Source of the DNA: an uncultured Bacteroidales bacterium
GTDB lineage: Bacteria; Bacteroidota; Bacteroidia; Bacteroidales; JAADJA01
Direction of reading: 5' to 3'
NCBI GenBank assembly: GCA_963840975.1
Contig: CAWJBC010000002.1
Location: 580,253 to 644,252 of the forward strand
Length of the DNA stretch: 64,000 bases
Numbering within the stretch: position 1 is the first letter of the stretch; each line of letters opens with the position of its first letter. Under the pieces are notes generated by a model, which saw only the letters and a program-made list of their open reading frames with translations, was not told the DNA's origin and did not search any database. This document shows, in pieces, positions 1 through 64,000 of the stretch. A program made the position numbers and the translations under genes.

Positions 1-746
1 CAGGAGTTTCGGTAAGTGTATTCACACCCAACAGGGTTGGAGAGTGGTTTGGTCGTGTGTTTATCCTCGAGAAATCAAATCCCTGGAAAGGTGTTTTTAT
101 CACAATGATCGGCAGCTTCAGTCAGCTTCTGATAACCATCATTGTTGGGGCAGTTTGCCTTCTGTTTTATATTCCCATTTATTTCAAGGAATTCGCCATT
201 TATTCGGACTTTTTATTTTATGGAATTATTTTCATTGTAACAATAATCATTGCGGGACTTATCCTCATTTTTTTGAATGTCACGGCACTTCCTGCATATA
301 TAAGCCACATTATCAAAAAAAGATTTGTCCACTTTAGTGAATATTTTTCCGTTATTTCAAAATTTACAACTTTTGAGTTGACAACAGTATTGTTGCTTAG
401 TTTTCTGAGATATTGTGTTTTCTCACTTCAGTTTTATCTGTTTCTAATGGCTTATTCGGTAAATATTCCTTTTATACACGGACTGATGATCATTTCGGTG
501 GTTTTCATGATCATGACAGCAATTCCAACAGTTACACTTGCCGAGCTTGGGATCAGAGGTTCCGTCTCTCTTTATTTTATCGGTTTATATTTTACGCACT
601 TTTCTGAAATGACTGATAAGGTCAATCTTGGGATACTCTCTGCCTCTTCATCTCTTTGGCTCGTAAACCTTGCCATACCAGCTATTCTGGGTACTTTTTT
701 TGTTTACCGGTTAAGATTTTTCAGAAGGAGAGCCAATAATGACTGA
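1..746 (+). CDS. Multi-pass membrane protein, flippase-like/UPF0104 (lysyl-phosphatidylglycerol synthase TM-region-like); 5' end lies outside the window
   Basis: The frame is open from nt 3, with no stop before the listed Met at 57. The protein is very hydrophobic with several TM helices. An 8-nt overlap with the downstream GT2 gene is a typical pairing for this family. Confidence 0.5.
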   Translation, partial: GVSVSVFTPNRVGEWFGRVFILEKSNPWKGVFITMIGSFSQLLITIIVGAVCLLFYIPIYFKEFAIYSDFLFYGIIFIVTIIIAGLILIFLNVTALPAYISHIIKKRFVHFSEYFSVISKFTTFELTTVLLLSFLRYCVFSLQFYLFLMAYSVNIPFIHGLMIISVVFMIMTAIPTVTLAELGIRGSVSLYFIGLYFTHFSEMTDKVNLGILSASSSLWLVNLAIPAILGTFFVYRLRFFRRRANND

Positions 747-1890
747 TCCCTATTTGATATACCTTTTACTGTTGGTGGTATTTGGTTTGATATATCTTGT
801 TATCATTGGAATTTATACCATCGGATGGTACAGACTTAAAACCTGTTCGATAACCGTTAAAACATTATCAACCACCGTAACCGTCATTATTCCTTCACGC
901 AACGAAGAGTCCAACATTGGTCATATTCTTGAGGATATTGCCCGGCAGAATTACCCAAAAAATCTTTATGAGGCTATTATTGTAGATGATAACTCCGAAG
1001 ACGGCACTCACGGAATTGTCCGCGATTTTATTCATCAACATCCTGATCTGAAAATAAAATTGTTAAGCATTGCAGAAGATCATACCACCCGGTCTTACAA
1101 AAAAAAAGCGATCAACCTTGCCATTGAAACCGCCACCGGTGATTTGATCATTACCACCGATGCCGATTGCCGGATGGGCGACCAATGGTTGATTTCACTG
1201 ATAGATTTCTATGAAACGGAAAAACCAAAAATGATAGTTGGACCGGTGGGTTTCCACAACGAAAAAACCTGGTTCGAAAAAATTCAGTCAGTTGAATTTC
1301 TCAGCCTTATCGGAATCACAGCAGGAGCCATAAGTGCAGGGAAACCCATCATGTGCAATGGCGCCAACCTGGCTTATGAAAAAAGTGCATTTTATGAAGC
1401 CGGGGGATTCGGGAACGACAGCTTCACGTCAGGAGATGATGTATTTCTGCTTTTTAAATTAAAAAAACGGTTTGGGAATAAATCTGTCCGGTTTCTAAAA
1501 AGCGAAAGTTCGTTTGTTTTTACCGAAGCTAAAAAAAATCTCACGGAATTTCTTCATCAACGGACAAGATGGGCATCAAAAAACAAAGGATATAACGCTA
1601 AGATTTTAACGGTTTCGTTTACGGTTTTTATGGTAAACTTGTTGTTGGTTTTTGGGTTAATATGGGGAATGTTTGATTCAGAGATAGCTGGCAACATACT
1701 CATATTTTACATAATTAAACTTGGAATTGAGCTTCCCATATTGTTAGGTATTGTTAGCTTTGCCAATCGGTTGCGATTGTTGTGGTATGCTTTCCCGTTA
1801 ATTTTTTTATACCCGGTTTATATAATTGTAACGGGAGCTATGGGGATTTTAGCGACATATCAATGGAAAGGAAGAACCGTAAAACGGTAA
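739..1890 (+). CDS. Family 2 glycosyltransferase (membrane-anchored, processive type)
   Basis: N-terminal TM helix, then 'VTVIIPSRNEE', 'DDNSEDGT', a DxD motif in 'TDADC' and 'QRTRWA' (QxxRW-type). C-terminal TM helices are also present. Confidence 0.85.
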   Translation: MTDPYLIYLLLLVVFGLIYLVIIGIYTIGWYRLKTCSITVKTLSTTVTVIIPSRNEESNIGHILEDIARQNYPKNLYEAIIVDDNSEDGTHGIVRDFIHQHPDLKIKLLSIAEDHTTRSYKKKAINLAIETATGDLIITTDADCRMGDQWLISLIDFYETEKPKMIVGPVGFHNEKTWFEKIQSVEFLSLIGITAGAISAGKPIMCNGANLAYEKSAFYEAGGFGNDSFTSGDDVFLLFKLKKRFGNKSVRFLKSESSFVFTEAKKNLTEFLHQRTRWASKNKGYNAKILTVSFTVFMVNLLLVFGLIWGMFDSEIAGNILIFYIIKLGIELPILLGIVSFANRLRLLWYAFPLIFLYPVYIIVTGAMGILATYQWKGRTVKR

Positions 1891-1933
1891 AACCGGTTAA
1901 TTTGATCATTACATTAGAAAAAAATAATTTGTT

Positions 1934-2872
1934 ATGAAATTCAGAAGCACGTTAAAACAAATTGATCATTTCGAAATAAAAAAAATTTTGGACGCAAAAG
2001 ACCAGCGGGTCGTTTTCGATAAGACCAATATCATTCCAGACCACCGGAGCCTGTCAGCGGATTTGAGAAAATATGTCAGTTATGAGAAGATAACGAGGAA
2101 ATCAGTATTGGGTATTGATATGTTTCAGTACAGTTCCTATGGTGAGTTTGAACAGACACTTATTCCTTTTCTGTTTAAGATCATGTTTGAATCAACGATA
2201 AAGCTGTGTCTTCAAAATCATCAGTTTATTTTTCAGAAATATAATTCTGAAAGGATTGAACGGAATTTTATCAGCACCGGCGATGGCGGGTTTCTCCTGT
2301 TCGACAATCCAATGCAGTCACTGCTTTTTGCCTGCAATTTTGCAGTCGTACTGCGAACCTATAACGCTTATCACTATTATCCGCGATTGCGGAGAATTAT
2401 CGGCGGGATCAGCATGAGATACGCAATTACTTACGACAAGGTTTATACCTTCAACCAGAATTATTACGGAAGGGGAATTATCAACAATGCACGGATACTG
2501 ATGAAGGACGACCTAAATCGTTGTTTGGTGGATGAACATTTCCATAGTTGGTTTACCACCAACCTTGATGGTGTGGAAAATCTACAAATTGTAACACTTG
2601 ATGACGTAGCAAACATTTTTGAATTCAGCAAAGACTACGATAAAAGTTACCTGCAACATGGAGATGAAATTTTCGAAAACGAACCTTCAAGAAAATATGG
2701 CATCATCAACTCTGATATACTGAAAGTGGGGGTAATTCAATCAAAGGAAACAGCCATTAGCGTTTACAATCTTCATCTGCAGGTAACTATACGGCTGGTA
2801 AACGATGATGATCCCGATCAAAAGCGTCTTATAACGGTGAGTCTTGGGAACCTGAACACAACCGGAATATAA
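1934..2872 (+). CDS. Class III nucleotidyl cyclase-like protein with an unassigned C-terminal region
   Basis: Ordered motifs 'VLGIDMFQYSSY', 'STGDGGFLLF' and 'MRYAITYDKVY...YYGRGIINNARI' resemble the cyclase palm fold. There is no TM, sensor or effector domain. Confidence that this is a real ORF is high. The functional call is from motifs only. Confidence 0.5.
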   Translation: MKFRSTLKQIDHFEIKKILDAKDQRVVFDKTNIIPDHRSLSADLRKYVSYEKITRKSVLGIDMFQYSSYGEFEQTLIPFLFKIMFESTIKLCLQNHQFIFQKYNSERIERNFISTGDGGFLLFDNPMQSLLFACNFAVVLRTYNAYHYYPRLRRIIGGISMRYAITYDKVYTFNQNYYGRGIINNARILMKDDLNRCLVDEHFHSWFTTNLDGVENLQIVTLDDVANIFEFSKDYDKSYLQHGDEIFENEPSRKYGIINSDILKVGVIQSKETAISVYNLHLQVTIRLVNDDDPDQKRLITVSLGNLNTTGI

Positions 2873-2875
2873 ACC

Positions 2876-4063
2876 TTACCAGGCTTTGCAGATAAGCCCT
2901 TTCAGGTAAAAACTTTCAGGAAAATTCATCAATACCGGATGATCGTGAGATTGCTGAAGTAATGCTAATTGTTGCACGCGCCTTCCTGAGTCAATAGCAG
3001 CATCCGAAACAACTTTTCGAAACAACTCCGGAACGATATGTCCAGAACACGAAAATGTAAACAATACTCCGCCTGGTTTAAGCAGTTTAAAAGCCAAAAG
3101 GTTAATGTCTTTATATCCCCGCAAAGCTCCATCCAACTGACTTTTTGATTCGGCAAACTTTGGAGGATCAAGGACGATTACATCAAAGCTTTTTGCACTA
3201 TCCCTGTAAGTCCTCAGAATTTTGAACACATCCCCTTCCACCTGATCAGACTTTGAACCATCAAGTCCGTTTAAGAAGATATTTTTCTCAACCATCTTCA
3301 GGCTTTCTGCCGAACTGTCAATATTTGTAATGTGGCTGGCACCGGCTTTAAGGGCTACAATACCAAAGCCTCCCGAATAAGAAAAACAATTCAGAACCTC
3401 ATTGCCATTGCAATATTCCTTTATCAATCCGCGGTTGTTTCGCTGATCCAAATAAAATCCTGTTTTGTGACCGGTTTTTATATTTGCAAAATACTTTATT
3501 TCCCCTTCATAAATTGTTATTTCTGATGGGGGTTCTTCTCCAAAGATGACACCCGTCTGTTTCTCAAGTCCTTCTTTAATTCTTGAGTCGGAATCAGACC
3601 GTTCGAAAATTCCCAAAGGATTAAACTCTTCAGCCAAAAGCTCTACAATCTGTTTCCTCCAAAATTCAGCCCCTGCCGAAAGAAACTGACATACCAGAAA
3701 TTGATCATATTTATCTACAATCAATCCCGGAATTCCATCAGCCTCTGCATTAATTATCCTGTATGCATTGGTGACATCTTCATGCAGCATGTGAGACCGG
3801 ACATTTTTTGACTTATGAAACAGTTTCCTTAGATATTCTTTGTCAATTTTTTCGCTTCTGTCAAATGTCCATACCCTGGCAACAATTTGGGAATGCTCAG
3901 AATAAGATGCAATGGCAAGGGTTTCGCCCCCAAAAGACCTTATTTCGATGGTTTCTCCGTTTTGTTTAATTTCCGCCATTTTATCAACTGCGCCCGAAAA
4001 CACCCAGGGATGCTGGCGCAGAAGAGATTTCTCTCTGCCTTTCTTTAGTACAAGATGTCCCAT
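2876..4063 (-). CDS. rlmI: 23S rRNA m5C methyltransferase RlmI-type (PUA + class I SAM methyltransferase)
   Basis: N-terminus 'LVLKKGREKSLLRQHPWVFSGAV' is typical of RlmI. The SAM-binding 'VLNCFSYSGGFG' and 'VIVLDPPKF' motifs are present. Confidence 0.85.
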   Translation of the reverse strand: MGHLVLKKGREKSLLRQHPWVFSGAVDKMAEIKQNGETIEIRSFGGETLAIASYSEHSQIVARVWTFDRSEKIDKEYLRKLFHKSKNVRSHMLHEDVTNAYRIINAEADGIPGLIVDKYDQFLVCQFLSAGAEFWRKQIVELLAEEFNPLGIFERSDSDSRIKEGLEKQTGVIFGEEPPSEITIYEGEIKYFANIKTGHKTGFYLDQRNNRGLIKEYCNGNEVLNCFSYSGGFGIVALKAGASHITNIDSSAESLKMVEKNIFLNGLDGSKSDQVEGDVFKILRTYRDSAKSFDVIVLDPPKFAESKSQLDGALRGYKDINLLAFKLLKPGGVLFTFSCSGHIVPELFRKVVSDAAIDSGRRVQQLALLQQSHDHPVLMNFPESFYLKGLICKAW

Positions 4064-4132
4064 TAATTATATCAATTAACAACAATTTAACACTTTAAAT
4101 ATCAGAAACGCTTTATTTAATAAATAGAAAAT

Positions 4133-4140
4133 TATCTTTG
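4133..4140 (+). promoter_or_regulatory. Candidate Bacteroidota -7 box (TATCTTTG = TAnnTTTG)
   Basis: Exact TAnnTTTG match about 40 nt upstream of the 4181 start codon. Confidence 0.35.
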
Positions 4141-4180
4141 CCGGCGAAAATAATGTTAATATTCAAAAATTCAGCATTCT

Positions 4181-5287
4181 ATGAAAAACACTTTTCTAAT
4201 TCTTCTCTCAATTGTAATTCTTGCAGGCTGTAGTCAAAACCCTGTCGTAAAAAACGAATTTTCTATTCACGGAACCCTTACCGGCGATTATTCCGGTAAA
4301 GTTTACCTGCAAAAACGCGAGGCGGGAGAATGGGTAGTTCTTGATTCTGTGGCACTGGAAAATGGTGCGTTTCATTTTACAGGAAAGATTTCATTACCTG
4401 AAATGTATTATATCAAACTCGAAAATGATAACCGATTCGCTTCTTTTTTTGCAGAGCCTTCCGAAATAACCCTGACCGCGTCCATCGGTGAGTTAAATAA
4501 TGCCGTAATAGCCGGTTCAGCATCACAAGCAGAGTTTGAAGCTTATAAAAAAACCGTCAATACCTTTGATGAAAGGATGGAGATTGCATGGCAAAATATA
4601 AAAGCGATTCAGGAAGAAGGCAAAGAAGATAGTATTACAATATTTGAAAAGGATTATGAAACCGCAGAGAGTGATATGAAGCAGTTCATTTTGGACAATG
4701 CATTAAAAAACAATGCTTCCGTAGTTTCGGCTTACAGTTTGCTAAGCAATGCTTACATGTATGACGAAAAGGATATCGAACCCATTCTTGTGAATTTTGA
4801 CCCCACAATAAATGAATCTGTTTATGTGAAAAAATTAGCTGAAAGGGTGGAAGCGCTCAAAAAAGTTGCCATTGGACAACCTGCGATTGATTTTACAATG
4901 GCTGACACCAGCGGAAACCCGGTTGTCCTTTCGTCCTTGTTTGGAAAGTACCTGTTGGTGGATTTCTGGGCATCATGGTGTGGACCCTGCCGTGCAGAAA
5001 ATCCAAATGTGGTAGCAGCGTACAATAATTACAAGGATAAAGGATTTGACATTGTGGGCGTTTCATTTGATAAAGATAAAACAAAATGGTTACAGGCGAT
5101 TCAGGCAGACGGACTGACATGGCATCATGTAAGCGACCTCAAATATTGGGGAAGTGAAGCCGCTAAATTGTATGCAATCAATTCTATTCCATCCAATATT
5201 CTACTGGATCCGAATGGGATCATCATTGCCAAAAACCTCCGGGGTGAAGATTTATTAAGTAAGCTGGAAGAGTTGCTGGTAAAATAG
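4181..5287 (+). CDS. TlpA-family thiol:disulfide oxidoreductase lipoprotein (thioredoxin fold, N-terminal DUF4369-like domain)
   Basis: Lipoprotein signal 'LILLSIVILAGC'. The 'WASWCGPC' CxxC thioredoxin motif is present, and the C-terminal half is AhpC/TSA-like. Confidence 0.85.
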   Translation: MKNTFLILLSIVILAGCSQNPVVKNEFSIHGTLTGDYSGKVYLQKREAGEWVVLDSVALENGAFHFTGKISLPEMYYIKLENDNRFASFFAEPSEITLTASIGELNNAVIAGSASQAEFEAYKKTVNTFDERMEIAWQNIKAIQEEGKEDSITIFEKDYETAESDMKQFILDNALKNNASVVSAYSLLSNAYMYDEKDIEPILVNFDPTINESVYVKKLAERVEALKKVAIGQPAIDFTMADTSGNPVVLSSLFGKYLLVDFWASWCGPCRAENPNVVAAYNNYKDKGFDIVGVSFDKDKTKWLQAIQADGLTWHHVSDLKYWGSEAAKLYAINSIPSNILLDPNGIIIAKNLRGEDLLSKLEELLVK

Positions 5288-5302
5288 TTTTCAATATTAA
5301 TA

Positions 5303-5346
5303 AAAGAGTTATTTACCCCTGAACAGGGAAAATAACTCTTTTTTTA
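5303..5346. terminator. Bidirectional intrinsic terminator between convergent genes
   Basis: An 11-bp perfect stem, aaagagttatt...aataactcttt, encloses an inner ccctg/caggg stem. It is followed by a T-run on the + strand and preceded by an A-run. Confidence 0.6.
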
Positions 5347-5357
5347 TTGATCTACGT

Positions 5358-6557
5358 CTAATTACTCTTGATTAGTTTGATCTGTTTTGTTTGCGCCTGA
5401 CCAGTAAAGATCATTATATAAATGCCTTTTGACCTGCCTGTAATATTTAACGAATGTTTGCCTTGAGATAATCTTTTCTGGTAAACTTCATGACCAAGCC
5501 TATCAATTACAGAAACATCAGCATCTTCGCCCAGCTGAATATTTACAATTCCGGTTGTGGGGTTTGGTGATACCATAAATAGTTGTTGTTCCGCCACACT
5601 ATTTACAGCAGTGAGGTCAACATTATAGCACGAACTGGTATCAATACAAAAATCCTGCTCCAATATCACAGCATAATTACCGCTTACGTCAGGAGTAAAA
5701 CTCTGTTCAATTGCTCCATTGATAACTGAAAAATTATTGTCGCAATCCACCCACTGGTAAACAGCATCATCCAGATTAGCAATCAGCATAGGAAAGTTAA
5801 CAGTAATTGAAGTATCAATAACCGTTACGTTTAAAGTAAGATTTACAACAGAATCACAACCTGTTATAGCCACAAAAATTTCAGTATAATCTCCAGGTTC
5901 ATTCAAAACCTGTGTTCCAAAATTATAAACCTCACCGTTACAAATGGTGGCATACGTATCAAGAGTATCAACGTTCAATACTGTAATTATTATAGTTTCG
6001 GATTCCACCCAGCAAGCCGTATTTGACCCATTAAAAATATTAGCAAAGTATGGGCCTGATGTGTTAACCGAAATTGTTTGAGTTGTTTCACCGGTTGACC
6101 ATTCGTAGATCATTCCCGGAACTGCAGAAATGTCAACCGATCCACCTTCACAAAATTCCGGCTCCCCGGAAAGGGTTAATTCTGGTGAAGGTATTTCATA
6201 AACATTGACAATTTGAGTGACGGTGCTATCTAATAAGGTCACAAGGTCAGTCACGGTCAGGCTTACAGTATAAGTCCCTGCTTCCTCATAAACGTGAAAC
6301 TCAGGAATGGAGTCTGTTGTTGTTGTTCCATCTCCAAAATCCCAGAAATAAGTATCCGCATCAATGCTAGTATTTGTGAAATGGACTGTATCGCCCAAAC
6401 AAATTGATTCATCGCATGTAAAAATCGCAATTGGCAACGAACTCTTTACAACCGTATCGGTTGTTACAGCACCCCACAAATGAAGGCTATCCTGAAATTG
6501 AAAATGCAGCCGGTGCTCACCTTTCCAAATATTCGTCATATCAATATCCATCATCAA
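5358..6557 (-). CDS. Secreted PKD-domain protein with T9SS type A C-terminal sorting domain; probably the 3' part of one gene fused with 6541-7623
   Basis: 'FWDFGDGTTT...HVYEEAGTYTVSLTV' is a PKD signature. The C-terminus 'SPNPTTGIVNIQL...GIYIMIF' is T9SS CTD-like. The N-terminal 30 aa continue the repeat module of the upstream ORF. Confidence 0.75.
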   Translation of the reverse strand: MMMDIDMTNIWKGEHRLHFQFQDSLHLWGAVTTDTVVKSSLPIAIFTCDESICLGDTVHFTNTSIDADTYFWDFGDGTTTTDSIPEFHVYEEAGTYTVSLTVTDLVTLLDSTVTQIVNVYEIPSPELTLSGEPEFCEGGSVDISAVPGMIYEWSTGETTQTISVNTSGPYFANIFNGSNTACWVESETIIITVLNVDTLDTYATICNGEVYNFGTQVLNEPGDYTEIFVAITGCDSVVNLTLNVTVIDTSITVNFPMLIANLDDAVYQWVDCDNNFSVINGAIEQSFTPDVSGNYAVILEQDFCIDTSSCYNVDLTAVNSVAEQQLFMVSPNPTTGIVNIQLGEDADVSVIDRLGHEVYQKRLSQGKHSLNITGRSKGIYIMIFTGQAQTKQIKLIKSN

Positions 6558-7623
6558 TGTCTCTGGGGTTTACAGGATCCGTAAAAACAATTTCTTCTAC
6601 AGTGGAAGCATCCTCATCAAACCAGTATTTACATGCTGATACAAAGTTTTCTTCAATACTATTCACAACCGGTTTATAAAAGCTGGATGAAACAGGACTA
6701 CTCCATAACTTAGAATTATCGAGGAATTGCGCATGGATCATATGAAATCCGCTTGTGAGGGTATCAAGATCAACAATATCGCTGAGATAGAAGATTTGAC
6801 TTGGTCCAACATCCTGATAATTCGCATTATTGGATGCATCATCAACCCAATATTTAAAGGCGATGATTTCGGGCATTCCCAAATCCAAAACCGGAGCCTT
6901 GAAAAAGAATTGACTTACCGGACTGCTCCAAATGTCAGCATTGTCTTTAAATCTCACGTTTACGGAATGGATGCCTGTGGATAAAAAGTTTACATCCAAA
7001 TCAGTACTTAACAAAAGTTGCTGAGCCGGACCAATGGGTTCGGTGATCATTTCTGATATGTCATTATCAAACCAATAGCTGATTTCTACAATCTCTTTTG
7101 TTTGAGATTCAAAGATGGGAGCTTTAAAAAAGAACTGGCTCTGCGGACTATTCCAATTTCCTGCATTGTCTTTAAACCTGACATTTACAGAATGGACGCC
7201 TGTGGTTAATCCGGTTACATTGAGATCCGAATTGATTAATAGCTGTGTTGCAGGACCAATGGGCGCGGTTGTCATTCCCAGGATATCATCATCGAACCAA
7301 TAGCTGATTTCTACAATCTCCTTATTTCCTGAACCTGCAACAGGGGCTTTAAAAAAGAAACTGCTAATCACCCCGCTTGAGCGCGCGTTTTCATCCAGAA
7401 ACTGAATATTAAAGGAATGTATTCCTATAGTAATACCTTCTGTTGCTATCGAAGCATCAAAAGTATAGTGAGGCGCAGGATTGATAAATGAAGTTACCAT
7501 TTCTGAGATGTCATTATCAAACCAATAGGTGTATGAGCGAACATTATTTTGCGCCCATGTTACCATATTAGCAAACAGTAACAAGACGAAAATCAGTCTT
7601 TTGAAAAGTATAAATATTCTCAT
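6541..7623 (-). CDS. Secreted repeat protein (five ~70-75 aa 'YWFD(N/D)D' modules); probably the 5' part of the 5358-6557 gene
   Basis: A signal peptide is followed by repeated 'EISYWFD.DI..M...PIGPA.QLL...DL.V..L.TG.HSVNVRFKDNA..W.SP.SQFFFKAP' modules. The last module is completed in the next ORF after a +1 shift. Confidence 0.7.
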   Translation of the reverse strand: MRIFILFKRLIFVLLLFANMVTWAQNNVRSYTYWFDNDISEMVTSFINPAPHYTFDASIATEGITIGIHSFNIQFLDENARSSGVISSFFFKAPVAGSGNKEIVEISYWFDDDILGMTTAPIGPATQLLINSDLNVTGLTTGVHSVNVRFKDNAGNWNSPQSQFFFKAPIFESQTKEIVEISYWFDNDISEMITEPIGPAQQLLLSTDLDVNFLSTGIHSVNVRFKDNADIWSSPVSQFFFKAPVLDLGMPEIIAFKYWVDDASNNANYQDVGPSQIFYLSDIVDLDTLTSGFHMIHAQFLDNSKLWSSPVSSSFYKPVVNSIEENFVSACKYWFDEDASTVEEIVFTDPVNPRDIDDGY

Positions 7624-7625
7624 GA

Positions 7626-8648
7626 CTAATTCTGTTGTGCACTTACCCGGATAGTTACGTTCAGATTGCCATCAGGGTCAGTTACAGGTGCCACTTCTTT
7701 TAATGAAATATGAGGCGTAATAGGTACCGATCCCGCTTTGAACGGAAAAATTCCTCCATAGATGCCCACCTGGCTGTCATCGGTTCCCGGAAACATTTCA
7801 GGAGTTTGTAAATGAAAATCCTGGTCATACGAAAATTGATTTCCGCTTTGGTTAATGAAAATGGTGGCCGGATCCACTGAAAAATAATTACCATTGGTAA
7901 TTGAACTTGAACCAAAGTCAGGATTGGCAAACAGGAATAAATTGTTATAGCTTATATTTCCCGTACCATAAACAAAATAATTATTTGTATTCAGCACAAT
8001 GCAATTTGAAATTTCATTGTTATCGCAATACTGAAATACCCTACTATAAAACTGACCGTTATTAAACAATAAAATAAGATTTTTAAATTGATTGCTATTG
8101 CTATAAGTGATGTTCGACTGTAAAATACAATTTGAGACGATTGAATTGGTCACATTTTGCAAGTTGATAGCTTGCATAAAAACGCACTCTATAAAAGCAC
8201 CCTGTGTGCTGGGATTGGTTAAATTTCCAGTGAAATTTACCGTTCCATCAAACCTGCATCGCCTGAAGGTAAATTGATTTACTGACTCATTGGCTGTGGC
8301 GTTAAGTTGTACTGAAACCTCAACACCCTCTAAGTAAAAATTATCAGCGCCTTCCTTAAGCAATAGTGTCCCGGATATTAATGTGGGATTTGTAGCTTCT
8401 GTAGAATCGGGATGATATCCAACACCAAATATGATCAATCCTTTATTGATTTCAGCCGGTGGTGTAAAAGCGCCTCCCGGCAGATAAATTGTATCACCGG
8501 CAGATGCTGCATTATACGCATCTACAAAAGGCGAAACACCATTAAAATAATCAATACCCGTAGCACCATGAAGGGCAACAACACGTTGTCCGTAAGAACT
8601 GACTGAAAGCGCAACCAGCATTAAGAATAAATAACTTCTTGTTTTCAT
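7626..8648 (-). CDS. Secreted protein, probable right-handed parallel beta-helix fold
   Basis: Signal peptide 'MKTRSYLFLMLVALSVSSYG'. The sequence is Asn/Gly-rich and periodic, with repeated 'SNC(I/V)' rungs. It is the first gene of the operon that includes the two ORFs above. Confidence 0.55.
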   Translation of the reverse strand: MKTRSYLFLMLVALSVSSYGQRVVALHGATGIDYFNGVSPFVDAYNAASAGDTIYLPGGAFTPPAEINKGLIIFGVGYHPDSTEATNPTLISGTLLLKEGADNFYLEGVEVSVQLNATANESVNQFTFRRCRFDGTVNFTGNLTNPSTQGAFIECVFMQAINLQNVTNSIVSNCILQSNITYSNSNQFKNLILLFNNGQFYSRVFQYCDNNEISNCIVLNTNNYFVYGTGNISYNNLFLFANPDFGSSSITNGNYFSVDPATIFINQSGNQFSYDQDFHLQTPEMFPGTDDSQVGIYGGIFPFKAGSVPITPHISLKEVAPVTDPDGNLNVTIRVSAQQN

Positions 8649-9028
8649 TTTATTAAATTTTATGTGAATTTATAAGTATTTCCCTGTCAAAGAAGCGACA
8701 AGATCACGCAGGTCCGTGTAAGGGAATTGCTTCCCGTGAGTGCAAGAGTTATTTGAATGAGAAATTTAAGATCCAGCTTCGGAATAGGGAATTATGAGTT
8801 TTCCTTTTTCTGTCTTTTGCTGGCAACCCTTGTGTCAAGTCATCATTTTTTATACAACGATGAATTTATAAAGGTTACATGAAAGTTTTTTTAGCTCAAT
8901 ATTAAGGACCCATGAAGCCTAATAGTATAAGCCATTTGGGACTTAAAGCTAAAAAGTCAGGTTCGTGAATTGCAGGTTGTTTCTATGAAAGACGGGTTAA
9001 ACCCGGCATTTTTTCCGATTTGTCAGTT

Positions 9029-9700
9029 TTATTTTTTGGACAAGGCAATAATATCTTTTGGCTTTAATACCTTTTTATCGTAGTTATTCAACATTGTATT
9101 GATTATTGCCAATCCAATTTGAGTAGTGTTTACTACTGAATTGGGTGAAATAGCTTTGATGACTTTCACCAGCCACATAAAATAATCGTACATAAACTGA
9201 TAACTTTTTGTCCTGGATTTAATTCCTCTTAATGGGATGATGGCGCCAGGTCTGAACATAAAAGCTTGTTTAAAACCCAGGTTCAACAAATCATTCTCCG
9301 TCTTTCCTTTAACCCGCGCCCACATCATCGTGCCTTTTTCAGATGAATCAGTTCCCTGGCCTGAAACATAGTTGAATGTCATTTCCCGATTTAGTTCAAG
9401 TAGTGTATTTGCCAGCGATAAGGTAAAATCATAGGTGATCTTTTTATACTGTTCTTCCTTAAGGCCGGCTGCACTTATTCCCAGGCAGTAGAAACAGGCA
9501 TCATATCCCGAAAGCTGATCCCTGATAAGTGAGAAATCTATAAAATCATGATGGATCAACTCTTTCAACTTTGGATGTTCAATGCCGATAGCATTTCTGC
9601 CAACGACTAATACTTCTCCAATGGTTTTATGATCAAGGCATTCGAGAAGAACTCCTTTGCCTACCATTCCTGTCGCTCCAGTGATGATTACTTTTTTCAT
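9029..9700 (-). CDS. NAD(P)H-binding Rossmann-fold protein (atypical SDR/epimerase-like)
   Basis: N-terminal 'KKVIITGATGMVGKGV' dinucleotide-binding motif. Confidence 0.75.
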   Translation of the reverse strand: MKKVIITGATGMVGKGVLLECLDHKTIGEVLVVGRNAIGIEHPKLKELIHHDFIDFSLIRDQLSGYDACFYCLGISAAGLKEEQYKKITYDFTLSLANTLLELNREMTFNYVSGQGTDSSEKGTMMWARVKGKTENDLLNLGFKQAFMFRPGAIIPLRGIKSRTKSYQFMYDYFMWLVKVIKAISPNSVVNTTQIGLAIINTMLNNYDKKVLKPKDIIALSKK

Positions 9701-10080
9701 AGTTGTTATAAGATTTATTGAAATTATAGTAAAAGAACAAATTTGCAGGAACTTATTTATTTCACTTCCGGCTGCAATCTAATTTTCCAGCGAAAATAGC
9801 TTTTTAACCAGGGAATGCAACATTGCAGGTATCTACTGTTTTATTGAATAGCACAATTTTATCATCATTTCTATTTACAAAATCAGGAAAAAAAGACGAA
9901 TTGGTTCGTTGTATAAATGTTGAGGTTTTTTAGGCTTTGTCATATTCCATATCATTGAACTTGCCCAAATCACCAAAGTAAAAAAAACAGAATACACCAA
10001 CTGCAAAAACTAAAAAACCTTATTATTGCCGGTTTATTGAGAAGATGATTTAAATTTTATTTCCTTCATTTTATAGATAT

Positions 10081-11085
10081 ATGGCACACGGAAGATTTGA
10101 CAACCCTGTAATCGCTTCTTTGGCAGGCGTTAAGGATTTCTTTTCAAAACAAAAGCTGGAAGACCAATTAAAAGATACCGACAGGGCTGATGGTAAAACG
10201 TGTATTATTACCGGAGCCAATTCAGGTTTGGGATATGCGCTTGCCGTTGAAATGGCAAAACGAGGAGCGTATGTTATTATGGCGTGCCGCAGCCAAATAC
10301 CCGAAGCCGGTGAAAAAGTAAAAGCTGCCAGCGGTTCTCATTTGGTTGAAATGATACATTTGGATCTTTCAAAAATTGATAGTATTCACCAATTTGTTGA
10401 AATACTTGGCCAAAGGCAAATTCACCCTGACATAACCATTTTGAATGCAGGTGTTGCTTTGCCTAAAGCGAGAGTAACTCCATCGGGTCAGGAGGAGATG
10501 TTTTTTGTAAACTATTTTTCAAATTTCATTTTGCTAAACCTGATGATTTCAAATGGAATAATCATTCAGGGTAACACCAACAGACTGCTATCAAAGTTGA
10601 TCTTTATTTCTTCCGATTCGCACCAAGGATCTTCAAATATTGATTATGAGCTTTTCGGTAAGTATGAAAATTATGGTGTATCTAAAGGAATTTCGTATTA
10701 CAGTTACTATAAGCTGGTATTAAACACGCTGGCAATTGAGTACTCTCGAAGACTCAATAAAAAGGAAATAAAAATCGCTGTGAATATAATTTGTCCGGGG
10801 CCCGTCCATTCCAATATCATTCGCGAAGCTCCCTGGTTGCTTCGAAAAATACTTGGAACTATTTTCAGCCTGGTTTTCAGATCGCCGGAAGTGGCAGCAA
10901 AATCCGTTATATACATGTCATTGTCTCCTGATTATGAAGGAAAAACAGGGGAATATTTACACATGTTTAACCCTAAAAAAATGGATCCGAAAGTCTATCT
11001 TCCTGAAGAAGGTGCGAAATTGTGGGACTTTTCACAACGCCTTTGGAAAGAATTGGACGACAAAGCAATTGAAGTGAAATTTTAA
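10081..11085 (+). CDS. Short-chain dehydrogenase/reductase family oxidoreductase
   Basis: 'CIITGANSGLGYALA' TGxxxGxG motif, 'NAG' and a catalytic 'YxxxK'-type 'YYSYYK' region. Confidence 0.8.
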   Translation: MAHGRFDNPVIASLAGVKDFFSKQKLEDQLKDTDRADGKTCIITGANSGLGYALAVEMAKRGAYVIMACRSQIPEAGEKVKAASGSHLVEMIHLDLSKIDSIHQFVEILGQRQIHPDITILNAGVALPKARVTPSGQEEMFFVNYFSNFILLNLMISNGIIIQGNTNRLLSKLIFISSDSHQGSSNIDYELFGKYENYGVSKGISYYSYYKLVLNTLAIEYSRRLNKKEIKIAVNIICPGPVHSNIIREAPWLLRKILGTIFSLVFRSPEVAAKSVIYMSLSPDYEGKTGEYLHMFNPKKMDPKVYLPEEGAKLWDFSQRLWKELDDKAIEVKF

Positions 11086-11101
11086 TTGAATTTTTCAAAA
11101 C

Positions 11102-11977
11102 ATGAAGCGCCTCAATAAATCAATTTCCCTTACGATCATATTTGTAATTTATGCAATTGCTATTTTTATAAGCTATCTTTTACTTCGTCTGGCTCCTTAT
11201 GAGAACGGTGTAATAAACATAATCATAGCCGATGTTTCTGCAACTCTGATCGTATTTCTTTTTAGCTTTATTTTAAAAAATTCGAGCGTTTACGATCCTT
11301 ATTGGAGCGCTATACCTCCTTTTATAGTAATCTGGTTGATTTTTATTAATCCGGACGGAAACAGCTTTCGACAGTTTTTAATTTTTGGACTTGTACTTTT
11401 TTGGGCAATCAGGCTAACAGCTAACTGGGCAAAGGGATGGAACGGTTTAAGCCATGAAGACTGGCGGTATCAAAAAATTGCAGCTGATACTGGTAAAATG
11501 TACTGGCCTGTTAGCTTTGTGGGAATTCACCTCATGCCTACTCTATTTGTTTTTGCCGGCTGCCTGCCTTTATGGTATACAATAAATAGTTCTGAACCGA
11601 CCAATTTAATTGATTTGATTGCATCAGTCATAATCGTGGGAGCTATTTTAATCGAATGGATCTCCGATGAACAACTTCGAAAATTTAAAATGAAGTCGCA
11701 AAATAGTGACAATATGAACAAAGGTTTTTGGTCATTGATGAGGCATCCGAATTATTTTGGAGAAATACTTTTCTGGACCGGTTTGTTTTTGTTTATTCCG
11801 GCTACAAAAAGCAGTGAGGGCTTGTGGACAGCAATAGGATTTATATCAATGATTCTATTATTTAATTTTATTAGTATTCCTTTAATGGATAAGAGAAATA
11901 TTGCCAAAAGGCCGGGTTACCAGAAATACATCAAAGAAGTTAACGCTCTTTTGCCAATCAAAAAATTGAAGAAATAA
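11102..11977 (+). CDS. DUF1295 / steroid 5-alpha-reductase-like membrane protein
   Basis: Multi-TM protein with the 'RHPNYFGE' motif characteristic of the DUF1295/ICMT-like superfamily. Confidence 0.7.
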   Translation: MKRLNKSISLTIIFVIYAIAIFISYLLLRLAPYENGVINIIIADVSATLIVFLFSFILKNSSVYDPYWSAIPPFIVIWLIFINPDGNSFRQFLIFGLVLFWAIRLTANWAKGWNGLSHEDWRYQKIAADTGKMYWPVSFVGIHLMPTLFVFAGCLPLWYTINSSEPTNLIDLIASVIIVGAILIEWISDEQLRKFKMKSQNSDNMNKGFWSLMRHPNYFGEILFWTGLFLFIPATKSSEGLWTAIGFISMILLFNFISIPLMDKRNIAKRPGYQKYIKEVNALLPIKKLKK

Positions 11978-11994
11978 GAAGCTGAAATTGTAAA

Positions 11995-13377
11995 TTAGCT
12001 TTTGCCCTCACGCTCCAGCCACAATTCCCTGAATGATTTTTCAGCAAACTTAGGCAACTCTCTTCTTGGACCCCAGGCTTTTTTAAACACCATTCTTACA
12101 CCGATGTTTTTCATTCCTGATTTGAACTTGTCCAATCGGTTTCGTTTAGAAAGAAATGATCGCATCATATTCATCGAAAAATTCTCTTTTTTCCTGGATA
12201 AACCTTTAACTACGTATTCATTACGATTGTAAAGAAGCATTTCGTGCAGGGGTATTTTTACCGGGCAAACATCAGTGCACTTTCCACAAAGTGAGGAAGC
12301 AAAACTGAGATGAGCGAACTCCTCCATTCCCCTTAAATGTGGTGTAATGACCGAACCGATTGGGCCGCTATAAGTTGTATTATAAGTATGACCGCCAATC
12401 GTTTTATAAACAGGACAGGCATTCAGGCATGCGCCACACCGGATACAAGCTAAAGCAATACGTTGCTTTTCGTGCTGAAGAATTTCGGTGCGGTTATTTT
12501 CGAGCAGAATAAGAAACATTTTTTCAGGTCCATCAGTTTCGCCTTCTTGTTTTGGTCCTGAAATTATTGAATTATAAACGGTGATGTTTTGTCCTGTTCC
12601 GTGAGAAGCAAGCAATGGCCAAAACAAATTCAGATCGGTAAGCGAGGGTATGATTTTCTCAATACCTGCCACAGCAATATGAATTTTCGAAAATGAAACC
12701 GACATCAGCCCATTGCCTTCATTTTCAGTGAGACAAACAGCTCCAGCGTCAGCTATCAAAAAATTACATCCGGTTATTCCCACATCTGCCTGGATGAATT
12801 TATTACGAAGTTTATTTCTGACAAATGCCGTCAGTTCCTCCGGTGTGCTTTCGGCTGGCGTATTAAATTTATCATTGAAAAGCTGCGCTACATCCTCTTT
12901 GGATTTGTGCATTGCGGGTGTAACAATATGATACGGTTTTTCACCGGCAATCTGAACGATATACTCTCCCAAATCAGTTTCGATGTTCTCAATTTCATTT
13001 TTCTCCAAAGCCTCATTCAATTCAATTTCCTCAGTGGTCATTGACTTTGATTTTACCACCAGTTTCACCTGATTTTTATTTAATATATTCAGGATTTCTT
13101 TTACAGCCTCCTCTTTATCCTGCGCCCAAATGATCTTTCCACCTCTCTTTTCAAAATTTGCTACAAATTCAATCAGGTATTTTTCAAGATTATTTACTAC
13201 CTTGTGCTTGATCACATAAGCCCTGTTCCGAGCTAATTCAATATCGCGGTATTGCTTTTTACCATTGATAACCGCTGCATCGTATTTCGAAATGTTATAA
13301 TTGATCTTGTTTCTGTGCTCAAGATCAAACCCCTTTTGTTCGGAGTCCTTTAAAAACTTGGTGTAAATTTCGTGCAT
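11995..13377 (-). CDS. lutB: Lactate utilization protein B-type iron-sulfur protein (LUD domain + 2x 4Fe-4S motifs)
   Basis: 'CIRCGACLNACPVY' and 'CGKCTDVCPVKIP' ferredoxin motifs. The N-terminal and central region is LUD-like. Confidence 0.8.
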   Translation of the reverse strand: MHEIYTKFLKDSEQKGFDLEHRNKINYNISKYDAAVINGKKQYRDIELARNRAYVIKHKVVNNLEKYLIEFVANFEKRGGKIIWAQDKEEAVKEILNILNKNQVKLVVKSKSMTTEEIELNEALEKNEIENIETDLGEYIVQIAGEKPYHIVTPAMHKSKEDVAQLFNDKFNTPAESTPEELTAFVRNKLRNKFIQADVGITGCNFLIADAGAVCLTENEGNGLMSVSFSKIHIAVAGIEKIIPSLTDLNLFWPLLASHGTGQNITVYNSIISGPKQEGETDGPEKMFLILLENNRTEILQHEKQRIALACIRCGACLNACPVYKTIGGHTYNTTYSGPIGSVITPHLRGMEEFAHLSFASSLCGKCTDVCPVKIPLHEMLLYNRNEYVVKGLSRKKENFSMNMMRSFLSKRNRLDKFKSGMKNIGVRMVFKKAWGPRRELPKFAEKSFRELWLEREGKS

Positions 13378-13396
13378 GAAATACGATTGATTCTTA

Positions 13397-13864
13397 CTAT
13401 TTAATTGAAATTTTATTGATCCTGTTCACGTGTCGTCCACCTTCAAAACCCGTATTTAAAAAAACTTCTACCATGACAACAACCGTTTTAAAATCAACAA
13501 ATCTTCCGGGAAGCGAAATAATATTTGCATCATTATGTAAGCGGGTAAGCTTTGCCTGTTCCATATCCCAGCAAAGTGCAGCGCGCACATTGGGATATTT
13601 ATTTGCAGTCATTGCAGCTCCCTGTCCACTTCCGCAAATGATAATTCCAAATTTATTTTCACCTTCGTTGATCAGCTTTGCCACAGGATGAATAAAATCA
13701 GGATAATCCACACTATCTTTTGAAAAAGTTCCAAAATCCTTAAATTTATATCCGGATGCCGTCATTTCAGCAATTAAATAGTCTTTTAATTCTACTCCGC
13801 CATGGTCCGCTCCGACAGGTATTACCTGGTTTTTATCAAACATGTTAAAAAATATTTTATTCAA
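13397..13864 (-). CDS. rpiB: Ribose-5-phosphate isomerase B
   Basis: 'GADHGGVELK', 'IICGSGQGAAMTANK' and 'NDANIISLPGR' are RpiB/LacAB hallmarks. Confidence 0.9.
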   Translation of the reverse strand: MNKIFFNMFDKNQVIPVGADHGGVELKDYLIAEMTASGYKFKDFGTFSKDSVDYPDFIHPVAKLINEGENKFGIIICGSGQGAAMTANKYPNVRAALCWDMEQAKLTRLHNDANIISLPGRFVDFKTVVVMVEVFLNTGFEGGRHVNRINKISIK

Positions 13865-14333
13865 ATTTAATTGTTAAAAGCACATTTGATTATTAACTAA
13901 CACTTTAATAAAAATACGAATTAACAATTTATTCATACTTGCTTAATAATCAAAATCTTATTTTTTCAACTGCAAATTGTTTATATCTGTGTAATTTTGT
14001 TACTTACTTTTGAAATATTCAGGAGTGATAAAAACTTTATTATGAGTGTAAAATTATCTTCAGGGTTATTAGTTGTTGTTACCAGTTTCTGACTTGAAAT
14101 AAACAAAACCGGTAGCCAATCTGAACATCATTTTATAAACTTTATAAGATATACACCTTTTGTTAAAAAACATTTAAAAGACTTAACAGAAATACTATTA
14201 CCTGTTGATGAAGTGTTAATAACAAGTTAAAAATGATAAAGTCAACAATCTTTGGTTTTTCTTTTTAACACAATGAACAGGCTTTATTATTAATATAAAT
14301 ATTATTTAAAAATCTATTTAATATAACTCATTC

Positions 14334-15308
14334 ATGGCTTCAAAGCGAACTAACCCGAAATATTCAAACGCGGAACTAACGGAAAGAATACTACTTTTGA
14401 AAAAACAAAAAAATGCAGTTTTATTAGCACATTATTATCAGGTTCCGGAAATTCAGGATATTGCGGATTATGTCGGTGACAGCCTGGGATTATCTCAGCA
14501 GGCTGCTGAAACAAATGCGAATCTGATAGTTTTTGCAGGAGTTCACTTTATGGCTGAAACTGCAAAAATTTTAAACCCGGGAATAAAAGTTATATTACCT
14601 GATCTCGAAGCTGGTTGTTCTCTTGCTGATTCATGTCCCAAAGACCGTTTTGAGGATTTTAAATCAAAATATCCTGATCATGTCGTCATTTCTTACATCA
14701 ATTGTTCGGCTGATATAAAAACTTTGTCGGATGTGATTTGTACATCAGGAAATGCAGTTCAGATTGTTGAATCATTTCCAAAGAACCAAAAAATAATTTT
14801 TGCACCTGATAAAAATCTTGGCGGATATATTAACAAAGTGACAGGAAGAAATATGGTTTTATGGGACGGTACCTGCGAGGTTCATGATATTTTATCAACA
14901 GAAGCGATAATTAAACTGAAAATCGAAAACCCTGATGCCCAATTGATCGCTCACCCTGAATGCAAAGCAGTTGTGCTTGAAATGGCTGATTTTGTCGGAT
15001 CAACGACTGCTATGCTGAATTTTACGAAAACAAGCAATGCTCAAAAATTCATAGTGGCTTCAGAAACAGGAATTTTACATCAGATGAAAAAGAATTCACC
15101 TGAAAAGGAATTCATGGTAGTTCCAACTGACGAAACCTGCTCATGCAACGATTGTCCGTACATGAAAATGAATACACTGGAAAAACTATATTTGTGCCTT
15201 AAAAATGAACAGCCTGAAATTGAACTTTCAAAAGAAGTGATTGAAAAGGCTGTAAAACCCATTAGAAAAATGCTCGATATTTCAAAACAAATGAAATTGA
15301 TCAGGTAA
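14334..15308 (+). CDS. nadA: Quinolinate synthase
   Basis: 'LLAHYYQ..EIQDIADYVGDSL', 'FAGVHFMAETAKIL' and a conserved Cys pattern. The length is typical of NadA. Confidence 0.9.
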   Translation: MASKRTNPKYSNAELTERILLLKKQKNAVLLAHYYQVPEIQDIADYVGDSLGLSQQAAETNANLIVFAGVHFMAETAKILNPGIKVILPDLEAGCSLADSCPKDRFEDFKSKYPDHVVISYINCSADIKTLSDVICTSGNAVQIVESFPKNQKIIFAPDKNLGGYINKVTGRNMVLWDGTCEVHDILSTEAIIKLKIENPDAQLIAHPECKAVVLEMADFVGSTTAMLNFTKTSNAQKFIVASETGILHQMKKNSPEKEFMVVPTDETCSCNDCPYMKMNTLEKLYLCLKNEQPEIELSKEVIEKAVKPIRKMLDISKQMKLIR

Positions 15309-16858
15309 TGAAAAAGGCTTATCTCATACTTTTATTAATTGGTTTTGTTGGTGCAATTTATTCCCAGGAAAAAATAAAACCTGATGGATACAACAGGTTT
15401 TATTACGAAAATGGTAAACTTTCGAGTGAAGGCATTATGCGCGATGGAAAACCTGATGGATATTGGAAAACATACGGTGAAAACGGATTTATTAAATCGG
15501 AAGGCAACCGTGTTGATTTTAAGTTAGACAGCATCTGGACTTTTTATAGTGATTCAGGTCAGGTAATTCTAAAAATCACTTATCTGGATGGAAAAAAGAA
15601 TGGCATTCGTACAACTTACCAGGAAACTGAAGTAACAGAAGAAAACTTTATAAATGACATAAAACAAGGTCTAACTGTTACCTATTATCCTAATGGAAAA
15701 CGCTGGAAAGAAGTCAATTTTATTGATGGTCTTGAAGAGGGAACCGGTAAAGAATTTGCAAAGGACGATGGCAGGGTTATAAAATTGACCACTTATAAAA
15801 AAGGTTTTATTACGGATATCGAAAATATCAACCGGATTGATAAAGCCGGGATGAAACAGGGAAAATGGATTGGGTATTATGAGGAAGGTAATATTAAATG
15901 GGAAGGTGAATTCAAAAACGATTTGAAAAACGGTTATTTCAAAGAATATTCGAAAGAAGGCAACCTGCTCATTACTCAAAAATATATAGATGGCATTTTG
16001 CAGGAAGAGGTGGAAGAACTTGCCAAACTTGATATAAAAACAGAATATTATCCAAACGGCAAACCCAAAATCGTAGCCAGTTATAAAAACAATGTTCCCG
16101 AAGGAGTGAGAAGGGAATACTCACCTGATGGTGAAATTGTAGCCGGTTATATTTTTAAATCGGGTATCATATTGGGCGAAGGAATTGTGGATGAAGCGGG
16201 TATAAAAGACGGACCATGGAAAGAATTTTATCCCAATGGAGCAGTTAAAAACATTGGAATTTATGACAAAGGAAAGCGCGTAGGGGAATGGAAGTTTTAT
16301 CATCCCAATGATCAGTTGGAGCAGATTGGTTCGTACAACAAAGATGGAAAGGAAGACGGAATCTGGACATGGTATTATGCCACCGGTGCTTTATTGCGTG
16401 AAGAAAGTTATTTTAATGGTAAAATTGATGGTCACAGTGTGGAGTATGATGAAGACGGTATTATCATCTCCGAAGGTGATTATATTGAAGATTACCGCGA
16501 AGGAAAATGGAAGTTTAATTATGGCGATCAGCTTTCGGAAGAAGAATACCTGAATGACTATTTGAATGGAAAAGTAAAAAATTATTACAAAGATGGGGTA
16601 TTGAGCTTTGAAGGAAATTTTATCGAAGACAACCCAAACGGACGCCATGTTTGGTATTACCCGAATGGAAATAAAAAAACTGAAGGTGATTATGTCATGG
16701 GTTTGAAAAATGGTGAATGGATCAAATACAACTCAGATGGTACACCTTTTATCAGTATTTTTTACGAAAACGGAGTGGAGAAAAAATACGACGGAATCAG
16801 GATTAGAATTTATGATGAAGACGAAACAGGATCCACCCAAAATAACGATGGGCTTTAA
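15308..16858 (+). CDS. MORN-variant (YwqK-like) repeat protein, secreted
   Basis: A signal peptide is followed by many 'YYENGK..SEG....GK.DG.WK.Y' repeats. Confidence 0.75.
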   Translation: MKKAYLILLLIGFVGAIYSQEKIKPDGYNRFYYENGKLSSEGIMRDGKPDGYWKTYGENGFIKSEGNRVDFKLDSIWTFYSDSGQVILKITYLDGKKNGIRTTYQETEVTEENFINDIKQGLTVTYYPNGKRWKEVNFIDGLEEGTGKEFAKDDGRVIKLTTYKKGFITDIENINRIDKAGMKQGKWIGYYEEGNIKWEGEFKNDLKNGYFKEYSKEGNLLITQKYIDGILQEEVEELAKLDIKTEYYPNGKPKIVASYKNNVPEGVRREYSPDGEIVAGYIFKSGIILGEGIVDEAGIKDGPWKEFYPNGAVKNIGIYDKGKRVGEWKFYHPNDQLEQIGSYNKDGKEDGIWTWYYATGALLREESYFNGKIDGHSVEYDEDGIIISEGDYIEDYREGKWKFNYGDQLSEEEYLNDYLNGKVKNYYKDGVLSFEGNFIEDNPNGRHVWYYPNGNKKTEGDYVMGLKNGEWIKYNSDGTPFISIFYENGVEKKYDGIRIRIYDEDETGSTQNNDGL

Positions 16859-16861
16859 CAA

Positions 16862-17473
16862 TTAATTTATTTTAACCGGAACCACCTGAATAATTGGACT
16901 TACCATATATATCCGGTTGTTATCAATTCGCCGGCATTTGAACCTTTTTTGCATTTTTTCCAGCTTTTCAAAAACAATACCGTTGTAAATCCTGAAATGG
17001 TCATGGAAAGGAATGTCTTCAAGGGTAAGATAATCGCTGATTTTATCATATTCCCTTAATTTCTTTACAAGGCGGGTATTCATTGATGATGAGTTTGGAT
17101 TTTTGAGGTATTGTACCAAAATCGGCTTGAGGTCTTCCGGAAAAATATCTTCCCTGAAAAACGGCTCCATTAATTCACGAAAGGATTTCTTCCATTCTGT
17201 TCCATGTGGTTTTACATTGCGCTGATATTGTTCCCAGTTTTTCAGGTGAGCGAATTCATGCACAAATGTGATAAGGAAGTTAAACCTGTTAAGGTCATGG
17301 TTAACCGAAATCCTGTGAAATTTTCTAAGCATCGGCGGACGGTAATCCCCCAGCTTGCTTGAACGGCTTTTTGTTATTCTAAGCTGTACATTTGAATTTT
17401 CAATCCATTTTAAAGCGATGGAAACAGCTTTTTCAGGCATATAATCAGCCAGAACTTCTCTATATGTTTTCAT
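16862..17473 (-). CDS. SprT-like zinc metallopeptidase-domain protein
   Basis: 'THEFAHL' HExxH motif in a SprT-like context. Confidence 0.65.
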   Translation of the reverse strand: MKTYREVLADYMPEKAVSIALKWIENSNVQLRITKSRSSKLGDYRPPMLRKFHRISVNHDLNRFNFLITFVHEFAHLKNWEQYQRNVKPHGTEWKKSFRELMEPFFREDIFPEDLKPILVQYLKNPNSSSMNTRLVKKLREYDKISDYLTLEDIPFHDHFRIYNGIVFEKLEKMQKRFKCRRIDNNRIYMVSPIIQVVPVKIN

Positions 17474-17633
17474 TCACTTGTTGTGGAAGGGATGGCTTGG
17501 ATTTTTCCATGCTAAACTCAGGACAATCCAGGCATTTTTTTTTCATTTTTTTGGAAGAGGAGCAGGATGCAAGCATGAAGGATGCTATTAAAATGATTCC
17601 TGACCAGGTTAAAACTTTTTCTTTCAAATTCAT
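17460..17633 (-). CDS. Possible small lipoprotein
   Basis: Internal Met 'MNLKEKVLTWSGIILIASFMLASC' has a signal peptide plus lipobox Cys. Short ORF with no other support. Confidence 0.3.
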   Translation of the reverse strand: MNLKEKVLTWSGIILIASFMLASCSSSKKMKKKCLDCPEFSMEKSKPSLPQQVNENI

Positions 17634-17721
17634 TTTTTTATTTTTTATAACGCCCAAAAATATTAAAATTGCCCGAAATAATATTTTATCATTAATTTAG
17701 CGAAACCATAAAAGTACATTC

Positions 17722-18456
17722 ATGATAAGTAGGTTTGGCAGTTATTTACTACTGATGTTGAAGGTTTTTCGCAAACCGGATAACTGGGCGGTTTACAAAA
17801 AACAACTGATTACCGAAATATACAGTCTTGGTATCGAATCTCTTGGTATTACAGTTATTATTTCTGTGTTTATGGGCGCTGTGGTTGCTATTCAAACCGC
17901 TTACAATATTGACAGTCCGCTTATCCCGATGAAATTAATCGGATTTACCGTCAGGCAGTCGGTCATACTCGAATTTTCACCCACCATCATCAGCCTGATA
18001 CTTGCAGGCAAAGTAGGATCACGTATAGCTTCAGAAATTGGCACCATGCGCGTAACCGAGCAGATTGATGCACTCGATATCATGGGAGTCAATGCTCCTA
18101 ATTTTCTGATTTTTCCAAAGGTTACCGCTTCTGTCATCATCAACCCCATTTTAATTATTCTTAGCATGGGATGCGCCATTGTTGGCGGATACCTTGTAGC
18201 GACTTCCACGAATTTGTTTACCAGCCAGGATTATTTGGAAGGGATTCGCTTTACTTTCGATGGTTTCACCATCATTTATGCCCTGATAAAAACAGTTGTA
18301 TTTGCATTTATTATTACCACCATCTCAGGTTTTGAAGGATACATGGTAAGAGGCGGCGCCATTGATGTAGGATCTTCCAGCACCAGGGCTGTTGTCTGGA
18401 GCAGCATTATGATCATTTTGTTCAACCTGATTTTAACCCAGCTCTTGTTGTCATGA
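17722..18456 (+). CDS. mlaE: MlaE-type ABC transporter permease
   Basis: Multi-TM protein of MlaE length. 'GAVVAIQTA' and 'EIGTMRVTEQIDAL' are highly typical of MlaE. The stop overlaps the ATPase start. Confidence 0.85.
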   Translation: MISRFGSYLLLMLKVFRKPDNWAVYKKQLITEIYSLGIESLGITVIISVFMGAVVAIQTAYNIDSPLIPMKLIGFTVRQSVILEFSPTIISLILAGKVGSRIASEIGTMRVTEQIDALDIMGVNAPNFLIFPKVTASVIINPILIILSMGCAIVGGYLVATSTNLFTSQDYLEGIRFTFDGFTIIYALIKTVVFAFIITTISGFEGYMVRGGAIDVGSSSTRAVVWSSIMIILFNLILTQLLLS

Positions 18457-19199
18457 TTGAGGCGAAAAACATATCAAAATCTTTTGGCGACCACCAGGTA
18501 TTAAAGGATATTAATGTAAAGTTTGAGAAAGGGAAAACCAATCTCATCATTGGTCAGAGCGGTTCAGGAAAGACTGTACTGATGAAGTGCCTGATTGGAT
18601 TATATGAGGCGGATGAAGGTAGTGTTTTATTCGATGAAAGGGATTTTTCGCACATGACGTTTAATGAAAGAAAAAGCATCAGGAATGAATTGGGTATGCT
18701 GTTTCAGGGTGGCGCCCTGTTTGATTCGATGACGGTGGAGGACAACGTTATGTTTCCGCTAACTATGTTCACCAATCAATCAAAAGAGGAAAAGAAAGAA
18801 CGGGTAAACTTTTGCCTCGAATGGGTAAACCTCGAAGATGCAAATAAGCTTTATCCTTCCGAATTAAGCGGAGGGATGATCAAGCGTGTCGCCATCGCAC
18901 GTGCCATATCAATGAATCCCAAATATTTGTTTTGCGATGAGCCCAATTCCGGTCTCGATCCGCAGACTGCCGGCGTGATTGACGACCTTATTCAGCGCCT
19001 CACACAGGAATTCAATATTACCACTGTGGTAAACACCCACGACATGAATTCAGTTATTAAAATCGGCGATACCATTTCTTTTATTTACAAAGGAGAGCTT
19101 TGGTGGGAGGGAAATAAAACAGAGGTTCTTTCAACGGAGAACAAAGAATTGAATGATTTTGTGTTTGCTACTGAATTGACAAAACGGCTAAAGAAATAG
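18453..19199 (+). CDS. mlaF: MlaF-type ABC transporter ATP-binding protein
   Basis: Walker A 'GQSGSGKT', signature 'LSGGM' and Walker B 'LFCDEP'. Confidence 0.85.
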   Translation: MIEAKNISKSFGDHQVLKDINVKFEKGKTNLIIGQSGSGKTVLMKCLIGLYEADEGSVLFDERDFSHMTFNERKSIRNELGMLFQGGALFDSMTVEDNVMFPLTMFTNQSKEEKKERVNFCLEWVNLEDANKLYPSELSGGMIKRVAIARAISMNPKYLFCDEPNSGLDPQTAGVIDDLIQRLTQEFNITTVVNTHDMNSVIKIGDTISFIYKGELWWEGNKTEVLSTENKELNDFVFATELTKRLKK

Positions 19200-19225
19200 G
19201 CAGGGGTAAGGGCTGTGAGGCCTGT

Positions 19226-19241
19226 CTGGTCAAATGACCAG
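19226..19241 (+). terminator. Hairpin downstream of mlaF
   Basis: Perfect 7-bp stem ctggtca-aa-tgaccag. There is no clear T-tract. Confidence 0.35.
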
Positions 19242-19257
19242 GGTAATGTGCCGTTGA

Positions 19258-19726
19258 ATGAAAAATAGGTTTATGAGTATTAGAAGTTTTAGGGATTTAA
19301 TTGTATATCAAAATACTTACAAAGCCATGCTGCTGGTAATGAAAGAACTTTTGCCATTTCTGCCGGAATTGGAAAAGTACGATTTAAAAAGTCAGTTTTC
19401 AAGATCTTCAAAAGCAATTCCACGATTGATCGCTGAAGGATATTCAAAAACGACATCAGTATGCTGGTTTTCAGAAATACATTGATGATGCTATGGGTGA
19501 GTGTAATGAAACAGTTGTTAGTCTGGAACAGGTAAAGGACATTTATGGATCCAATCCAGTCTTATGCGACGAATTAATTGAAATCTATGATATATCAGGT
19601 AGGCAATTGTACAAATTAGGCGAATCCTGGCAGCAGTTTAAGAATAAGGAAAAAGAAAACCGAACCCGACATGACCCTAACCCATACCGGCTTCCTAACC
19701 TTAACCCTATGACCTTTCAGCTATGA
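19258..19726 (+). pseudogene. Four-helix-bundle protein (23S rRNA intervening-sequence protein / Avd-like family), frame broken once
   Basis: ORFs 19258-19485 and 19493-19726 join into one family-typical protein, '...AEGYSK RHQYAGFQKYIDDAMGECNE...', if one A is removed from the A5 run at 19446-19450. Confidence 0.7.
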
Positions 19727-20232
19727 ATTTTCTTGACATCATTTTTATCCTCATCATTGTATTATTCGCTTTTCAGGGTTTCAGAAAAGGCCTGATTTAT
19801 GAAATTGCTTCCCTTGCCGGGCTGATTCTCGGTATCTATGCCGCTTTCCATTTCGCTTCCTATATCGAGGTTTATCTGATCGAATATCTCAATATTTCTG
19901 AAAAATACTCCACTATTGCAGCTTTTATCATTGTTTTTATTGGAGTAGTCATATTGCTACATTTAGCCGGTAAGATCATCGAGAAAATTGTTGATTTGGT
20001 TGCTCTCGGAATACTAAATAAGCTTGCCGGGGCAGTCTTTGGTGTGCTTAAAGCAATTGTTCTGCTAAGCCTTGCCCTGCTCATCATCAATCATTTTGAC
20101 GGGGAATTGATTTCAAAAGAGAAGAAAACCGAATCCTTTCTTTATAAACCCATTGCTGCTATTGCACCCATTTTGTGGGAGGGATTTGAGAAATATGGGA
20201 GGGATAAAATACAGGATAATTTGTTGTATTAA
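19723..20232 (+). CDS. cvpA: CvpA-family membrane protein
   Basis: N-terminus 'MNFLDIIFILIIVLFAFQGFRKGLI' is typical of CvpA. Four TM helices. Confidence 0.8.
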   Translation: MNFLDIIFILIIVLFAFQGFRKGLIYEIASLAGLILGIYAAFHFASYIEVYLIEYLNISEKYSTIAAFIIVFIGVVILLHLAGKIIEKIVDLVALGILNKLAGAVFGVLKAIVLLSLALLIINHFDGELISKEKKTESFLYKPIAAIAPILWEGFEKYGRDKIQDNLLY

Positions 20233-20321
20233 GAAAAGATATTGCAGAATCGGTAAAAGCCTTTTTCTTAGGTGGTTCAGAAAGAACTTTTATAATTGAT
20301 GATATTTCTTAATTTAGTAAT

Positions 20322-21398
20322 ATGGATAAAATAAGATTGTCAAAGTTGCCTAATGAGTTGTTCGGAAAAATAGCAGACTTGCTCAATGAATCAAGAAGAT
20401 TTGTTGTTAGAAGTGTTAACCAGGCAATTGTCTTTACCTATTTTGAAATTGGCAAATTAATAGTCGAAGATGAACAGCAAGGCAAGGATCGTGCTGAATA
20501 CGGGAAATCTGTTTTAAAGGAACTTTCACGTAAACTTACTTTAGAATTTGAGAAAGGGTATTCGGTTTACAACCTCGAAAGAATGCGTAATTTTTACCTT
20601 GTCTTTAAAAACCGGATTATTGAAACGGAAAAATCCTCATCACTGATGCGGAAATCCGAAGATGAAATTTCCGCAACACTGTTGCGGAAATTTGAAGAGG
20701 TCTTTAAACTAAGCTGGTCACATTACATTCAGCTACTTAAAATAGAAAACGAAGAGGAAAGAAATTTTTATGAAATTGAAGCAGCAGACAACAATTGGTC
20801 AGTTCGTGAATTGGAAAGACAATTTGACTCATCGCTTTATGAACGGTTAGTTTTAAGCAGAGATAAAGAAGCTGTAAAAGAACTTAGTAAAAAAGGTCAG
20901 TTAATCAGCAAACCAAGTGATACAATTAAAGAACCTTACGTACTGGACTTTTTAGGACTTGAAGAAAAGTCAAAATATACAGAATCAGACCTTGAAACAG
21001 CCATTATAAGCAAATTGGAATATTTCCTGACAGAATTGGGAAAAGGCTTTTTGTTTGTTAGCAGACAACAAAGAATTACAATTGAAGCTGAGCATTTCTA
21101 TGTAGATTTGGTTTTCTATAACCGTCTTCTGCAATGTTTTGTACTGATAGATCTAAAAATCGGAAAACTAAAACATCAGGATTTAGGACAAATGCAGATG
21201 TATGTCAACTACTACGATGAATTCAAAAAGACCAACGAAGAAAATCCCACAATAGGAATCGTTCTTTGTAAACAGAAAAATGAAACTTTGGTAAGAATAA
21301 CCTTGCCAAAAGAAAACCAACAAATTTTTACAAGTAAGTACCTAACAGTATTACCAAGCAAAGAAGAATTGAAACAACTGATAGAAAATAAAGAATAA
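20322..21398 (+). CDS. YhcG-like PD-(D/E)XK nuclease-domain protein (DUF1016)
   Basis: N-terminal helical region 'YFEIGKLIVEDEQ.GKDRAEYG' and a C-terminal 'YVDLVFYN...VLIDLKIGKL' PD-(D/E)XK core. Confidence 0.75.
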   Translation: MDKIRLSKLPNELFGKIADLLNESRRFVVRSVNQAIVFTYFEIGKLIVEDEQQGKDRAEYGKSVLKELSRKLTLEFEKGYSVYNLERMRNFYLVFKNRIIETEKSSSLMRKSEDEISATLLRKFEEVFKLSWSHYIQLLKIENEEERNFYEIEAADNNWSVRELERQFDSSLYERLVLSRDKEAVKELSKKGQLISKPSDTIKEPYVLDFLGLEEKSKYTESDLETAIISKLEYFLTELGKGFLFVSRQQRITIEAEHFYVDLVFYNRLLQCFVLIDLKIGKLKHQDLGQMQMYVNYYDEFKKTNEENPTIGIVLCKQKNETLVRITLPKENQQIFTSKYLTVLPSKEELKQLIENKE

Positions 21399-21468
21399 AG
21401 ATGTCATCTACCGTACGCACGAAGACCCAGCAATGCCCAAAGCCACTATTTTTTATCAATTTATAGTT

Positions 21469-22659
21469 TTATTCTTTTATCGCCTTCACTCCCGGAAGTT
21501 CTTTTCCTTCGATGTATTCAAGCATGGCGCCACCACCGGTGGAAACATAACTGACCTTGTCCTTCAGATGATATTTGTTGATGGCTGCAACCGAATCGCC
21601 TCCACCAATGAGTGAAAAAGCTCCTTTTTGTGTAGCTTTTGCAACCGCTTCGGCAATGGCTTTTGTTCCAGCAGCGAAATTATCCATTTCAAAAACACCC
21701 ATCGGTCCGTTCCATAAAATGGTTTTTGAGTTTTCAATCACCTCTGTGAATTTCTTTATGGTTGCAGGCCCTATATCCAACCCCATCCAGTTTTCAGGAA
21801 TCTCATTGGCTTCGGCTATTTTCTTTTGTGCAGCGTTGTCGAATTTATCAGCAATGACTGCATCGGTCGGAAGGTAAAAATTAACACCTAATTCCTTTGC
21901 TCCTTCAACTGTATTTAATGCCAGCTCTAATAGTTCGTCCTCAACAAGCGATTTACCGACCTCACCACCCTGCGCCGAAATGAAAGTGAACATCATGCCA
22001 CCGCCTACGATCAGGTTATCTACTTTGCTCAAAAGATTGTTTATGATTTCGATCTTCCCCGAAACCTTGGCGCCACCAAGTATTGCGGTAAAGGGTTTTT
22101 GACCTTCATGAAGAACCTTGTCAATACTTTTCACTTCGTTTTCCATGATGTACCCGAACATTTTATCGTTCGGGAAATATTTTGCGATAATGGCAGTGGA
22201 GGCATGTGCACGGTGAGCCGTACCAAAGGCATCGTTCATATAAACATCACCTAGGGCTGCGAGTTTTTTCGTAAAAACATCATCACCTTTTTCTTCCTCT
22301 TTGTAGAATCTAAGATTTTCGAGCAGTAAAACTTCGCCCGGTTGCAATCCGCCGGCAAGGGTAACGGCAGAATTTCCGATACAGTCATCGGCAAATTTGA
22401 CCGAAAGACCCAGTTTTTCCGAAAGGTAGCCATGAATATGTTTTAATGAATATTTTGTTGTCGGCCCCTCCTTGGGTCTTCCAAGATGCGACATGAGGAT
22501 AGCAGAGCCACCTCCCGCAAGAATTTTATTTATCGTTGGGATGGCAGCGTCAATCCTGCTGGTATCGGTAATTTCAAATTTTTCATTCAGCGGAACATTA
22601 AAATCTACCCTGATGAGTACCTTTTTTCCTTTAAAGTTATAACTATCAATGTTTTTCAT
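21469..22659 (-). CDS. pgk: Phosphoglycerate kinase
   Basis: '[10 protein letters not shown]', 'SHLGRPK' and 'GGGDS' motifs over the full length. Confidence 0.95.
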
Positions 22660-22849
22660 TTGGTTAAAATTATTTAATTTTTACTTTATTCAAAATTTTG
22701 CCGTTCTTATTTTAAACAATTACAGCCATTCATTATATTCAATATCAAGCCTGACTGTAAATTTGTTTTTGAACAGTCAAAAATACTCAAAAAAGAAATT
22801 CGTTTTTAAATCGCTATTTTTACACGGCAATAAAATAAAATCTTGATGT

Positions 22850-24004
22850 ATGCAATTTAAAGGAACGATAAAAACCAAAATGCCTAGGCAAAAAACTTCT
22901 ATTTTCGCAACTATGTCGGCGCTTGCACTTGAGCATAATGCCATCAACCTTTCACAGGGGTTTCCGGATTTTGAAATTTCATCTCAACTCATTGACCTTG
23001 TTCATAAATATATGCAGGAAGGAAAAAATCAATATGCTCCAATGACAGGTATTCCGGAACTCAGAGAGCAAATTTCCCGCAAGGTTGAATCGCTTTACGG
23101 AACAAAATATGATTTTCAAAAAGAGATCAATATTACCGCAGGCGCAACCCAGGCATTGCATACCGCTATTGCTGCCACCATCAGCGAGGCAGATGAAGTA
23201 ATTGTTTTTGAACCGGCTTATGATTCGTATGTTCCGGTTGTTAAAATGCAGGGTGGCATAGTAAAATTCGCACAACTGAAAGCTCCTGATTATCATATTG
23301 ACTGGAATGAGGTGAAGAAGCTGATCACCAGCCGGACAAGAATGATCATCATTAACTCGCCGCACAATCCGACAGGCAGTATATTGAGAGAGGATGATCT
23401 GAAAATGCTGGATAAACTTACCCGAAATAGCGACATCATTATCCTGAGCGATGAAGTCTACGAACACCTGATTTTTGATGGTTTCCGGCACGAGAGTGTC
23501 TGCCGTTATCCCGAATTGGTTCAGCGTTCGTTCGTGGTCGGCTCTTTTGGAAAAACGTTTCATGCAACCGGATGGAAATTAGGTTATGTTCTTGCACCGG
23601 AAAACATGATGGAGGAGTTCAGAAAAGTGCACCAGTTTGTTGTTTTTGCATGCAATACGCCCATTCAATATGCCATTGCCGAATACATGAATGACAAAAG
23701 CGTTTACATGGATCTTAATATTTTTTACCAGGAAAAAAGGGACCATTTTGTCAATCTCATCAAAAAATCAAAATTTAAGATCATTCCTTCCTATGGAACC
23801 TATTTTCAATTGCTCGATTTCAACGGGATCACCAGTGAATCTGAAATTGATTTTGCAACCCGTATGACCAAAGAATTCGGGCTGGCATCTATTCCAGTTT
23901 CGGTTTTCTATAATAAGAATACTGATAATAAGGTTCTCCGATTTTGTTTTGCAAAAAAAGAAGAAACCCTAAACAAAGCAGCAGAAATTTTATGCAGGAT
24001 TTAA
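22850..24004 (+). CDS. Class I/II PLP-dependent aminotransferase (methionine aminotransferase YbdL-like)
   Basis: 'INLSQGFPDF', 'NSPHNPTG' and 'SFGKTF' (PLP Lys) motifs. Confidence 0.85.
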   Translation: MQFKGTIKTKMPRQKTSIFATMSALALEHNAINLSQGFPDFEISSQLIDLVHKYMQEGKNQYAPMTGIPELREQISRKVESLYGTKYDFQKEINITAGATQALHTAIAATISEADEVIVFEPAYDSYVPVVKMQGGIVKFAQLKAPDYHIDWNEVKKLITSRTRMIIINSPHNPTGSILREDDLKMLDKLTRNSDIIILSDEVYEHLIFDGFRHESVCRYPELVQRSFVVGSFGKTFHATGWKLGYVLAPENMMEEFRKVHQFVVFACNTPIQYAIAEYMNDKSVYMDLNIFYQEKRDHFVNLIKKSKFKIIPSYGTYFQLLDFNGITSESEIDFATRMTKEFGLASIPVSVFYNKNTDNKVLRFCFAKKEETLNKAAEILCRI

Positions 24005-24783
24005 AAATTGATATTATTCAATCCGATCTTATTTGGGAGGATATCGGGCAAAACCTGAAAAATTTTGACAGGAAAATTGCTCAGGTTTCAGAAGCTACAG
24101 ATGTAATCATTTTGCCCGAAATGTTCAGTACGGGTTTTACGCTGAATGTAAATAAATGCGCTGAAACCGAAGATGGCATCGCTGTGAAGTGGTTGAAACG
24201 GAAAGCGATGGAGAAAAAATGCGTTTTAGCCGGAAGTTTGCTGATTACGGACAAAGGCAAATTCTATAACCGGTTTTTCTGGATGAAGCCTGACGGCAAT
24301 TATGAAACGTATGTTAAAAGGCATCTGTATAGAATGGGCGATGAACACTTAACAATGTCGGCGGGAGTGGAGCGAAAAATTGTGGAATTGAAAAATTGGA
24401 AATTCAATCTGCAAATATGTTACGACTTAAGGTTTCCGGTTTGGAGTAAAAACAATTACACAGCAGGGCACCATGCTTATGATGCGTTAATTTATGTAGC
24501 CAATTGGCCTGAAGTGAGAAACTATGCCTATAAATCTCTTTTAGTAGCTCGCGCAATCGAAAATCAGTCGTTTGTAATTTGGGTAAACAGAGTGGGAAAC
24601 GACAACAATCAATTCTTTCATTCAGGTGACTCGATGGTGGTTGATCCCTTCGGTAAAATTATCGCTCAGGCGGGCTCCGGGAAAGAAGAAAATCATTCGG
24701 TCGTCTTGTCCGGTCAATTGCTTGAAAATTTCAGAGCCAAATTTAAAGTGGGACTTGACTGGGATAACTTTTCGGTTCAATGA
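23992..24783 (+). CDS. Carbon-nitrogen hydrolase (nitrilase superfamily, omega-amidase YafV-like)
   Basis: I prefer the internal ATG (MQDLKIDIIQ) as start, giving a 13-nt overlap with the upstream gene. 'LPEMF', 'ICYDLRFP' (catalytic Cys) and 'ARAIENQ' are present. Confidence 0.8.
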   Translation: MQDLKIDIIQSDLIWEDIGQNLKNFDRKIAQVSEATDVIILPEMFSTGFTLNVNKCAETEDGIAVKWLKRKAMEKKCVLAGSLLITDKGKFYNRFFWMKPDGNYETYVKRHLYRMGDEHLTMSAGVERKIVELKNWKFNLQICYDLRFPVWSKNNYTAGHHAYDALIYVANWPEVRNYAYKSLLVARAIENQSFVIWVNRVGNDNNQFFHSGDSMVVDPFGKIIAQAGSGKEENHSVVLSGQLLENFRAKFKVGLDWDNFSVQ

Positions 24784-24926
24784 TGATCCGGAAACATTAT
24801 TTGTTAATTGTTTCAGGTTGTGAAAATTATTAAGAATCTCCGATTTGGCTTATTATGGAAAAGTTAAAATTGGTTTATTAATATTTATGCGTTTATTTCG
24901 CAAACTGAAAATAAAAACGTTAGCAA

Positions 24927-26267
24927 ATGAATATCATAATAGCGGGTGATGGCGAAGTTGGTTTTCATCTTGCAAAAATGCTTCATGATGAAAATCACAA
25001 TATAACCATTGTTGATCCCCATGAAGACTTGCTGAAGATGCTGGAATCCCATTCCGACATACTTACTATTACCGGCAATTCTACTTCTCTTTCGGTACTT
25101 AACAGGACAAAAGTCCATAAGGCTGATCTAATGATTTCGGTTTTACATGATGAGCAAACCAATCTTGTTACATGCATCCTCGCAAAAAAATTAGGCGCCA
25201 AAAGAACGATTGCCAGGATAAACAATACTGAATATCTGTTACCCAATGTAAGGGAATTGTTTACGACTATGGGTATTGATGAATTGGTTTGCCCTGAAAG
25301 CATTGCGGCAGATGAAATCATTGCACTCCTGAAACAAACAGCTGCGACAGAAATTTATAACTTTTCGCACGGAAGATTGTCCCTGTTTTTGATAAAGTTA
25401 AATGAAAAAGCACTTGTTATCAATAAAACCCTGAATGACATAGCTAAAGAAAATCCCATGCTAGATTTCAGGGCGGTGGCAATACACAGAAACTCACAAA
25501 CCATTATCCCCAGAGGTGATGATATTTTCAAGGTGAACGATCTGGCTTATGTAATTACAAAACCTGACGGAATAGCTACTTTGCTGAGGCTTGGCGGAAA
25601 AGAGAGGATTGAGATCAGGGATGTTTTTATTGTTGGGGGCGGGAGGATAGGAAGAAAAACAACCCAAAGGCTGGAAAAAAATTTGACAATTAAGCTTTTT
25701 GAAATTGACAAAGCAAGAAGCCGCCTTCTTGCCAATGAACTTAAAAGAGCGATGGTCATCAATGGAGATGCAAGGGATATTGAACTACTCAAAGAAGAAG
25801 GTATCAGCGAAACGGATGCTTTTATTGCAGTAACCAATAACTCGGAAACAAATATCCTGACCTGTCTTCATGCCACAAAATTAGGCGTTAAAAGGACCAT
25901 TGCGCTCGTTGAGAACATTGACTATATTGACCTTTCACAAAATATCGGAATTGACACCATCATCAATAAAAAACTGATTACTGCCAGCTATATCGCCCGT
26001 TTTACAATGGATGCCGAGGTTACTTCCATCAAATGCCTGAGTGGAATTGATGCTGAGGTGCTTGAGTTTGTTGTAAAAGCCAATTCAAAGGTTACAAAAA
26101 AACCCATTAAAAAGATAGATATACCCAATGGTGCAATCATAGGTGGTATTGTCAGGGGTAAAAACAGCTATATTGCGATAGGCGACTTTCAGATAGAGGA
26201 AAACGACAAAGTGGTCGTATTTGCTATGCCCAAAGCCATTCACAAGGTTGACAAATTGTTTAATTGA
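24927..26267 (+). CDS. trkA: Trk potassium uptake system NAD-binding subunit
   Basis: Two RCK_N/RCK_C repeats. 'MNIIIAGDGEVGFHLA' and 'VFIVGGGRIG' Rossmann motifs. Confidence 0.9.
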   Translation: MNIIIAGDGEVGFHLAKMLHDENHNITIVDPHEDLLKMLESHSDILTITGNSTSLSVLNRTKVHKADLMISVLHDEQTNLVTCILAKKLGAKRTIARINNTEYLLPNVRELFTTMGIDELVCPESIAADEIIALLKQTAATEIYNFSHGRLSLFLIKLNEKALVINKTLNDIAKENPMLDFRAVAIHRNSQTIIPRGDDIFKVNDLAYVITKPDGIATLLRLGGKERIEIRDVFIVGGGRIGRKTTQRLEKNLTIKLFEIDKARSRLLANELKRAMVINGDARDIELLKEEGISETDAFIAVTNNSETNILTCLHATKLGVKRTIALVENIDYIDLSQNIGIDTIINKKLITASYIARFTMDAEVTSIKCLSGIDAEVLEFVVKANSKVTKKPIKKIDIPNGAIIGGIVRGKNSYIAIGDFQIEENDKVVVFAMPKAIHKVDKLFN

Positions 26268-26285
26268 TTTCTATTTCTGTTTGAT

Positions 26286-27746
26286 ATGTCAACCATCTCT
26301 AAAATCAACAAACAAATAATCCTTCATATTCTTGGATTTTTATTGATGATAGAGGGTTTGTTGATGTTGTCGGGTATACCCTTTTCCCTTTATTATTGTG
26401 AAACGAAATGCCATAGCCTGCTTTATAGCGGCATTATAACTTCAGGTATCGGATTGATAACCTGGTTCTTTACCCGAAAAGCCAGCCGGAACTTTGGCAA
26501 ACGGGAAGGATATATAATTGTTGCGGTGTCATGGTTAGTCATTACTATCTTTGGAACTTTGCCTTACCTTCTAAGCGGTGTCATTTCCGATTTTACAAAT
26601 GCTTTTTTTGAAACCATGTCGGGGTTCACCACCACCGGAGCAACGATTTTAACCGACATTGAAGCCGTTCCCAGGGGCTTGCTTTTTTGGAGAAGCATGA
26701 CCCATTGGATAGGAGGAATGGGAATTATTGTACTTTCGGTTGCCATTATGCCCCTTTTGGGAATAGGCGGGATGCAGTTATTTATTGCTGAAATGCCGGG
26801 AGTTACGCTCGACAAACTTCACCCCAGGATTACCCAGACCGCTAAAAGATTGTGGATTATTTATGTCATGCTGACGATTGCCCAAACGGTATTATTAATG
26901 TTTGGCGGTATGAGTTTTTTTGATTCATTGTGCCATACGTTTGCCACTATGTCAACCGGTGGGTTTTCGACCCGGAACACAAGCGTAGCAGGATTCTCAC
27001 CATACATTCAGTATATCATCATCCTGTTTATGATTTTAGCTGGTACTAATTTCACCCTGCATTACTTAGCACTAAATGGTCGAATTCGGGAAATATGGAG
27101 AAATGAAGAATTCAGGTATTACATACTTTTTACCGTAGGGTTTTCCATTTTGACAGGGATATTGTTGATTATCCTTGGCGGTTCGGGTGTTGAAAAAACT
27201 TTCAGGGACGCAATGTTTCAGGTTGTTTCTATTGTGACGACCACCGGCTTTGTTACCTCAGATTACTTAATGTGGCCCGGGCAACTCTGGATCATTATTT
27301 TTCTGCTTATGTTTATTGGCGGAAGCGCAGGTTCAACCGGTGGCGGAATCAAAATAGCGCGGCAGGTATTGCTTCTCAAGAACAGTGCACTCGAATTTAA
27401 AAGGATCATTCATCCGCAAGCCATCATCCCGGTAAAGTTTAACGGGAAGGCTGTTTCGCCTGAAATTATTCATATAGTCGTAGCATTTTTTCTTTTTTAC
27501 CTGCTTACTTTTTTTGCCGGTACTTTTATTATGACTTTAATAGGGCTTGATTTTGAAACCGCTATCGGCGCTACTATAGCATCTCTCGGTAATATCGGAC
27601 CTGGTTTGGGCGCTGTGGGACCTGTTGAAAACTATTCGGCTTTACCGGCATTGGCCAAATGGACCTGTTCCTTTTTAATGATGTTAGGTCGGCTTGAACT
27701 TTTTACGGTGATGATTTTATTTTCAGCTTCATTTTGGAAAAAATAG
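26286..27746 (+). CDS. trkH: TrkH-family potassium transporter
   Basis: Polytopic protein with repeated 'TTTG'/'STGG'/'GSTGGG' selectivity-filter-like motifs. Lies next to trkA. Confidence 0.9.
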   Translation: MSTISKINKQIILHILGFLLMIEGLLMLSGIPFSLYYCETKCHSLLYSGIITSGIGLITWFFTRKASRNFGKREGYIIVAVSWLVITIFGTLPYLLSGVISDFTNAFFETMSGFTTTGATILTDIEAVPRGLLFWRSMTHWIGGMGIIVLSVAIMPLLGIGGMQLFIAEMPGVTLDKLHPRITQTAKRLWIIYVMLTIAQTVLLMFGGMSFFDSLCHTFATMSTGGFSTRNTSVAGFSPYIQYIIILFMILAGTNFTLHYLALNGRIREIWRNEEFRYYILFTVGFSILTGILLIILGGSGVEKTFRDAMFQVVSIVTTTGFVTSDYLMWPGQLWIIIFLLMFIGGSAGSTGGGIKIARQVLLLKNSALEFKRIIHPQAIIPVKFNGKAVSPEIIHIVVAFFLFYLLTFFAGTFIMTLIGLDFETAIGATIASLGNIGPGLGAVGPVENYSALPALAKWTCSFLMMLGRLELFTVMILFSASFWKK

Positions 27747-27757
27747 AAATGGAGCCA

Positions 27758-28997
27758 TCAAATATGCTTCGCTACATTATCCATTATAAGAGTTGTGGCT
27801 CCGCAGTTTTCTTCCACAAAATCTTTACAAACACCCGAAACAATTTGATAAAATTCCTGATCTGTTAACAGCCGGTTTAAAATATTATCAAACTCCTTCT
27901 CACTTTTTATGGTAAAAGCGCCTCCCTTTTCAATCAGATCAACGGCTTCCCTGAATTTATGAAAATTAGGACCGAAAATTACGGGCTTTCCAAAAGTTAC
28001 CGCCTCCAAAATATTATGGATTGCCTTTCCGAAACCACCTCCGATAAATGCAACATCGCAATACTGATAGAGTGATGATAAAAATCCCATGCCATCAATG
28101 ATTAAGAATTTGGCTTGCAGAATGTTCTTTTCGTCAGCCATTGAGTAGCGCAATGTTTGGTTTTTACCGAAACGGTTTTCAATTGCCGATATGTGTTCTT
28201 CATGAATCTCATGGGGCGCAATTATTATTTTGATATTTCCCTGAAGGGTCGGTAGTTTTTGGATCAACTCTTCGTCCGGTTGCCAACTGCTGCCAGCCAG
28301 CAAAATTTTATAGCCGGCGGTAAATTTTTCGATCAGGGGGAAAGACTTTTTATTTCGGGCTATATCTACAACCCTGTCAAAACGGGTGTCGCCGCCAATG
28401 ACTACCTGCTCAATACCGATGGATTTCAGCAAGTCCATTGATTGATTGTTTTGTACAAAGAAAAAAGTGATTTTTTTCAGCATCTTCCTGAACCATCCTC
28501 CGTACCATTTGAAAAAATGCTGTTCTGGCCTGAAAATAGAGGATATATAGAATATTGGTATTTGCTTTTGATGAAGAACATCAATGTAATTGAACCAAAA
28601 TTCATATTTCACAAAAATGGCGAAGCCGCGGTTTCGTAAGCTGGATGAATTGTTCAGCGTTTTTCCTGCTATCCATAGGAAGATAAAAGATATAATCAGC
28701 CCCGTCGTAATTTTTACGGATCTCATAACCCGAAGGAGAAAAAAAGGTGAGCATGATTTTAAAGGAAGGATATTTTTTTCTGAAGGCTTCCATAACCGGG
28801 CGTCCCTGCTCAAATTCTCCCAGCGAAGCCGCATGAAACCAGACAAGACTATCCTTATTATTCCCCGTTTCCTGATGCAATCTTTCAAACAGATTTTTTC
28901 TGCCATTTACCCACAGCCTTGCCTTACTGTTAAATAAGGCAGCAATTTTGATCAGCAGGTGGTAAGCGGATATGGTAAAATTATAAAGGATTGACAT
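27758..28997 (-). pseudogene. waaA: 3-deoxy-D-manno-octulosonic acid (Kdo) transferase, frame broken once (possible artefact)
   Basis: The N-terminal ORF (28602-28997) contains 'WFHAASLGEFEQGRPV'. The protein continues in the other frame as 'FAIFVKYEFWFNY...GGDTRFD...GGSF'-like sequence. The junction is near 28620-28640. Confidence 0.85.
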
Positions 28998-29039
28998 CGG
29001 TCTTTGGTTTTCAGTTTGGCTAGATCAAATATGAAAAGT

Positions 29040-29796
29040 TTAATAGTAATAATATTTTTCGGGCATTCGCTTAAACAACGGAACAATCCAACCTATTTTA
29101 ATTCCATATAAAACATCAAATCTGTTTTGCAGTTCATCCGGTAGCCCCGTGTCGAAGTTTACATCTCTTTTTGGTTTTGTCCATGCCTGATTTATTTCAA
29201 AGCCCAAATAAAAATTTAGCAATTTGCTGTTGCTTAGGTAGGTATATCCTACAAATTCACTGAGACCAAAACCTCCTGCAAGCCGGTCGTATCCTTTTTT
29301 ATAGTCATCCAAAAGTTGGGGAGCTGTATTTTCCGCCACCTCAATCCTTATTTTATGTTGAAGGTATCCCAGGCTTCCGATGAGGGTTATACCTGAATTC
29401 GGATTCGGGCTGAGGACAGGAATCAATTTCCCAATCCTTGCAGAAATGTAATACCCCCTTTCATAAATCGAGTAGCTTGCATAGTTTCCGGCCATATTGA
29501 TGATGGCGCCATCAGATGTTTTTAAGGTTTCCCATGATCTGATCAGCCACCTTTACATCTCCTCCAAACAAAAAATTGAACTCTGCTCCAATTATCCAGT
29601 TTTGATTAGTTTTCCATAAAAAACCACCGCCAAGACTCGAATTGTTGCCAAACCGGTCAGCCATGTCGCCGCCCGGTAACTGGTAAGAATAGGTTGCATA
29701 GAACATCGGAATGCTAAGCGTGGTGTCGGAAATATCCATTTGGCTTCTAAGCCCAGTCGCAGCGAAGATTAAAAGAAATAAAATGCGAAATCTCAT
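29040..29796 (-). pseudogene. Outer-membrane beta-barrel-like protein, frame broken once
   Basis: The signal-peptide ORF (29512-29796) and ORF 29040-29495 join if one base is removed from the 5-nt homopolymer at 29519-23. The sequence shows an alternating beta-strand pattern and ends in Y-Y-Y. Confidence 0.5.
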
Positions 29797-29884
29797 CGAA
29801 CTTTAAAATATTGTGGCAAATATATGAAACTATATGTTTATGCTTGTGTAAATTTGCGACGTGCTTAACAGTGAACTTAACATT

Positions 29885-30853
29885 ATGAGGTCATTAATAA
29901 TTTTCGGAAGGTATTTCTTTGTTGTCGTATTAATTGTATTTTTTTCGGTTAAAGGGGCTGTTTCACAGGATGAGGATGATGCCACATGGTGGAACGAAAC
30001 CCATCACTGGGATGGAATTACTTCGTGGACGCAGTACATTATTTACTCACCATATTATCTGGGACCAAATGCTTTACCGGTTCCGTTTTCTCAAAAAGGC
30101 AGGGTGAAAGACCGGTTTGAGTTGAGAATGGACCTTGAGGGTCATTTCAGTAATGGCGATAATACACAGGATATTTTTATTGATTGCTATTTACCTATTG
30201 TGAAAAACAAGATAGCTGTTGAGTTCTATGGTGTTCCGGTTGAACATTATAAAATGGATGAACCCACCGTTATTGAGCGCAGGGCAAGAAACAGAAGCGG
30301 TGAGGGTTATGCAGCCGGTGATTTTTATTTCAGTACTATTTTTCAGGTTATAAAAGACAAAAAAATGCCGGATGTAGCCCTAAGAATGGCTTGTAAAACG
30401 GCCTCCGGGGCAAAACTAAGTGATGCAAGATACACCGATGCTCCCGGCTATTTTTTCGATTTGTCATTGGGTAAAGACTTTTTATTTGCCGATAAGTTCA
30501 TCCAAAAAATCCGGCTTCACGGCATGATTGGCTTTTATTCTTGGCAAATGAACCTTCCCGAAAATCCGCAAAATGATGCTATCCTTTATGGCGCGGGGTT
30601 GGATTTATCGTTTTCAGGTTTTTGCATCAACAATTCCCTGGAGGGATACACAGGATATTTTGGAAAAGAGTTGGTAGTGGTAACCGACAAGGAAGACCCG
30701 GTATCATTCAATGACCGACCGATCATTTACAGGTTGGACCTTTTAAAACAAACGGATCATTTTGATTTTGGATTGGGATATCAGTTGGGTGTAAAAGATT
30801 TACTTTATCAGACTTTCAAGGTCTCATTAATTTATCATTTCTCCAATCAATAA
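29885..30853 (+). CDS. Hypothetical secreted/outer-membrane protein
   Basis: The internal Met 'MRSLIIFGRYFFVVVLIVFF' is signal/anchor-like. The sequence is aromatic-rich and beta-strand-like. I recognise no family. Confidence 0.45.
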   Translation: MRSLIIFGRYFFVVVLIVFFSVKGAVSQDEDDATWWNETHHWDGITSWTQYIIYSPYYLGPNALPVPFSQKGRVKDRFELRMDLEGHFSNGDNTQDIFIDCYLPIVKNKIAVEFYGVPVEHYKMDEPTVIERRARNRSGEGYAAGDFYFSTIFQVIKDKKMPDVALRMACKTASGAKLSDARYTDAPGYFFDLSLGKDFLFADKFIQKIRLHGMIGFYSWQMNLPENPQNDAILYGAGLDLSFSGFCINNSLEGYTGYFGKELVVVTDKEDPVSFNDRPIIYRLDLLKQTDHFDFGLGYQLGVKDLLYQTFKVSLIYHFSNQ

Positions 30854-30898
30854 GGCTACCACACTATTGTTAATAAAATAACAATCTTTTCTGGCATC

Positions 30899-30928
30899 TT
30901 TGCAAATTCCGATATTTAACTAACTTTG
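30899..30928 (+). promoter_or_regulatory. Candidate Bacteroidota promoter (-33 TTTG, 18-nt spacer, -7 TAACTTTG)
   Basis: TTTG at 30899-30902 and TAnnTTTG at 30921-30928, about 100 nt upstream of the first polysaccharide gene. Confidence 0.4.
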
Positions 30929-31032
30929 CGCCCCTGATGGGTGGAAAATAAAAGGAATCAGTTTTGTGCAACAGCAAAGGAAATGATCAAACAGAACCAA
31001 TGGATTCAAAAGAAAAAAGGTTATAATAAATA

Positions 31033-31641
31033 ATGATAAACATCTACATGGAAAAAAAATATTTTGTTCACGAAAGCGCTTATGTTGACGACAACGTAGA
31101 TATAGATGATGGAACCAAAGTCTGGCATTTTTCGCACATACAATCCGGATCGAAACTCGGAAAAAATTGTTCGATAGGTCAAAATGTAAATGTCGGCAAC
31201 AATGTCAGGATTGGTAATCACGTTAAGATTCAAAATAATGTTTCGGTTTACGAAGGCGTGGAGCTTGAAGATTATGTTTTTTGCGGACCGTCGATGGTTT
31301 TTACAAATATATTAAACCCCAGAAGTGAATTTCCTCAGCGTGGTTCTGAATTTTATCTCAAAACAGTTGTCAAAAAAAGCGCATCACTGGGTGCCAATTG
31401 CACCATTGTTTGCGGTCATTCGATAGGAAAATATGCTTTTGTGGGCGCCGGCTCTGTTGTCACAAAAGAGGTTCCTGACTATGCCATGGTTTTTGGAAAT
31501 CCCGCAAGGTTAAAGGGTTGGGTATGTGCGTGCGGCAACAGGCTGGAGTTGTCGGTTGATGAAAAATCAGAGGAAAAAGCTATATGCAATAAATGCGACA
31601 GAAATTATAGTAAAAAAGGAAGTATTGTTGAACAGATTTAA
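31033..31641 (+). CDS. Left-handed beta-helix N-acetyltransferase, WbpD-like (UDP-2-acetamido-3-amino-2,3-dideoxy-hexuronate N-acetyltransferase)
   Basis: Hexapeptide repeats 'IGQNVNVGNNVRIGNHVKIQNNVSV' and the 'FGNPARLKGWVCACG' tail. An alternative start is the Met at 31048. The gene lies next to a DegT aminotransferase. Confidence 0.8.
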   Translation: MINIYMEKKYFVHESAYVDDNVDIDDGTKVWHFSHIQSGSKLGKNCSIGQNVNVGNNVRIGNHVKIQNNVSVYEGVELEDYVFCGPSMVFTNILNPRSEFPQRGSEFYLKTVVKKSASLGANCTIVCGHSIGKYAFVGAGSVVTKEVPDYAMVFGNPARLKGWVCACGNRLELSVDEKSEEKAICNKCDRNYSKKGSIVEQI

Positions 31642-31652
31642 TCATTAAGAAA

Positions 31653-32768
31653 ATGCAATTTATAGATTTAAAAACACAACAGGCAAGGATCAAGGACAAG
31701 ATTGATGCGAATATTCAGAAAGTTCTTGCGCATGGAAATTATATCATGGGACCCGAAATTACAGAGCTTGAAAACAAACTTGCCGAATATGTCGGTATGA
31801 AATACGGAATTGGCTGTGCAAGCGGAACAGATGCTCTTTTGATGCCATTGATGGCGTACGAGGTTGGTCCGGGTGATGCTATTTTTACCGTATCGTTTAC
31901 TTTTATTGCTACAGCGGAAGTTGTGCAGTTATTGGGTGCAACTTCGGTCTTTGTTGACATCGAGGCTGACTCGTTTAATATGGATGCTGCAAAACTTGAG
32001 GAGGGAATATTAAAAGTTAAAAAAGAAGGAAAGCTCAAGCTGAAAGGGATTATACCGGTTGATCTTTTCGGACAGCCGGCTGATTACGACGAAATCAACG
32101 CCATTGCCAAAAAGTACGGAATGTTTGTATTGGAAGATGCAGCGCAGGGATTTGGCGGACGGTATAAAAACAGGATGGCAGGCTCTCTTGCTGAGGTGGC
32201 TGCCACCAGTTTCTTTCCTGCAAAACCTCTGGGTACTTACGGCGATGGAGGCATGATCTTTACCGATGATGATGAAATGGTTAAAAAACTACTTTCCATC
32301 AGGGTTCACGGTCAGGGCAGTGATAAATACAACAACATCAGGCTAGGGATCAATGGACGATTGGATACTTTAATGGCAGCCATCCTGTTGCCTAAATTTG
32401 AGATTTTTGAGGAGGAGATTGGTCTTCGCCAAAAAGTTGCCGGAAGATATTCTGAAAAATTAGCGGGTATTGTTAAAACCCCCGATGTTAAACCTTATAA
32501 CCTTTCAGCATGGGCGCAGTATTCAATCCTGCATCCCCAAAGGGAAAAGGTCATGGAAGGTCTGAAGTCGGATGGAATCCCTACTGCTGTTTATTATCCC
32601 AAACCCCTTCACCTTCAGGATGCTTTTGTTGGTTTGGGTTATAAGCATGGTGATTTTCCGGTTACCGAGCAAATAGCTTCACAGGTTTTCAGTCTTCCAA
32701 TGCACCCATACCTGTCGCACGAAGATCAGGATAAGATTGTCAACAGCATTATTAAACATGCGAAATAA
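31653..32768 (+). CDS. DegT/DnrJ/EryC1/StrS-family PLP aminotransferase, WbpE-like
   Basis: 'GPEI.ELE..LA.Y.G', 'SGTDALL' and 'SFFPAKPLG' (PLP Lys) motifs. Confidence 0.85.
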   Translation: MQFIDLKTQQARIKDKIDANIQKVLAHGNYIMGPEITELENKLAEYVGMKYGIGCASGTDALLMPLMAYEVGPGDAIFTVSFTFIATAEVVQLLGATSVFVDIEADSFNMDAAKLEEGILKVKKEGKLKLKGIIPVDLFGQPADYDEINAIAKKYGMFVLEDAAQGFGGRYKNRMAGSLAEVAATSFFPAKPLGTYGDGGMIFTDDDEMVKKLLSIRVHGQGSDKYNNIRLGINGRLDTLMAAILLPKFEIFEEEIGLRQKVAGRYSEKLAGIVKTPDVKPYNLSAWAQYSILHPQREKVMEGLKSDGIPTAVYYPKPLHLQDAFVGLGYKHGDFPVTEQIASQVFSLPMHPYLSHEDQDKIVNSIIKHAK

Positions 32769-32795
32769 ATGATTCAATCACAGGTATGAAACCCT

Positions 32796-32855
32796 CCGCC
32801 TTCGGCGGGATTGTTCAACTTTCAAATTTCAAAAACGCAGAGCATTGAAATTTGA
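32796..32855 (+). promoter_or_regulatory. Two intergenic hairpins within the operon
   Basis: ccgcc-ttc-ggcgg at 32796-32808. An 11-bp perfect stem, tcaaatttcaa...ttgaaatttga, at 32822-32855. Confidence 0.3.
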
Positions 32856-32935
32856 GTTTCACAAATAAACAAAAATGCTCTATTTGCCGTTTATAGATGT
32901 TTCGAGAATTGAAGTAATGAAATAAAAAAGTGAAA

Positions 32936-34231
32936 ATGAATATTTACGAGAAATTAATCAATAAAGAAGTCAAATTATCATTGGTTGGATTAGGTTATGT
33001 TGGGCTGCCCATTGCGCTTGAATTTGCAAAAAAAATATCGGTAGTAGGATTTGATATCAGTCAGGAAAGGGTTGATATGATGAAAAATAAAGTTGACCCA
33101 AGTGAAGAGTTGACATCCGAAGCATTCGATAATTGCGACATCGTTTTTACCACCAATCCCGATGACCTCAAGGCTGCAGCTTTTCATATCGTAGCTGTTC
33201 CAACGCCCATTGATAATCATAATATGCCCGATCTGACTCCTTTGCTATCAGCCACAAGGACAGTAGGAAAAATTCTGAAAAAAGGCGACTATGTGGTTTA
33301 TGAATCAACTGTTTATCCCGGCGCCACTGAGGAAGATTGCGTTCCAATACTCGAAAATCTTTCAGGACTAAAGTGCGGAATAGATTTTAAAGTAGGTTAC
33401 AGTCCCGAGAGGATCAATCCGGGGGATAAAGAGCATACCATTGTTACCATTAAAAAAATTGTTTCGGGTTGTGACGAGATTTCTCTTGATAATATTGCCA
33501 AAACCTATGAAATTGTTGTAAAGGCGGGAGTTCACAGAGCACCTAACATTAAAGTGGCTGAAGCGGCTAAGGTTATCGAGAATACCCAACGGGATGTGAA
33601 CATTGCTTTTATGAATGAGCTTTCTATCATTTTTAACCGGATGGGAATAAATACATATGATGTGCTGGAAGCTGCCGGAACCAAATGGAACTTCCTGAAA
33701 TTTTATCCCGGGCTGGTTGGCGGGCATTGCATAGGTGTTGATCCCTATTACCTTGCTTATAAAGCCAAAGAGTTCCGTTACCATCCGCAGGTAATAAATT
33801 CGGGACGATTTGTTAATGACTCCATGGGATTTTATATCGCCAAACAAATTGTAAAGAAATTAATAGAAAAAGGGAAAAAGATATTAAACACCAAAGTCCT
33901 CGTAATGGGCGTTACCTTCAAAGAAGATGTGAGTGATTTGAGGAATTCCAAAGTTGCGGATTTGGTCAACGAATTAAAATCCTACGGCATTTTGGTTGAA
34001 GTTGTTGATCCTCACGCATCCGGCGCAGAAGTTAAAAAGGAATACGGTTTCGAACTTGTTGAAGATATTTCGGATGATTACAATGCGGTGGTAGTAGCGG
34101 TTTCTCACAAAGCTTACATTGACCTGGACGAAAAATTCTTTAAATCAATTTCTGCCAACAATGGTATAGTCGTTGATGTAAAAGGGCTTTACAGAAACAA
34201 AATCAAAGAACTGACATACTGGAGTCTTTAA
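32936..34231 (+). CDS. UDP-N-acetyl-hexosamine 6-dehydrogenase family (WbpA/TviB/Cap5O-like nucleotide-sugar dehydrogenase)
   Basis: 'VGLGYVGLPIALEFA' Rossmann motif, a catalytic-Cys region 'GLVGGHCIGVDPYY' and a UDPG_MGDP_dh C-terminal domain. Confidence 0.85.
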   Translation: MNIYEKLINKEVKLSLVGLGYVGLPIALEFAKKISVVGFDISQERVDMMKNKVDPSEELTSEAFDNCDIVFTTNPDDLKAAAFHIVAVPTPIDNHNMPDLTPLLSATRTVGKILKKGDYVVYESTVYPGATEEDCVPILENLSGLKCGIDFKVGYSPERINPGDKEHTIVTIKKIVSGCDEISLDNIAKTYEIVVKAGVHRAPNIKVAEAAKVIENTQRDVNIAFMNELSIIFNRMGINTYDVLEAAGTKWNFLKFYPGLVGGHCIGVDPYYLAYKAKEFRYHPQVINSGRFVNDSMGFYIAKQIVKKLIEKGKKILNTKVLVMGVTFKEDVSDLRNSKVADLVNELKSYGILVEVVDPHASGAEVKKEYGFELVEDISDDYNAVVVAVSHKAYIDLDEKFFKSISANNGIVVDVKGLYRNKIKELTYWSL

Positions 34232-34244
34232 AACAACTTAACAT

Positions 34245-35272
34245 TTGAAAATTTTAGTAACAGGCGGAACTGGTTATATCGGATCTCATACCGTTGTTGA
34301 GCTTCAACAGAAGGGTTATGATGTAATCATTGTTGACAACCTGTCGAATTCTTATATAAGTGTTGTTGATCAGATTGAAAAAATTACCGGAATCCGCCCT
34401 GGGTTTGAAGCGATTGATTTAAGGGACAATAATAAAACCAGCAGATTTTTTTAAAAGGAATATAGGGAATTACAGGTATCATCCATTTTGCAGCTTTGAA
34501 ATCTGTAGGAGAGTCCGTTGACAAACCATTGGATTACTACCAAAACAACATTTTTTCGCTGATCAATGTATTAAATGAAATGAAAGAACACAATATTTCT
34601 GATTTTGTGTTCTCATCTTCCTGCACGGTTTACGGTCAACCGGATGAATTACCGGTAAGCGAAAAGGCTCCAATCAAAAAGGCATGGTCGCCTTATGGTC
34701 ATACCAAGCAAATTTCGGAGGAAGTGATCGAAAATGTTTGTAAATCATCTTCGATTCAAAGTATTTTGTTGCGCTATTTCAACCCCATTGGAGCGCACGA
34801 TTCGGCATTGATCGGAGAATTGCCTATCGGAATTCCCAATAATCTTGTTCCGTTTCTAACCCAGACTGCAATCGGAAAACGAGAACAAATGAATGTTTTT
34901 GGAAACGATTATAATACTCCTGACGGCACCGCTATCCGGGATTATATTCATGTGGTTGACCTGGCAAAGGCTCACGTTGTTGCCATTGACAGGCTGGTGA
35001 AAAGAAAAAACAATAGCAATCCTGAAATTTTTAATCTGGGTACCGGCATAGGTTATTCCGTTCTTGATATCATTAATTCTTTTGAGAAATCAACCGGCAT
35101 TAAGCTGAACTATTCCATTGGCAACCGGAGACCCGGTGATATCGAAAAAGTGTGGGCAGATACCACTTTTGCAAATTCAGAACTCGGCTGGAAAGCAGAA
35201 AAAAACCTTGATGATATGATGCTTTCAGCCTGGAAATGGGAACTTTTTTTGAATAAAAAAGTAATAAACTAA
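34245..35272 (+). pseudogene. galE: UDP-glucose 4-epimerase, frame broken twice (possible artefact)
   Basis: 'MKILVTGGTGYIGSHTVVEL' and later '...GIIHFAALKSVGES...YGHTK...'. The frame path is 0 to 1 to 2. Removing one base from A4 (34434-37) and one from G3 (34465-67) restores '...DNNKPADFFKRNIGITGIIHF'. Confidence 0.85.
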
Positions 35273-35284
35273 AAATAACTAATA

Positions 35285-36337
35285 ATGAAAAAACTACTCA
35301 TTACGGGAGCCGCCGGATTTATCGGATCGCATGTTGTGCGCCTTTTTGTCAACAAATACACCGACTATCAGGTTTATAACCTCGATAAACTTACTTATGC
35401 CGGCAATCTTGAAAACCTTAAAGATATTGAGAATAAACCGAACTATACTTTCATCAAAGGCGATATTGTTGATTCTGATTTTATTCTAAATTTATTCAAC
35501 GAACACCGGTTCGACGGAGTCATTCATCTGGCTGCAGAGTCACATGTTGACAGATCCATCTCCAATCCAACGGAATTTATTTTCACCAATATCGTTGGAA
35601 CGGTCAATCTTCTCAATGCAGCCCGGCACATTTGGAAAGATAATATTACAGGAAAAAAGTTTTATCATATTTCGACTGATGAGGTGTATGGATCGTTGGG
35701 TGATACAGGCTATTTTACAGAAGAAACAGCGTATAATCCGCACAGTCCTTATTCGGCTTCCAAAGCAAGCTCCGATCATCTCGTCAGGGCATATCTTGAT
35801 ACATTCGGTTTGCCGGTAGTGATTTCAAACTGCTCGAATAATTACGGACCCAACCAGTTTCCTGAAAAACTGCTGCCTCTTTTTATTCATAATATCAAAA
35901 CCAACAAACCCCTTCCGGTTTATGGTCAGGGATTGAATGTACGTGACTGGCTTTATGTTGAGGATCATGCTTCGGCAATTGATCTGATCTTTCATGACGG
36001 TAAAATTGGAGAAACTTATAATATTGGTGGAAACAATGAATGGAAAAACATTGATCTCATCCTGAAACTTTGTGAAATCATGGATCATAAACTTAATCGC
36101 GAGCCGGGGACTTCCAAAAAACTGATTACCTACGTAAAAGATCGCGCTGGTCATGATCTTCGCTACGCCATTGATTCATCCAAGCTGCATAAAGAACTTG
36201 GCTGGAGCCCGTCACTTGATTTTGAAAAAGGACTGGAAAAAACAGTTGACTGGTATCTTACCAATCAGGATTGGCTTGATAACGTTACTTCGGGTGAATA
36301 CCAAAAATACTACAAGGAGCAATACGAAAAAAGGTAA
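35285..36337 (+). CDS. rfbB: dTDP-glucose 4,6-dehydratase
   Basis: '[12 protein letters not shown]', 'HLAAESHVDRS' and 'YSASKA' motifs over the full length. Confidence 0.9.
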   Translation: MKKLLITGAAGFIGSHVVRLFVNKYTDYQVYNLDKLTYAGNLENLKDIENKPNYTFIKGDIVDSDFILNLFNEHRFDGVIHLAAESHVDRSISNPTEFIFTNIVGTVNLLNAARHIWKDNITGKKFYHISTDEVYGSLGDTGYFTEETAYNPHSPYSASKASSDHLVRAYLDTFGLPVVISNCSNNYGPNQFPEKLLPLFIHNIKTNKPLPVYGQGLNVRDWLYVEDHASAIDLIFHDGKIGETYNIGGNNEWKNIDLILKLCEIMDHKLNREPGTSKKLITYVKDRAGHDLRYAIDSSKLHKELGWSPSLDFEKGLEKTVDWYLTNQDWLDNVTSGEYQKYYKEQYEKR

Positions 36338-36338
36338 A

Positions 36339-36477
36339 CGTTGAGTCTACTCTGAAAAGTGATTTATCGTCATTGCGAGCGTAGCGAAGCAATCTTTTGG
36401 TTCTGAAAATCAACAGATTGCTTTGGGCTTCGCCCTCGCAATGACGTCCTGTTTTTCTTTTCAGAGTGGACTCAACG
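36339..36477. repeat. Nested palindromic intergenic element; likely bidirectional terminator between convergent rfbB and fabD
   Basis: Outer arms cgttgagtc(t)actctgaaaag / cttttcagagtggactcaacg. Inner arms cgtcattgcgag(c)g..gcgaagcaatc / gattgcttt.ggcttcgc.ctcgcaatgacg. Confidence 0.7.
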
Positions 36478-36508
36478 ATTAAAGTTGTTCAGAAATGCAA
36501 CTTAATGG

Positions 36509-37390
36509 CTATACTGTCGCCGACATTGCCAAGACTGTATTATTGACTTTCTTAACCAAACCCTGTAATACACTTCCCGGTCCTACTTCAATAAATGTAG
36601 TAGCCCCATCGGCAATCATTTTTTCGATAATCTGTGTCCACCTGACAGGTGATGTCAGTTGAGCGATCAGGTTTATTTTGATCTGTTCAGGATCGGTGAT
36701 CGCCATTGCATTTACATTTTGGTAAATCGGGCATACAGGTTTGTTGAAAGTAGTCGTGTTAATGGCTTCCGCCAATTCTAACCTTGCCGGTTCCATCAGC
36801 GGAGAATGAAAAGCACCACCCACTTTAAGCGGAAGCGCTCTTTTGGCTCCGGCTTCCTTTAATTTTTCGCAGGCGATTTCAATTCCCTTCACTGATCCTG
36901 AAATAACCAATTGTCCCGGGCTGTTGTAATTTGCAGGAACGACAACCTCGCTTATTTTTGCAAGTGTTTCCTCAACTGTATTATCATCCAGACCCAAAAT
37001 GGCAGCCATTGTCGAAGGTTCTGCTTCACAGGCTTTCTGCATAGCCATCGCCCTCGCAAATACCAGCTTTAAACCATCTTCAAACGATAATGTATTGTTG
37101 GCAACCAATGCAGAGAATTCACCTAATGAATGACCTGCCACCATATCCGGTTGAAACGAATTTCCCATCACCTTTGAAAGTATCACTGAGTGCAAAAAAA
37201 TTGCAGGTTGAGTCACTTTGGTTTGTCTGAGATCCTCTTCAGTACCATTAAACATGATTTCGGTAATTTTGAAGTTCAGGATTTGATCAGCCATTTCAAA
37301 AAGTTTTCTGGCTTTTTCAGAAGAATCGTACAGATCCTTTCCCATCCCTGTAAACTGAGCGCCCTGCCCCGGAAATATGTATGCTTTCAT
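36509..37390 (-). CDS. fabD: Malonyl-CoA:ACP transacylase
   Basis: 'FPGQGAQ' and 'GHSLGEFSAL' active-site motifs. Confidence 0.9.
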   Translation of the reverse strand: MKAYIFPGQGAQFTGMGKDLYDSSEKARKLFEMADQILNFKITEIMFNGTEEDLRQTKVTQPAIFLHSVILSKVMGNSFQPDMVAGHSLGEFSALVANNTLSFEDGLKLVFARAMAMQKACEAEPSTMAAILGLDDNTVEETLAKISEVVVPANYNSPGQLVISGSVKGIEIACEKLKEAGAKRALPLKVGGAFHSPLMEPARLELAEAINTTTFNKPVCPIYQNVNAMAITDPEQIKINLIAQLTSPVRWTQIIEKMIADGATTFIEVGPGSVLQGLVKKVNNTVLAMSATV

Positions 37391-37458
37391 AATCGTGTCT
37401 AATTTTTAAGGCGGCAAAATTAGTAAATTAATATTTTTCATATATTCCTTAAAATGCT

Positions 37459-37466
37459 TACTTTTG
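37459..37466 (+). promoter_or_regulatory. Candidate -7 box (TACTTTTG)
   Basis: TAnnTTTG match about 30 nt upstream of the wza-like start. The -33 element is weak. Confidence 0.3.
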
Positions 37467-37497
37467 CGCCTTGTTAAAAATAAGGCTTACGAAATAA

Positions 37498-38292
37498 ATG
37501 AATCCGATGCAGTTACGCTTAAAATATTTGATTAAATCATTCCTTTTAGTCGCCATTTTACTGGCGATTTTTGCCTCCTGTGTTCCGATAAAAAAACAGA
37601 TTTATTTTCAGGCACAAAAGGACAGTATCAAATCAGAGTTTGTAAACAATAAGATATATGATTACAAATTGCAGGTAGGAAACAATATTTATGCAAGGGT
37701 TTACAGCATGAATGAAGAGTCTTATTCTTTTTTTAATCTTGGTCAAAGCAATCAATCAGGAAATGTTTATTATGACGCCGGAATTTATCTGAACAGTTAT
37801 TATATTGATAACAATGGTTATGCTGATTTACCATTTATTGGAAAAGTAAATGTGCTTGGTTTAACTGTGGATGAAGCGAAAGAATTAATACAGACTGAAA
37901 TTGACAAATACCTCATTAAAACCACAGTTATCGTTAAACTGGTCAATTATAATGTTACCGTTGTTGGCGAGGTTAAAAATCCAGGACAATACAAAATTTA
38001 TCAGGATAAGATCAATATTTTTGAAGTTATAAGTATTGCCGGCGACATGACTACCTATGCAAAAAGAGATGACCTTGTGCTGGTGCGTAAAAATGGAAAC
38101 AAGACAAAGATTTTTCATATTGATATGATGCATGATAATGTACTGGAATCGGAATATTATTACATAATGCCCGACGACATCATTTACGTAACTCCGGTTA
38201 AGGGTAAAAACTTTGCTTTTTCATCCTTCCCCTACACCCTTGTTATCTCAACAATTTCATTAGGTCTTGCATTGTTTGCAATTTTTAAATAA
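37498..38292 (+). CDS. Polysaccharide export protein (Wza-like; Poly_export + SLBB domains)
   Basis: Lipoprotein-like signal with Cys. 'GYADLPFIGKVNVLGLTVDEAKELI' Poly_export motif. The 'VTVVGEVKNPGQY' SLBB motif is also present. Confidence 0.8.
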   Translation: MNPMQLRLKYLIKSFLLVAILLAIFASCVPIKKQIYFQAQKDSIKSEFVNNKIYDYKLQVGNNIYARVYSMNEESYSFFNLGQSNQSGNVYYDAGIYLNSYYIDNNGYADLPFIGKVNVLGLTVDEAKELIQTEIDKYLIKTTVIVKLVNYNVTVVGEVKNPGQYKIYQDKINIFEVISIAGDMTTYAKRDDLVLVRKNGNKTKIFHIDMMHDNVLESEYYYIMPDDIIYVTPVKGKNFAFSSFPYTLVISTISLGLALFAIFK

Positions 38293-38307
38293 GAAATAAA
38301 ACAGAAA

Positions 38308-40794
<2,487 letters not shown>

Positions 40795-40920
40795 CCAGAC
40801 GATTTATAGCCTCTGGTCATCCCGGCTTGTCTTTAAAGAAACATCTTTCCATTCAATCAGGAATAAAAAGCGGCATCGCTCCAATGAAAACCGAGGGGCA
40901 ATGTGTATGCAATATTTATC

Positions 40921-40928
40921 TAATTTTG
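40921..40928 (+). promoter_or_regulatory. Candidate -7 box (TAATTTTG) upstream of cysC
   Basis: TAnnTTTG match 35 nt before the ATG at 40963. Confidence 0.3.
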
Positions 40929-40962
40929 CCACTCATAAAAATTTGATAATTTCTTGATAAAA

Positions 40963-41574
40963 ATGATGAACAACAAGGTTGATGACAATTTTTCTGTGAT
41001 GAAACGGGAGGATAAAGAAAAGTTTTTAAATCAACGTTCAAAAGTTATTTGGATGACCGGACTCTCCGGTGCCGGAAAAACAACTATCGCCAGGCAACTT
41101 GAGAGGGAACTCTATCAGAGGGGTTACCTTGCCCAGATCCTTGATGGCGACCTCATCCGTTCAGGTATCAACAGCAATTTAACTTTTTCGGATGAGGATC
41201 GCTACGAAAACATTCGCAGGATTGCCGAGGTTTCAAAATTGCTTGTCAATTGCGGAATTATTTGCATCAATAGTTTTATAAGCCCAACTTCCGAAATTCG
41301 CAGCATGGCTCGAAAAATTATCGGCAATGAGAATTATATCGAAATCTTTGTGAATTCGCCACTGAGTGTCTGCGAGCAAAGGGATGTCAAAGGGTTATAT
41401 GCAAAAGCAAGAAAAGGACTGATCAAAGATTTCACCGGTATCGGCTCTCCTTTTGAGCATCCGGAAGAGCCGGACATTGAGGTTCACACGGATATGCAAA
41501 CAGTGGAACAATCGGTGGGTCAGATTCTTGAATATATTTTGCCATTGATTAAATTTATTGAAGACAAGAACTAA
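40963..41574 (+). CDS. cysC: Adenylyl-sulfate (APS) kinase
   Basis: 'VIWMTGLSGAGKTTIA' P-loop, 'LDGD..R' and 'FISP' motifs. I prefer the ATG at 40963 over the listed TTG at 40954. Confidence 0.9.
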   Translation: MMNNKVDDNFSVMKREDKEKFLNQRSKVIWMTGLSGAGKTTIARQLERELYQRGYLAQILDGDLIRSGINSNLTFSDEDRYENIRRIAEVSKLLVNCGIICINSFISPTSEIRSMARKIIGNENYIEIFVNSPLSVCEQRDVKGLYAKARKGLIKDFTGIGSPFEHPEEPDIEVHTDMQTVEQSVGQILEYILPLIKFIEDKN

Positions 41575-41588
41575 TTTCTCTAATTACT

Positions 41589-42494
41589 ATGCGGAAATAC
41601 AATCTCAATCATTTGAGGGAACTGGAATCGGAATCCATCTTTATCATGCGCGAAGTCGCTTCGCAATTTGAAAACCCCGCCTTGCTTTTTTCGGGTGGAA
41701 AAGATTCCATTGTTATGGTTCATTTGGCTAAAAAGGCATTTTATCCTGCGAAATTCCCCTTCCCGTTGTTTCATATTGATACGGGTCATAATTTTGAGGA
41801 AACTCTCACCTTTAGAGACGAACTGGTTAAAAAACTGGATGCAAGGCTGATCATAGGTTCGGTTCAGGAGGCGATTGATAGCGGCCGGGTAGTGGAAGAA
41901 AAAGGGTTCGAAGCAAGCCGGAATCTTTTGCAGACAGTTACCCTGCTCGATGCCATCGAAAAGCACAAGATTGATGCGGCATTGGGCGGAGGCAGACGGG
42001 ATGAGGAAAAGGCCCGCGCAAAAGAAAGGTTTTTTTCGCATCGTGATGAATTCGGACAATGGGATCCCAAAAACCAGCGCCCCGAACTCTGGAATATTTT
42101 CAACGGCAGGAAAAATATGGGCGAACATTTCAGGGTTTTCCCGCTGAGCAACTGGACCGAAATGGATATATGGCAATACATTTATCTCGATAATATTGAC
42201 ATTCCAAGTCTATACTTTACACACGAACGTGATGCTTTTGACCGTGATGGTGTTTGGCTGGCAGACGCTCCTTTTATGATGAAAAAGGAAAATGAAAAAG
42301 TGGTAAGAATAAAAGTCAGGTGCAGGACAATTGGTGATATTTCTTGTACCGGGCTCACCCTTTCGACCGCAGATAACCTTGAAGATATTATCCGGGAAAT
42401 CGCCGCCACAAGGGTAACCGAACGAGGCGGCCGGGCAGATGACAAACGGAGCGAATCGGCTATGGAAGACAGGAAGAAGGAAGGATATTTTTAA
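41589..42494 (+). CDS. cysD: Sulfate adenylyltransferase subunit 2
   Basis: 'LRELESESIFIMREV', 'FSGGKDS' PP-loop and 'RVFPLSNWTE.DIW.YI'. Confidence 0.92.
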   Translation: MRKYNLNHLRELESESIFIMREVASQFENPALLFSGGKDSIVMVHLAKKAFYPAKFPFPLFHIDTGHNFEETLTFRDELVKKLDARLIIGSVQEAIDSGRVVEEKGFEASRNLLQTVTLLDAIEKHKIDAALGGGRRDEEKARAKERFFSHRDEFGQWDPKNQRPELWNIFNGRKNMGEHFRVFPLSNWTEMDIWQYIYLDNIDIPSLYFTHERDAFDRDGVWLADAPFMMKKENEKVVRIKVRCRTIGDISCTGLTLSTADNLEDIIREIAATRVTERGGRADDKRSESAMEDRKKEGYF

Positions 42495-42525
42495 TGTTAG
42501 ATTTTTGATATACGATTTTTGATTT

Positions 42526-43821
42526 ATGATTGAAAAGATGGATGCAAATAAAGAATTCTCAAGCAAAGCATATTTGGATATGGAACTCCTGCGCTTTACC
42601 ACTGCTGGTAGTGTGGATGACGGTAAAAGTACGCTGATCGGAAGATTGTTGTACGACAGCAAGTCAATTTTTGAAGATCAGCTTGAAGCAGTAAAAAGAG
42701 CAAGTATCCGGAAAGGCAATGAACAGATTAACCTTGCATTGTTAACTGACGGGCTTCGCGCCGAAAGAGAGCAGGGCATCACCATTGATGTGGCTTATCG
42801 TTATTTTGCTACTCCCAAACGTAAGTTTATCATTGCCGATACTCCTGGCCATGTGCAATATACCCGTAATATGGTAACGGGTGCTTCCACTGCCAATGCA
42901 GCCATCATCCTGATTGATGCCCGCAATGGCGTCACTGAACAAACTTACAGGCATTCCTACATCTCTTCTCTGCTGCAGATACCACACCTGATTGTTTGTG
43001 TGAATAAAATGGACATCGTCAATTATGATGAAAAGGTTTACGAGGAGATCAAGGAAAATTTCAGTGCATTTGCTTCCAAACTTGAGGTTAACGATATCAG
43101 GTATGTTCCCATCAGTGCACTGAAAGGTGACAATGTGGTAGAATATTCCGAAAACATGCCCTGGTATGGAGGTGGTACCTTGCGGTACATTCTTGAGAAT
43201 ATCCATGTCGGTAGCGACTGGAACCATACCGATCCGCGGTTTCCGGTTCAATACGTTATCAGGCCTATTTCTGATAAATTCCATGATTACCGTGGCTATG
43301 CCGGACGTGTAGCCGGTGGTGTTTTCAGCAAAGGAGACAAAGTAATGGTTCTCCCTTCGGGCTTTGTCACTTCAATTGAGGCTATTGATTTTTATGATCA
43401 GCAACCCGAAGAAGCCTATGCGCCCATGTCGGTTACCATGCGGCTGACCGATGACCTGGATATCAGCCGGGGCGATATGATAGTTAAAGAGAACAATGTT
43501 CCTCAGATCAGTCAGGATATTGATGTGATGATGTGCTGGATGAACAACAAACCATTGATTCCCGGAACAAAATACCACTTAAAGCACACCACAGCCGATG
43601 TAAAATGTTTGGTCAAGGAAATAAAATACAAGGTGGATGTAAACACCCTCAACCAGGTGGATGATGGAAAAGAATTAACGATGAACGAAATCGCCAGGGT
43701 TTCGATCCGGACAACCAAGCCCTTGTTTTTTGATTCTTACCGGCAAAACCGTCAGACCGGAAGCATTATTTTGATTGATGAAGGAACAAACAACACTATG
43801 GGTGTTGGGATGATCATTTAA
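42526..43821 (+). CDS. cysN: Sulfate adenylyltransferase subunit 1 (GTPase)
   Basis: GTPase motifs 'GSVDDGKST', 'DTPGH' and 'NKMD'. The beta-barrel domains are EF-Tu-like. Confidence 0.9.
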
Positions 43822-43838
43822 TTTATAAAAAACAGCAA

Positions 43839-44891
43839 ATGAAGATTTTAGTAACAGGTGCTGCCGGATTTATTGGATTTCACCTCGTTAAAAAGCTGGT
43901 AACGGAAAACCATGAAATTGTTGGGCTGGATTGCATTAACGAGTATTATGATGTTAACCTCAAATATGGACGGCTCGCCGAATCAGGAATTAGTAAACAA
44001 GATATCTCCGGTAATAAGTTGCTGAAAAGTTCAACGTTCAACAATTACCGGTTTATTCAATTGGGGCTGGAAGACCGGGAGCAGCTTTACCGGTTATTCG
44101 AAACCGAAAAATTCGATAAGGTGATCAATCTTGCAGCACAGGCTGGCGTAAGATATTCGCTCGAAAATCCGCACTCCTACATTGATAGTAACATTTATGG
44201 ATTTTTGAATATCCTTGAAGCTTGCCGTCATTATGGCGTACAACATCTGATCTACGCCAGTAGTTCGAGTGTTTATGGGCTGAATGAAAAAATGCCGTTT
44301 TCAGCTCAGCACAATGTTGATCATCCCATCAGCATCTATGCGGCAACTAAAAAAAGCAATGAACTGATGGCACACTCCTACAGTTACCTTTTTAATCTTC
44401 CCACCACCGGTCTTCGATTCTTTACTGTTTACGGTCCCTGGGGAAGACCTGATATGGCGTTGTTTTTGTTTACCAGTGCGATTCTCCGTAATGAGCCTAT
44501 CAATCTTTTCAATAACGGCGATATGCTCCGCGATTTTACTTATGTGGACGATATAGTGAACGGTATTGACCGGATAAAAGACAAAACACCATCACCTGAT
44601 ACCAATTGGTCGGGAAATGAGCCGGATCCTTCAAAGTCAAAGGCTCCTTACCAGATTTATAACATCGGCAATAACCATCCTGTGAAATTGTTGGATTTTA
44701 TCGGGGCGCTCGAAAAAACACTGGGACAAAAAGCCATTAAAAATATGATGCCGATGCAGCCCGGCGATGTGCCTGCAACTTTTGCCGATGTTTCAGGATT
44801 GGTTAACGATTTTGATTATAAACCGGATACCGACTACCAGGAAGGTATCCGCAGGTTTGTAAAATGGTATCGCAACTTTTATAACATTTAA
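43839..44891 (+). CDS. NAD-dependent nucleotide-sugar epimerase (UDP-glucuronate 4-epimerase-like)
   Basis: '[14 protein letters not shown]', 'YAATKK' (YxxxK) and '[15 protein letters not shown]' are typical of the CapI/LpsL group. Confidence 0.8.
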
Positions 44892-44899
44892 AACCGTCA

Positions 44900-45430
44900 A
44901 TGAATCTGATCGAAGAGAATACCTGGTATGCGGTTTATACCAGGCCGAGAAATGAAAAAAAGGTTTATGCCGCTTTGGATGCCGAAGGAATCCAGGTCTT
45001 TCTTCCTTTAATAAAAAACCTGAAACAATGGAGCGACCGAAAAAAATGGGTGGAGGAACCCTTGTTCCGTTCTTATCTTTTTGTTCATATTCCTCCAAAT
45101 CAATATTATAAAGTTTTGAATGTATTTGGCGTTGTGCGCTACATTACCTTCGAAGGAAAAGCTGTTGCGGTGCCACCCCAGCAAATTCTGGCAATAAAAC
45201 AATACATCAACGACGGAGAGATATTGCAGGAAGGTGAAAAGAATTTCGCAGCCGGAGATAAAGTCGAAATCTTCCGTGGCGCTTTAAAAGGTTTGACCGG
45301 AAATTTGATAAAGATTCAGGGAAAACAAAAGGTGAAAATCGAAATTGAATCCATCGGACACAGTATCACCATTACCATTCCTCCATCTTATCTCAGGACA
45401 ATACAAAAACCGGTAAGGAAAAATAATTGA
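44900..45430 (+). CDS. UpxY-family (NusG/RfaH-like) transcription antiterminator
   Basis: 'WYAVYTRPRNEKKV' NGN domain and a C-terminal KOW 'GDKVEIFRGALKGLTGNLIKI'. Confidence 0.8.
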   Translation: MNLIEENTWYAVYTRPRNEKKVYAALDAEGIQVFLPLIKNLKQWSDRKKWVEEPLFRSYLFVHIPPNQYYKVLNVFGVVRYITFEGKAVAVPPQQILAIKQYINDGEILQEGEKNFAAGDKVEIFRGALKGLTGNLIKIQGKQKVKIEIESIGHSITITIPPSYLRTIQKPVRKNN

Positions 45431-45449
45431 AAAATAATTCAAAAAATAC

Positions 45450-45478
45450 TTGACTTTTTAAAATATTGAGTAACTTTG
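45450..45478 (+). promoter_or_regulatory. Candidate promoter (-33 TTGA, 18-nt spacer, -7 TAACTTTG)
   Basis: TTG at 45450-52 and TAnnTTTG at 45471-78. A leader of about 150 nt follows, containing the palindrome gaaccggttc. Confidence 0.4.
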
Positions 45479-45625
45479 TTACTCGTTTTTGTGTAAAAAA
45501 TTATTTCTTTTAACATTTTAAACAAAGAGATAAGCATAAATTAAACAGTCATTTTGTGACTGACCGGGCGAAGCTGTATCAGTGAGATAAGATGAACCGG
45601 TTCATTCAAATTGGGATTTTCCCTC

Positions 45626-46165
45626 ATGCTCGACACACTTATTACTTCCAAAACACGCATCAAATTGTTGTTAAAATTTTTCCTGAACAGCAATTCGAGG
45701 TCTTATTTGCGCAACCTTGAGACGGAGTTTGGCGAATCCACCAATTCCATCAGGCTCGAACTGAACAAGTTTGAGCAGTCGGGCTTGCTGAAATCGGAGA
45801 TAGATGGAAACAGGAAGTATTTCATGGCCAATACCGAGCATCCGCTTTTCAAAGATATACACAGCATTTTGCTCAAGCAGATAGGGTTTGATAAGATCAT
45901 CGAAAGGGTCATCGAAAAGCTCGGCAACCTCGAAAAAGTTTTTGTGGCGGGTGATTTTGCCCATGGAATTGATAACCACATCATTGATCTTATCTTCATC
46001 GGCGACAACATCAACAAAGAATACCTGGTAAAGCTGGTCGAAAAGACCGAAAGCTTTATCAACCGTAAGATCAGGTACCTGGTTTATGGAAAAGAAGAGG
46101 CATTGTCGTTTCTGAAAACCCAGAACGATGAAGATTTGCTGATCCTCTGGAAAAACGAGAATTAA
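45626..46165 (+). CDS. Winged-helix (ArsR-like) DNA-binding protein with degenerate nucleotidyltransferase-like C-terminal half
   Basis: 'SKTRIKLLLKFFLN..SRSYLRNLE.EFGESTNSIRLELNKFEQSGLL' is wHTH-like. 'VFVAGDFAHG...IDLIFIGD' resembles a minimal NTase fold. Confidence 0.55.
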   Translation: MLDTLITSKTRIKLLLKFFLNSNSRSYLRNLETEFGESTNSIRLELNKFEQSGLLKSEIDGNRKYFMANTEHPLFKDIHSILLKQIGFDKIIERVIEKLGNLEKVFVAGDFAHGIDNHIIDLIFIGDNINKEYLVKLVEKTESFINRKIRYLVYGKEEALSFLKTQNDEDLLILWKNEN

Positions 46166-46202
46166 CTTACAATTATAGTATTGAAATGATTATCTTTGTG
46201 TT

Positions 46203-46622
46203 ATGCGAATTAATGATACACAAATACAACAATTAACCAGCGATTTAAAATCTAAATTTCCTGAAATATCATTTGCCTATCTTTTTGGTTCGGCCTCCGA
46301 TAAAGATATTGATCAACCATCCGACATTGATATGGCGGTTTATTTAAATTGGAAATCTCCTTCAACGAAATTAATTGCAGATATTATCGGCACCACCGAA
46401 CAAATATTTCCCGGCTTAAAATGCGATTTGACCATCCTGAATAATGCCGGATGTTTGATTGCCATGGAAGCGCTTAAAGGAAAAATATTATTTATCAGGG
46501 AAGAAGCAAGACCCATTCATGCAGATTTTTATTCATATACCTGCAGAACTTTTGAAGACGAAACAGCATGGATGAAAAAGCAGCTCCAATATCGCGGATA
46601 TGAAGTACAATGGAGTAATTGA
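46203..46622 (+). CDS. Minimal nucleotidyltransferase (MNT-type antitoxin-like)
   Basis: 'LFGSASDKDIDQPSDIDMAV' GS-x(n)-DxD Pol-beta NTase motif. About 140 aa. Confidence 0.7.
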   Translation: MRINDTQIQQLTSDLKSKFPEISFAYLFGSASDKDIDQPSDIDMAVYLNWKSPSTKLIADIIGTTEQIFPGLKCDLTILNNAGCLIAMEALKGKILFIREEARPIHADFYSYTCRTFEDETAWMKKQLQYRGYEVQWSN

Positions 46623-46668
46623 GAATAAACTCAGGGTTATTGAGCAAAAACTTGAAGAAATCCGATAA
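46600..46668 (+). pseudogene. Possible remnant (22 codons) of the partner HEPN/DUF86 gene
   Basis: The ORF 'MKYNGVIENKLRVIEQKLEEIR*' overlaps the MNT stop by 23 nt, in the usual MNT-HEPN arrangement, and resembles HepT N-termini. It is truncated by a stop. Confidence 0.3.
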
Positions 46669-46706
46669 TTGAAAAAACCGTCCCTTTTATTTCTTTTGAT
46701 TGCGTA

Positions 46707-47013
46707 ATGGAAAATAAAGCCAACAGCCCCGAAATCAAAGCATTCATCCGCCGCCACAGCTCTCTTTTTTGGTACACGCCCGGAAGACAAAAAGGAAGAT
46801 ATCAGCGAAGAATTTTTGGTGGAAACGATTTTGAATTATGGGGATTTAACATCCGTTAAAGAGTTGTTCTCATTGTTCGGAATGAAAAAGGTTGCTCGGA
46901 TATTTTATAAATCAATCCATCAAAGTAAGCGAAGAAAAGGTAATTACCACGAACTGACCCTGCATTTTTTCTCCTTACTTTTTAAATCCTATGCGATTAG
47001 AAATATTAAGTAA
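46707..47013 (+). pseudogene. Small antitoxin-like protein upstream of the AbiEii-like gene, frame broken once
   Basis: 'MENKANSPEIKAFIRRHSSLFWYTP' continues as 'EDKKEDISEEFLVETILNYGDLTSVKELF...' after a +1 shift near 46779-46783 (ccc/gg runs). It overlaps the next gene by 23 nt. Confidence 0.45.
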
Positions 47014-47605
47014 AACCCAGTCGGAAGTATTACCCTATCTGAAAACATTTAACCGTACTTTTTATTTGGTAGGGGGTACAGCAATTGCTTTTCACCTGGG
47101 ACACCGTCGTTCTATTGATTTTGATTTGTTTTGCCCTTCACCATTAAATAAACATCGGATAAAAAGTAAATTACTGACTATTCCGTTCAAACAAAATATG
47201 ATTTTTGAAGATTTTGACCAGATGCATTTAATGATCAATGAAGTCAAAACAACTTTTTTTAATTACCCTTATCCTGTTGAGCATCCCGTTAAAATCGAAA
47301 ATTATTTGACCATCCCTCAGCTTATTGATCTTGGTGCAATGAAAGCATTTGCCCTTGGGCGAAGAGCAAAATGGAAAGACTATGTGGATTTGTTTTTTAT
47401 TCTTAAAGATCATTCTACAATAGAAGAAATAAGTATTAAGGCCAAATCTATTTTTGGCTCCATTTATAATGAAAAGCTGTTTCGGGAGCAACTGGCTTTT
47501 CATAAAGACATTGACTTTTCTGAACCTGTTGAATTCATGGTTCCAGAGATTTCCGAAAAAGAAATCAAAGATTTTTTAACAGAAAAAGCGATTGATTTTT
47601 TATAG
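46991..47605 (+). CDS. AbiEii/AbiGii-like nucleotidyltransferase (toxin-like)
   Basis: N-terminal 'YLVGGTAIAFHLGHRRSIDFDLF' matches the family motif as I remember it. Family assignment is not verified. Confidence 0.55.
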   Translation: MRLEILSKTQSEVLPYLKTFNRTFYLVGGTAIAFHLGHRRSIDFDLFCPSPLNKHRIKSKLLTIPFKQNMIFEDFDQMHLMINEVKTTFFNYPYPVEHPVKIENYLTIPQLIDLGAMKAFALGRRAKWKDYVDLFFILKDHSTIEEISIKAKSIFGSIYNEKLFREQLAFHKDIDFSEPVEFMVPEISEKEIKDFLTEKAIDFL

Positions 47606-47650
47606 AATCTACCAAACAAGACTTGCAAGATTTTTTATTATTTTTGATCA

Positions 47651-47950
47651 ATGAGATTAACAGAAAAATATAAAACTGCCATTCAGAAATCTGCGGAATG
47701 TATATTTGGAATTGATGTACAGGTATTTCTGTTCGGTTCGCGGACCAATGACCAGTTAAAGGGTGGAGATATTGATCTGCTCATTAAAGCAGAAGGACGA
47801 AAGATGACAGCCCGGAACAAAGTCCTTTTTCTGGTAAATCTAAAAAAACAGTTGGGAGAGCAGAATATAGATGTCGTATATGAAAAGGTTTCTTATCGAA
47901 AGGATTTATTTTTTGAATCTATCCATAATCAGGCAATACGGTTATGCTAA
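47651..47950 (+). CDS. Minimal nucleotidyltransferase (MNT-type antitoxin-like)
   Basis: 'LFGSRTNDQLKGGDIDLLI' GS...DxD motif. 99 aa. It overlaps the next ORF by 7 nt. Confidence 0.7.
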   Translation: MRLTEKYKTAIQKSAECIFGIDVQVFLFGSRTNDQLKGGDIDLLIKAEGRKMTARNKVLFLVNLKKQLGEQNIDVVYEKVSYRKDLFFESIHNQAIRLC

Positions 47951-48423
47951 GTCAGCTATATATAGATAAGCTCAGGGAAACACTCGTAGCTGCACAGTTA
48001 CATCATCAGCGGATGATGTTTGCAGGGAACGAATTGTCACAATTCTTCCCTATGTCCATAGAGAAGTATGAAGAATTAACACCCGAACAAATCAGTTTTA
48101 CTGATCAGTTGATTTATCGTTTTTCAAAATTACAGGATTTGATGGGCCGGAAATTATTTGTGCTGATTATACAAGGATTAGGAGAAGATTCGGAGAGTAT
48201 GCCCTTTATAGATGTCCTTAACAGGCTTGAGAAGCTAAAAATATTAACAGATACTGATCAATGGCTTGAATTACGCGAAACCCGCAACCTTGTTACCCAT
48301 GAATATCCTTACCATCTGGATGAATTTGTTGACGGCCTTAATGCGTTGTACAACCAAAGCCTGAAGCTTTCTGAGATTTGGCTTGGCATTAAGACGTTTG
48401 TTGAAAAAAGGTTTGATCTTTAA
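47944..48423 (+). CDS. HEPN-domain protein (HepT-like toxin partner)
   Basis: Helical 159-aa protein with 'RETRNLVTHEY', an Rx4H HEPN motif near the C-terminal third. It is translationally coupled to the MNT gene. Confidence 0.6.
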   Translation: MLSQLYIDKLRETLVAAQLHHQRMMFAGNELSQFFPMSIEKYEELTPEQISFTDQLIYRFSKLQDLMGRKLFVLIIQGLGEDSESMPFIDVLNRLEKLKILTDTDQWLELRETRNLVTHEYPYHLDEFVDGLNALYNQSLKLSEIWLGIKTFVEKRFDL

Positions 48424-48439
48424 CAAATAAATTTGGTTA

Positions 48440-48503
48440 ACCCCAAAACATTAAACCCCAAACCTGAAACAGACATCGAACATCGAACCTCAAACTTCGA
48501 ACT
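48440..48503 (+). repeat. A/C-rich 'GAAC/AAAC'-periodic tract
   Basis: ccccaaaacattaaaccccaaacctgaaacagacatcgaacatcgaacctcaaacttcgaac, immediately upstream of wbpB. Confidence 0.5.
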
Positions 48504-48506
48504 AAA

Positions 48507-49457
48507 ATGAACAATAAGATTCTCAACTTCGGCCTCATAGGCGCTGCCGGCTACATTGCCCCGCGTCACATGAAAGCCATTAAAGATACAGGAAACAAGC
48601 TGGTTGCAGCCCTCGATCTTTACGACAGCATCGGCATCATTGATTCCTATTTCCCGGAAGCCGATTTTTTTACGGAGCCGGAACGTTTCGACCGTCATTT
48701 GGACAAACTCCGCCGAAGCGGAAAGGATAAAATAGATTACCTGAGCATCTGTTCTCCTAATTATCTGCATGATGCTCATATCCGGATGGCGCTGCGCAAT
48801 GATGCCCATGCCATCTGCGAAAAACCGCTTGTGCTCAATCCCTGGAATGTAGAGGCGCTTGGCGTGATAGAGCAGGAGACAGATAAAAAAATCTTTACCA
48901 TTTTACAGTTGCGTCACCATCCATCCATTATCGCACTGAAAGAAAAGATAAAAAACGGACCGGCAGATAAAACCTATGATGTTGACCTAACCTATATCAC
49001 TTCACGGGGCAACTGGTATTACCGTTCGTGGAAGGGGTATATGGAAAAGAGCGGTGGCATCGCCACTAACATCGGGGTTCACTTCTTTGATATGCTGAGC
49101 TGGATATTCGGCAAATGTTCCGAAAACATTGTGCATGTAGGTGAAAACGACAGGGCGGGAGGTTTTCTTCAGCTCGAAAAAGCGCGTGTCCGCTGGTTCC
49201 TTAGTATAAATTCCGACACCCTTCCCTCTCATGTAAAGGCAAAAGAACAAACCACTTACCGTTCTATTACGATTGACGGAGAAGAAATTGAATTCAGCGG
49301 TGGCTTTACCGATCTGCATACTGCAAGTTACGAGGGAATCATAAAAGGTCAGGGATATGGACTGGAAGAAGCCCGCAATGCTGTGGATATTGTGTTTACC
49401 ATCCGGAATCAAAAACCGGTGAAAGCGACGGGTGAAAAACATCCAATGGTGGAATAG
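48507..49457 (+). CDS. wbpB: Gfo/Idh/MocA oxidoreductase, WbpB-like (UDP-N-acetyl-2-amino-2-deoxy-glucuronate 3-dehydrogenase)
   Basis: 'GLIGAAGYIAPRHMKAIKDTGNKLVAALD..DSIGIIDSYFP...FFTE' and 'YLSICSPNYLH...ICEKPL' closely match the WbpB N-terminal region as I remember it. Confidence 0.8.
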   Translation: MNNKILNFGLIGAAGYIAPRHMKAIKDTGNKLVAALDLYDSIGIIDSYFPEADFFTEPERFDRHLDKLRRSGKDKIDYLSICSPNYLHDAHIRMALRNDAHAICEKPLVLNPWNVEALGVIEQETDKKIFTILQLRHHPSIIALKEKIKNGPADKTYDVDLTYITSRGNWYYRSWKGYMEKSGGIATNIGVHFFDMLSWIFGKCSENIVHVGENDRAGGFLQLEKARVRWFLSINSDTLPSHVKAKEQTTYRSITIDGEEIEFSGGFTDLHTASYEGIIKGQGYGLEEARNAVDIVFTIRNQKPVKATGEKHPMVE

Positions 49458-49558
49458 AGGAAATGACAATTATAGGTGAAACAATTCAGAACATCAAACA
49501 TAGAACTGCGTCTGGCGTTTATTGGCAAATACTGCTGGAGACGATGAGGTTTTGACAG

Positions 49559-50887
49559 ATGAAAGAAAGTCAGAGCATAGAATATAAAGAATCCTGGCGG
49601 GATGAAAACTTAAAGATTATTTGCGCTTTTGCAAATACCCATGGTGGCAGTCTTTTCATTGGTATAAGTGATGATGGTTCAGTTGTAGGAGTGAAAGATA
49701 CAAAAAAACTTTTAGAAGATATTCCAAATAAAGTGATTAATTATCTGGGAATAATTGTTGATGTTCAAACCCATAAAAAATCAGGATTGGAATATATCGA
49801 AGTGAATGTACCACAGAGTAGTGTTCCAATTGGTTATCGGGGAATATATTATGTGAAAAGCGGTAGCACAAAACAAGAATTGAAAGGAGCGGCCCTTCAG
49901 CAATTTATGTTACAAAAGATGGGAAAAACCTTTGACGAACTACCTGCCGATAGTGCTGATTTTAGCTACATTGACGAAAAAGTGGTTGAAAGGTTTTTGA
50001 AAAAAGCGTTGGCTGTTAATCGGATTTCTGCAGGCGCAGAATTTGATGATATTTCTTCCACCCTTTTAAATCTAAAACTGATTAACAAAAACAACAAGAT
50101 AATAAATGCTGCAATACTCCTGTTTGGTTATGATCCACTCAGGTTCTTTGTTACTGCTACCTTTAAGATTGGCCGTTTCGGCAATAGTGATCATGATTTG
50201 AGATTTCAGGATATTATTGAAGGAAATATTTTTGAGATGCCTGACAAAGTGATGGAAATGTTAAGGGCAAAATACTTGATTTCTCCTATTCGTTACGAGG
50301 GATTACAAAGGATTGAAGAGCTTGAATATCCTGAAGTGTCTCTAAGAGAGGCTATTTTAAATGCAATTGTTCATAAAGATTATACGGGTGCTCCTGTTCA
50401 ACTTAGTGTTTATGACGACAGGTTAATTCTTTGGAATGAAGGAAAGCTTCCTTCTGACCTGACAGTACAAATGCTAAAGGAAAAACACCCGTCAAGGCCA
50501 CACAATAAGTATATTGCGGATATATTTTTTAAAGCCGGATACATTGAAACATGGGGGCGGGGTATTGCAAAGATAATGGACGGTTGTAAAAAAGCAGGAC
50601 TGCCCGAACCAACAATTGAAGAAGTGGCTGGAGGAGTTCAAATAACCTTTTTTAAATCCAACGAATTAGATACGGGAAAAAGTAAGGAGAAAAGTAAGGA
50701 GAAAAGTAAGGAGAAAATTATAAAAGCAATCTCTGAAAATCCATATATTTCGATTCTTGAACTGTCAGCAATTACAGGATTGAGCATTAGCGGAGTAGAA
50801 AAAAACATTCGGATTTTAAAAAAACATGGAACTTTATCTCGAATAGGCCCCGCCAAAGGCGGTCACTGGCAAATCATTGAAAAATAA
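49559..50887 (+). CDS. AlbA_2 (Schlafen-like) + HATPase_c_4 + C-terminal wHTH protein, paralogue A1
   Basis: 'ESQSIEYKESW...ICAFANTHGGSLFIGISDDG' (AlbA_2). 'REAILNAIVHKDY...' with '...IETWGRGIAKI' (RecG-C-like HATPase_c_4). wHTH tail '...RIGPAKGGHWQIIEK'. Confidence 0.8.
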   Translation: MKESQSIEYKESWRDENLKIICAFANTHGGSLFIGISDDGSVVGVKDTKKLLEDIPNKVINYLGIIVDVQTHKKSGLEYIEVNVPQSSVPIGYRGIYYVKSGSTKQELKGAALQQFMLQKMGKTFDELPADSADFSYIDEKVVERFLKKALAVNRISAGAEFDDISSTLLNLKLINKNNKIINAAILLFGYDPLRFFVTATFKIGRFGNSDHDLRFQDIIEGNIFEMPDKVMEMLRAKYLISPIRYEGLQRIEELEYPEVSLREAILNAIVHKDYTGAPVQLSVYDDRLILWNEGKLPSDLTVQMLKEKHPSRPHNKYIADIFFKAGYIETWGRGIAKIMDGCKKAGLPEPTIEEVAGGVQITFFKSNELDTGKSKEKSKEKSKEKIIKAISENPYISILELSAITGLSISGVEKNIRILKKHGTLSRIGPAKGGHWQIIEK

Positions 50888-50923
50888 TTGAGCACGGAAC
50901 GAATGATCCCTGAACTGTCAGCC

Positions 50924-51195
50924 GAATTAAGACTGCCTTGCCACAGGCATCCCTTTGGGAAAATTGACTAAAGTTTTGATTGACTAAATTGAAAAAGCCA
51001 GCAGCCAACAGCCAATTGCTAAAAGCTTTTTCAACAGTCAACCCTCAACGGAGAACTGAATTAAGAATGCCTTGCCACAGGCATCCCTTTGGGAAAATTG
51101 ACTAAAGTTTTGATTGACTAAATTGAAATTGCCAACAGCTAACAGCCAATTGCTAAAAGCCTTTCCAACTGTCATCCGTGAACTGAGAACCGGGA
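50924..51195 (+). repeat. 134-bp intergenic repeat, tandem dimer 1 (unit starts 50924 and 51058)
   Basis: Unit: gaattaaga(n)tgccttgccacaggcatccctttgggaaaattgactaaagttttgattgactaaattgaaa..gccaacagc.aacagccaattgctaaaagc... Aligned by eye with the four other copies. Confidence 0.9.
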
Positions 51196-51242
51196 ACAGA
51201 ATTGAATAGTGCCTAAAATTAGTGAAGCATTACTGAACTCAA

Positions 51243-52617
51243 ATGACTGACCAGGAATTATATAACTTAATACAACAAGGTGAAGGTGAAAACCTTGAAT
51301 TTAAAAGCAATTTCAATAGTGAGCTTATTGAGACTTTAGTTGCTTTTGCAAACACAAGAGGAGGAAAGGTTGTTCTGGGTATTAATGATAAGAACAAATT
51401 TACAGGAATTAAGATCAGCTCGGAATCAGTACAAAACTGGATCAATGAAATCAAAAATAAAACATCACCCGCATTGATGCCTGATGTAACAATCATTGAG
51501 TCAGGAGTACAAATAAGTGTTGTCTTTTCCATTCAGGAATATCCGGTTAAGCCTGTTTCAACCCGTGGTAAGTATTATAAACGTATTGCCAATTCAAATC
51601 ATCTGATGAGCCTTGATGAAATTTCAAATGAGCACCTGAGAACAATTAACAGTAGCTGGGATTTTTATCCCGACCCTAATCACGGCATTGAGGCGATATC
51701 CATAAGTAAAGTTAAAAATTTCATCTGGAAGATTGAGCAGCAAACGCAAGCCAAAGTTGAACTTGAACCAATGGCCTTTCTGTCGAAATTCGAAATTATT
51801 CGCGATAAGCAACTAACATTTGGTGGATTTTTACTTTTTGTCAAAGAGTATTGCCTGAACAGCGATATTCAGGTGGGGCGCTTTAAAAGTGAAACCATGA
51901 TCATTGACAGTATTTCATTAAATACCGACTTATTTACCGAAGTGGATGAAATACTTGCTTTTATAAAAAAGCACCTCATGGTTGAGTACATCATCACCAG
52001 CGAACCCCAGCGGACTGAGCGCTTTGATTATCCAATGGATGCCATCCGTGAAATTGTTATCAATATGATCGTGCATAGGGATTATCGCGACAGCAGTCAC
52101 AGCATAATCAAAATATTTGACGAAAGAATCGAATTTTTTAATCCGGGTAAACTTTATGGAAATCTTACTATCGCAGATTTACTTAGTGATAACTATACTT
52201 CCCAAACACGAAATAAACTTGTAGCAAAAGCTTTTAAAGAAACAGGACTAATTGAACGATACGGTTCCGGCATCAGGCGTATAATCAATATCTGTAAAGA
52301 ATATGGGGTCAAACAACCCCTGTTTGAAGAAGTATTTCATGGATTCAAAGTTACTTTATTCAAAAAGAAGATCATGGTCGGAGAAAAGGTCGGAGAAAAG
52401 GTCGGAGAAAAGGTCGGAGAAATTCTTAGTGAAAACCAAAAAATGATTATTAAATTGATTAAGTTAAATAATCATATTTCTGCCCGTGAACTTTCAGATG
52501 GAACTTAATATATCTCAGCGAAAAATTGAAGAAAACATCAGTAAACTAAAGAAAAAAAAAATACTCAAACGGATTGGACCCCCCAAAGGCGGCTTTTGGG
52601 AGATCATCGTCAATTAA
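51243..52617 (+). pseudogene. AlbA_2 + HATPase_c_4 + wHTH protein, paralogue A2, frame broken once near the 3' end
   Basis: 'NLEFKSNF...LVAFANTRGGKVVLGINDKN' and 'REIVINMIVHRDY...IERYGSGIRRI'. The wHTH tail 'ELNISQRKIEENISKLKKKKILKRIGPPKGGFWEIIVN*' is read after a +1 shift at about 52500 (gg). Confidence 0.75.
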
Positions 52618-52668
52618 GCAACCCGAAACCCAGAACACTGAACCCGGAACCGTGAACCCTGAACGAAT
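52618..52668 (+). repeat. A/C-rich 'GAAC'-periodic tract
   Basis: gcaacccgaaacccagaacactgaacccggaaccgtgaaccctgaacgaatg. Confidence 0.5.
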
Positions 52669-52670
52669 GA

Positions 52671-52768
52671 TTTAACCGCGAAAAACCGCAAATTAACCGC
52701 GAATTTTACGAATTACACGCCGATTGGCGCTAATTGGCGATAGATCTGCGCAATCAGCGGTGAAAAAA
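52671..52768 (+). repeat. About 95-nt intergenic repeat, family 2, copy a
   Basis: tttaaccgcgaaaaaccgcaaattaaccgcgaattttacgaattacacgc... aligns with 54630-54725 with scattered mismatches. Confidence 0.7.
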
Positions 52769-52958
52769 CCTTTAAAATCATACAAAAGATTCTATGTAGA
52801 ACCTCAAACCCCGAACTTCAAACTTCAATCTTACCACGAATACCCAATGTTCTGATTGACTTAGTTGAAATCAAACCCGAAACGCTAAACAAAATATTAA
52901 TAACCTTTGACATCTGATGCATTCCTATTGAGAATTTCCGGATTCCCGGTATTAACAA

Positions 52959-54314
52959 ATGTCTGAAAATCAAAACATAGAGTTTAAGCAAACCTGGCGT
53001 GATGAATATCTGAAATGGATATGTGGTTTTGCCAATGCTTACGGAGGAAAAGTTTTTATCGGTCTGGATGACAATGGTAACGCTTTAGGCCTCTCGAATA
53101 CTCAAAAGCTGATGGAAGACATTCCGAATAAAATAGTTAATTATTTAGGAGTGTTAGCAGATGTGAATTTGTTGGAGAACAGGGGTGAGCAATACATTGA
53201 GATTATTGTTACCCCTTCAAGTGTGCCTATTTCTTTCAAAGGGATCTATTATTACCGTTCTGGCAGTACCAAGCAGGAACTTAAAGGAACAGCATTGCAT
53301 CAGTTTCTTTTAAAACGTACCGGACATACATGGGATGACCTGCCTTGTGAAAGTGCTACTTTGCAGGATATTGATACGGATGTTGTAAAATACTTCTTCA
53401 AAAAAGTTGCTGTAAGCAAACGTATCGCCGATAATGCAGGTGATGATGATTTGAAAACAACGCTTGAAAATCTGGATCTTCTATCAAACATTGGTCACCT
53501 GAAAAATGCAGCTTTGTTGCTGTTCGGTAAAAAGCCATCACGGTTTTTTCCATCAGTATCTTTCAAAATAGGCAGGTTTATTGATGGTGATGATGATTTA
53601 CGTTTTCAGGATGTGGTTGAAGGAAATATTCTTCAAATGGCGGACAAAGTACTGGATATCCTGAAATCAAAATACCTGATTTCACCCATCCATTATGAAG
53701 GTCTGCAGCGGATAGAAAGGCTCGAGGTTCCGGAAGATTCGCTCAGGGAAGCTATTTTTAATTCAATAATACATAAGGATTATACCGGAGCTCCGATCCA
53801 GTTGAGCGTTTACAATGATAAAATTATTCTTTGGAATGAAGGCCGGTTACCTGAAGGATTTACCATTGAAACCTTGCTTGAAAAGCATCCCTCAAGACCC
53901 AGCAATAAAAACATTGCAGATATTTTCTTCAAAGCAGGCTTTATTGAGGCCTGGGGCCGGGGTATTGCAAAAATTGTCAATGGTTTTGTTCATTCAGGAT
54001 TACCTGCTCCGGTTTTTACGTTGGCTATGGGTGGTATAATGGTCACCATCAAAAGAGAAATATCAGATCAAGGTGACTCAATTGATCATAAAAATGTTAC
54101 AGAAAACGTTACAGTAAATGTTACAGAAAACAGAAAGGCTATCATACTTGAGATAATTAGAAAAAATAATAGAATTACAACTCAGGAAATGGCTCAAATA
54201 CTCGGAGTAACGCGAATGACAATAGCAAGAGACATTGAATTTTTTAAGCAAAAAGGCATGCTTCATCGCATTGGACCTGCCAAAGGCGGTCACTGGCAAA
54301 TCATTGAAAAATAA
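52959..54314 (+). CDS. AlbA_2 + HATPase_c_4 + wHTH protein, paralogue A3
   Basis: Collinear with A1 over the full length. 'NQNIEFKQTW...ICGFANAYGGKVFIGLDDNG', 'REAIFNSIIHKDY...IEAWGRGIAKI' and an identical tail 'RIGPAKGGHWQIIEK'. Confidence 0.8.
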   Translation: MSENQNIEFKQTWRDEYLKWICGFANAYGGKVFIGLDDNGNALGLSNTQKLMEDIPNKIVNYLGVLADVNLLENRGEQYIEIIVTPSSVPISFKGIYYYRSGSTKQELKGTALHQFLLKRTGHTWDDLPCESATLQDIDTDVVKYFFKKVAVSKRIADNAGDDDLKTTLENLDLLSNIGHLKNAALLLFGKKPSRFFPSVSFKIGRFIDGDDDLRFQDVVEGNILQMADKVLDILKSKYLISPIHYEGLQRIERLEVPEDSLREAIFNSIIHKDYTGAPIQLSVYNDKIILWNEGRLPEGFTIETLLEKHPSRPSNKNIADIFFKAGFIEAWGRGIAKIVNGFVHSGLPAPVFTLAMGGIMVTIKREISDQGDSIDHKNVTENVTVNVTENRKAIILEIIRKNNRITTQEMAQILGVTRMTIARDIEFFKQKGMLHRIGPAKGGHWQIIEK

Positions 54315-54350
54315 TTGAGCACGGAACGAATGATCCCTGAACTGTCAGCC

Positions 54351-54622
54351 GAATTAAGATTGCCTTGCCACAGGCATCCCATTGGGAAAATTGACTAAAG
54401 TTTTGATTGACTAAATTGAAATTGCCAACAGCTAACAGCCAATTGCTAAAAGCTTTTTCAACAGTCAACCCTCAACGGAGAACTGAATTAAGATTGCCTT
54501 GCCACAGGCATCCCTTTGGGAAAATTGACTAAAGTTTTGATTGACTAAATTGAAAAAGCCAACAGCTAACAGCCAATTGCTAACAGCCTTTTCAACTGCC
54601 ATCCGTGAATTGAGAACCAACA
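54351..54622 (+). repeat. 134-bp intergenic repeat, tandem dimer 2 (unit starts 54351 and 54485)
   Basis: Same unit as 50924-51195, with the same 134-nt spacing. Confidence 0.9.
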
Positions 54623-54629
54623 ACAAAAG

Positions 54630-54725
54630 TTTAACCGAGAAAAACCGCAAATTAACCGCGAATTTTACGAATTACACGCTGATTAGCGCAAATAAGCGAT
54701 TAATCTGCGCAATTAGAGGTAAAGA
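54630..54725 (+). repeat. About 95-nt intergenic repeat, family 2, copy b
   Basis: tttaaccgagaaaaaccgcaaattaaccgcgaattttacgaattacacgc..., matching 52671-52768. Confidence 0.7.
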
Positions 54726-54883
54726 CAAACCCGGAACCGAAAGCGCAGCACCGAAAATGGATCAATTAATTTCATGTAATTTGATTACAAACACAGGAAA
54801 AATAATTACGAAAAGCATGCAGGTTGCCGTAAATCTTCAAATAATCAACAATACTGACCGATAATAAAACAGGAAATAATAAA

Positions 54884-55141
54884 ATGAATTTTCAATTTTC
54901 CAAACACTCAATTGAACAGATAAAAATACGCGGCCTTAGCATTGATATTATTTCCGAATTAATTGAGAATCCGGACAAGACCATAACCCATATTTCCGGT
55001 ACCATCATTTATCAAAAGCTTGTCAATGAAGACAATAAATACTATATTTACAGGGTTTTTATAAATAAAGAAAAGAAACCACCACTGGTGATTACAGCAT
55101 ATAAAACATCAAAAATTGAAAAATATGAAGATCAGGTATGA
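54884..55141 (+). CDS. DUF4258-family protein (toxin-like)
   Basis: 'FSKHSIEQIKIRGLSIDIISELIENPD' resembles the DUF4258 N-terminus. 85 aa. It overlaps the next ORF by 26 nt. Confidence 0.6.
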   Translation: MNFQFSKHSIEQIKIRGLSIDIISELIENPDKTITHISGTIIYQKLVNEDNKYYIYRVFINKEKKPPLVITAYKTSKIEKYEDQV

Positions 55142-55319
55142 TAAAGAAACCGACATTGTTTACATCCGTTTTTCGGATTTAGCAATAGCTGAAAGCGATC
55201 AGGAAAAGCCAGGTATTATCCTTGATTATACAAAGAATGGTCAAATTGTCGGCATAGAAATTCTTAATGCCTCTGCCAATATTGAACAGGTTAATGGTAT
55301 TCTTTATGAAGTAGCCTGA
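55116..55319 (+). CDS. DUF2283-family protein (antitoxin-like)
   Basis: 'MKIRYDKETDIVYIRFSD...GIEILNAS' is the classic DUF2283 pattern. 67 aa. Confidence 0.7.
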   Translation: MKNMKIRYDKETDIVYIRFSDLAIAESDQEKPGIILDYTKNGQIVGIEILNASANIEQVNGILYEVA

Positions 55320-55341
55320 ACAAAAGCGAGAACCCTGAACG

Positions 55342-55600
55342 GAATTAAGATTGCCTTGCCACAGGCATCCCTTTGGGAAAATTGACTAAAGTTTTGATTG
55401 ACTAAAATGAAATTGCCAACAGCCAACAGCCAATTGCTAAAAGCCTTTTCAACAGTCAACCCTCAAGGGAGAACTGAATTAAGATTGCCTTGCCACAGGC
55501 ATCCCTTTGGGAAAATTGACTAAAGTTTTGATTGACTAAATTGAAAAAGCCAACAGCCAACAGCCAATTGCTAAAAGCCTTTTTCAACAGTCAAACTCAG
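55342..55600 (+). repeat. 134-bp intergenic repeat, tandem dimer 3 (unit starts 55342 and 55476)
   Basis: Same unit and spacing as the other dimers. The last copy diverges after about nt 120 into a GAAC-rich tract. Confidence 0.9.
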
Positions 55601-55668
55601 AACCCAGAACCCAGAACCCGGAACACAGAACTCAAAACCCGGAACTCAAAACCTTGAACTGAGAACAC
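55594..55668 (+). repeat. A/C-rich 'GAACCC(A/G)'-periodic tract
   Basis: aactcagaacccagaacccagaacccggaacacagaactcaaaacccggaactcaaaaccttgaactgagaac. Confidence 0.6.
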
Positions 55669-55721
55669 AAAAAATGCTCTTTAACTCCATCCATTTCGTA
55701 CTCTAAAAATCTTTAAAAGAA

Positions 55722-57231
55722 ATGATTAACAAAATTATAGAATCAATTAATAATTTTCCTGAACGCAACGCATTCTTTATCAAGGATAAATTCTATACTT
55801 ATGCTCCAGCTTGGGACAGGAGATTTCAAATATAAAAAATGTTTTATTGCCCCATTTACCAAAAGTTTCTCCAAAATATATTGGGGTAATGATGTATGAG
55901 GATTTCGAATCCTATGCATCTTGTATAACTGTTTTACTTTCTGGTTGCGGGTATGTCCCTTTAAACCCATTGAATCCGATAGAGCGTAACCTTGAAGTCA
56001 TTCATCAGGCAGGAGTAAAAATAATTTTATCCAGCAACACAACATCTGAATTAGCATACAATAGGAATAAGAATCTGACATTTATTGATACCGGCAAATT
56101 ACCAGATGGAACCATTGATCTTGAGTTTCCCCCAACAAAAGATGATGATCCGGCTTATGTAATTTTTACTTCCGGCAGTACAGGCAAACCAAAAGGAGCA
56201 CCCATAAGCAGAGGAAATCTAAATGCATTTCTTGATTCTGTCTGGGATATTGGCTGGGATATTAACGAAGAAGACAGGTTTCTTCAAATGTCAAGTATGA
56301 CTTTCGATATGTCCATTCTTACTTTCATTATTCCTCTGTGTGTCGGAGCCTGTATTTATACTGTACCGGAAGATGAGATCAAATACCTTTTTGGATTTAA
56401 GCTTATGGTCGAACAGGGTATCACATTCATTGCCGTTGTTCCTTCTACGCTTATCTTACCTTAAACCATATTTCAGCTCAATCAATCTTACATCAATTCG
56501 ATATTCTCTGGTTTGTGGTGAATCGTTTCCGATAGAATTGGCTAACCTTTGGCAGCAATGTGTTCCTAACGGAAAAATCGTAAATATTTATGGGCCCACG
56601 GAAGCAACGGTATTCACACATTCATACCATTACAGCAAAGGAAACCATGACAAATCTTACAACAACATCATGGCGCTTGGCGACCTGGTGAAGAATATGG
56701 AAACATTGATCCTTGATGAAACTGAAAATGAAGTTGAACAAGGACAAAAAGGAGAATTGTGTATTTCCGGAAAACAACTGACAAGCGGCTACCTTAATAA
56801 TCCTGAAAAAAACCTGGAAAGTTTTTTCATAAAAAAATCCGGTAGTGTTGAAAAAAGATTTTACCGCACAGGTGATATTGTTTTTGTGGATAATGAAAAT
56901 TGTTATTTTTATGTTGGAAGGAAAGATCATCAGGTTAAAATACAAGGGCACCGGGTTGAATTGGGCGATATTGAAAAACACGCCAGAGACATAACGCTTA
57001 CAGAAAATACAATCGCTCTTGCTCAGTTAAACGAATTCGGAAATTATCATATCCATCTTTTTACCGATCAAACTGATTTCAATCGTGAGGATATACTTAA
57101 ATATCTGAAATCCAAATTGCCTTATTATATGATTCCTTCCAATGTGACCAAAAGTGGAAAAAATGCCGATGAATGTTAATGGTAAAATTGACCGGCTTGC
57201 ATTGTTGAAAATGATTAAAAACCGTAAGTAA
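55722..57231 (+). pseudogene. DltA-like adenylation enzyme (AMP-dependent synthetase/ligase, carrier-protein ligase), at least 3-4 frame breaks
   Basis: 'YVIFTSGSTGKPKGA' (A3 core), 'YGPTEATV' (A5), 'YRTGD' (A7), 'GRKDHQVKIQGHRVELGDIE' (A8) and 'NVNGKIDR' (A10, read after a shift at about 57150). Fragments lie in frames 0, 2, 0, 1. Confidence 0.8.
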
Positions 57232-57276
57232 TATTACTTTTGGAACAATAATTATTAAAGATCGAAATCATTCAAT

Positions 57277-57721
57277 ATGAGTGAAGAACTTGAAATATTG
57301 AAAGAGTTTCCATTGAAAATTCAGATTCAGATTCCCTGGGTGGATATGGATATTTATAAGCATGTGAACAATGCCAATTATTTCAGATATTTTGAAGAAG
57401 CGCGAATTAAATACCTTGAGAAAGTTGGTTTTTATGAGCAATATGAAAAAAACGGATTGGCAGGCGTGTTGTCGAATGCGTCCTGTAATTACCTGATTCC
57501 TTTGAAATACCCCGATCTCATTACGGTTGGTACCAGAATAATTGAAATAAAGAATGATGCCCTTCAGATGGAGCAATATATATCCAGCCCTGCATCAGGC
57601 CTGGCTGCTTTCGGAAAATCGGAAATTTGCATTTTCGACTTTAATAAATCCAAAAACAATTAAAGTTCCCGATTATTTAAAGAGAGAAATTGAAAAACTG
57701 GAAAACAAATCGTTTGGATAA
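57277..57721 (+). pseudogene. 4HBT/YbgC-like acyl-CoA (or acyl-carrier) thioesterase, probable frame break near the 3' end
   Basis: 'VDMDIYKHVNNANYFRYFEEARIKYLEKVG' hotdog-fold motif. The tail 'TIKVPDYLKREIEKLENKSFG*' is read after a +1 shift in the A5 run at 57652-56. Confidence 0.65.
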
Positions 57722-57791
57722 TTGAGCGCTTAATACAAGCCTCCAAATTACTAATTTAAGTATTTTTATCCATTTCATAAGATTAAACACT

Positions 57792-58565
57792 ATGACAGCA
57801 ATACCAGAATTAAAACTTGTAAATAATTTGTACAGGTTTTATGATGACTTTATCGGTTTTGAAGATTTTACTATAAAGAAAAGCGAACAATTTGATTTTA
57901 TTGCTTCGCGAAAATATCAATGGCCCGGATATGTTTACAATTTGGAGGCGAATTCAGACAATTGCGATCAACTGATTGATGAATTAGAAAAAAAAATATT
58001 ATCCAAAGAAATTCCTCCATTTTTAATTGTTGATCCAACAAGAGTGCCTGATAATTTTGAAGAAAAAATGGATCAAATTAGAATAAGAAAAATAGATTTT
58101 TGGCCAATTATTTTTATGGATTTGAAGAAAAGTAAATCTTCAATTGCAAAACTAAGCGATTTTATTGTTTAAAAGTTCATGATGAAAAACAGCTTCAGAC
58201 AATGGTATAATATTGTTGTTTCAGTTTTATTTCCCGAGAAAATCTGTTTCCTTTGAATTTTTTCAAACAACGCCTGAATGATAAAAGATATTTATTTCAT
58301 CTTGGTTATTGCGATACTATGCCGGTTACTTCAGTAATGGTTTATATGGATAATAATATTGCAGGAACTTACATGGGAGCCACAGTTAATGAATTTCGTA
58401 AACGAGGTTTTGGAACAGAAATAGTTAAGAGAGCTATTTTAGATGCGAGAAAAATCAGGTTGCATGTATGCGACAGCTCAATCAAGCCGAATGGGATTTC
58501 CTGTTTGGCAACAGATGGGATTTAAGCAGTTCAAATACACTGGATGTTTATTGGATGCTTGGTGA
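57792..58565 (+). pseudogene. GNAT-family N-acetyltransferase-like gene, at least 4 frame breaks
   Basis: Fragments reassemble to '...KVHDEKQLQT/WYNIVVSVLFPE/NLFPLNFF...GATVNEFRKRGFGTEIVKRAILDARK/SGCMYATAQSSRMGFPVWQQMGFK', i.e. R-x-x-G-x-G/A and a C-terminal GNAT pattern. Confidence 0.5.
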
Positions 58566-58596
58566 ACATATACAAATAATTAAATAATTTTAATAA

Positions 58597-58845
58597 ATGG
58601 AAAAAAACGAAATTTTACAGGAACTGAATCCTATTTTCAGAGAGATTTTTAATGATCAATCAATTAATGTTACTACAAACACCAATGCATCAGATATTGA
58701 TGAATGGGATTCATTGAATCATGCCATTATGGTATCAAAAGTTGAAAAACATTTCAAGATCAAATTCGAATTGATGGAAATGCTTAATTTCAAAAATGTT
58801 GGAAACATGGTGGATGTTATTGAAAGGAAACTTGCTTCAAAATAA
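58597..58845 (+). CDS. Acyl/D-alanyl carrier protein (DltC-like)
   Basis: 82 aa, acidic, with 'DIDEWDSLNHAIMV' (phosphopantetheine Ser in DSL). Confidence 0.8.
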   Translation: MEKNEILQELNPIFREIFNDQSINVTTNTNASDIDEWDSLNHAIMVSKVEKHFKIKFELMEMLNFKNVGNMVDVIERKLASK

Positions 58846-58864
58846 TCCGGTATTTTATTACAGC

Positions 58865-60294
58865 ATGTTGTTTAATTCTTTTGAGTTTCTGATTTTTTTA
58901 CCGGTTGTTGTTCTTGTATATTATATTATACCAAACAACAACTATTAAGCGGATCGTTCTTATTCTGGCAAGTATCTTTTTTATTGTCAGTGCCAATGTT
59001 TTTTCGTTATTAATCATTTCATTAATTTCTGTTTTTAATTACTTTATAGGATTAGAAATTGCAAAAAATAAAGATTTAAAAGTTGTAAAAGGGCTTTTTC
59101 TTCTGGCTGTTTTAATCAATGTTGGTAACCTTTTCTTTTTTAAATACTACGATTTTTTCAATGAAAATTTAAGTATTGCATTGGGGTTGATAAACATTAA
59201 AAATCCTTTGCCTTTTGTTCATATTTTTCTTCCGCTCGGTATTTCATTTTACACGTTTTCAGTTCTTGGATATATTATTGATATCAGGATAAATAAAATT
59301 AAACCGGAAAAAGACTTTTTTGCCTTTCTGAACTATGTTTTCTTTTTCTCAAAATTATTGGCGGGACCCATTGACAGGGCACAGAATTTTCTTCCTCAAT
59401 CCCATCAGGAGAAGTCAATTACTTATGAAAATTTTTCAATTGGGGGGAAACTTATTATCTGGGGATTTTTTCAGAAACTTGTTATCGCTGACCGAATCAG
59501 TATTTATGTTGATACTATTTACCAAAATGTTGGAATACATTCTGGTATTACAATTATGGTTTGCCTTGTCCTTTATACTTTTCAGATTTATGCTGATTTT
59601 TCAGGTTATACAGATATTGCACGTGGAATAGCACGTATTCTGGGGTACGACCTGATGGAAAACTTCCGCAGACCTTTGCTTGCCAATTCCATTACCGAAT
59701 TCTGGAGACGATGGCATATTTCACTTTCATCATGGGTCAATGATTATGTATATACACCCTTATCATTGAAATACAGAAATCTTGGAATTTATGGAATTAT
59801 CTTAGCCCTTTTTATCAGCTTCTTTATTGTTGGAATATGGCATGGAGCGCTGTGGACATTTGTTTTATTTGGATTTTTACAAGGAATCATCATTACATTT
59901 GAATTTTTAACCCTCAGGAAACGAAAGAAGATATTTAAGCAGCTTCCCCGGAAATTGGTTCATACAGGCGGAATAATAATAACTTTTATAATCGTTGTAC
60001 TTAGCCTGGTATTCTTCCGGGCTCCAACATTTAATACAGCAGCTCTTGTCTTTGAAAGAATTACTGCATCCGGTAATTTTTTTATTGGTTCAGTTGCAGT
60101 ACTTATTTATTCATTTGCAGGAATTGTCATTCTTGCTTTCACATGATATTGTGAAAGAATATTTCAACAGAGATATTCTCAAAATCAGGTCAAGATTTTT
60201 GATTATCAGGATACTTCCTTATGCTGCGCTGGTAATAATTATTTTAATGATCGGAGTTTTTGATGGAGGTCAATTTATTTATTTTGCCTTTTAG
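58865..60294 (+). pseudogene. MBOAT-family membrane O-acyltransferase (DltB/AlgI-like), two frame breaks
   Basis: 'MLFNSFEFLIFLPVVV' start, 'FWRRWHISLSSW' (catalytic His region) and a C-terminus ending 'FIYFAF'. Fragments lie in frames 2, 0, 1. Confidence 0.85.
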
Positions 60295-60295
60295 A

Positions 60296-61210
60296 ATGGG
60301 ATCATATAAAAAAATCTTAAAAGCGATAATAATTTTCATCACAATTTTAATCATGTCCGATCAAATAGTTGGCAGGCTTTTGCGAAAATATTACTTTTCA
60401 ATGAAATCAGGCACTAATGCTAAAATCACCTATATTGCTGAAAAGACAAATGCAGATCTTCTCGTTTTTGGCAGTTCTGCGGCATCACACAATTATAATA
60501 CGGAATTATTAGAGAAAAAATTAGGTATTAAGAGTTATAATGCCGGAAGGGACGGAACAGGTTTACTCTATTCTTATGGATTACTTCAGATGGTACTTCA
60601 GAGATACACCCCTCAAATTGTAATTCTTGACTTTCATCCGGCAAGTCTGAATAAAAATTATACTGATGATGAAAGAATCGCACCTTTGCTTCCCTATTAT
60701 CAGGATCATCCTGAAATAAGAGAATTAATTTTAAACCGAAGTAAATTTGAAAAATTCAAAATGTTTTCGAAAATATATCCGTACAATTCACTTAATTTGG
60801 GATATTTTTCGGAGTCAAAATGAAAATAAGAAAAAGAACTTTTTGTCAGCAAATGGTTATTTACCACTAGATGGAAAGATAAAGCCCGGATTAGCAATTC
60901 CACCTCCGGATCAAATGATAATTGGTTCCGATAAAGTTAAATTATTCATGAATATTGTCAATCTTGTAAAATCTCATCAATATCAGAATGATTGTGGTTC
61001 TTCCACCCGAATACATTAAGCGTCATACTCTATCCTATGGACTCTATCCAGTCAATCTGTCGCAAGAGTGGTGCTGAAATTTTTGACTTTTCCAATGATT
61101 CTGTGCTAATAAATACTCATGACTTTTACTTTGATTATGTTCATTTGAACCAATATGGTGCTGATTTCTTCTCAAACAAACTGGCAGACTCTATCTTGTT
61201 AAAAAAATAG
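60296..61210 (+). pseudogene. Membrane-anchored SGNH/DltD-like protein, three frame breaks
   Basis: N-terminal TM anchor, 'LLVFGSSAASH' (GDS-like block I) and C-terminal 'DYVHLNQYGADFF' (block V D-x-x-H). Fragments lie in frames 2, 0, 1, 2. Confidence 0.55.
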
Positions 61211-61270
61211 ATTTAAATTTAACATCCGAATTAATTAATAAATCATTGTTCAAAATAAATATTTTTTTAT

Positions 61271-61978
61271 TTGAAAGCTAGTACTGTATTAAATCAACTA
61301 AAAAACAAATTAATTGTTTCTTGTCAGGCAGAGGGTGATTCCCCGTTTAATTCACCTGAAGGAGTAGCAATGTTTGCTTTAACAGCTCAAATGGGTGGAG
61401 CCGGGGGAATCCGTTCCGAAGGGATTGAAAAAACCAAGAAAATAAAATCAATAGTTAATTTGCCCGTTATAGGGATGATCAAGAATGCCTATCCTGATGG
61501 CCTGGTGAGAATTACACGGACTTTTGAAGAATTGGAATCATTAATCGGTATCGGGGTGGATTTAATTGCAATTGACGGTACCTTCAGAAATGTCGGAGGA
61601 ATAAACGGCCCGGATTTTATAGGCATGTGCAAAGAAAAACACCCTGAAATCTGTATCATAGCAGATATAGCCCAAACAAACGAAGCCCTGGCTTGTATTG
61701 AAAATGGAGCCGATGCAATTTCATCCACATTGCGCGGATACACTCCAGAAACAGCACATGAGCCTTCTCACGTTCCCAATTTCCAACTTATTCAGGATTT
61801 ATGCAACAGGATTAAAGGAGTGCCTGTAATCGCTGAAGGGAAAATCAACACACCAGAATATGCTTCAAAAATAATGGGAATGGGCGTCTGGAGTATTGTA
61901 GTAGGCTCAGCCATTACCCGTCCGCATATAATTACTAAATGGTACAATGAATCAATGAACAACGCATTAAATAACTAA
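61271..61978 (+). CDS. nanE: N-acetylmannosamine-6-phosphate 2-epimerase
   Basis: 'LIVSCQA...P', 'GGAGGIR', 'IGMIK' and 'DGT' are typical NanE blocks. TTG start. Confidence 0.8.
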   Translation: MKASTVLNQLKNKLIVSCQAEGDSPFNSPEGVAMFALTAQMGGAGGIRSEGIEKTKKIKSIVNLPVIGMIKNAYPDGLVRITRTFEELESLIGIGVDLIAIDGTFRNVGGINGPDFIGMCKEKHPEICIIADIAQTNEALACIENGADAISSTLRGYTPETAHEPSHVPNFQLIQDLCNRIKGVPVIAEGKINTPEYASKIMGMGVWSIVVGSAITRPHIITKWYNESMNNALNN

Positions 61979-61986
61979 GAAAAGAG

Positions 61987-63033
61987 ATGAATATTAAATT
62001 GTCAAATGGAAGAATTATTGGCGATGGCGCACCCGCATATATCATTGCCGAGGTCGGTATCAACCACAATGGAGATTTTAATCTTGCAAAAAAAATGATA
62101 GAGGTTGCGGCCGGAACAGGCGTCGATGCAGTGAAATTTCAAAAACGTACCATCGATGAGATGTATACAAAAAAATTCCTCGAACAGCCGTATAATAAGT
62201 ACTATTCCTTTGGCACCACCTATGGTGAACATAAAAAATTCCTTGAATTCAGCAATGAGCAATTTTTTGAGCTTAAAGACCATGCTGCTAAATATAACCT
62301 TGATTTTATTGTCAGTGGATTTGATTTTACCGGTTTCGATTTTATTGAGAACCAGCTGGATGTTCAGATGCATAAAATCGCGTCCCCGTTTATCACCCAT
62401 TATCCCCTTCTTAAACAAGTCGCCGGTTACGGAAAACCAATGATTGTCTCTACAGGAATGCATCATTTTGATGAAATCAGAGCGGCCATTAATTACATCA
62501 GGCAATTTAACAATGACATTATTTTGTTTCAGGCCACAACCCTTTATCCCTGCCCTGAAGAACTGGTCAATCTGAATGTAATTAAAACCTTTCGGAAGGA
62601 ATTGAATGTTCTGGTTGGTTATTCATCACACGACAAAGGCGTGATATTGCCAGCCGCATCAGTTGGATTGGGTGCATGTATGATTGAAAAGCACTTTACG
62701 CTGGATCGTACCCTGAATGGACCCGACCATGCAGCATCGGTCGAGCCCAGGGGCATGGAAATGATTGTAAAATACGCACATTTGATAGAAAAAGGAATGG
62801 GCGGCGGAATTAAAGTATTGAATAAGGAAGAAGAGGAACAGCGTATAAAATATGGTGTATCTATAGTTACCCGCAATTCTTTAATAAAAGGGCAGGTTAT
62901 CAGCACAAATAATTTGACAGTAAAATGCCCGGGAGGTGGTATTTCGCCGGTACATTTTGATGATTTGGTCGGAAAAAAAACAACCAGGGATATTTCAACT
63001 GATGAGATACTCTACGACGGAGATGTGGAATAA
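61987..63033 (+). CDS. neuB: N-acetylneuraminate (nonulosonate) synthase
   Basis: 'YIIAEVGINHNGD...A', 'DAVKFQK', 'IASP', 'GYSSHD' and 'EKHFTLDR' motifs. The C-terminal domain is SAF-like. Confidence 0.9.
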   Translation: MNIKLSNGRIIGDGAPAYIIAEVGINHNGDFNLAKKMIEVAAGTGVDAVKFQKRTIDEMYTKKFLEQPYNKYYSFGTTYGEHKKFLEFSNEQFFELKDHAAKYNLDFIVSGFDFTGFDFIENQLDVQMHKIASPFITHYPLLKQVAGYGKPMIVSTGMHHFDEIRAAINYIRQFNNDIILFQATTLYPCPEELVNLNVIKTFRKELNVLVGYSSHDKGVILPAASVGLGACMIEKHFTLDRTLNGPDHAASVEPRGMEMIVKYAHLIEKGMGGGIKVLNKEEEEQRIKYGVSIVTRNSLIKGQVISTNNLTVKCPGGGISPVHFDDLVGKKTTRDISTDEILYDGDVE

Positions 63034-63132
63034 TCATTGATTTCTTAAAATAGTACAGAATAGTTTTTTTTTGGAATGAATTTATTTATATCAACCGTAA
63101 ATATTACCAGTATAAGTCAATATTGATAAATC

Positions 63133-63735
63133 ATGAAAGACTTTGTTAAATTTCTTTCCCATAAAACGTTTTCACCAATTGAAATTCCGGAAGATATTAT
63201 TCATGCAGCCTTCAGGTTAACGGTTGAAGATAATCAATATCATTTTCCGGCAATAGGCGAAAATGCTGTTCATGAATCTATCATTCGCAATGGGGATGAA
63301 TTACCTGTTTTTTTGTACCGGCTGGGAACGCTGGTGAGAAGTAGCAATATCTCCCAAAAGGAAATTGCCCTGCGTATGCTTCATGGCATAATGAAAGAAG
63401 TGTGTTCCTGTGAAGTCTATTTTAACAATTATATTGGACGGGGGTTTTTAATTGTTCATGGCGAAGGAACCGTTATTGGAAGCAGAAATACCATCGGAAA
63501 GGGTTTTATCATTCACCAGGGTTGTACAATCGGACATAAAAAGAATGGCATGGGAAAGCCCAGCGGACAGGGGTGCCAAATAGGAAACAATGTGACTATG
63601 TATGTTAATTCCACGATCATCGGTGAATTAGAAATAGGAGATAATGTTGTTATCGGTGCCCATACCCTGGTTAAGGAAAACATACCGGCTAACGCCAGGG
63701 TAATAAACAGGGTTAACCAGGAGATAATTCTCTGA
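63133..63735 (+). CDS. Serine-acetyltransferase-like hexapeptide O-acetyltransferase
   Basis: A helical N-domain is followed by 'LIVHGEGTVIGSRNTIGKGFIIHQGCTIG...IGNNVTMYVNSTIIGELEIGDNVVIGAHTLV'. Confidence 0.7.
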   Translation: MKDFVKFLSHKTFSPIEIPEDIIHAAFRLTVEDNQYHFPAIGENAVHESIIRNGDELPVFLYRLGTLVRSSNISQKEIALRMLHGIMKEVCSCEVYFNNYIGRGFLIVHGEGTVIGSRNTIGKGFIIHQGCTIGHKKNGMGKPSGQGCQIGNNVTMYVNSTIIGELEIGDNVVIGAHTLVKENIPANARVINRVNQEIIL

Positions 63736-63743
63736 AACAAAAT

Positions 63744-64000
63744 ATGGATAAGGAAACAAAAATATTGGGTATAATTCCCGCACGGGGTGGCTCAAAAGGA
63801 ATTCCTCATAAGAATATCAAAATTATGGCGGATAAGCCGCTGATCGTGCATACAATAGCAACGGCAATAAGAAGCCGGTATATTGATCATCTCATCATCA
63901 GCACCGATTCTTCTGAAATTGCTTCCATTGCGAAGCAATATGGAGGGGACGTGCCATTTTTACGCCCTTCTGAATTTTCTTCGGATCAGTCTCGCGCAAT
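63744..64000 (+). CDS. neuA: CMP-N-acylneuraminate synthetase (acylneuraminate cytidylyltransferase), 3' end outside the window
   Basis: My translation from the ATG at 63744 reads 'MDKETKILGIIPARGGSKGIPHKNIK.MADKPLI.HTI'. This is the CTP-transferase-3 signature. The frame is open to the window end. Confidence 0.85.
   Translation, partial: MDKETKILGIIPARGGSKGIPHKNIKIMADKPLIVHTIATAIRSRYIDHLIISTDSSEIASIAKQYGGDVPFLRPSEFSSDQSRA

Follow-up and report, generated by a model that had tools for sequence, protein, structure and literature searches.

Accessory genes in two separate slots of a probable exopolysaccharide/capsule operon preceded by a upxY gene

In Bacteroides, the antiterminator UpxY is recruited at opsX, a site of ~40 bp with a pause hairpin and a non-template hairpin, the latter given as 5'-YGCGNAGCR for B. 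fragilis (PMC11685472). Bacteroidetes promoters follow the consensus TTTG/TAnnTTTG (PMC7366714), which is matched at 45450-45478 of the 64-kb window, i.e., the whole stretch of DNA analyzed here. A first-pass annotation of this window described the interval 45,450-55,700 as one repeat-delimited accessory island within a polysaccharide locus. ORF and domain checks confirmed its ten genes on the + strand, its three repeat families (134-bp dimers, a 94-nt unit and period-7 GAAC tracts) and the splitting of a sugar pathway, with WbpD/E/A-like genes at 31.0-34.2 kb, wbpB in the middle of the interval and polysaccharide genes again from 55.71 kb to at least 63.7 kb. The accessory, defence-type hot spots inside the locus thus stand, but the single island does not, as both wbpB and the first gene of the interval are core; there are two separate slots between core sugar genes, V1 (46.17-48.44 kb) and V2 (49.46-55.71 kb), in which accessory genes come and go among related genomes (Table 1).

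Table 1. Features of the interval and its borders (window positions)
Feature	Position	Strand	Evidence or remark
UpxY-family NusG paralogue, specialised antiterminator	44900-45430	+	NCBIfam NF033644 antiterm_UpxY; Pfam NusG and KOW
Bacteroidetes-type promoter, TTG-N18-TAACTTTG	45450-45484	+	-33 TTG 45450-45452; -7 TAACTTTG 45471-45478
Palindrome GAGTAACTTTGTTACTC	45468-45484	+	overlaps -7 box; upstream of wHTH-NTase gene
opsX-like leader element	45546-45579	+	hairpin CAGTCA-TTTTG-TGACTG 45546-45562; GCGAAGC 45568-45574; then TGTAT
wHTH and MNT-type nucleotidyltransferase (wHTH-NTase), 179 aa, core	45626-46165	+	PADLOC PDC-M05A 1e-24; PDB 2rff
MNT (MntA-like) antitoxin-type NTase, V1 module 1	46203-46622	+	Pfam Polbeta 2e-14; NCBIfam MntA 5e-14; GS..DxD motif
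HepT (HEPN) toxin stub, 22 codons	46600-46665	+	tblastn vs. 134-aa HepT of L007
DUF6922-like small partner gene, split	46707-47013	+	two tblastn pieces in different frames
AbiEii-like nucleotidyltransferase, V1 module 2	46991-47605	+	Pfam AbiEii 5e-10; PADLOC AbiEii
MNT 47651-47950 and HEPN 47944-48423 pair, V1 module 3	47651-48423	+	Pfam, NCBIfam
Heptamer (xxGAACx) leader of wbpB	48439-48506	+	conserved with wbpB in five relatives
WbpB-like GFO/IDH/MocA oxidoreductase, core, divides V1 from V2	48507-49457	+	Pfam
AlbA_2-HATPase_c_4-wHTH gene #1	49559-50887	+	Pfam
134-bp tandem dimer A	50908-51190	+	after AlbA_2 gene #1
AlbA_2-HATPase_c_4 gene #2, wHTH split off by frameshift near 52500	51243-52617	+	Pfam
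Spacer: heptamer tract 52620-52664, 94-nt copy 1 52671-52764, heptamer tract 52787-52837	52620-52837	+	
AlbA_2-HATPase_c_4-wHTH gene #3	52959-54314	+	Pfam; 54% aa identity to #1
134-bp tandem dimer B 54335-54617 and 94-nt copy 2 54630-54723	54335-54723	+	
DUF4258 54884-55141 and DUF2283 55116-55319, overlapping TA-like pair	54884-55319	+	Pfam
134-bp tandem dimer C 55326-55608 and GAAC heptamer tract 55594-55673	55326-55673	+	
AMP-binding (DltA-like) acyl-AMP ligase gene, right conserved flank	55714-57179	+	Pfam AMP-binding on two ORFs

Every gene between 37.5 and 63.7 kb bar one lies on the + strand and, as judged from the sequence, the interval probably makes up the first, promoter-proximal third of a long exopolysaccharide/capsule operon encoded on one strand and estimated at ≥ 18 kb. 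Its start had been overlooked, i.e., the upxY gene (159.3 bits for NF033644, cutoff 100) and, directly downstream, the promoter and leader with which the transcription unit begins at 45,450. This promoter is the single intergenic TAnnTTTG site with a -33 TTG in 44-60.5 kb, and its arrangement within the palindrome is conserved in the window, L001, L007, L008, L012, and L013. The palindrome, which precedes the wHTH-NTase gene in nearly all of 80 loci, is also the sole terminator-like hairpin in the intergenic + strand from 45.4 to 56 kb; it is a candidate operator, to which the wHTH-NTase probably binds over the -7 box. The leader, for which no Rfam match was obtained, follows the consensus TGKGACTGAnnnGGCGRAGCTGTG (43 instances), with variable hairpins upstream (mean z -1.49).

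The first gene of the interval had been counted as an accessory wHTH/NTase-like regulator, a view that had to be abandoned, as its association with UpxY is conserved across Bacteroidota. Its product had no Pfam match, and the C-terminal half matched PDB 2rff (‘putative nucleotidyltransferase’); among 7932 homologues, the best 120 had 69-92% identity. The gene was located < 5 kb from UpxY and on the same strand in 50 out of 76 loci, and accessory-labelled ORFs around it reached 0.166/kb downstream vs. 0.037/kb upstream (76 loci).

V1, between the wHTH-NTase gene and wbpB, harbors zero to three toxin-antitoxin (TA) pairs across the relatives and has accumulated both type VII (MNT/HEPN) and type IV (AbiE-like) pairs, which abut with spacers of 0-45 nt and without repeats. 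A truncated HEPN remnant next to an MNT gene had been correctly recognized: the HepT stub is 91% identical to the first 22 aa of the L007 HepT (tblastn), the alignment stops at 46665, and ~380 nt of the gene are deleted relative to L007, where the 134-aa gene is intact. The DUF6922-like gene, compared by tblastn with proteins of L007 (101 aa) and L001 (105 aa), carries a 1-nt (+1) frameshift in a CCC run near 46780. In module 3, the HEPN has an RNLVTH motif (RX4H kept) and the MNT a GS..DxD motif.

V2, which extends from wbpB to the acyl-AMP ligase gene, has likewise accumulated its AlbA_2-ATPase-wHTH genes and its DUF4258/DUF2283 pair (Pfam 4.9e-21 for DUF2283 and 1.2e-4, below cutoff, for DUF4258). 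The three AlbA_2 genes are present as first annotated, but they are not equal paralogues, with #1 and #3 being 54% identical and #2 only 26% identical to either. Homologues of #1 number > 4000, mostly from Bacteroidota, and AlbA_2 homologues are likewise found among co-oriented TA, AAA_14, IVP, and RhuM genes beside sugar genes. The acyl-AMP ligase gene is spread over three reading frames and is 84% identical (nt) to that of L013, also frameshifted, at other positions; several of the frameshifts could be sequencing errors. Small selfish genes are also found in housekeeping operons of the window (an IVP fragment at 19258 and YhcG at 20322), a point against the antitermination argument made below.

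The synteny comparison proposed in the first-pass annotation was done with five relatives of ~76-78% nucleotide identity, all MAGs or metagenome contigs and above strain level, and it brought out presence/absence variation with conserved flanks. All five keep the flanks and wbpB (75-82% conserved in L001, L007, L012, L013, and L014) and differ in V1 and V2. L013 is collinear with the window over 35.6-46.16 kb and continues directly with wbpB, hence it has no TA pairs; after wbpB it has 4.7 kb of other content (IS3-RhuM-IS3) and then matches the window again over 55.64-59.6 kb (84-86% identity). In L012, V1 holds the AbiE pair only, and V2 four AlbA_2 genes, one of them (the orthologue of #2, 86% nt) broken by an IS3 element, and ORF6N. 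L007 has MNT/HepT and the AbiE pair in V1, and RhuM in V2, while L001 has an AbiE pair, 23S_rRNA_IVP, an epimerase and MNT/HEPN in V1, and AbiEi/AbiEii with HU-HIG in V2. Module 3 of the window is missing in L007, L012, and L013; spacer modules are common to these three and the window despite different genes.

We consider it fairly probable that both slots are insertion-tolerant hot spots within the operon, UpxY-type antitermination being likely. Transcription would start at the 45,450-45,478 promoter, right after upxY, and at the pause-type hairpin and GCGAAGC of the leader RNA polymerase would acquire UpxY and become termination-resistant. The inserts, all co-oriented, would therefore be read through with the operon, co-transcription and UpxY action both being predicted from nucleotide sequence; some modules may be independently transcribed, because MNT1 and MNT2 each have their own TAnnTTTG box 12 nt before the ATG. 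We argue that, since polar signals are ignored by a polymerase under antitermination, insertions would not silence the downstream sugar genes, which would account for the tolerance of the slots to gain, loss, decay, and IS insertion. Turnover probably proceeds by ordinary illegitimate and homologous recombination without a dedicated site-specific system, with IS3 elements, the dispersed 134-bp dimer modules, and further shared spacer modules among its substrates. For the cell, the TA and AlbA_2 genes may mean addiction and/or abortive infection.

The latter role is central to a capsule-coupled defence island, in which TA/Abi and AlbA_2 genes are kept by selection and, being expressed together with a phage-receptor polysaccharide, provide abortive-infection cover exactly when the capsule is made. 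The families involved have a record or candidacy in defence (AbiE, MNT/HEPN, PADLOC PDC-M05A, and PDC-S09), the Schlafen-like AlbA_2 proteins match pAgo-associated models, the modules are co-oriented downstream of the operon promoter, HEPN2 retains its RX4H motif, and the same association is seen repeatedly in many Bacteroidales loci. We nevertheless regard this as unlikely: one HepT toxin has been lost by deletion and frameshifts affect two genes (DUF6922-like and AlbA_2 #2), L013 lacks every V1 module, these very genes are not known to have an anti-phage phenotype, and no paper was found that connects them with capsule loci. The same slots also contain IS elements and non-defence genes (HU-HIG, 23S_rRNA_IVP, PDDEXK_3), a pattern that fits permissive accumulation.

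The repeats bear on the cassette array that had been suggested, considered here as an integron-like or otherwise site-specific one, with gene units as mobile cassettes, repeats as their sites and a recombinase encoded elsewhere. Such an array would account for co-oriented genes, mostly without their own promoter, behind one promoter, for the 134-bp dimers that follow three gene units, and for the variation of units between relatives. The six 134-bp units have a mean column identity of 94% (matches expected by chance, zero) and the two 94-nt copies are 88% identical. AlbA_2 #1 and #3 are ~55-65% identical over the genes, with a jump to 92-100% in the final ~50 nt of the ORF and in the dimer (~50840 to 51170 against the region after #3); the dimers are recently homogenised, and modules are delimited by them only. 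The 12 period-7 heptamer tracts, A/C-rich in the window and A-rich across loci, all lie within 42.49-55.65 kb, with none elsewhere in the window. Contrary to the first-pass annotation, they are not borders of gene units but leaders of downstream genes, core genes included: wbpB keeps its tract in 5/5 relatives whatever the upstream content, the empty site included, and the tract at 55594-55673 leads into the acyl-AMP ligase gene, both being conserved in L013. Nor do they always accompany accessory genes, since across 32 loci they are found equally often beside core genes (CysD, CysN, epimerase, NusG), with five against five for AbiEii. They are probably slippage-generated leader/spacer sequence belonging to the downstream gene, and may serve Shine-Dalgarno-independent translation starts. 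A cassette array is thus very improbable in our view: repeats follow only 3 of ~10 units, and the V1 pairs have none. The 134-bp unit is unlike attC sites in its 94% identical copies, modest structure (z -2.6), and tandem dimers, and an exact search for its repeat core gave no match in 185,579 genomes or in JGI metagenomes. No integrase or transposase was detected among the 60 window ORFs scanned, and no tRNA, as already reported; nor was an attC-like site.

A single genomic island acquired horizontally in one insertion event would fit the ten non-sugar genes and the G+C at 46-48 kb (0.34-0.37), which is slightly below that of the flanks, but we give it hardly any credence, as core wbpB and wHTH-NTase lie inside, modules vary individually among relatives, shared modules have diverged similarly to or more than the flanks (AbiEii 52% and MNT 65% vs. 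82-89% for flank proteins), and neither a tRNA nor an integrase nor a direct-repeat border was found. Least credible is an assembly artefact with unreal gene order, invited by three dispersed, near-identical 270-nt repeats, many low-complexity tracts that are hard to assemble, several frameshifts, and the termination of L002 in a heptamer tract, as the window is part of a 669-kb contig and the order UpxY, wHTH-NTase, TA pairs, wbpB, accessory genes, acyl-AMP ligase is found again in L001, L007, L012, and L013, independent assemblies from other samples.

Set against the described systems, the hot spots within a putatively antiterminated operon start from an opsX-like arrangement with its own layout. 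Three differences count against the UpxY reading: no UpxZ is present here, upxY lies upstream of the promoter whereas in Bacteroides it lies downstream of the leader, and GCGNAGC is flanked by other bases than the published Y...R. The GCGNAGC core itself is identical to that of the B. fragilis opsX.

The interval from 45,450 to 55,700 had been read by the first-pass annotation as a repeat-delimited accessory island, either a cassette array or a defence hot spot, inside the polysaccharide locus, a reading that overlooked the regulatory elements at its start. An UpxY-family antiterminator gene (NCBIfam NF033644, 159.3 bits vs. a cutoff of 100; Pfam NusG and KOW) ends 20 nt ahead of the interval and is followed by the sequence CTTGAC-N-TAACTTTG, within the palindrome GAGTAACTTTGTTACTC, which is kept in every relative at this position. 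The sequence is a candidate promoter that fits the Bacteroidetes sigma-A consensus (-33 TTTG, -7 TAnnTTTG; PMC7366714), and no other intergenic TAnnTTTG in the stretch from 44 to 60.5 kb is preceded by a -33 TTG; a sigma-70 promoter scan (60 found vs. 55 expected) was uninformative for Bacteroidota. Approximately 70 nt past it lies the leader CAGTCA-TTTTG-TGACTG-ACCGG-GCGAAGC-TGTAT, for which 43 instances in related loci gave the consensus TGKGACTGAnnnGGCGRAGCTGTG, the preceding hairpins varying in sequence (mean z -1.49). A 2024 study of B. fragilis capsule-operon leaders described opsX sites of ~40 bp, consisting of a pause hairpin and the non-template hairpin 5'-YGCGNAGCR, at which paused RNA polymerase is loaded with UpxY proteins (PMC11685472); the GCGNAGC core is the same here, with G...T instead of Y...R as flanking bases. 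Neither the leader nor the spacers matched any Rfam family, the JUMPstart motif included, at gathering or permissive thresholds. Because the UpxY gene, the promoter and the ops-like leader are found together at this point, position 45,450 looks like the start of an UpxY-dependent transcription unit, and polysaccharide genes run on along the same strand to at least 63.7 kb. No inverted-repeat pair brackets 45.45 kb and no invertible promoter was seen there; the nearest inverted pair (45487-45512 and 47421-47446, 73% complementary) looks like chance.

The wHTH-nucleotidyltransferase (wHTH-NTase) gene that follows belongs to a family with 7932 homologue matches, the best 120 of which are 69-92% identical. 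Its protein (45611-46165) matched no Pfam family at E <= 0.01, UpxZ included, and an identity as the UpxZ gene expected after upxY was dropped in view of this result and of its wHTH plus NTase make-up. Among GTDB species representatives, an UpxY gene lies within 5 kb on the same strand in 50 of 76 loci. Where the flanks are complete (35 loci), this holds for 28, and every one of the 35 has a polysaccharide-gene context. The order differs by clade (wHTH-NTase before UpxY in Saprospiraceae, UpxY before wHTH-NTase in this Bacteroidales clade), and the palindrome precedes the gene almost everywhere in the related loci. The linkage to UpxY, the polysaccharide context and the palindrome therefore make the wHTH-NTase a core regulatory partner of UpxY and no island gene. 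The family lacks the usual GS..DxD motif and has the conserved core G-D-F-A-x-G-x-D-N-x-x-I-D-L, and its nucleotidyltransferase activity may be altered or lost. Depending on the lineage (loci L009, L014-L018 and L021-L024, among others), the ops-like motif occurs upstream of the gene or 60-100 nt after its stop, and the gene appears to have been placed, within the leader, on one side of the motif or the other.

Features of the locus (window coordinates)
Feature	Coordinates	Strand	Remarks
Epimerase gene	34245-35272		frameshifted
UpxY-family antiterminator	44900-45430		
Candidate promoter	45450-45478		
Palindrome	45468-45484		
Leader	45546-45579		hairpin 45546-45562; GCGAAGC 45568-45574
wHTH + MNT-type nucleotidyltransferase	45626-46165	+	PADLOC PDC-M05A 1e-24; C-terminal half matches PDB 2rff
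MNT	46203-46622	+	
HepT stub, 22 codons	46600-46665	+	after MNT 46203-46622
DUF6922-like small gene	46707-47013	+	frameshifted at 46780
AbiEii-like	46991-47605	+	
MNT	47651-47950	+	GS..DxD motif intact
HEPN	47944-48423	+	RNLVTH motif intact
WbpB-like oxidoreductase	48507-49457	+	
AlbA_2-HATPase_c_4 #1	49559-50887	+	
AlbA_2-HATPase_c_4 #2	51243-52617	+	frameshift at 52500 splits off wHTH
AlbA_2-HATPase_c_4 #3	52959-54314	+	
DUF4258 + DUF2283	54884-55319	+	
134-bp tandem dimers	50908-51190, 54335-54617, 55326-55608		six units, 94% mean column identity; chance matches expected = 0
Acyl-AMP ligase gene	55830 and 56340-56464		positions are those of its two frameshifts

Five relatives with ~76-78% nucleotide identity were compared with the window. 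L001/L011, L012 and L013 are Danish soil/sediment-type MAGs and L007 is a JGI metagenome contig; L008 is related as well, but more distant. All comparisons are between MAGs or metagenome contigs of different species, and ORFs were taken simply as the longest reading frames. Common to all relatives is the order Wza, Wzc, CysC, CysD, CysN, (epimerase), UpxY, promoter/leader, wHTH-NTase, ..., wbpB. In L013, only ~100 nt separate the wHTH-NTase stop from wbpB, and past the IS elements downstream the locus resumes with acyl-AMP ligase, thioesterase and MBOAT genes that are 84-86% identical to 55.64-59.6 kb of the window. This layout, together with the conserved flanks, therefore defines two variable slots between conserved genes: V1, from the wHTH-NTase gene to wbpB (46.17-48.44 kb), and V2, from wbpB to the acyl-AMP ligase gene (49.46-55.71 kb). 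Content varies at the same positions between conserved flanks, as it does in accessory and defence hot spots.

Content of the two variable slots in the window and its relatives
Locus	V1	V2
Window	all three pairs, one decayed	AlbA_2 x3 + DUF4258/DUF2283
L012	DUF6922/AbiEii pair	four AlbA_2 genes/fragments + ORF6N
L013	nothing	IS3-RhuM-IS3
L007	MNT + intact HepT, AbiE pair	RhuM
L001	AbiE pair, 23S_rRNA_IVP, epimerase, MNT/HEPN	AbiEi/AbiEii + HU-HIG

One of the L012 AlbA_2 genes is an 86%-identical orthologue of #2 and is interrupted by an IS3 element. In L013 (12031-16268), the RhuM-family gene sits between two IS3-family copies, each with HTH_Tnp_1 and rve ORFs of identical lengths, an arrangement that looks like a composite transposon. 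The cysD/cysN junction forms a third, small slot, occupied by a 31-nt heptamer spacer in the window, a PDDEXK_3 gene in L001 and a 23S_rRNA_IVP gene in L008. AlbA_2 homologues in other MAGs lie in co-oriented arrays mixed with sugar genes and heptamer-rich spacers, the array genes being AlbA_2, AAA_14/DUF4143, MNT/HepT, HicA, HigB, PIN, 23S_rRNA_IVP and RhuM. Accessory-labelled ORFs, the label being similarity to a seed set that misses distant accessory families, are 4.4 times denser downstream than upstream of the wHTH-NTase gene (0.166 vs. 0.037 per kb).

The genes that the first-pass annotation had named in these slots were all found, on the plus strand. The second MNT and HEPN genes of V1 overlap by 7 nt and carry the motifs GSRTNDQLKGGDID and RNLVTH, which is the gene layout and motif pair of a putative type VII toxin-antitoxin (TA) module, with NCBIfam scores under the equivalog cutoffs. 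A TAnnTTTG box lies exactly 12 nt ahead of the ATG of both MNT genes (TATCTTTG, 46191-46198; TATTTTTG, 47639-47646), so that the MNT/HEPN modules may come with a promoter of their own, followed by a very short leader. The three tandem AlbA_2 genes of V2 are present as claimed, but they are unequal paralogues, #1 and #3 being 54% identical and #2 only 26% identical to either. Each has its own in-frame 12-nt tandem repeat of 3.3-3.9 copies (AAAAGTAAGGAG, GGTCGGAGAAAA and AAAACGTTACAG at 50678-50717, 52376-52422 and 54091-54131), encoding tetrapeptide repeats in the linker that joins the HATPase_c_4 domain to the wHTH domain. Five frameshifts occur in or near the locus within ~25 kb (34.4, 46.78, 52.5, 55.83, and 56.4 kb), the one at 46780 being an additional C in a CCC run. 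Either sequencing error or real decay may account for them; the acyl-AMP ligase gene of L013 is also frameshifted, at other positions. Some modules of the window have decayed.

Several further genes deserve mention. In the window and most related loci, cysC, cysD, and cysN (40954-43821) are embedded in the polysaccharide locus, and these sulfate-activation genes suggest a sulfated polysaccharide as its product; the 431-aa ORF at 42526-43821 was recognized as CysN via a GTP_EFTU-annotated orthologue in L007. The Wzc-like tyrosine kinase has a tyrosine-rich C-terminal tail encoded by a (CTACGG)n hexamer of ~13.5 copies (40644-40730), a repeat also seen in L001. Far upstream, a 23S_rRNA_IVP fragment (19258-19726) lies between mlaE/ABC-transporter genes and cvpA, adjoined by a YhcG/DUF1016 PD-(D/E)XK nuclease gene (20322-21398); both are of the small selfish type, co-oriented inside housekeeping gene strings and without heptamer tracts.

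Three families of intergenic repeats had been proposed to separate the gene units, and all three are real, but the heptamer tracts (period-7 tandem repeats) are not cassette borders. All 12 period-7 tracts of the 64-kb window lie between 42.49 and 55.65 kb. In the window, L007, L012, L013, and L001, a GAAC heptamer tract stands right before the wbpB start codon regardless of what precedes it, and thus belongs to the leader of the downstream gene. The idea of tracts as cassette borders or insertion scars was dropped because this tract survives in the empty site, and is also countered by a Pfam census of 150 flanked and 150 unflanked ORFs from 32 tract-bearing loci, in which tracts flank core genes as often as accessory ones: CysD (15 flanked vs. 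<4 not flanked), CysN (11 vs. <4), Epimerase (13 vs. 6), NusG (9 vs. 4), and AbiEii (5 vs. 5). The tracts are therefore non-specific for accessory genes, with the exception of 23S_rRNA_IVP genes (15/150 vs. <4/150). Nor are they generic background, since in 1.1 Mb of related loci the tracts with lag 7 add up to 15.7 kb and those with lags 6 and 8 to only 3.6 and 6.5 kb, 77% of tract bases fall outside ORFs although ORFs make up 83% of the DNA, and tract density reaches 0.59 per kb within the labelled polysaccharide block vs. 0.24 per kb outside. Many such tracts occur in Bacteroidales loci, but hardly any in those of Saprospiraceae. A role as C-rich, G-poor Rho-loading sites overridden by UpxY was unsupported in general, the tracts being A-rich with C ~ G on the sense strand across loci; the window's own tracts are C-rich. 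In L008 (5263-5863), the 23S_rRNA_IVP gene between cysD and cysN is enclosed by inverted heptamer arrays, AGAGCAT-type upstream and ATGCTCT-type downstream, which recall the stems flanking intervening sequences in 23S rRNA, and back-to-back inverted arrays in L003 and L006 are predicted to form long hairpins.

The 134-bp dimers do delimit V2 modules, following AlbA_2 #1, AlbA_2 #3, and DUF2283. In a comparison with REP/BIME- or MITE-type dispersed repeats, which have many genomic copies and terminal inverted repeats or target duplications, all six copies of the unit were placed within 50.9-55.6 kb of the window, and they showed no terminal inverted repeats. The #1 and #3 regions are ~55-65% identical up to the final ~50 nt of the ORF, from where identity rises to 92-100% and stays there through the dimer, which shows recent copying or gene conversion of the dimer module. 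The V2 spacer of L007 carries a core of the unit, 42-52 nt long, at 94-100% identity, compared with 76% in the background (blastn). Exact searching with the core of the 134-bp unit gave no hit among 185,579 species genomes or in JGI metagenomes; the family is therefore narrow, L007 being the only blastn match. The 94-nt unit has two copies in the window, and a spacer module beginning GGCAGTCGGCAAGAACCAAAAACTTTA is common to L007, L012, and L013. The dispersed spacer repeats were not found beyond this small lineage; being direct repeats, they could plausibly be used for RecA-type gain and loss. MAG HKST-UBA07 has wbpB ~110 nt behind an epimerase gene, with a spacer (L002, 1477-1590) that resembles the 94-nt unit (CGCGAATT / TAGCG repeats); its wHTH-NTase gene is on a different contig (L018).

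We propose that transcription would start near 45,485, with the wHTH-NTase binding to the palindrome across the -7 box, and that UpxY would load at the ops-like site, so that the whole gene string is read through, inserts included. Co-oriented insertions near the operon 5' end would spare the downstream sugar genes, because an antiterminated polymerase would be insensitive to polar signals, and the slots could thus gather TA modules, which resist loss, together with ATPase-wHTH genes and IS elements, turned over by general recombination on spacer repeats and IS copies. The heptamer leaders would stem from slippage and may supply unstructured, A-rich starts in a phylum without Shine-Dalgarno sequences (PMC7366714). 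The anatomy (gene content, conserved promoter and leader motifs, two slots and their turnover, module decay, repeats) is directly observed, and we consider it rather probable that the proposed start, UpxY loading, palindrome binding, read-through, insertion tolerance, recombinational turnover, and slippage leaders hold jointly. A more far-reaching version, to which we give little credence, would see promoter, ops-like leader, UpxY and wHTH-NTase as a phylum-wide expression platform, integron-like without an integrase, where co-oriented genes landing in leader-proximal slots are transcribed without polarity and translated from A-rich heptamer leaders in Shine-Dalgarno-less bacteria, and by which environmental Bacteroidales couple changing abortive-infection genes to capsule expression.

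The same anatomy would also be compatible with selection for a defence function coupled to the capsule; as the main driver, this seems to us doubtful. An integron-like, site-specific cassette system, related to the array with an unknown recombination mechanism suggested earlier, would agree with co-oriented, largely promoterless genes behind one promoter (the two MNT genes may have -7 boxes of their own), but is unlikely. No integrase family occurs in a scan of 60 window ORFs, just 3 of ~10 units have a repeat behind them, the V1 units have 0-45-nt spacers, the 134-bp unit folds only modestly (z -2.6) and is arranged as a tandem dimer, and wbpB keeps its heptamer tract even where the site is empty. 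The same ORFs include no transposase, and no tRNA was found, in agreement with the first-pass annotation. The presence/absence variation between conserved flanks for which it proposed to look was also found, whereas acquisition as one island is contradicted by the core genes inside the interval and by variation that proceeds module by module around them. That independently assembled genomes show this same gene order contradicts an assembly artefact.

The insertion-tolerant, antiterminated operon thus proposed has known ingredients (UpxY/ops control, TA- and defence-rich hot spots, heptamer repeats). To our knowledge, UpxY control of capsule operons has been worked out in gut Bacteroides only. 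The window and ~80 related loci suggest that an ops-type leader is widespread in uncultured environmental Bacteroidales, that a conserved wHTH-nucleotidyltransferase replaces UpxZ as the UpxY partner, and that the antiterminated promoter-proximal part collects TA, Schlafen-like ATPase, and other selfish or defence-type genes. Our literature search found no description of an ops-type leader with a palindromic promoter across environmental Bacteroidales, of UpxY paired with a wHTH-NTase in place of UpxZ, or of accessory modules concentrated leader-proximally in such operons, and nothing relevant on TA or defence genes within Bacteroidales polysaccharide loci. If true, this would provide a simple rule for accessory-gene placement within essential-looking operons and a testable link from capsule expression to phage defence. 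The locus is also a concrete setting for asking the role of heptanucleotide tandem repeats, which were first described in cyanobacteria.

With the UpxY-UpxZ/opsX capsule operons of B. fragilis and B. thetaiotaomicron (PMC11685472; PMC7593976), the window shares a locus-linked UpxY-family NusG paralogue, a leader hairpin followed by GCGNAGC in a G...TG pause-type context, and a long one-strand polysaccharide operon. It differs in that upxY precedes the promoter, the leader is followed first by the wHTH-NTase gene where Bacteroides has upxY, UpxZ is lacking, no invertible promoter was seen, the bases around GCGNAGC are others, and the operon is broken up by TA and ATPase genes. We know of no description of such interruptions in Bacteroides capsule loci. 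In Proteobacteria, the RfaH/ops (JUMPstart) system relieves polarity in long operons for surface polysaccharides by means of a specialised NusG paralogue, and the leaders of these operons carry a 12-nt GGCG...AGC...TG element. The same type of element, operon and paralogue is present here, but with a loop one base shorter (GCGAAGC vs. GCGGTAGC), in another phylum and with another paralogue family.

Among the modules, the adjacent, overlapping MNT and HEPN genes with GS..DxD and RX4H motifs resemble HepT/MntA (type VII), although one HepT is deleted in the window and scores stay below the NCBIfam equivalog cutoffs; the small gene ahead of the AbiEii-like NTase recalls AbiE (type IV), but encodes a DUF6922-like 101-aa protein and not a canonical AbiEi. 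In Beggiatoaceae, Cyanobacteria, and a small number of Bacteroidetes, heptanucleotide repeats of the TAACTGA type have been described that frequently stand right ahead of start codons; their function is unknown and their proposed origin is polymerase slippage (PMC4679880). Like these and the STRR/LSSR repeats, the tracts described here have period 7, are intergenic, often forward-oriented upstream of starts, and consist of lineage-specific units; they differ in the units (xxGAACx, AGCCAAC, others), in their concentration in polysaccharide operons and, in some relatives, in inverted arrays around inserted genes. Defence and accessory hot spots between core genes and the TA-rich cassette arrays of chromosomal integrons are established kinds of variable loci. 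The locus resembles them in that its TA/Abi content varies while the flanks are kept, its genes are co-oriented behind a promoter, toxin genes decay, and IS elements have inserted, but it has neither integrase nor attC, its slots lie inside a biosynthetic operon and not between housekeeping genes or on a mobile element, and the permissive factor proposed here would be antitermination.

Follow-up and report, generated by a model that had tools for sequence, protein, structure and literature searches.

We sought to determine what kind of element is the 134-nt unit that recurs between accessory genes in a 64,000-nt stretch of DNA (the window) from an uncultured Bacteroidales bacterium (JAADJA01; assembly GCA_963840975.1, contig CAWJBC010000002.1, positions 580,253-644,252 of the forward strand), and how its copies came to lie in pairs. 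Six copies, all on the + strand, start at 50924/51058, 54351/54485 and 55342/55476 and form three co-oriented head-to-tail pairs; as originally predicted, partners are offset by exactly 134 nt in all three pairs, and repeat search, TRF (period 134, matches 86-95%) and alignment agree on these starts and spacing. Pairwise identity among the six is 80-96%, with first units matching each other across pairs at 95-96% and a unit matching the partner within its pair at 84-90%. An nhmmer profile built from all six revealed no further full unit in the 64-kb window, and only one partial unit, TGATTGACTTAGTTGAAAT, limited to the box region (52844-52871, +; E=0.026) and located ~100 nt upstream of the gene A3. 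Short-read Logan contigs (X3) span the junctions between the two units of the second and third pairs (54405-54551 and 55396-55542), so that the tandem arrangement is not an artefact of long-read assembly.

Gene context and anatomy of the unit

The cassette array that harbors the units belongs to a Wza/Wzc polysaccharide locus, with a NusG-like gene on one side and the biosynthetic genes on the other. The NusG-like (UpxY-type) gene (44900-45430, +; Pfam NusG and KOW), immediately upstream of the array and syntenic in the related contig L026, is followed on the same strand by a terminator-like hairpin with a T-run (45467-45493) and by a leader hairpin (45546-45562) preceding GGGCGAAGCTG (45566-45576). 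Bacteroides UpxY uses a pause hairpin and non-template DNA elements (PMC11685472), and we infer from the likeness to opsX described there that GGGCGAAGCTG may be an ops-like site. Spacers in the array separate toxin-antitoxin-like pairs and AlbA_2-HATPase_c_4-wHTH paralogs. Unit array 1 (50924-51191, +; units 50924-51057 and 51058-51191) lies between the paralogs A1 (49559-50887, +; AlbA_2, HATPase_c_4 and wHTH in Pfam) and A2 (51243-52617, +; AlbA_2 and HATPase_c_4), the latter changing frame at an A-run near 52550, before its C-terminal wHTH; this break is probably a long-read indel, and A2 is intact (457 aa) in the strain contig L024. Array 2 (54351-54618, +; units 54351-54484 and 54485-54618) lies between A3 (52959-54314, +; all three Pfam domains, with homologues in Bacteroidales MAGs) and a 94-nt R module followed by DUF4258. 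Array 3 (55342-55599, +; units 55342-55475 and 55476-~55599) comes after DUF2283, the second of two overlapping, toxin-antitoxin-like genes (DUF4258/DUF2283, 54884-55319, +; Pfam and exact look-up), and its last unit passes directly into a heptamer tract. Each pair follows a + strand gene, as had been noticed, but each also precedes one. Directly after that tract lies a remnant of an MBOAT 5′ end (MLFNSIHFVL*; 55674-55706, +), of which longer versions are found in L001 and L071; full MBOAT genes start near 58866 (ORF called 58905-60146) and at position 12384 of L026.

The unit consists of a 66-nt core and 68 nt of decayed xAACnnn heptamers. The core holds a short hairpin, a CCC-TTT-GGG motif and two ATTGACTAAA boxes. 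The hairpin, GA[T]TGCCT-TGCCAC-AGGCATC at unit positions 9-28, occupies 54359-54378 in the unit at 54351 and 50932-50951, 51066-51085, 54493-54512, 55350-55369 and 55484-55503 in the others (all +); within this region unit position 10 (C, A or T) is indeed the only variable base among the window copies. CCC-TTT-GGG is likewise present as proposed, except that the unit at 54351 reads CCC-ATT-GGG. Both direct boxes exist too, yet they start 16 nt apart (a 7-nt gap) and not 18: the double box TTGACTAAA-N7-TTGACTAAA lies at 54391-54415 and at 50964-50988, 51098-51122, 54525-54549, 55382-55406 and 55516-55540 (+), with six exact matches versus 0.23 expected by chance. The CA-rich tract distinguished in the original prediction is real, but it shares a 7-nt period with everything 3′ of it (lag-7 autocorrelation of the 3′ half 0.53 versus 0.27 ± 0.05 in shuffles, p<0.0005) and consists of decayed heptamers; it is no motif of its own. 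In phase, this half (54423-54493, +) reads TGCCAAC, AGCTAAC, AGCCAAT, TGCTAAA, AGCTTTT, TCAACAG, TCAACCC, TCAACGG, AGAACTG, AATTAAG.

The unit is in turn one module of mosaic spacers, the others being heptamer tracts and the R module. There are ten heptamer tracts, all on the + strand and all in spacers between 48.4 and 55.7 kb, against an expectation of 0.15 from shuffles: the one following array 3 (55593-55669; xAACnnn repeated 11 times, A+C 77%) ends 5 nt before an ATG, and others lie at 48446-48505, 49489-49509, 51180-51200, 52619-52667, 52799-52826 and 52873-52893. The R module, identified as a family by the repeat search and also matched by nhmmer, is found after A2 (52671-52764, +) and after unit array 2 (54630-54723, +), with a shortened copy at 4573-4629 of L024. 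Some junctions hold only heptamers and R, or nothing (e.g. 47605-47651). Heptamer repeat assemblages in nearly identical intergenic regions have been described in Bacteroidetes (PMC4679880), and a role as substrates for recombination has been suggested for NIME arrays (PMC1797815). The view that no annotated feature class explains the unit was too strong: mosaic intergenic repeats of variable number are a described class, as are heptamer repeat assemblages.

Strain variation at the unit-bearing spacers

Contigs from near-identical strains carry 1, 1 (hairpin-less), 2, ~2.7 or 6 units per junction, at the same kinds of junction, and the exact dimers are thus a feature of this one assembly and not of the element. 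L024 (ENA sample ERZ25039527), whose shared genes are 99.4-99.6% identical to those of the window, has a single unit ahead of A2 and an array of six behind a further AlbA_2 paralog, A4. L001 has two full units and an internally deleted one after DUF2283, and a 3.1-kb contig from the X2 run, from which A1-A3 are wholly absent, shows a single hairpin-less unit behind DUF2283, with a box fragment following AbiEii. Across the window and these three contigs, units are confined to spacers between co-oriented accessory genes, and it is exactly at the unit-bearing spacers that gene content differs among strains; as a description, cassette boundary is therefore apt.

The order GFO-A1-U/U-A2 in the window (U, unit) corresponds to GFO-DUF4160-DUF2442-U-A2 in L024, and homology between the two ends right after the GFO stop codon (49460) and returns at 51053, that is, at the junction between units 1 and 2. 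A homogenised tract, 50850-51190 shared with 54277-54617 (+), includes the last ~40 nt of the A1 and A3 coding sequences, the spacer and both units: sliding identity between A1 and A3 is 50-70% along the gene, rises to 95-99% at ~50850 and stays there to the end of both units. The case for recombination at the units is drawn from such end-states in three assemblies, two of which are error-prone long-read contigs.

Distribution among relatives and in sequence collections

The search across genomes and relatives that the original prediction called for was run over the window, strain contigs and collections; in the strains copy number proved to vary per junction. The unit was not found in GTDB representative genomes, in 80 metagenome loci encoding A3 relatives, or in viral contigs, plasmids and phages, nor was a unit 25-mer found in JGI metagenomes. 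Metagenomes that do bear the unit show only a handful of flank contexts. A match in a Mesorhizobium genome was rejected as a copy, as only the searched 20-mer matches, at about chance level. A Victivallales MAG contains a stretch of 25 nt identical to the hairpin (AATGCCTTGCCACAGGCATCCCATT); beside it is a heptamer-like tract, and a GT2 gene lies downstream.

Relatives share the spacer architecture but have different cores. In L025, L114 and L115, heptamers and a module containing GCGGCAGCAGCAG follow each AlbA_2 gene, while in L061 and L058 CTCAACnnn and GAACAAC repeats with 56-nt and 44-nt tandem hairpin modules lie between cassettes comprising UPF0175/DUF3368, YoeB, AbiEii, ORF6N, YhcG and AlbA_2. 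L026 is syntenic with the window (Wzc 85%, CysN 89%, NusG-like 72%, AbiEii 73%, DUF2283 81%) and has its variable region at the same place, with a different cassette set and no unit. Significant similarity to other species is limited to the double box of the unit: local alignment of the box region scores 31 versus 15 ± 2.4 in shuffles, for L025 and for L026 alike, and a box profile that includes both matches L071 at E=2e-4. All three contain homologous (A/G)TTGCCTAAA pairs, in which both boxes differ by the same A to C change, TTGACTAAA in the present lineage being TGCCTAAA in L025, L026 and L071.

Origin and possible functions

Our preferred reading, held with moderate confidence, is that the unit is a non-coding, lineage-specific minisatellite of variable length, heptamer-derived and recombination-prone, serving as a mosaic spacer between accessory cassettes in a Bacteroidales polysaccharide operon. 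The heptamers flanking every core provide direct microhomology, and arrays vary in copy number, are homogenised between cassettes and host strain breakpoints within or at them. Slippage or unequal crossing-over could duplicate a core with its heptamers at an exact period, and the 134-800 nt thereby shared would act as portable homology, on which RecA-type recombination and gene conversion may delete, swap and reorder cassettes and spread the spacer, making a dedicated recombinase unnecessary. The spacers would be transcribed through as part of an operon served by a NusG paralog, and their A/C-rich, G/T-poor and weakly structured RNA may be tolerated, or even useful for initiation independent of a Shine-Dalgarno sequence. 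The only sign of transcription is a 241-nt metatranscriptome contig spanning a unit and the A2 start, which could be contaminating DNA. The double box may additionally bind a protein.

A recombination site was one of the original proposals; a dedicated one would make the unit a functional equivalent of integron attC, used by a recombinase encoded outside the window. A repeat-bearing spacer does follow every cassette or pair of cassettes; like those of chromosomal integrons, the cassettes are small, share one orientation and include many toxin-antitoxin genes, and it is at the repeats that strains differ in cassette content. We nevertheless regard this as very improbable: the unit is not palindromic and lacks RYYYAAC...GTTRRRY inverse core pairs, junctions carry one to six tandem copies and not one per cassette, or only heptamers and R, or nothing, relatives use unrelated cores, and no tyrosine or serine recombinase or transposase was matched by Pfam among ~67 ORFs scanned in the window, a set that takes in nearly all its ORFs of at least 200 aa. 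Moreover, the homogenised tracts reach into coding sequence, as expected for homologous and not site-specific exchange. It is also unlikely, if slightly less so, that we are dealing with a MITE/REP/SDR-like element, the unit or just its core with the hairpin being mobilised in trans by a transposase from another locus and the arrays arising secondarily. Units that are otherwise collinear do differ by the 22-23-nt hairpin segment, which is missing from the third unit of L001 and from the X2 unit, the outgroup L025 being collinear with the form without it, and the Victivallales counterpart of the hairpin lies next to a heptamer-like tract; small dispersed repeats are reportedly embedded in heptamer arrays in Nostoc (Elhai et al. 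2008). However, units and arrays have neither terminal inverted repeats nor recognisable target duplications, the other 59 kb of the window contain no copy, the Pfam scan of the window gave no transposase or RAYT, the genome, viral, plasmid and phage collections gave no unit, and all copies seen in the window and strain contigs belong to one locus and one orientation.

That orientation, sense-strand throughout a co-directional array, would also suit a structured RNA of the operon transcript, whether a 3′ stabiliser, processing site, attenuator/insulator, or a module for pausing or NusG-paralog re-loading (hairpin, then CCC-TTT-GGG). Both motifs are nearly invariant, one C-to-T stem change keeps a G-U pair, the X2 variant with CCCTTTGGG replaced by TCCTTCGGGA can still pair, a NusG paralog and the candidate ops-like leader lie just upstream, and the metatranscriptome contig spans a unit. 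Against this, and against the insulator-terminator initially suggested, MFE z-scores are weak (about +0.2 to -1.9; hairpin region alone -0.9), the 19 proposed pairs show no compensatory change, a 10-bp long-range stem is broken by an AA/TT polymorphism in 9-13 of 15 copies, units yielded no sense-strand terminator and no Rfam match at E<=1, and two natural variants dispense with the hairpin, so that we give such a role little credence. Unit copies are too young to carry covariation, which leaves that comparison with low power either way. Least plausible of all is a type III toxin-antitoxin-like RNA, in which tandem repeats would be processed into monomers neutralising a nearby nuclease-like protein (AlbA_2/Schlafen fold): variable-number non-coding repeats do adjoin toxin-antitoxin-type and AlbA_2 genes, directly upstream of A2 in two strains, but known ToxI-type repeats are ~4 times shorter than the unit, the downstream gene varies (A2, DUF4258, MBOAT remnant, or none), no promoter/terminator framing of the arrays was found, and one copy suffices in L024. 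Less remote, although still doubtful, is a protein-binding array, of which the operator array originally suggested for the wHTH proteins is one form: the two ATTGACTAAA boxes of each unit would be direct-repeat sites recognised by a protein that binds DNA or RNA (candidates are the C-terminal wHTH of the neighbouring AlbA_2 proteins, a nucleoid protein and an elongation-complex factor), with array length tuning occupancy. Cross-species similarity restricted to the boxes (L071 by profile), their concerted change, the near-absence of the motif from the rest of the window (two coding matches, none on the minus strand) and a single TGCCTAAA box 25 nt upstream of the A2 start favor such binding; yet there is no constant partner gene, arrays following or preceding A1, A3, A4, DUF2283, DUF2442 and AbiEii as well as A2, DUF4258 and the MBOAT remnant, A1 and the fourth paralog of L024 lack an upstream box, the boxes of L071 are in opposite orientation, gene conversion equally yields concerted change of two adjacent repeats, and the double-box comparison covers four lineages only. 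Strict sense-strand orientation, together with conservation of the double box and the same A-to-C change in both boxes, hints at a sequence-specific function. A purely passive satellite would require neither strict sense orientation nor cross-species conservation of the double box.

Anatomy of the 134-nt unit and its genomic setting

A repeat search, TRF (period 134) and alignment all recovered the six co-oriented 134-nt units of the original prediction, arranged in three head-to-tail pairs with starts at 50924/51058, 54351/54485 and 55342/55476. The tandem period is exactly 134 in all three arrays, with no spacer between the copies, and pairwise identity among the six units ranges from 80 to 96%. 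A profile built from these units found no further full unit in the 64-kb window, and the single fragment located elsewhere in it, at 52844-52871, corresponds to the box region. Two unit1/unit2 junctions are crossed by short-read contigs from an independent metagenome, indicating that the tandem layout did not arise during assembly. The first units of the three pairs are 95-96% identical to each other, versus 84-90% to their own partners, which implies that the pairs were either copied as pairs or built from a 3′-type and a 5′-type unit. The unit is real, non-random and well delimited.

Its listed sub-features are present as well, except that the starts of the two boxes are separated by 16 nt, leaving 7 nt between the boxes, and not by 18. 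Unit positions 1-66, hereafter the core, are non-periodic and comprise GAATTAAGA, a hairpin with a 5-7-bp stem and a 6-nt loop, CCC-TTT-GGG, and two ATTGACTAAA boxes (the double box). Positions 67-134 follow a period of 7 (lag-7 autocorrelation 0.53 versus 0.27 +/- 0.05 in shuffles) and read TGCCAAC AGCCAAC AGCCAAT TGCTAAA AGCCTTT TCAACAG TCAACCC TCAACGG AGAACTG. The unit is therefore a composite, a core fused to a decayed heptamer array, and it is flanked by direct heptamer microhomology.

Pure heptamer tracts, defined as at least three units of xAACnnn, number 10 in the window against 0.15 in shuffles, and all of them are intergenic, on the + strand and within 48446-55669; GAACTGA is present among the window heptamers, and TAACTGA is absent. 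The tracts consist of 39-45% A, 32-37% C, 14-18% G and 6-8% T and fold weakly. The + strand tract at 48478-48505 ends 1 nt short of the ATG at 48507, and another, at 55593-55669, ends 5 nt short of an ATG. A second spacer module specific to this lineage, the 94-nt R module, reads TTTAACCGCGAAAAACCGCAAATTAACCGCG...GCGCAATCAGCGG and occurs twice on the + strand (52671-52764 and 54630-54723); it is partly self-complementary, with a weak terminator-like hairpin on the antisense strand, and is only weakly more stable than shuffles. Heptamer tracts (H), units (U) and R modules (R) make up the mosaic spacers; with u′ for a partial unit and A1-A3 for the AlbA_2-HATPase_c_4(-wHTH) paralogs, they follow one another as GFO -H- A1 -UU- A2 -H R H u′ H- A3 -UU R- DUF4258/DUF2283 -UU H- MBOAT remnant.

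The surrounding locus is a polysaccharide locus, coding for Wza, Wzc, CysC/D/N, epimerases, a dlt-like AMP-ligase/ACP/MBOAT set, NanE and NeuB. Directly upstream of the cassette array lies a NusG-like (UpxY-type) gene (44900-45430), followed on its 3′ side by a terminator-like hairpin with a T-run (45467-45493), a leader hairpin at 45546-45562 (CAGTCA-TTTTG-TGACTG) and, at 45566-45576, GGGCGAAGCTG, similar to a non-template-strand element of the ops type. Between the NusG-like gene and the biosynthetic genes there is a run of co-oriented accessory genes: a wHTH-nucleotidyltransferase-like ORF, MNT, AbiEii, MNT/HEPN, a GFO oxidoreductase, A1-A3 and DUF4258/DUF2283. The genome is that of a Bacteroidota, and no Shine-Dalgarno sequences precede the window genes. 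In about 67 window ORFs scanned (among them nearly all ORFs of at least 200 aa) there was no Pfam match to recombinase or transposase families. The nearest named homologs of A3 come from Bacteroidales and Salinivirgaceae MAGs, and an exact-protein look-up gave no match on record for A1.

In three contigs, truncated 5′ ends of an MBOAT (DltB/AlgI-like) gene (ATGCTCTTTAAYTCC...) were found directly 3′ of the last cassette spacer, at 55674-55706 in the window, ~1203-1300 in L001, a contig of a near-identical strain, and ~897-975 in the related locus L071; full-length MBOAT genes lie further downstream (from ~58866 in the window and at 12384 in the related locus L026). These remnants may be recurrent recombination or insertion scars. 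Each AlbA_2 paralog also carries, in the linker preceding its C-terminal wHTH, a 12-nt in-frame tandem repeat of 3.3-3.9 copies encoding tetrapeptides (50678-50717, 52376-52422 and 54091-54131 in the window; ~11700-11745 in L026), a second, coding layer of repeat variability within these genes. Apparent frameshifts were seen in A2 at ~52550, after an A-run, near the start of the MBOAT gene (~58866-58950), after a T-run, and in the AMP-binding gene (56340-56464), which is split into 55811-56464 and 56340-57179. L001 contains fragmented genes too, and A2 is intact, at 457 aa, in L024, a second contig of a near-identical strain; the frameshifts and the fragmented L001 genes suggest long-read homopolymer indels rather than pseudogenes.

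Variation between strains and distribution among relatives

Exact-protein look-ups led to L001 and L024, both from one ENA metagenome assembly and 99.1-99.6% identical to the window over the common genes. The species is present in the ENA sample ERZ25039527 and in runs from sediment, hot-spring and marine sites. In L001, three units come after DUF2283, two of them full and the third with internal deletions. In L024, GFO is followed by a DUF4160/DUF2442 pair in place of A1, a single unit, A2 and A3; 3′ of A3 come heptamers, a shortened R module (4573-4629), a fourth AlbA_2 paralog and six tandem units. A 3.1-kb short-read contig from metagenome run X2 is missing A1-A3 altogether, and has one hairpin-less unit 3′ of DUF2283 and a box fragment 3′ of AbiEii. 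Copy number is thus variable at each position: 1 unit (X2), 2 (window) or ~2.7 (L001) after DUF2283, 1 (L024) or 2 (window) before A2, and 2 or 6 after an AlbA_2 paralog. With 1, 1, 2, ~2.7 or 6 units per array across strains, pairing is not a property of the element, and the exact dimers noted in the original prediction are incidental.

The breakpoints between strains fall at modules. Homology between the window and L024 ends directly 3′ of the GFO stop codon and returns at 51053, at a unit1/unit2 junction. Cassettes have also been homogenized: A1 and A3 are 50-70% identical along the gene, versus 95-99% from ~50850 through both units, so that the spacer and the final ~40 nt of coding sequence form one apparent tract of gene conversion or recombination. 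Arrays of this kind break assemblies, with the start or end of two related contigs falling inside them, and they mark a hypervariable segment that could serve strain typing.

The unit itself is narrowly distributed. The hairpin 20-mer (TGCCTTGCCACAGGCATCCC), searched in one genome per GTDB species, gave two matches, neither of them a unit, and it gave none in viral contigs; the box-pair 25-mer had no matches in JGI metagenome contigs; a double-box pattern with N7 between the boxes matched 8 times in viral contigs, always in unrelated sequence; blastn of the unit against plasmids and phages found nothing; and the unit profile had no match in 80 metagenome loci encoding A3 relatives. Among 80+ related loci, the unit and R profiles matched in L001 and L024 only, and only a few flank contexts of the unit appear in metagenomes. 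Searches of genomes, JGI contigs, A3-relative loci, viruses, plasmids and phages thus agree that the unit is confined to a very narrow lineage. On a contig from a different phylum (L002, Victivallales MAG CAYFPQ010000022.1), positions 1005-1030 share a 25-nt identity with the unit hairpin (AATGCCTTGCCACAGGCATCCCATT), running 5 nt past the searched 20-mer; it is intergenic, upstream of a GT2 glycosyltransferase, has a heptamer-like tract (CAACATC CAACACG GAACACC CAACTTC) 20 nt upstream of it, and could represent chance, horizontal transfer or a small dispersed element. Six IMG/VR phage contigs (L007, L009, L012, L017, L018 and L022) carry 2-7 iteron-like direct repeats AATTGACTAAATTTGAGT/AATTGACTAAATTTGATTT, spaced ~18-19 nt, which have the 10-mer ATTGACTAAA in common with the unit and are otherwise dissimilar.

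The relatives contain analogous, unrelated cores, and the same heptamer-based architecture is wider than the unit. Loci L025, L114 and L115, with A3 relatives of ~79-80% identity, have heptamer tracts and a different core of ~70 nt (GCGGCAGCAGCAG...GGCAGT...) 3′ of each AlbA_2 gene. This sister-lineage core (GCGGCAGCAGCAGTGGCAGTAGGCAG...GACCAAAAACCGTGAACCCAACTT) occupies the place of the 134-nt unit inside the heptamer tracts, at 142-215, 2538-2600 and 4141-4205 in L025, ~1640-1710 in L114, and ~560-640 and 2115-2150 in L115. Loci L061 and L058 have CTCAACnnn (8-9-nt) and GAACAAC repeats together with 56-nt and 44-nt tandem hairpin modules (L061 1346-1483, 4059-4172 and 12754-13038; L058 11687-11950), including five 44-nt units, 56-nt modules that contain a CCCCAATGAAAT...ATTTCACGGGG hairpin, and an array of the GAACAAC type that is 180 nt long. 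In L061 the repeats separate UPF0175/DUF3368, ORF6N, YoeB, YhcG, AbiEii and AlbA_2 genes; in L058 the annotated genes are DUF4258, DUF2283 and an MBOAT fragment only. Another polysaccharide locus (L116) is headed by MNT/HepT, three RhuM genes and an AlbA_2 gene. In a related species, the syntenic region L026 (Wzc 85%, CysN 89%, NusG-like 72%) has a different cassette set followed by a full MBOAT gene, and the gene order around the NusG-like gene is preserved there. It also has an intergenic ~250-nt GGGCAAA/GAGCAAA heptamer array downstream of cysD and upstream of cysN (2122-2377); the cysD-cysN gap in the window is just 31 nt long and contains a 14-nt repeat (42500-42531).

Tests of structure, transcription and repeat class

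Rfam 15 gave no matches at gathering score over the whole window and none at E<=1 over 48300-55800, and a tRNA/tmRNA search found none. Single units are not significantly more stable than shuffles on either strand, with folding energies within about two standard deviations. A covariation count gave 0 of 19 proposed pairs changed on both sides, in copies 80-100% identical that leave almost no power for helices 1 and 2. Helix 3 is unpaired in most copies, and the 10-bp long-range stem (TTGAAAAAGC/GCTTTTTCAA) is broken in most of them by an uncompensated AA/TT polymorphism. A conserved RNA fold thus finds no support. The hairpin segment (22-23 nt) is absent from two natural variants and is dispensable; the outgroup L025 is collinear with units lacking the hairpin, indicating that the hairpin is a late addition. 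No intrinsic terminator was found inside the units on the + strand, and weak antisense-strand matches were to the hairpin only; sigma-70-type promoter matches are at chance level, and the Bacteroidetes promoter consensus TTTG-N17-23-TAnnTTTG has no match in the units. RNA evidence comes from one metatranscriptome run, with 8% of words, in which the sole informative contig spans a unit and the start of A2; a search with the 9.8-kb region found no RNA run.

We compared the unit with the known classes of intergenic repeats. It agrees with a minisatellite or variable-number tandem repeat, being a head-to-tail unit in the 10-150-nt range with strain-variable copy number, and its tracts agree with heptamer direct repeats (MacGregor 2015), which are tandem, intergenic, forward and often placed just before start codons. 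Like integron attC sites, or Vibrio cholerae repeats, it is a repeat of ~120-130 nt after small, co-oriented, toxin-antitoxin-rich cassettes. However, an attC site forms an imperfect palindrome, carries conserved inverse cores (R″/L″...L′/R′, RYYYAAC/GTTRRRY), stands once per cassette next to an intI integrase and attI, and is recombined by IntI. The unit has only its local 5-7-bp hairpin, no long inverted arms and no significant antisense match of its profile to itself; it stands in 1-6 copies per junction, with some junctions having none, and no recombinase match turned up among the scanned window ORFs. A MITE is contradicted by the lack of terminal inverted repeats or target-site duplication in the three arrays and their flanks, which give only internal 9-10-nt pairs; the other 59 kb of the window contain no copy. 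REP, REPIN and BIME elements, 20-40-nt imperfect palindromes often found as inverted pairs and linked to a RAYT transposase, do not fit either: the copies all run in the same direction, and no Y1-transposase Pfam match occurs in the window. Unlike an intrinsic terminator, the units have no G+C-rich stem with a U-run on the transcribed strand. Type III toxin-antitoxin repeats lie directly upstream of one cognate toxin gene, with a terminator between, whereas here the downstream neighbor varies between arrays and no terminator separates array and gene. CRISPR was rejected for want of unique spacers between copies, diversity-generating retroelements and retrons for want of a reverse transcriptase, and coding because 134 is not divisible by 3. 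The defining features of the attC, MITE, REP, terminator and Rfam classes were looked for and not found, and the unit belongs to none of these classes; its sequence family is new, although its kind is known.

An opsX site has a pause hairpin and, a set distance beyond it, a pause site whose non-template-strand element is recognized by the cognate UpxY (PMC11685472). By analogy, the geometry of the unit (hairpin, CCC-TTT-GGG, G-G...T-G) is suggestive at most of a NusG-paralog recruitment site; the leader at 45546-45576 is a better opsX-like candidate.

The nearest functional analog of the unit arrays is the array of neisserial intergenic mosaic elements (NIMEs), a dynamic, strain-variable mosaic of RS elements between dRS3 repeats that is proposed to drive exchange of neighboring genes (PMC1797815). 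Both are non-coding, are built of modules 50-150 nt long, and adjoin loci that are variable and surface-related or cassette-like; both vary in length and content between strains, and homology-driven exchange of the flanks is proposed for both. They differ in that their sequences are unrelated, that NIME modules are bounded by 20-bp inverted dRS3 used by a phage recombinase, whereas here the boundaries are direct heptamers, and that NIMEs number hundreds per genome, while the unit is seen in one locus. Intergenic heptamer direct repeats are known from Beggiatoaceae, cyanobacteria and five Bacteroidetes, with 7-nt indels between strains, positions near start codons, and larger assemblages common to near-identical intergenic regions; no known mechanism accounts for them (PMC4679880). 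Those assemblages (TAACTGA and others) resemble ours in being tandem, intergenic and mostly forward, in often ending a few nt before a start codon and in varying between strains by steps of 7 nt, and in Elizabethkingia they lie within near-identical larger intergenic regions between genes of partly high identity, which is the situation of A1 and A3 (PMC4679880). Here, however, the heptamer is xAACnnn (GAACCCA, GAACTGA, CAACAGT and others) and not TAACTGA, and PMC4679880 describes no tandemly amplified higher-order unit of 134 nt that includes a core other than heptamers.

A precedent for a species-specific Bacteroidota minisatellite is the minisatellite/MITE BrickBuilt of Porphyromonas gingivalis, with a 23-nt unit, leader and tail subunits, inverted-repeat ends, 19 dispersed loci and promoter activity (PMC4596501). 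It is likewise strictly intergenic, with an internal tandem unit of variable number, but the present unit is 134 nt long, has no inverted ends and no promoter consensus, and occupies one locus. The enterobacterial BIME/REP and pneumococcal BOX elements, like the unit spacers, are mosaic, modular and extragenic and lie inside operons at gene 3′ ends, and in BOX the middle module, boxB, varies in copy number. The modules of REP and BOX are, however, palindromic and highly dispersed, with hundreds of copies, and REPs are linked to RAYT transposases; none of this was found here.

Possible origin and role of the spacers, and other repeats in the window

On balance, we lean toward viewing the unit as a recombination-prone mosaic spacer satellite, the arrays of which act as portable homology. 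A core inside a heptamer array would have been duplicated by slippage or unequal crossing-over to form the unit, and the arrays would then serve ordinary homologous recombination, which could delete, swap and reorder cassettes and spread the spacer along with them. The whole spacer would be transcribed with the operon, the sole direct hint being the metatranscriptome contig. Its A/C-rich, G-poor, weakly folded RNA would make a good Rho substrate and, equally, a good structure-free leader for Shine-Dalgarno-independent initiation. That spacers have built up immediately 3′ of a NusG paralog and an ops-like leader would, by analogy with known NusG paralogs (PMC11685472), suit an antiterminated operon. 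The locus offers a well-documented case of how a higher-order satellite of 134 nt can grow out of short heptamer repeats, with spacers accompanying the gain, loss and reordering of toxin-antitoxin/AlbA_2 cassettes in an uncultured Bacteroidales polysaccharide operon. Accessory cassettes with heptamer-based spacers just 3′ of a NusG paralog may head polysaccharide loci more widely, and, if so, this pattern would link the unexplained heptamers of Bacteroidetes and cyanobacteria, selfish or defense genes in antiterminated operons, and integrase-independent cassette turnover.

The main rival, which we regard as unlikely, is that a protein binds the double box. The double-box region is the only part of the unit with detectable homologs: among the 80+ related loci, the box profile additionally matches L025, L026 and L071, where the box reads (A/G)TTGCCTAAA, both boxes showing the same A-to-C change relative to TTGACTAAA here. 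A box-reading protein also figures in a broader reading, to which we assign a still smaller chance, namely that the spacers are the machinery of an integrase-independent cassette system heading Bacteroidales polysaccharide operons. Sediment and sludge Bacteroidales may have a hot spot directly downstream of the NusG-paralog/ops-like leader, at which toxin-antitoxin, AbiE, RhuM and AlbA_2 cassettes are loaded and shuffled, every cassette perhaps carrying its own A/C-rich heptamer leader and lineage-specific core. The double box would then be read by a co-evolving protein, which could be a recombination-directing or elongation-complex factor and would account for the A-to-C change in both boxes, and the MBOAT 5′ remnants would be insertion-site scars. 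If true, such a system would be considerably more interesting than a satellite.

Two further repeats in the window lie in coding sequence. The Wzc-like chain-length regulator/tyrosine kinase (38308-40794) ends in a tyrosine-rich C-terminal tail (GYGYGY) encoded by a GGCTAC/GGTTAC hexanucleotide repeat at 40644-40730. A 215-nt direct repeat (6884-7098 and 7109-7323; 74% identical, 225 nt apart) lies within a minus-strand ORF without a Pfam match (6541-7623), and is probably an internal domain duplication in a protein adjoining the T9SS-sorted PKD protein, the T9SS sorting domain being found on the minus strand at 5358-6557.
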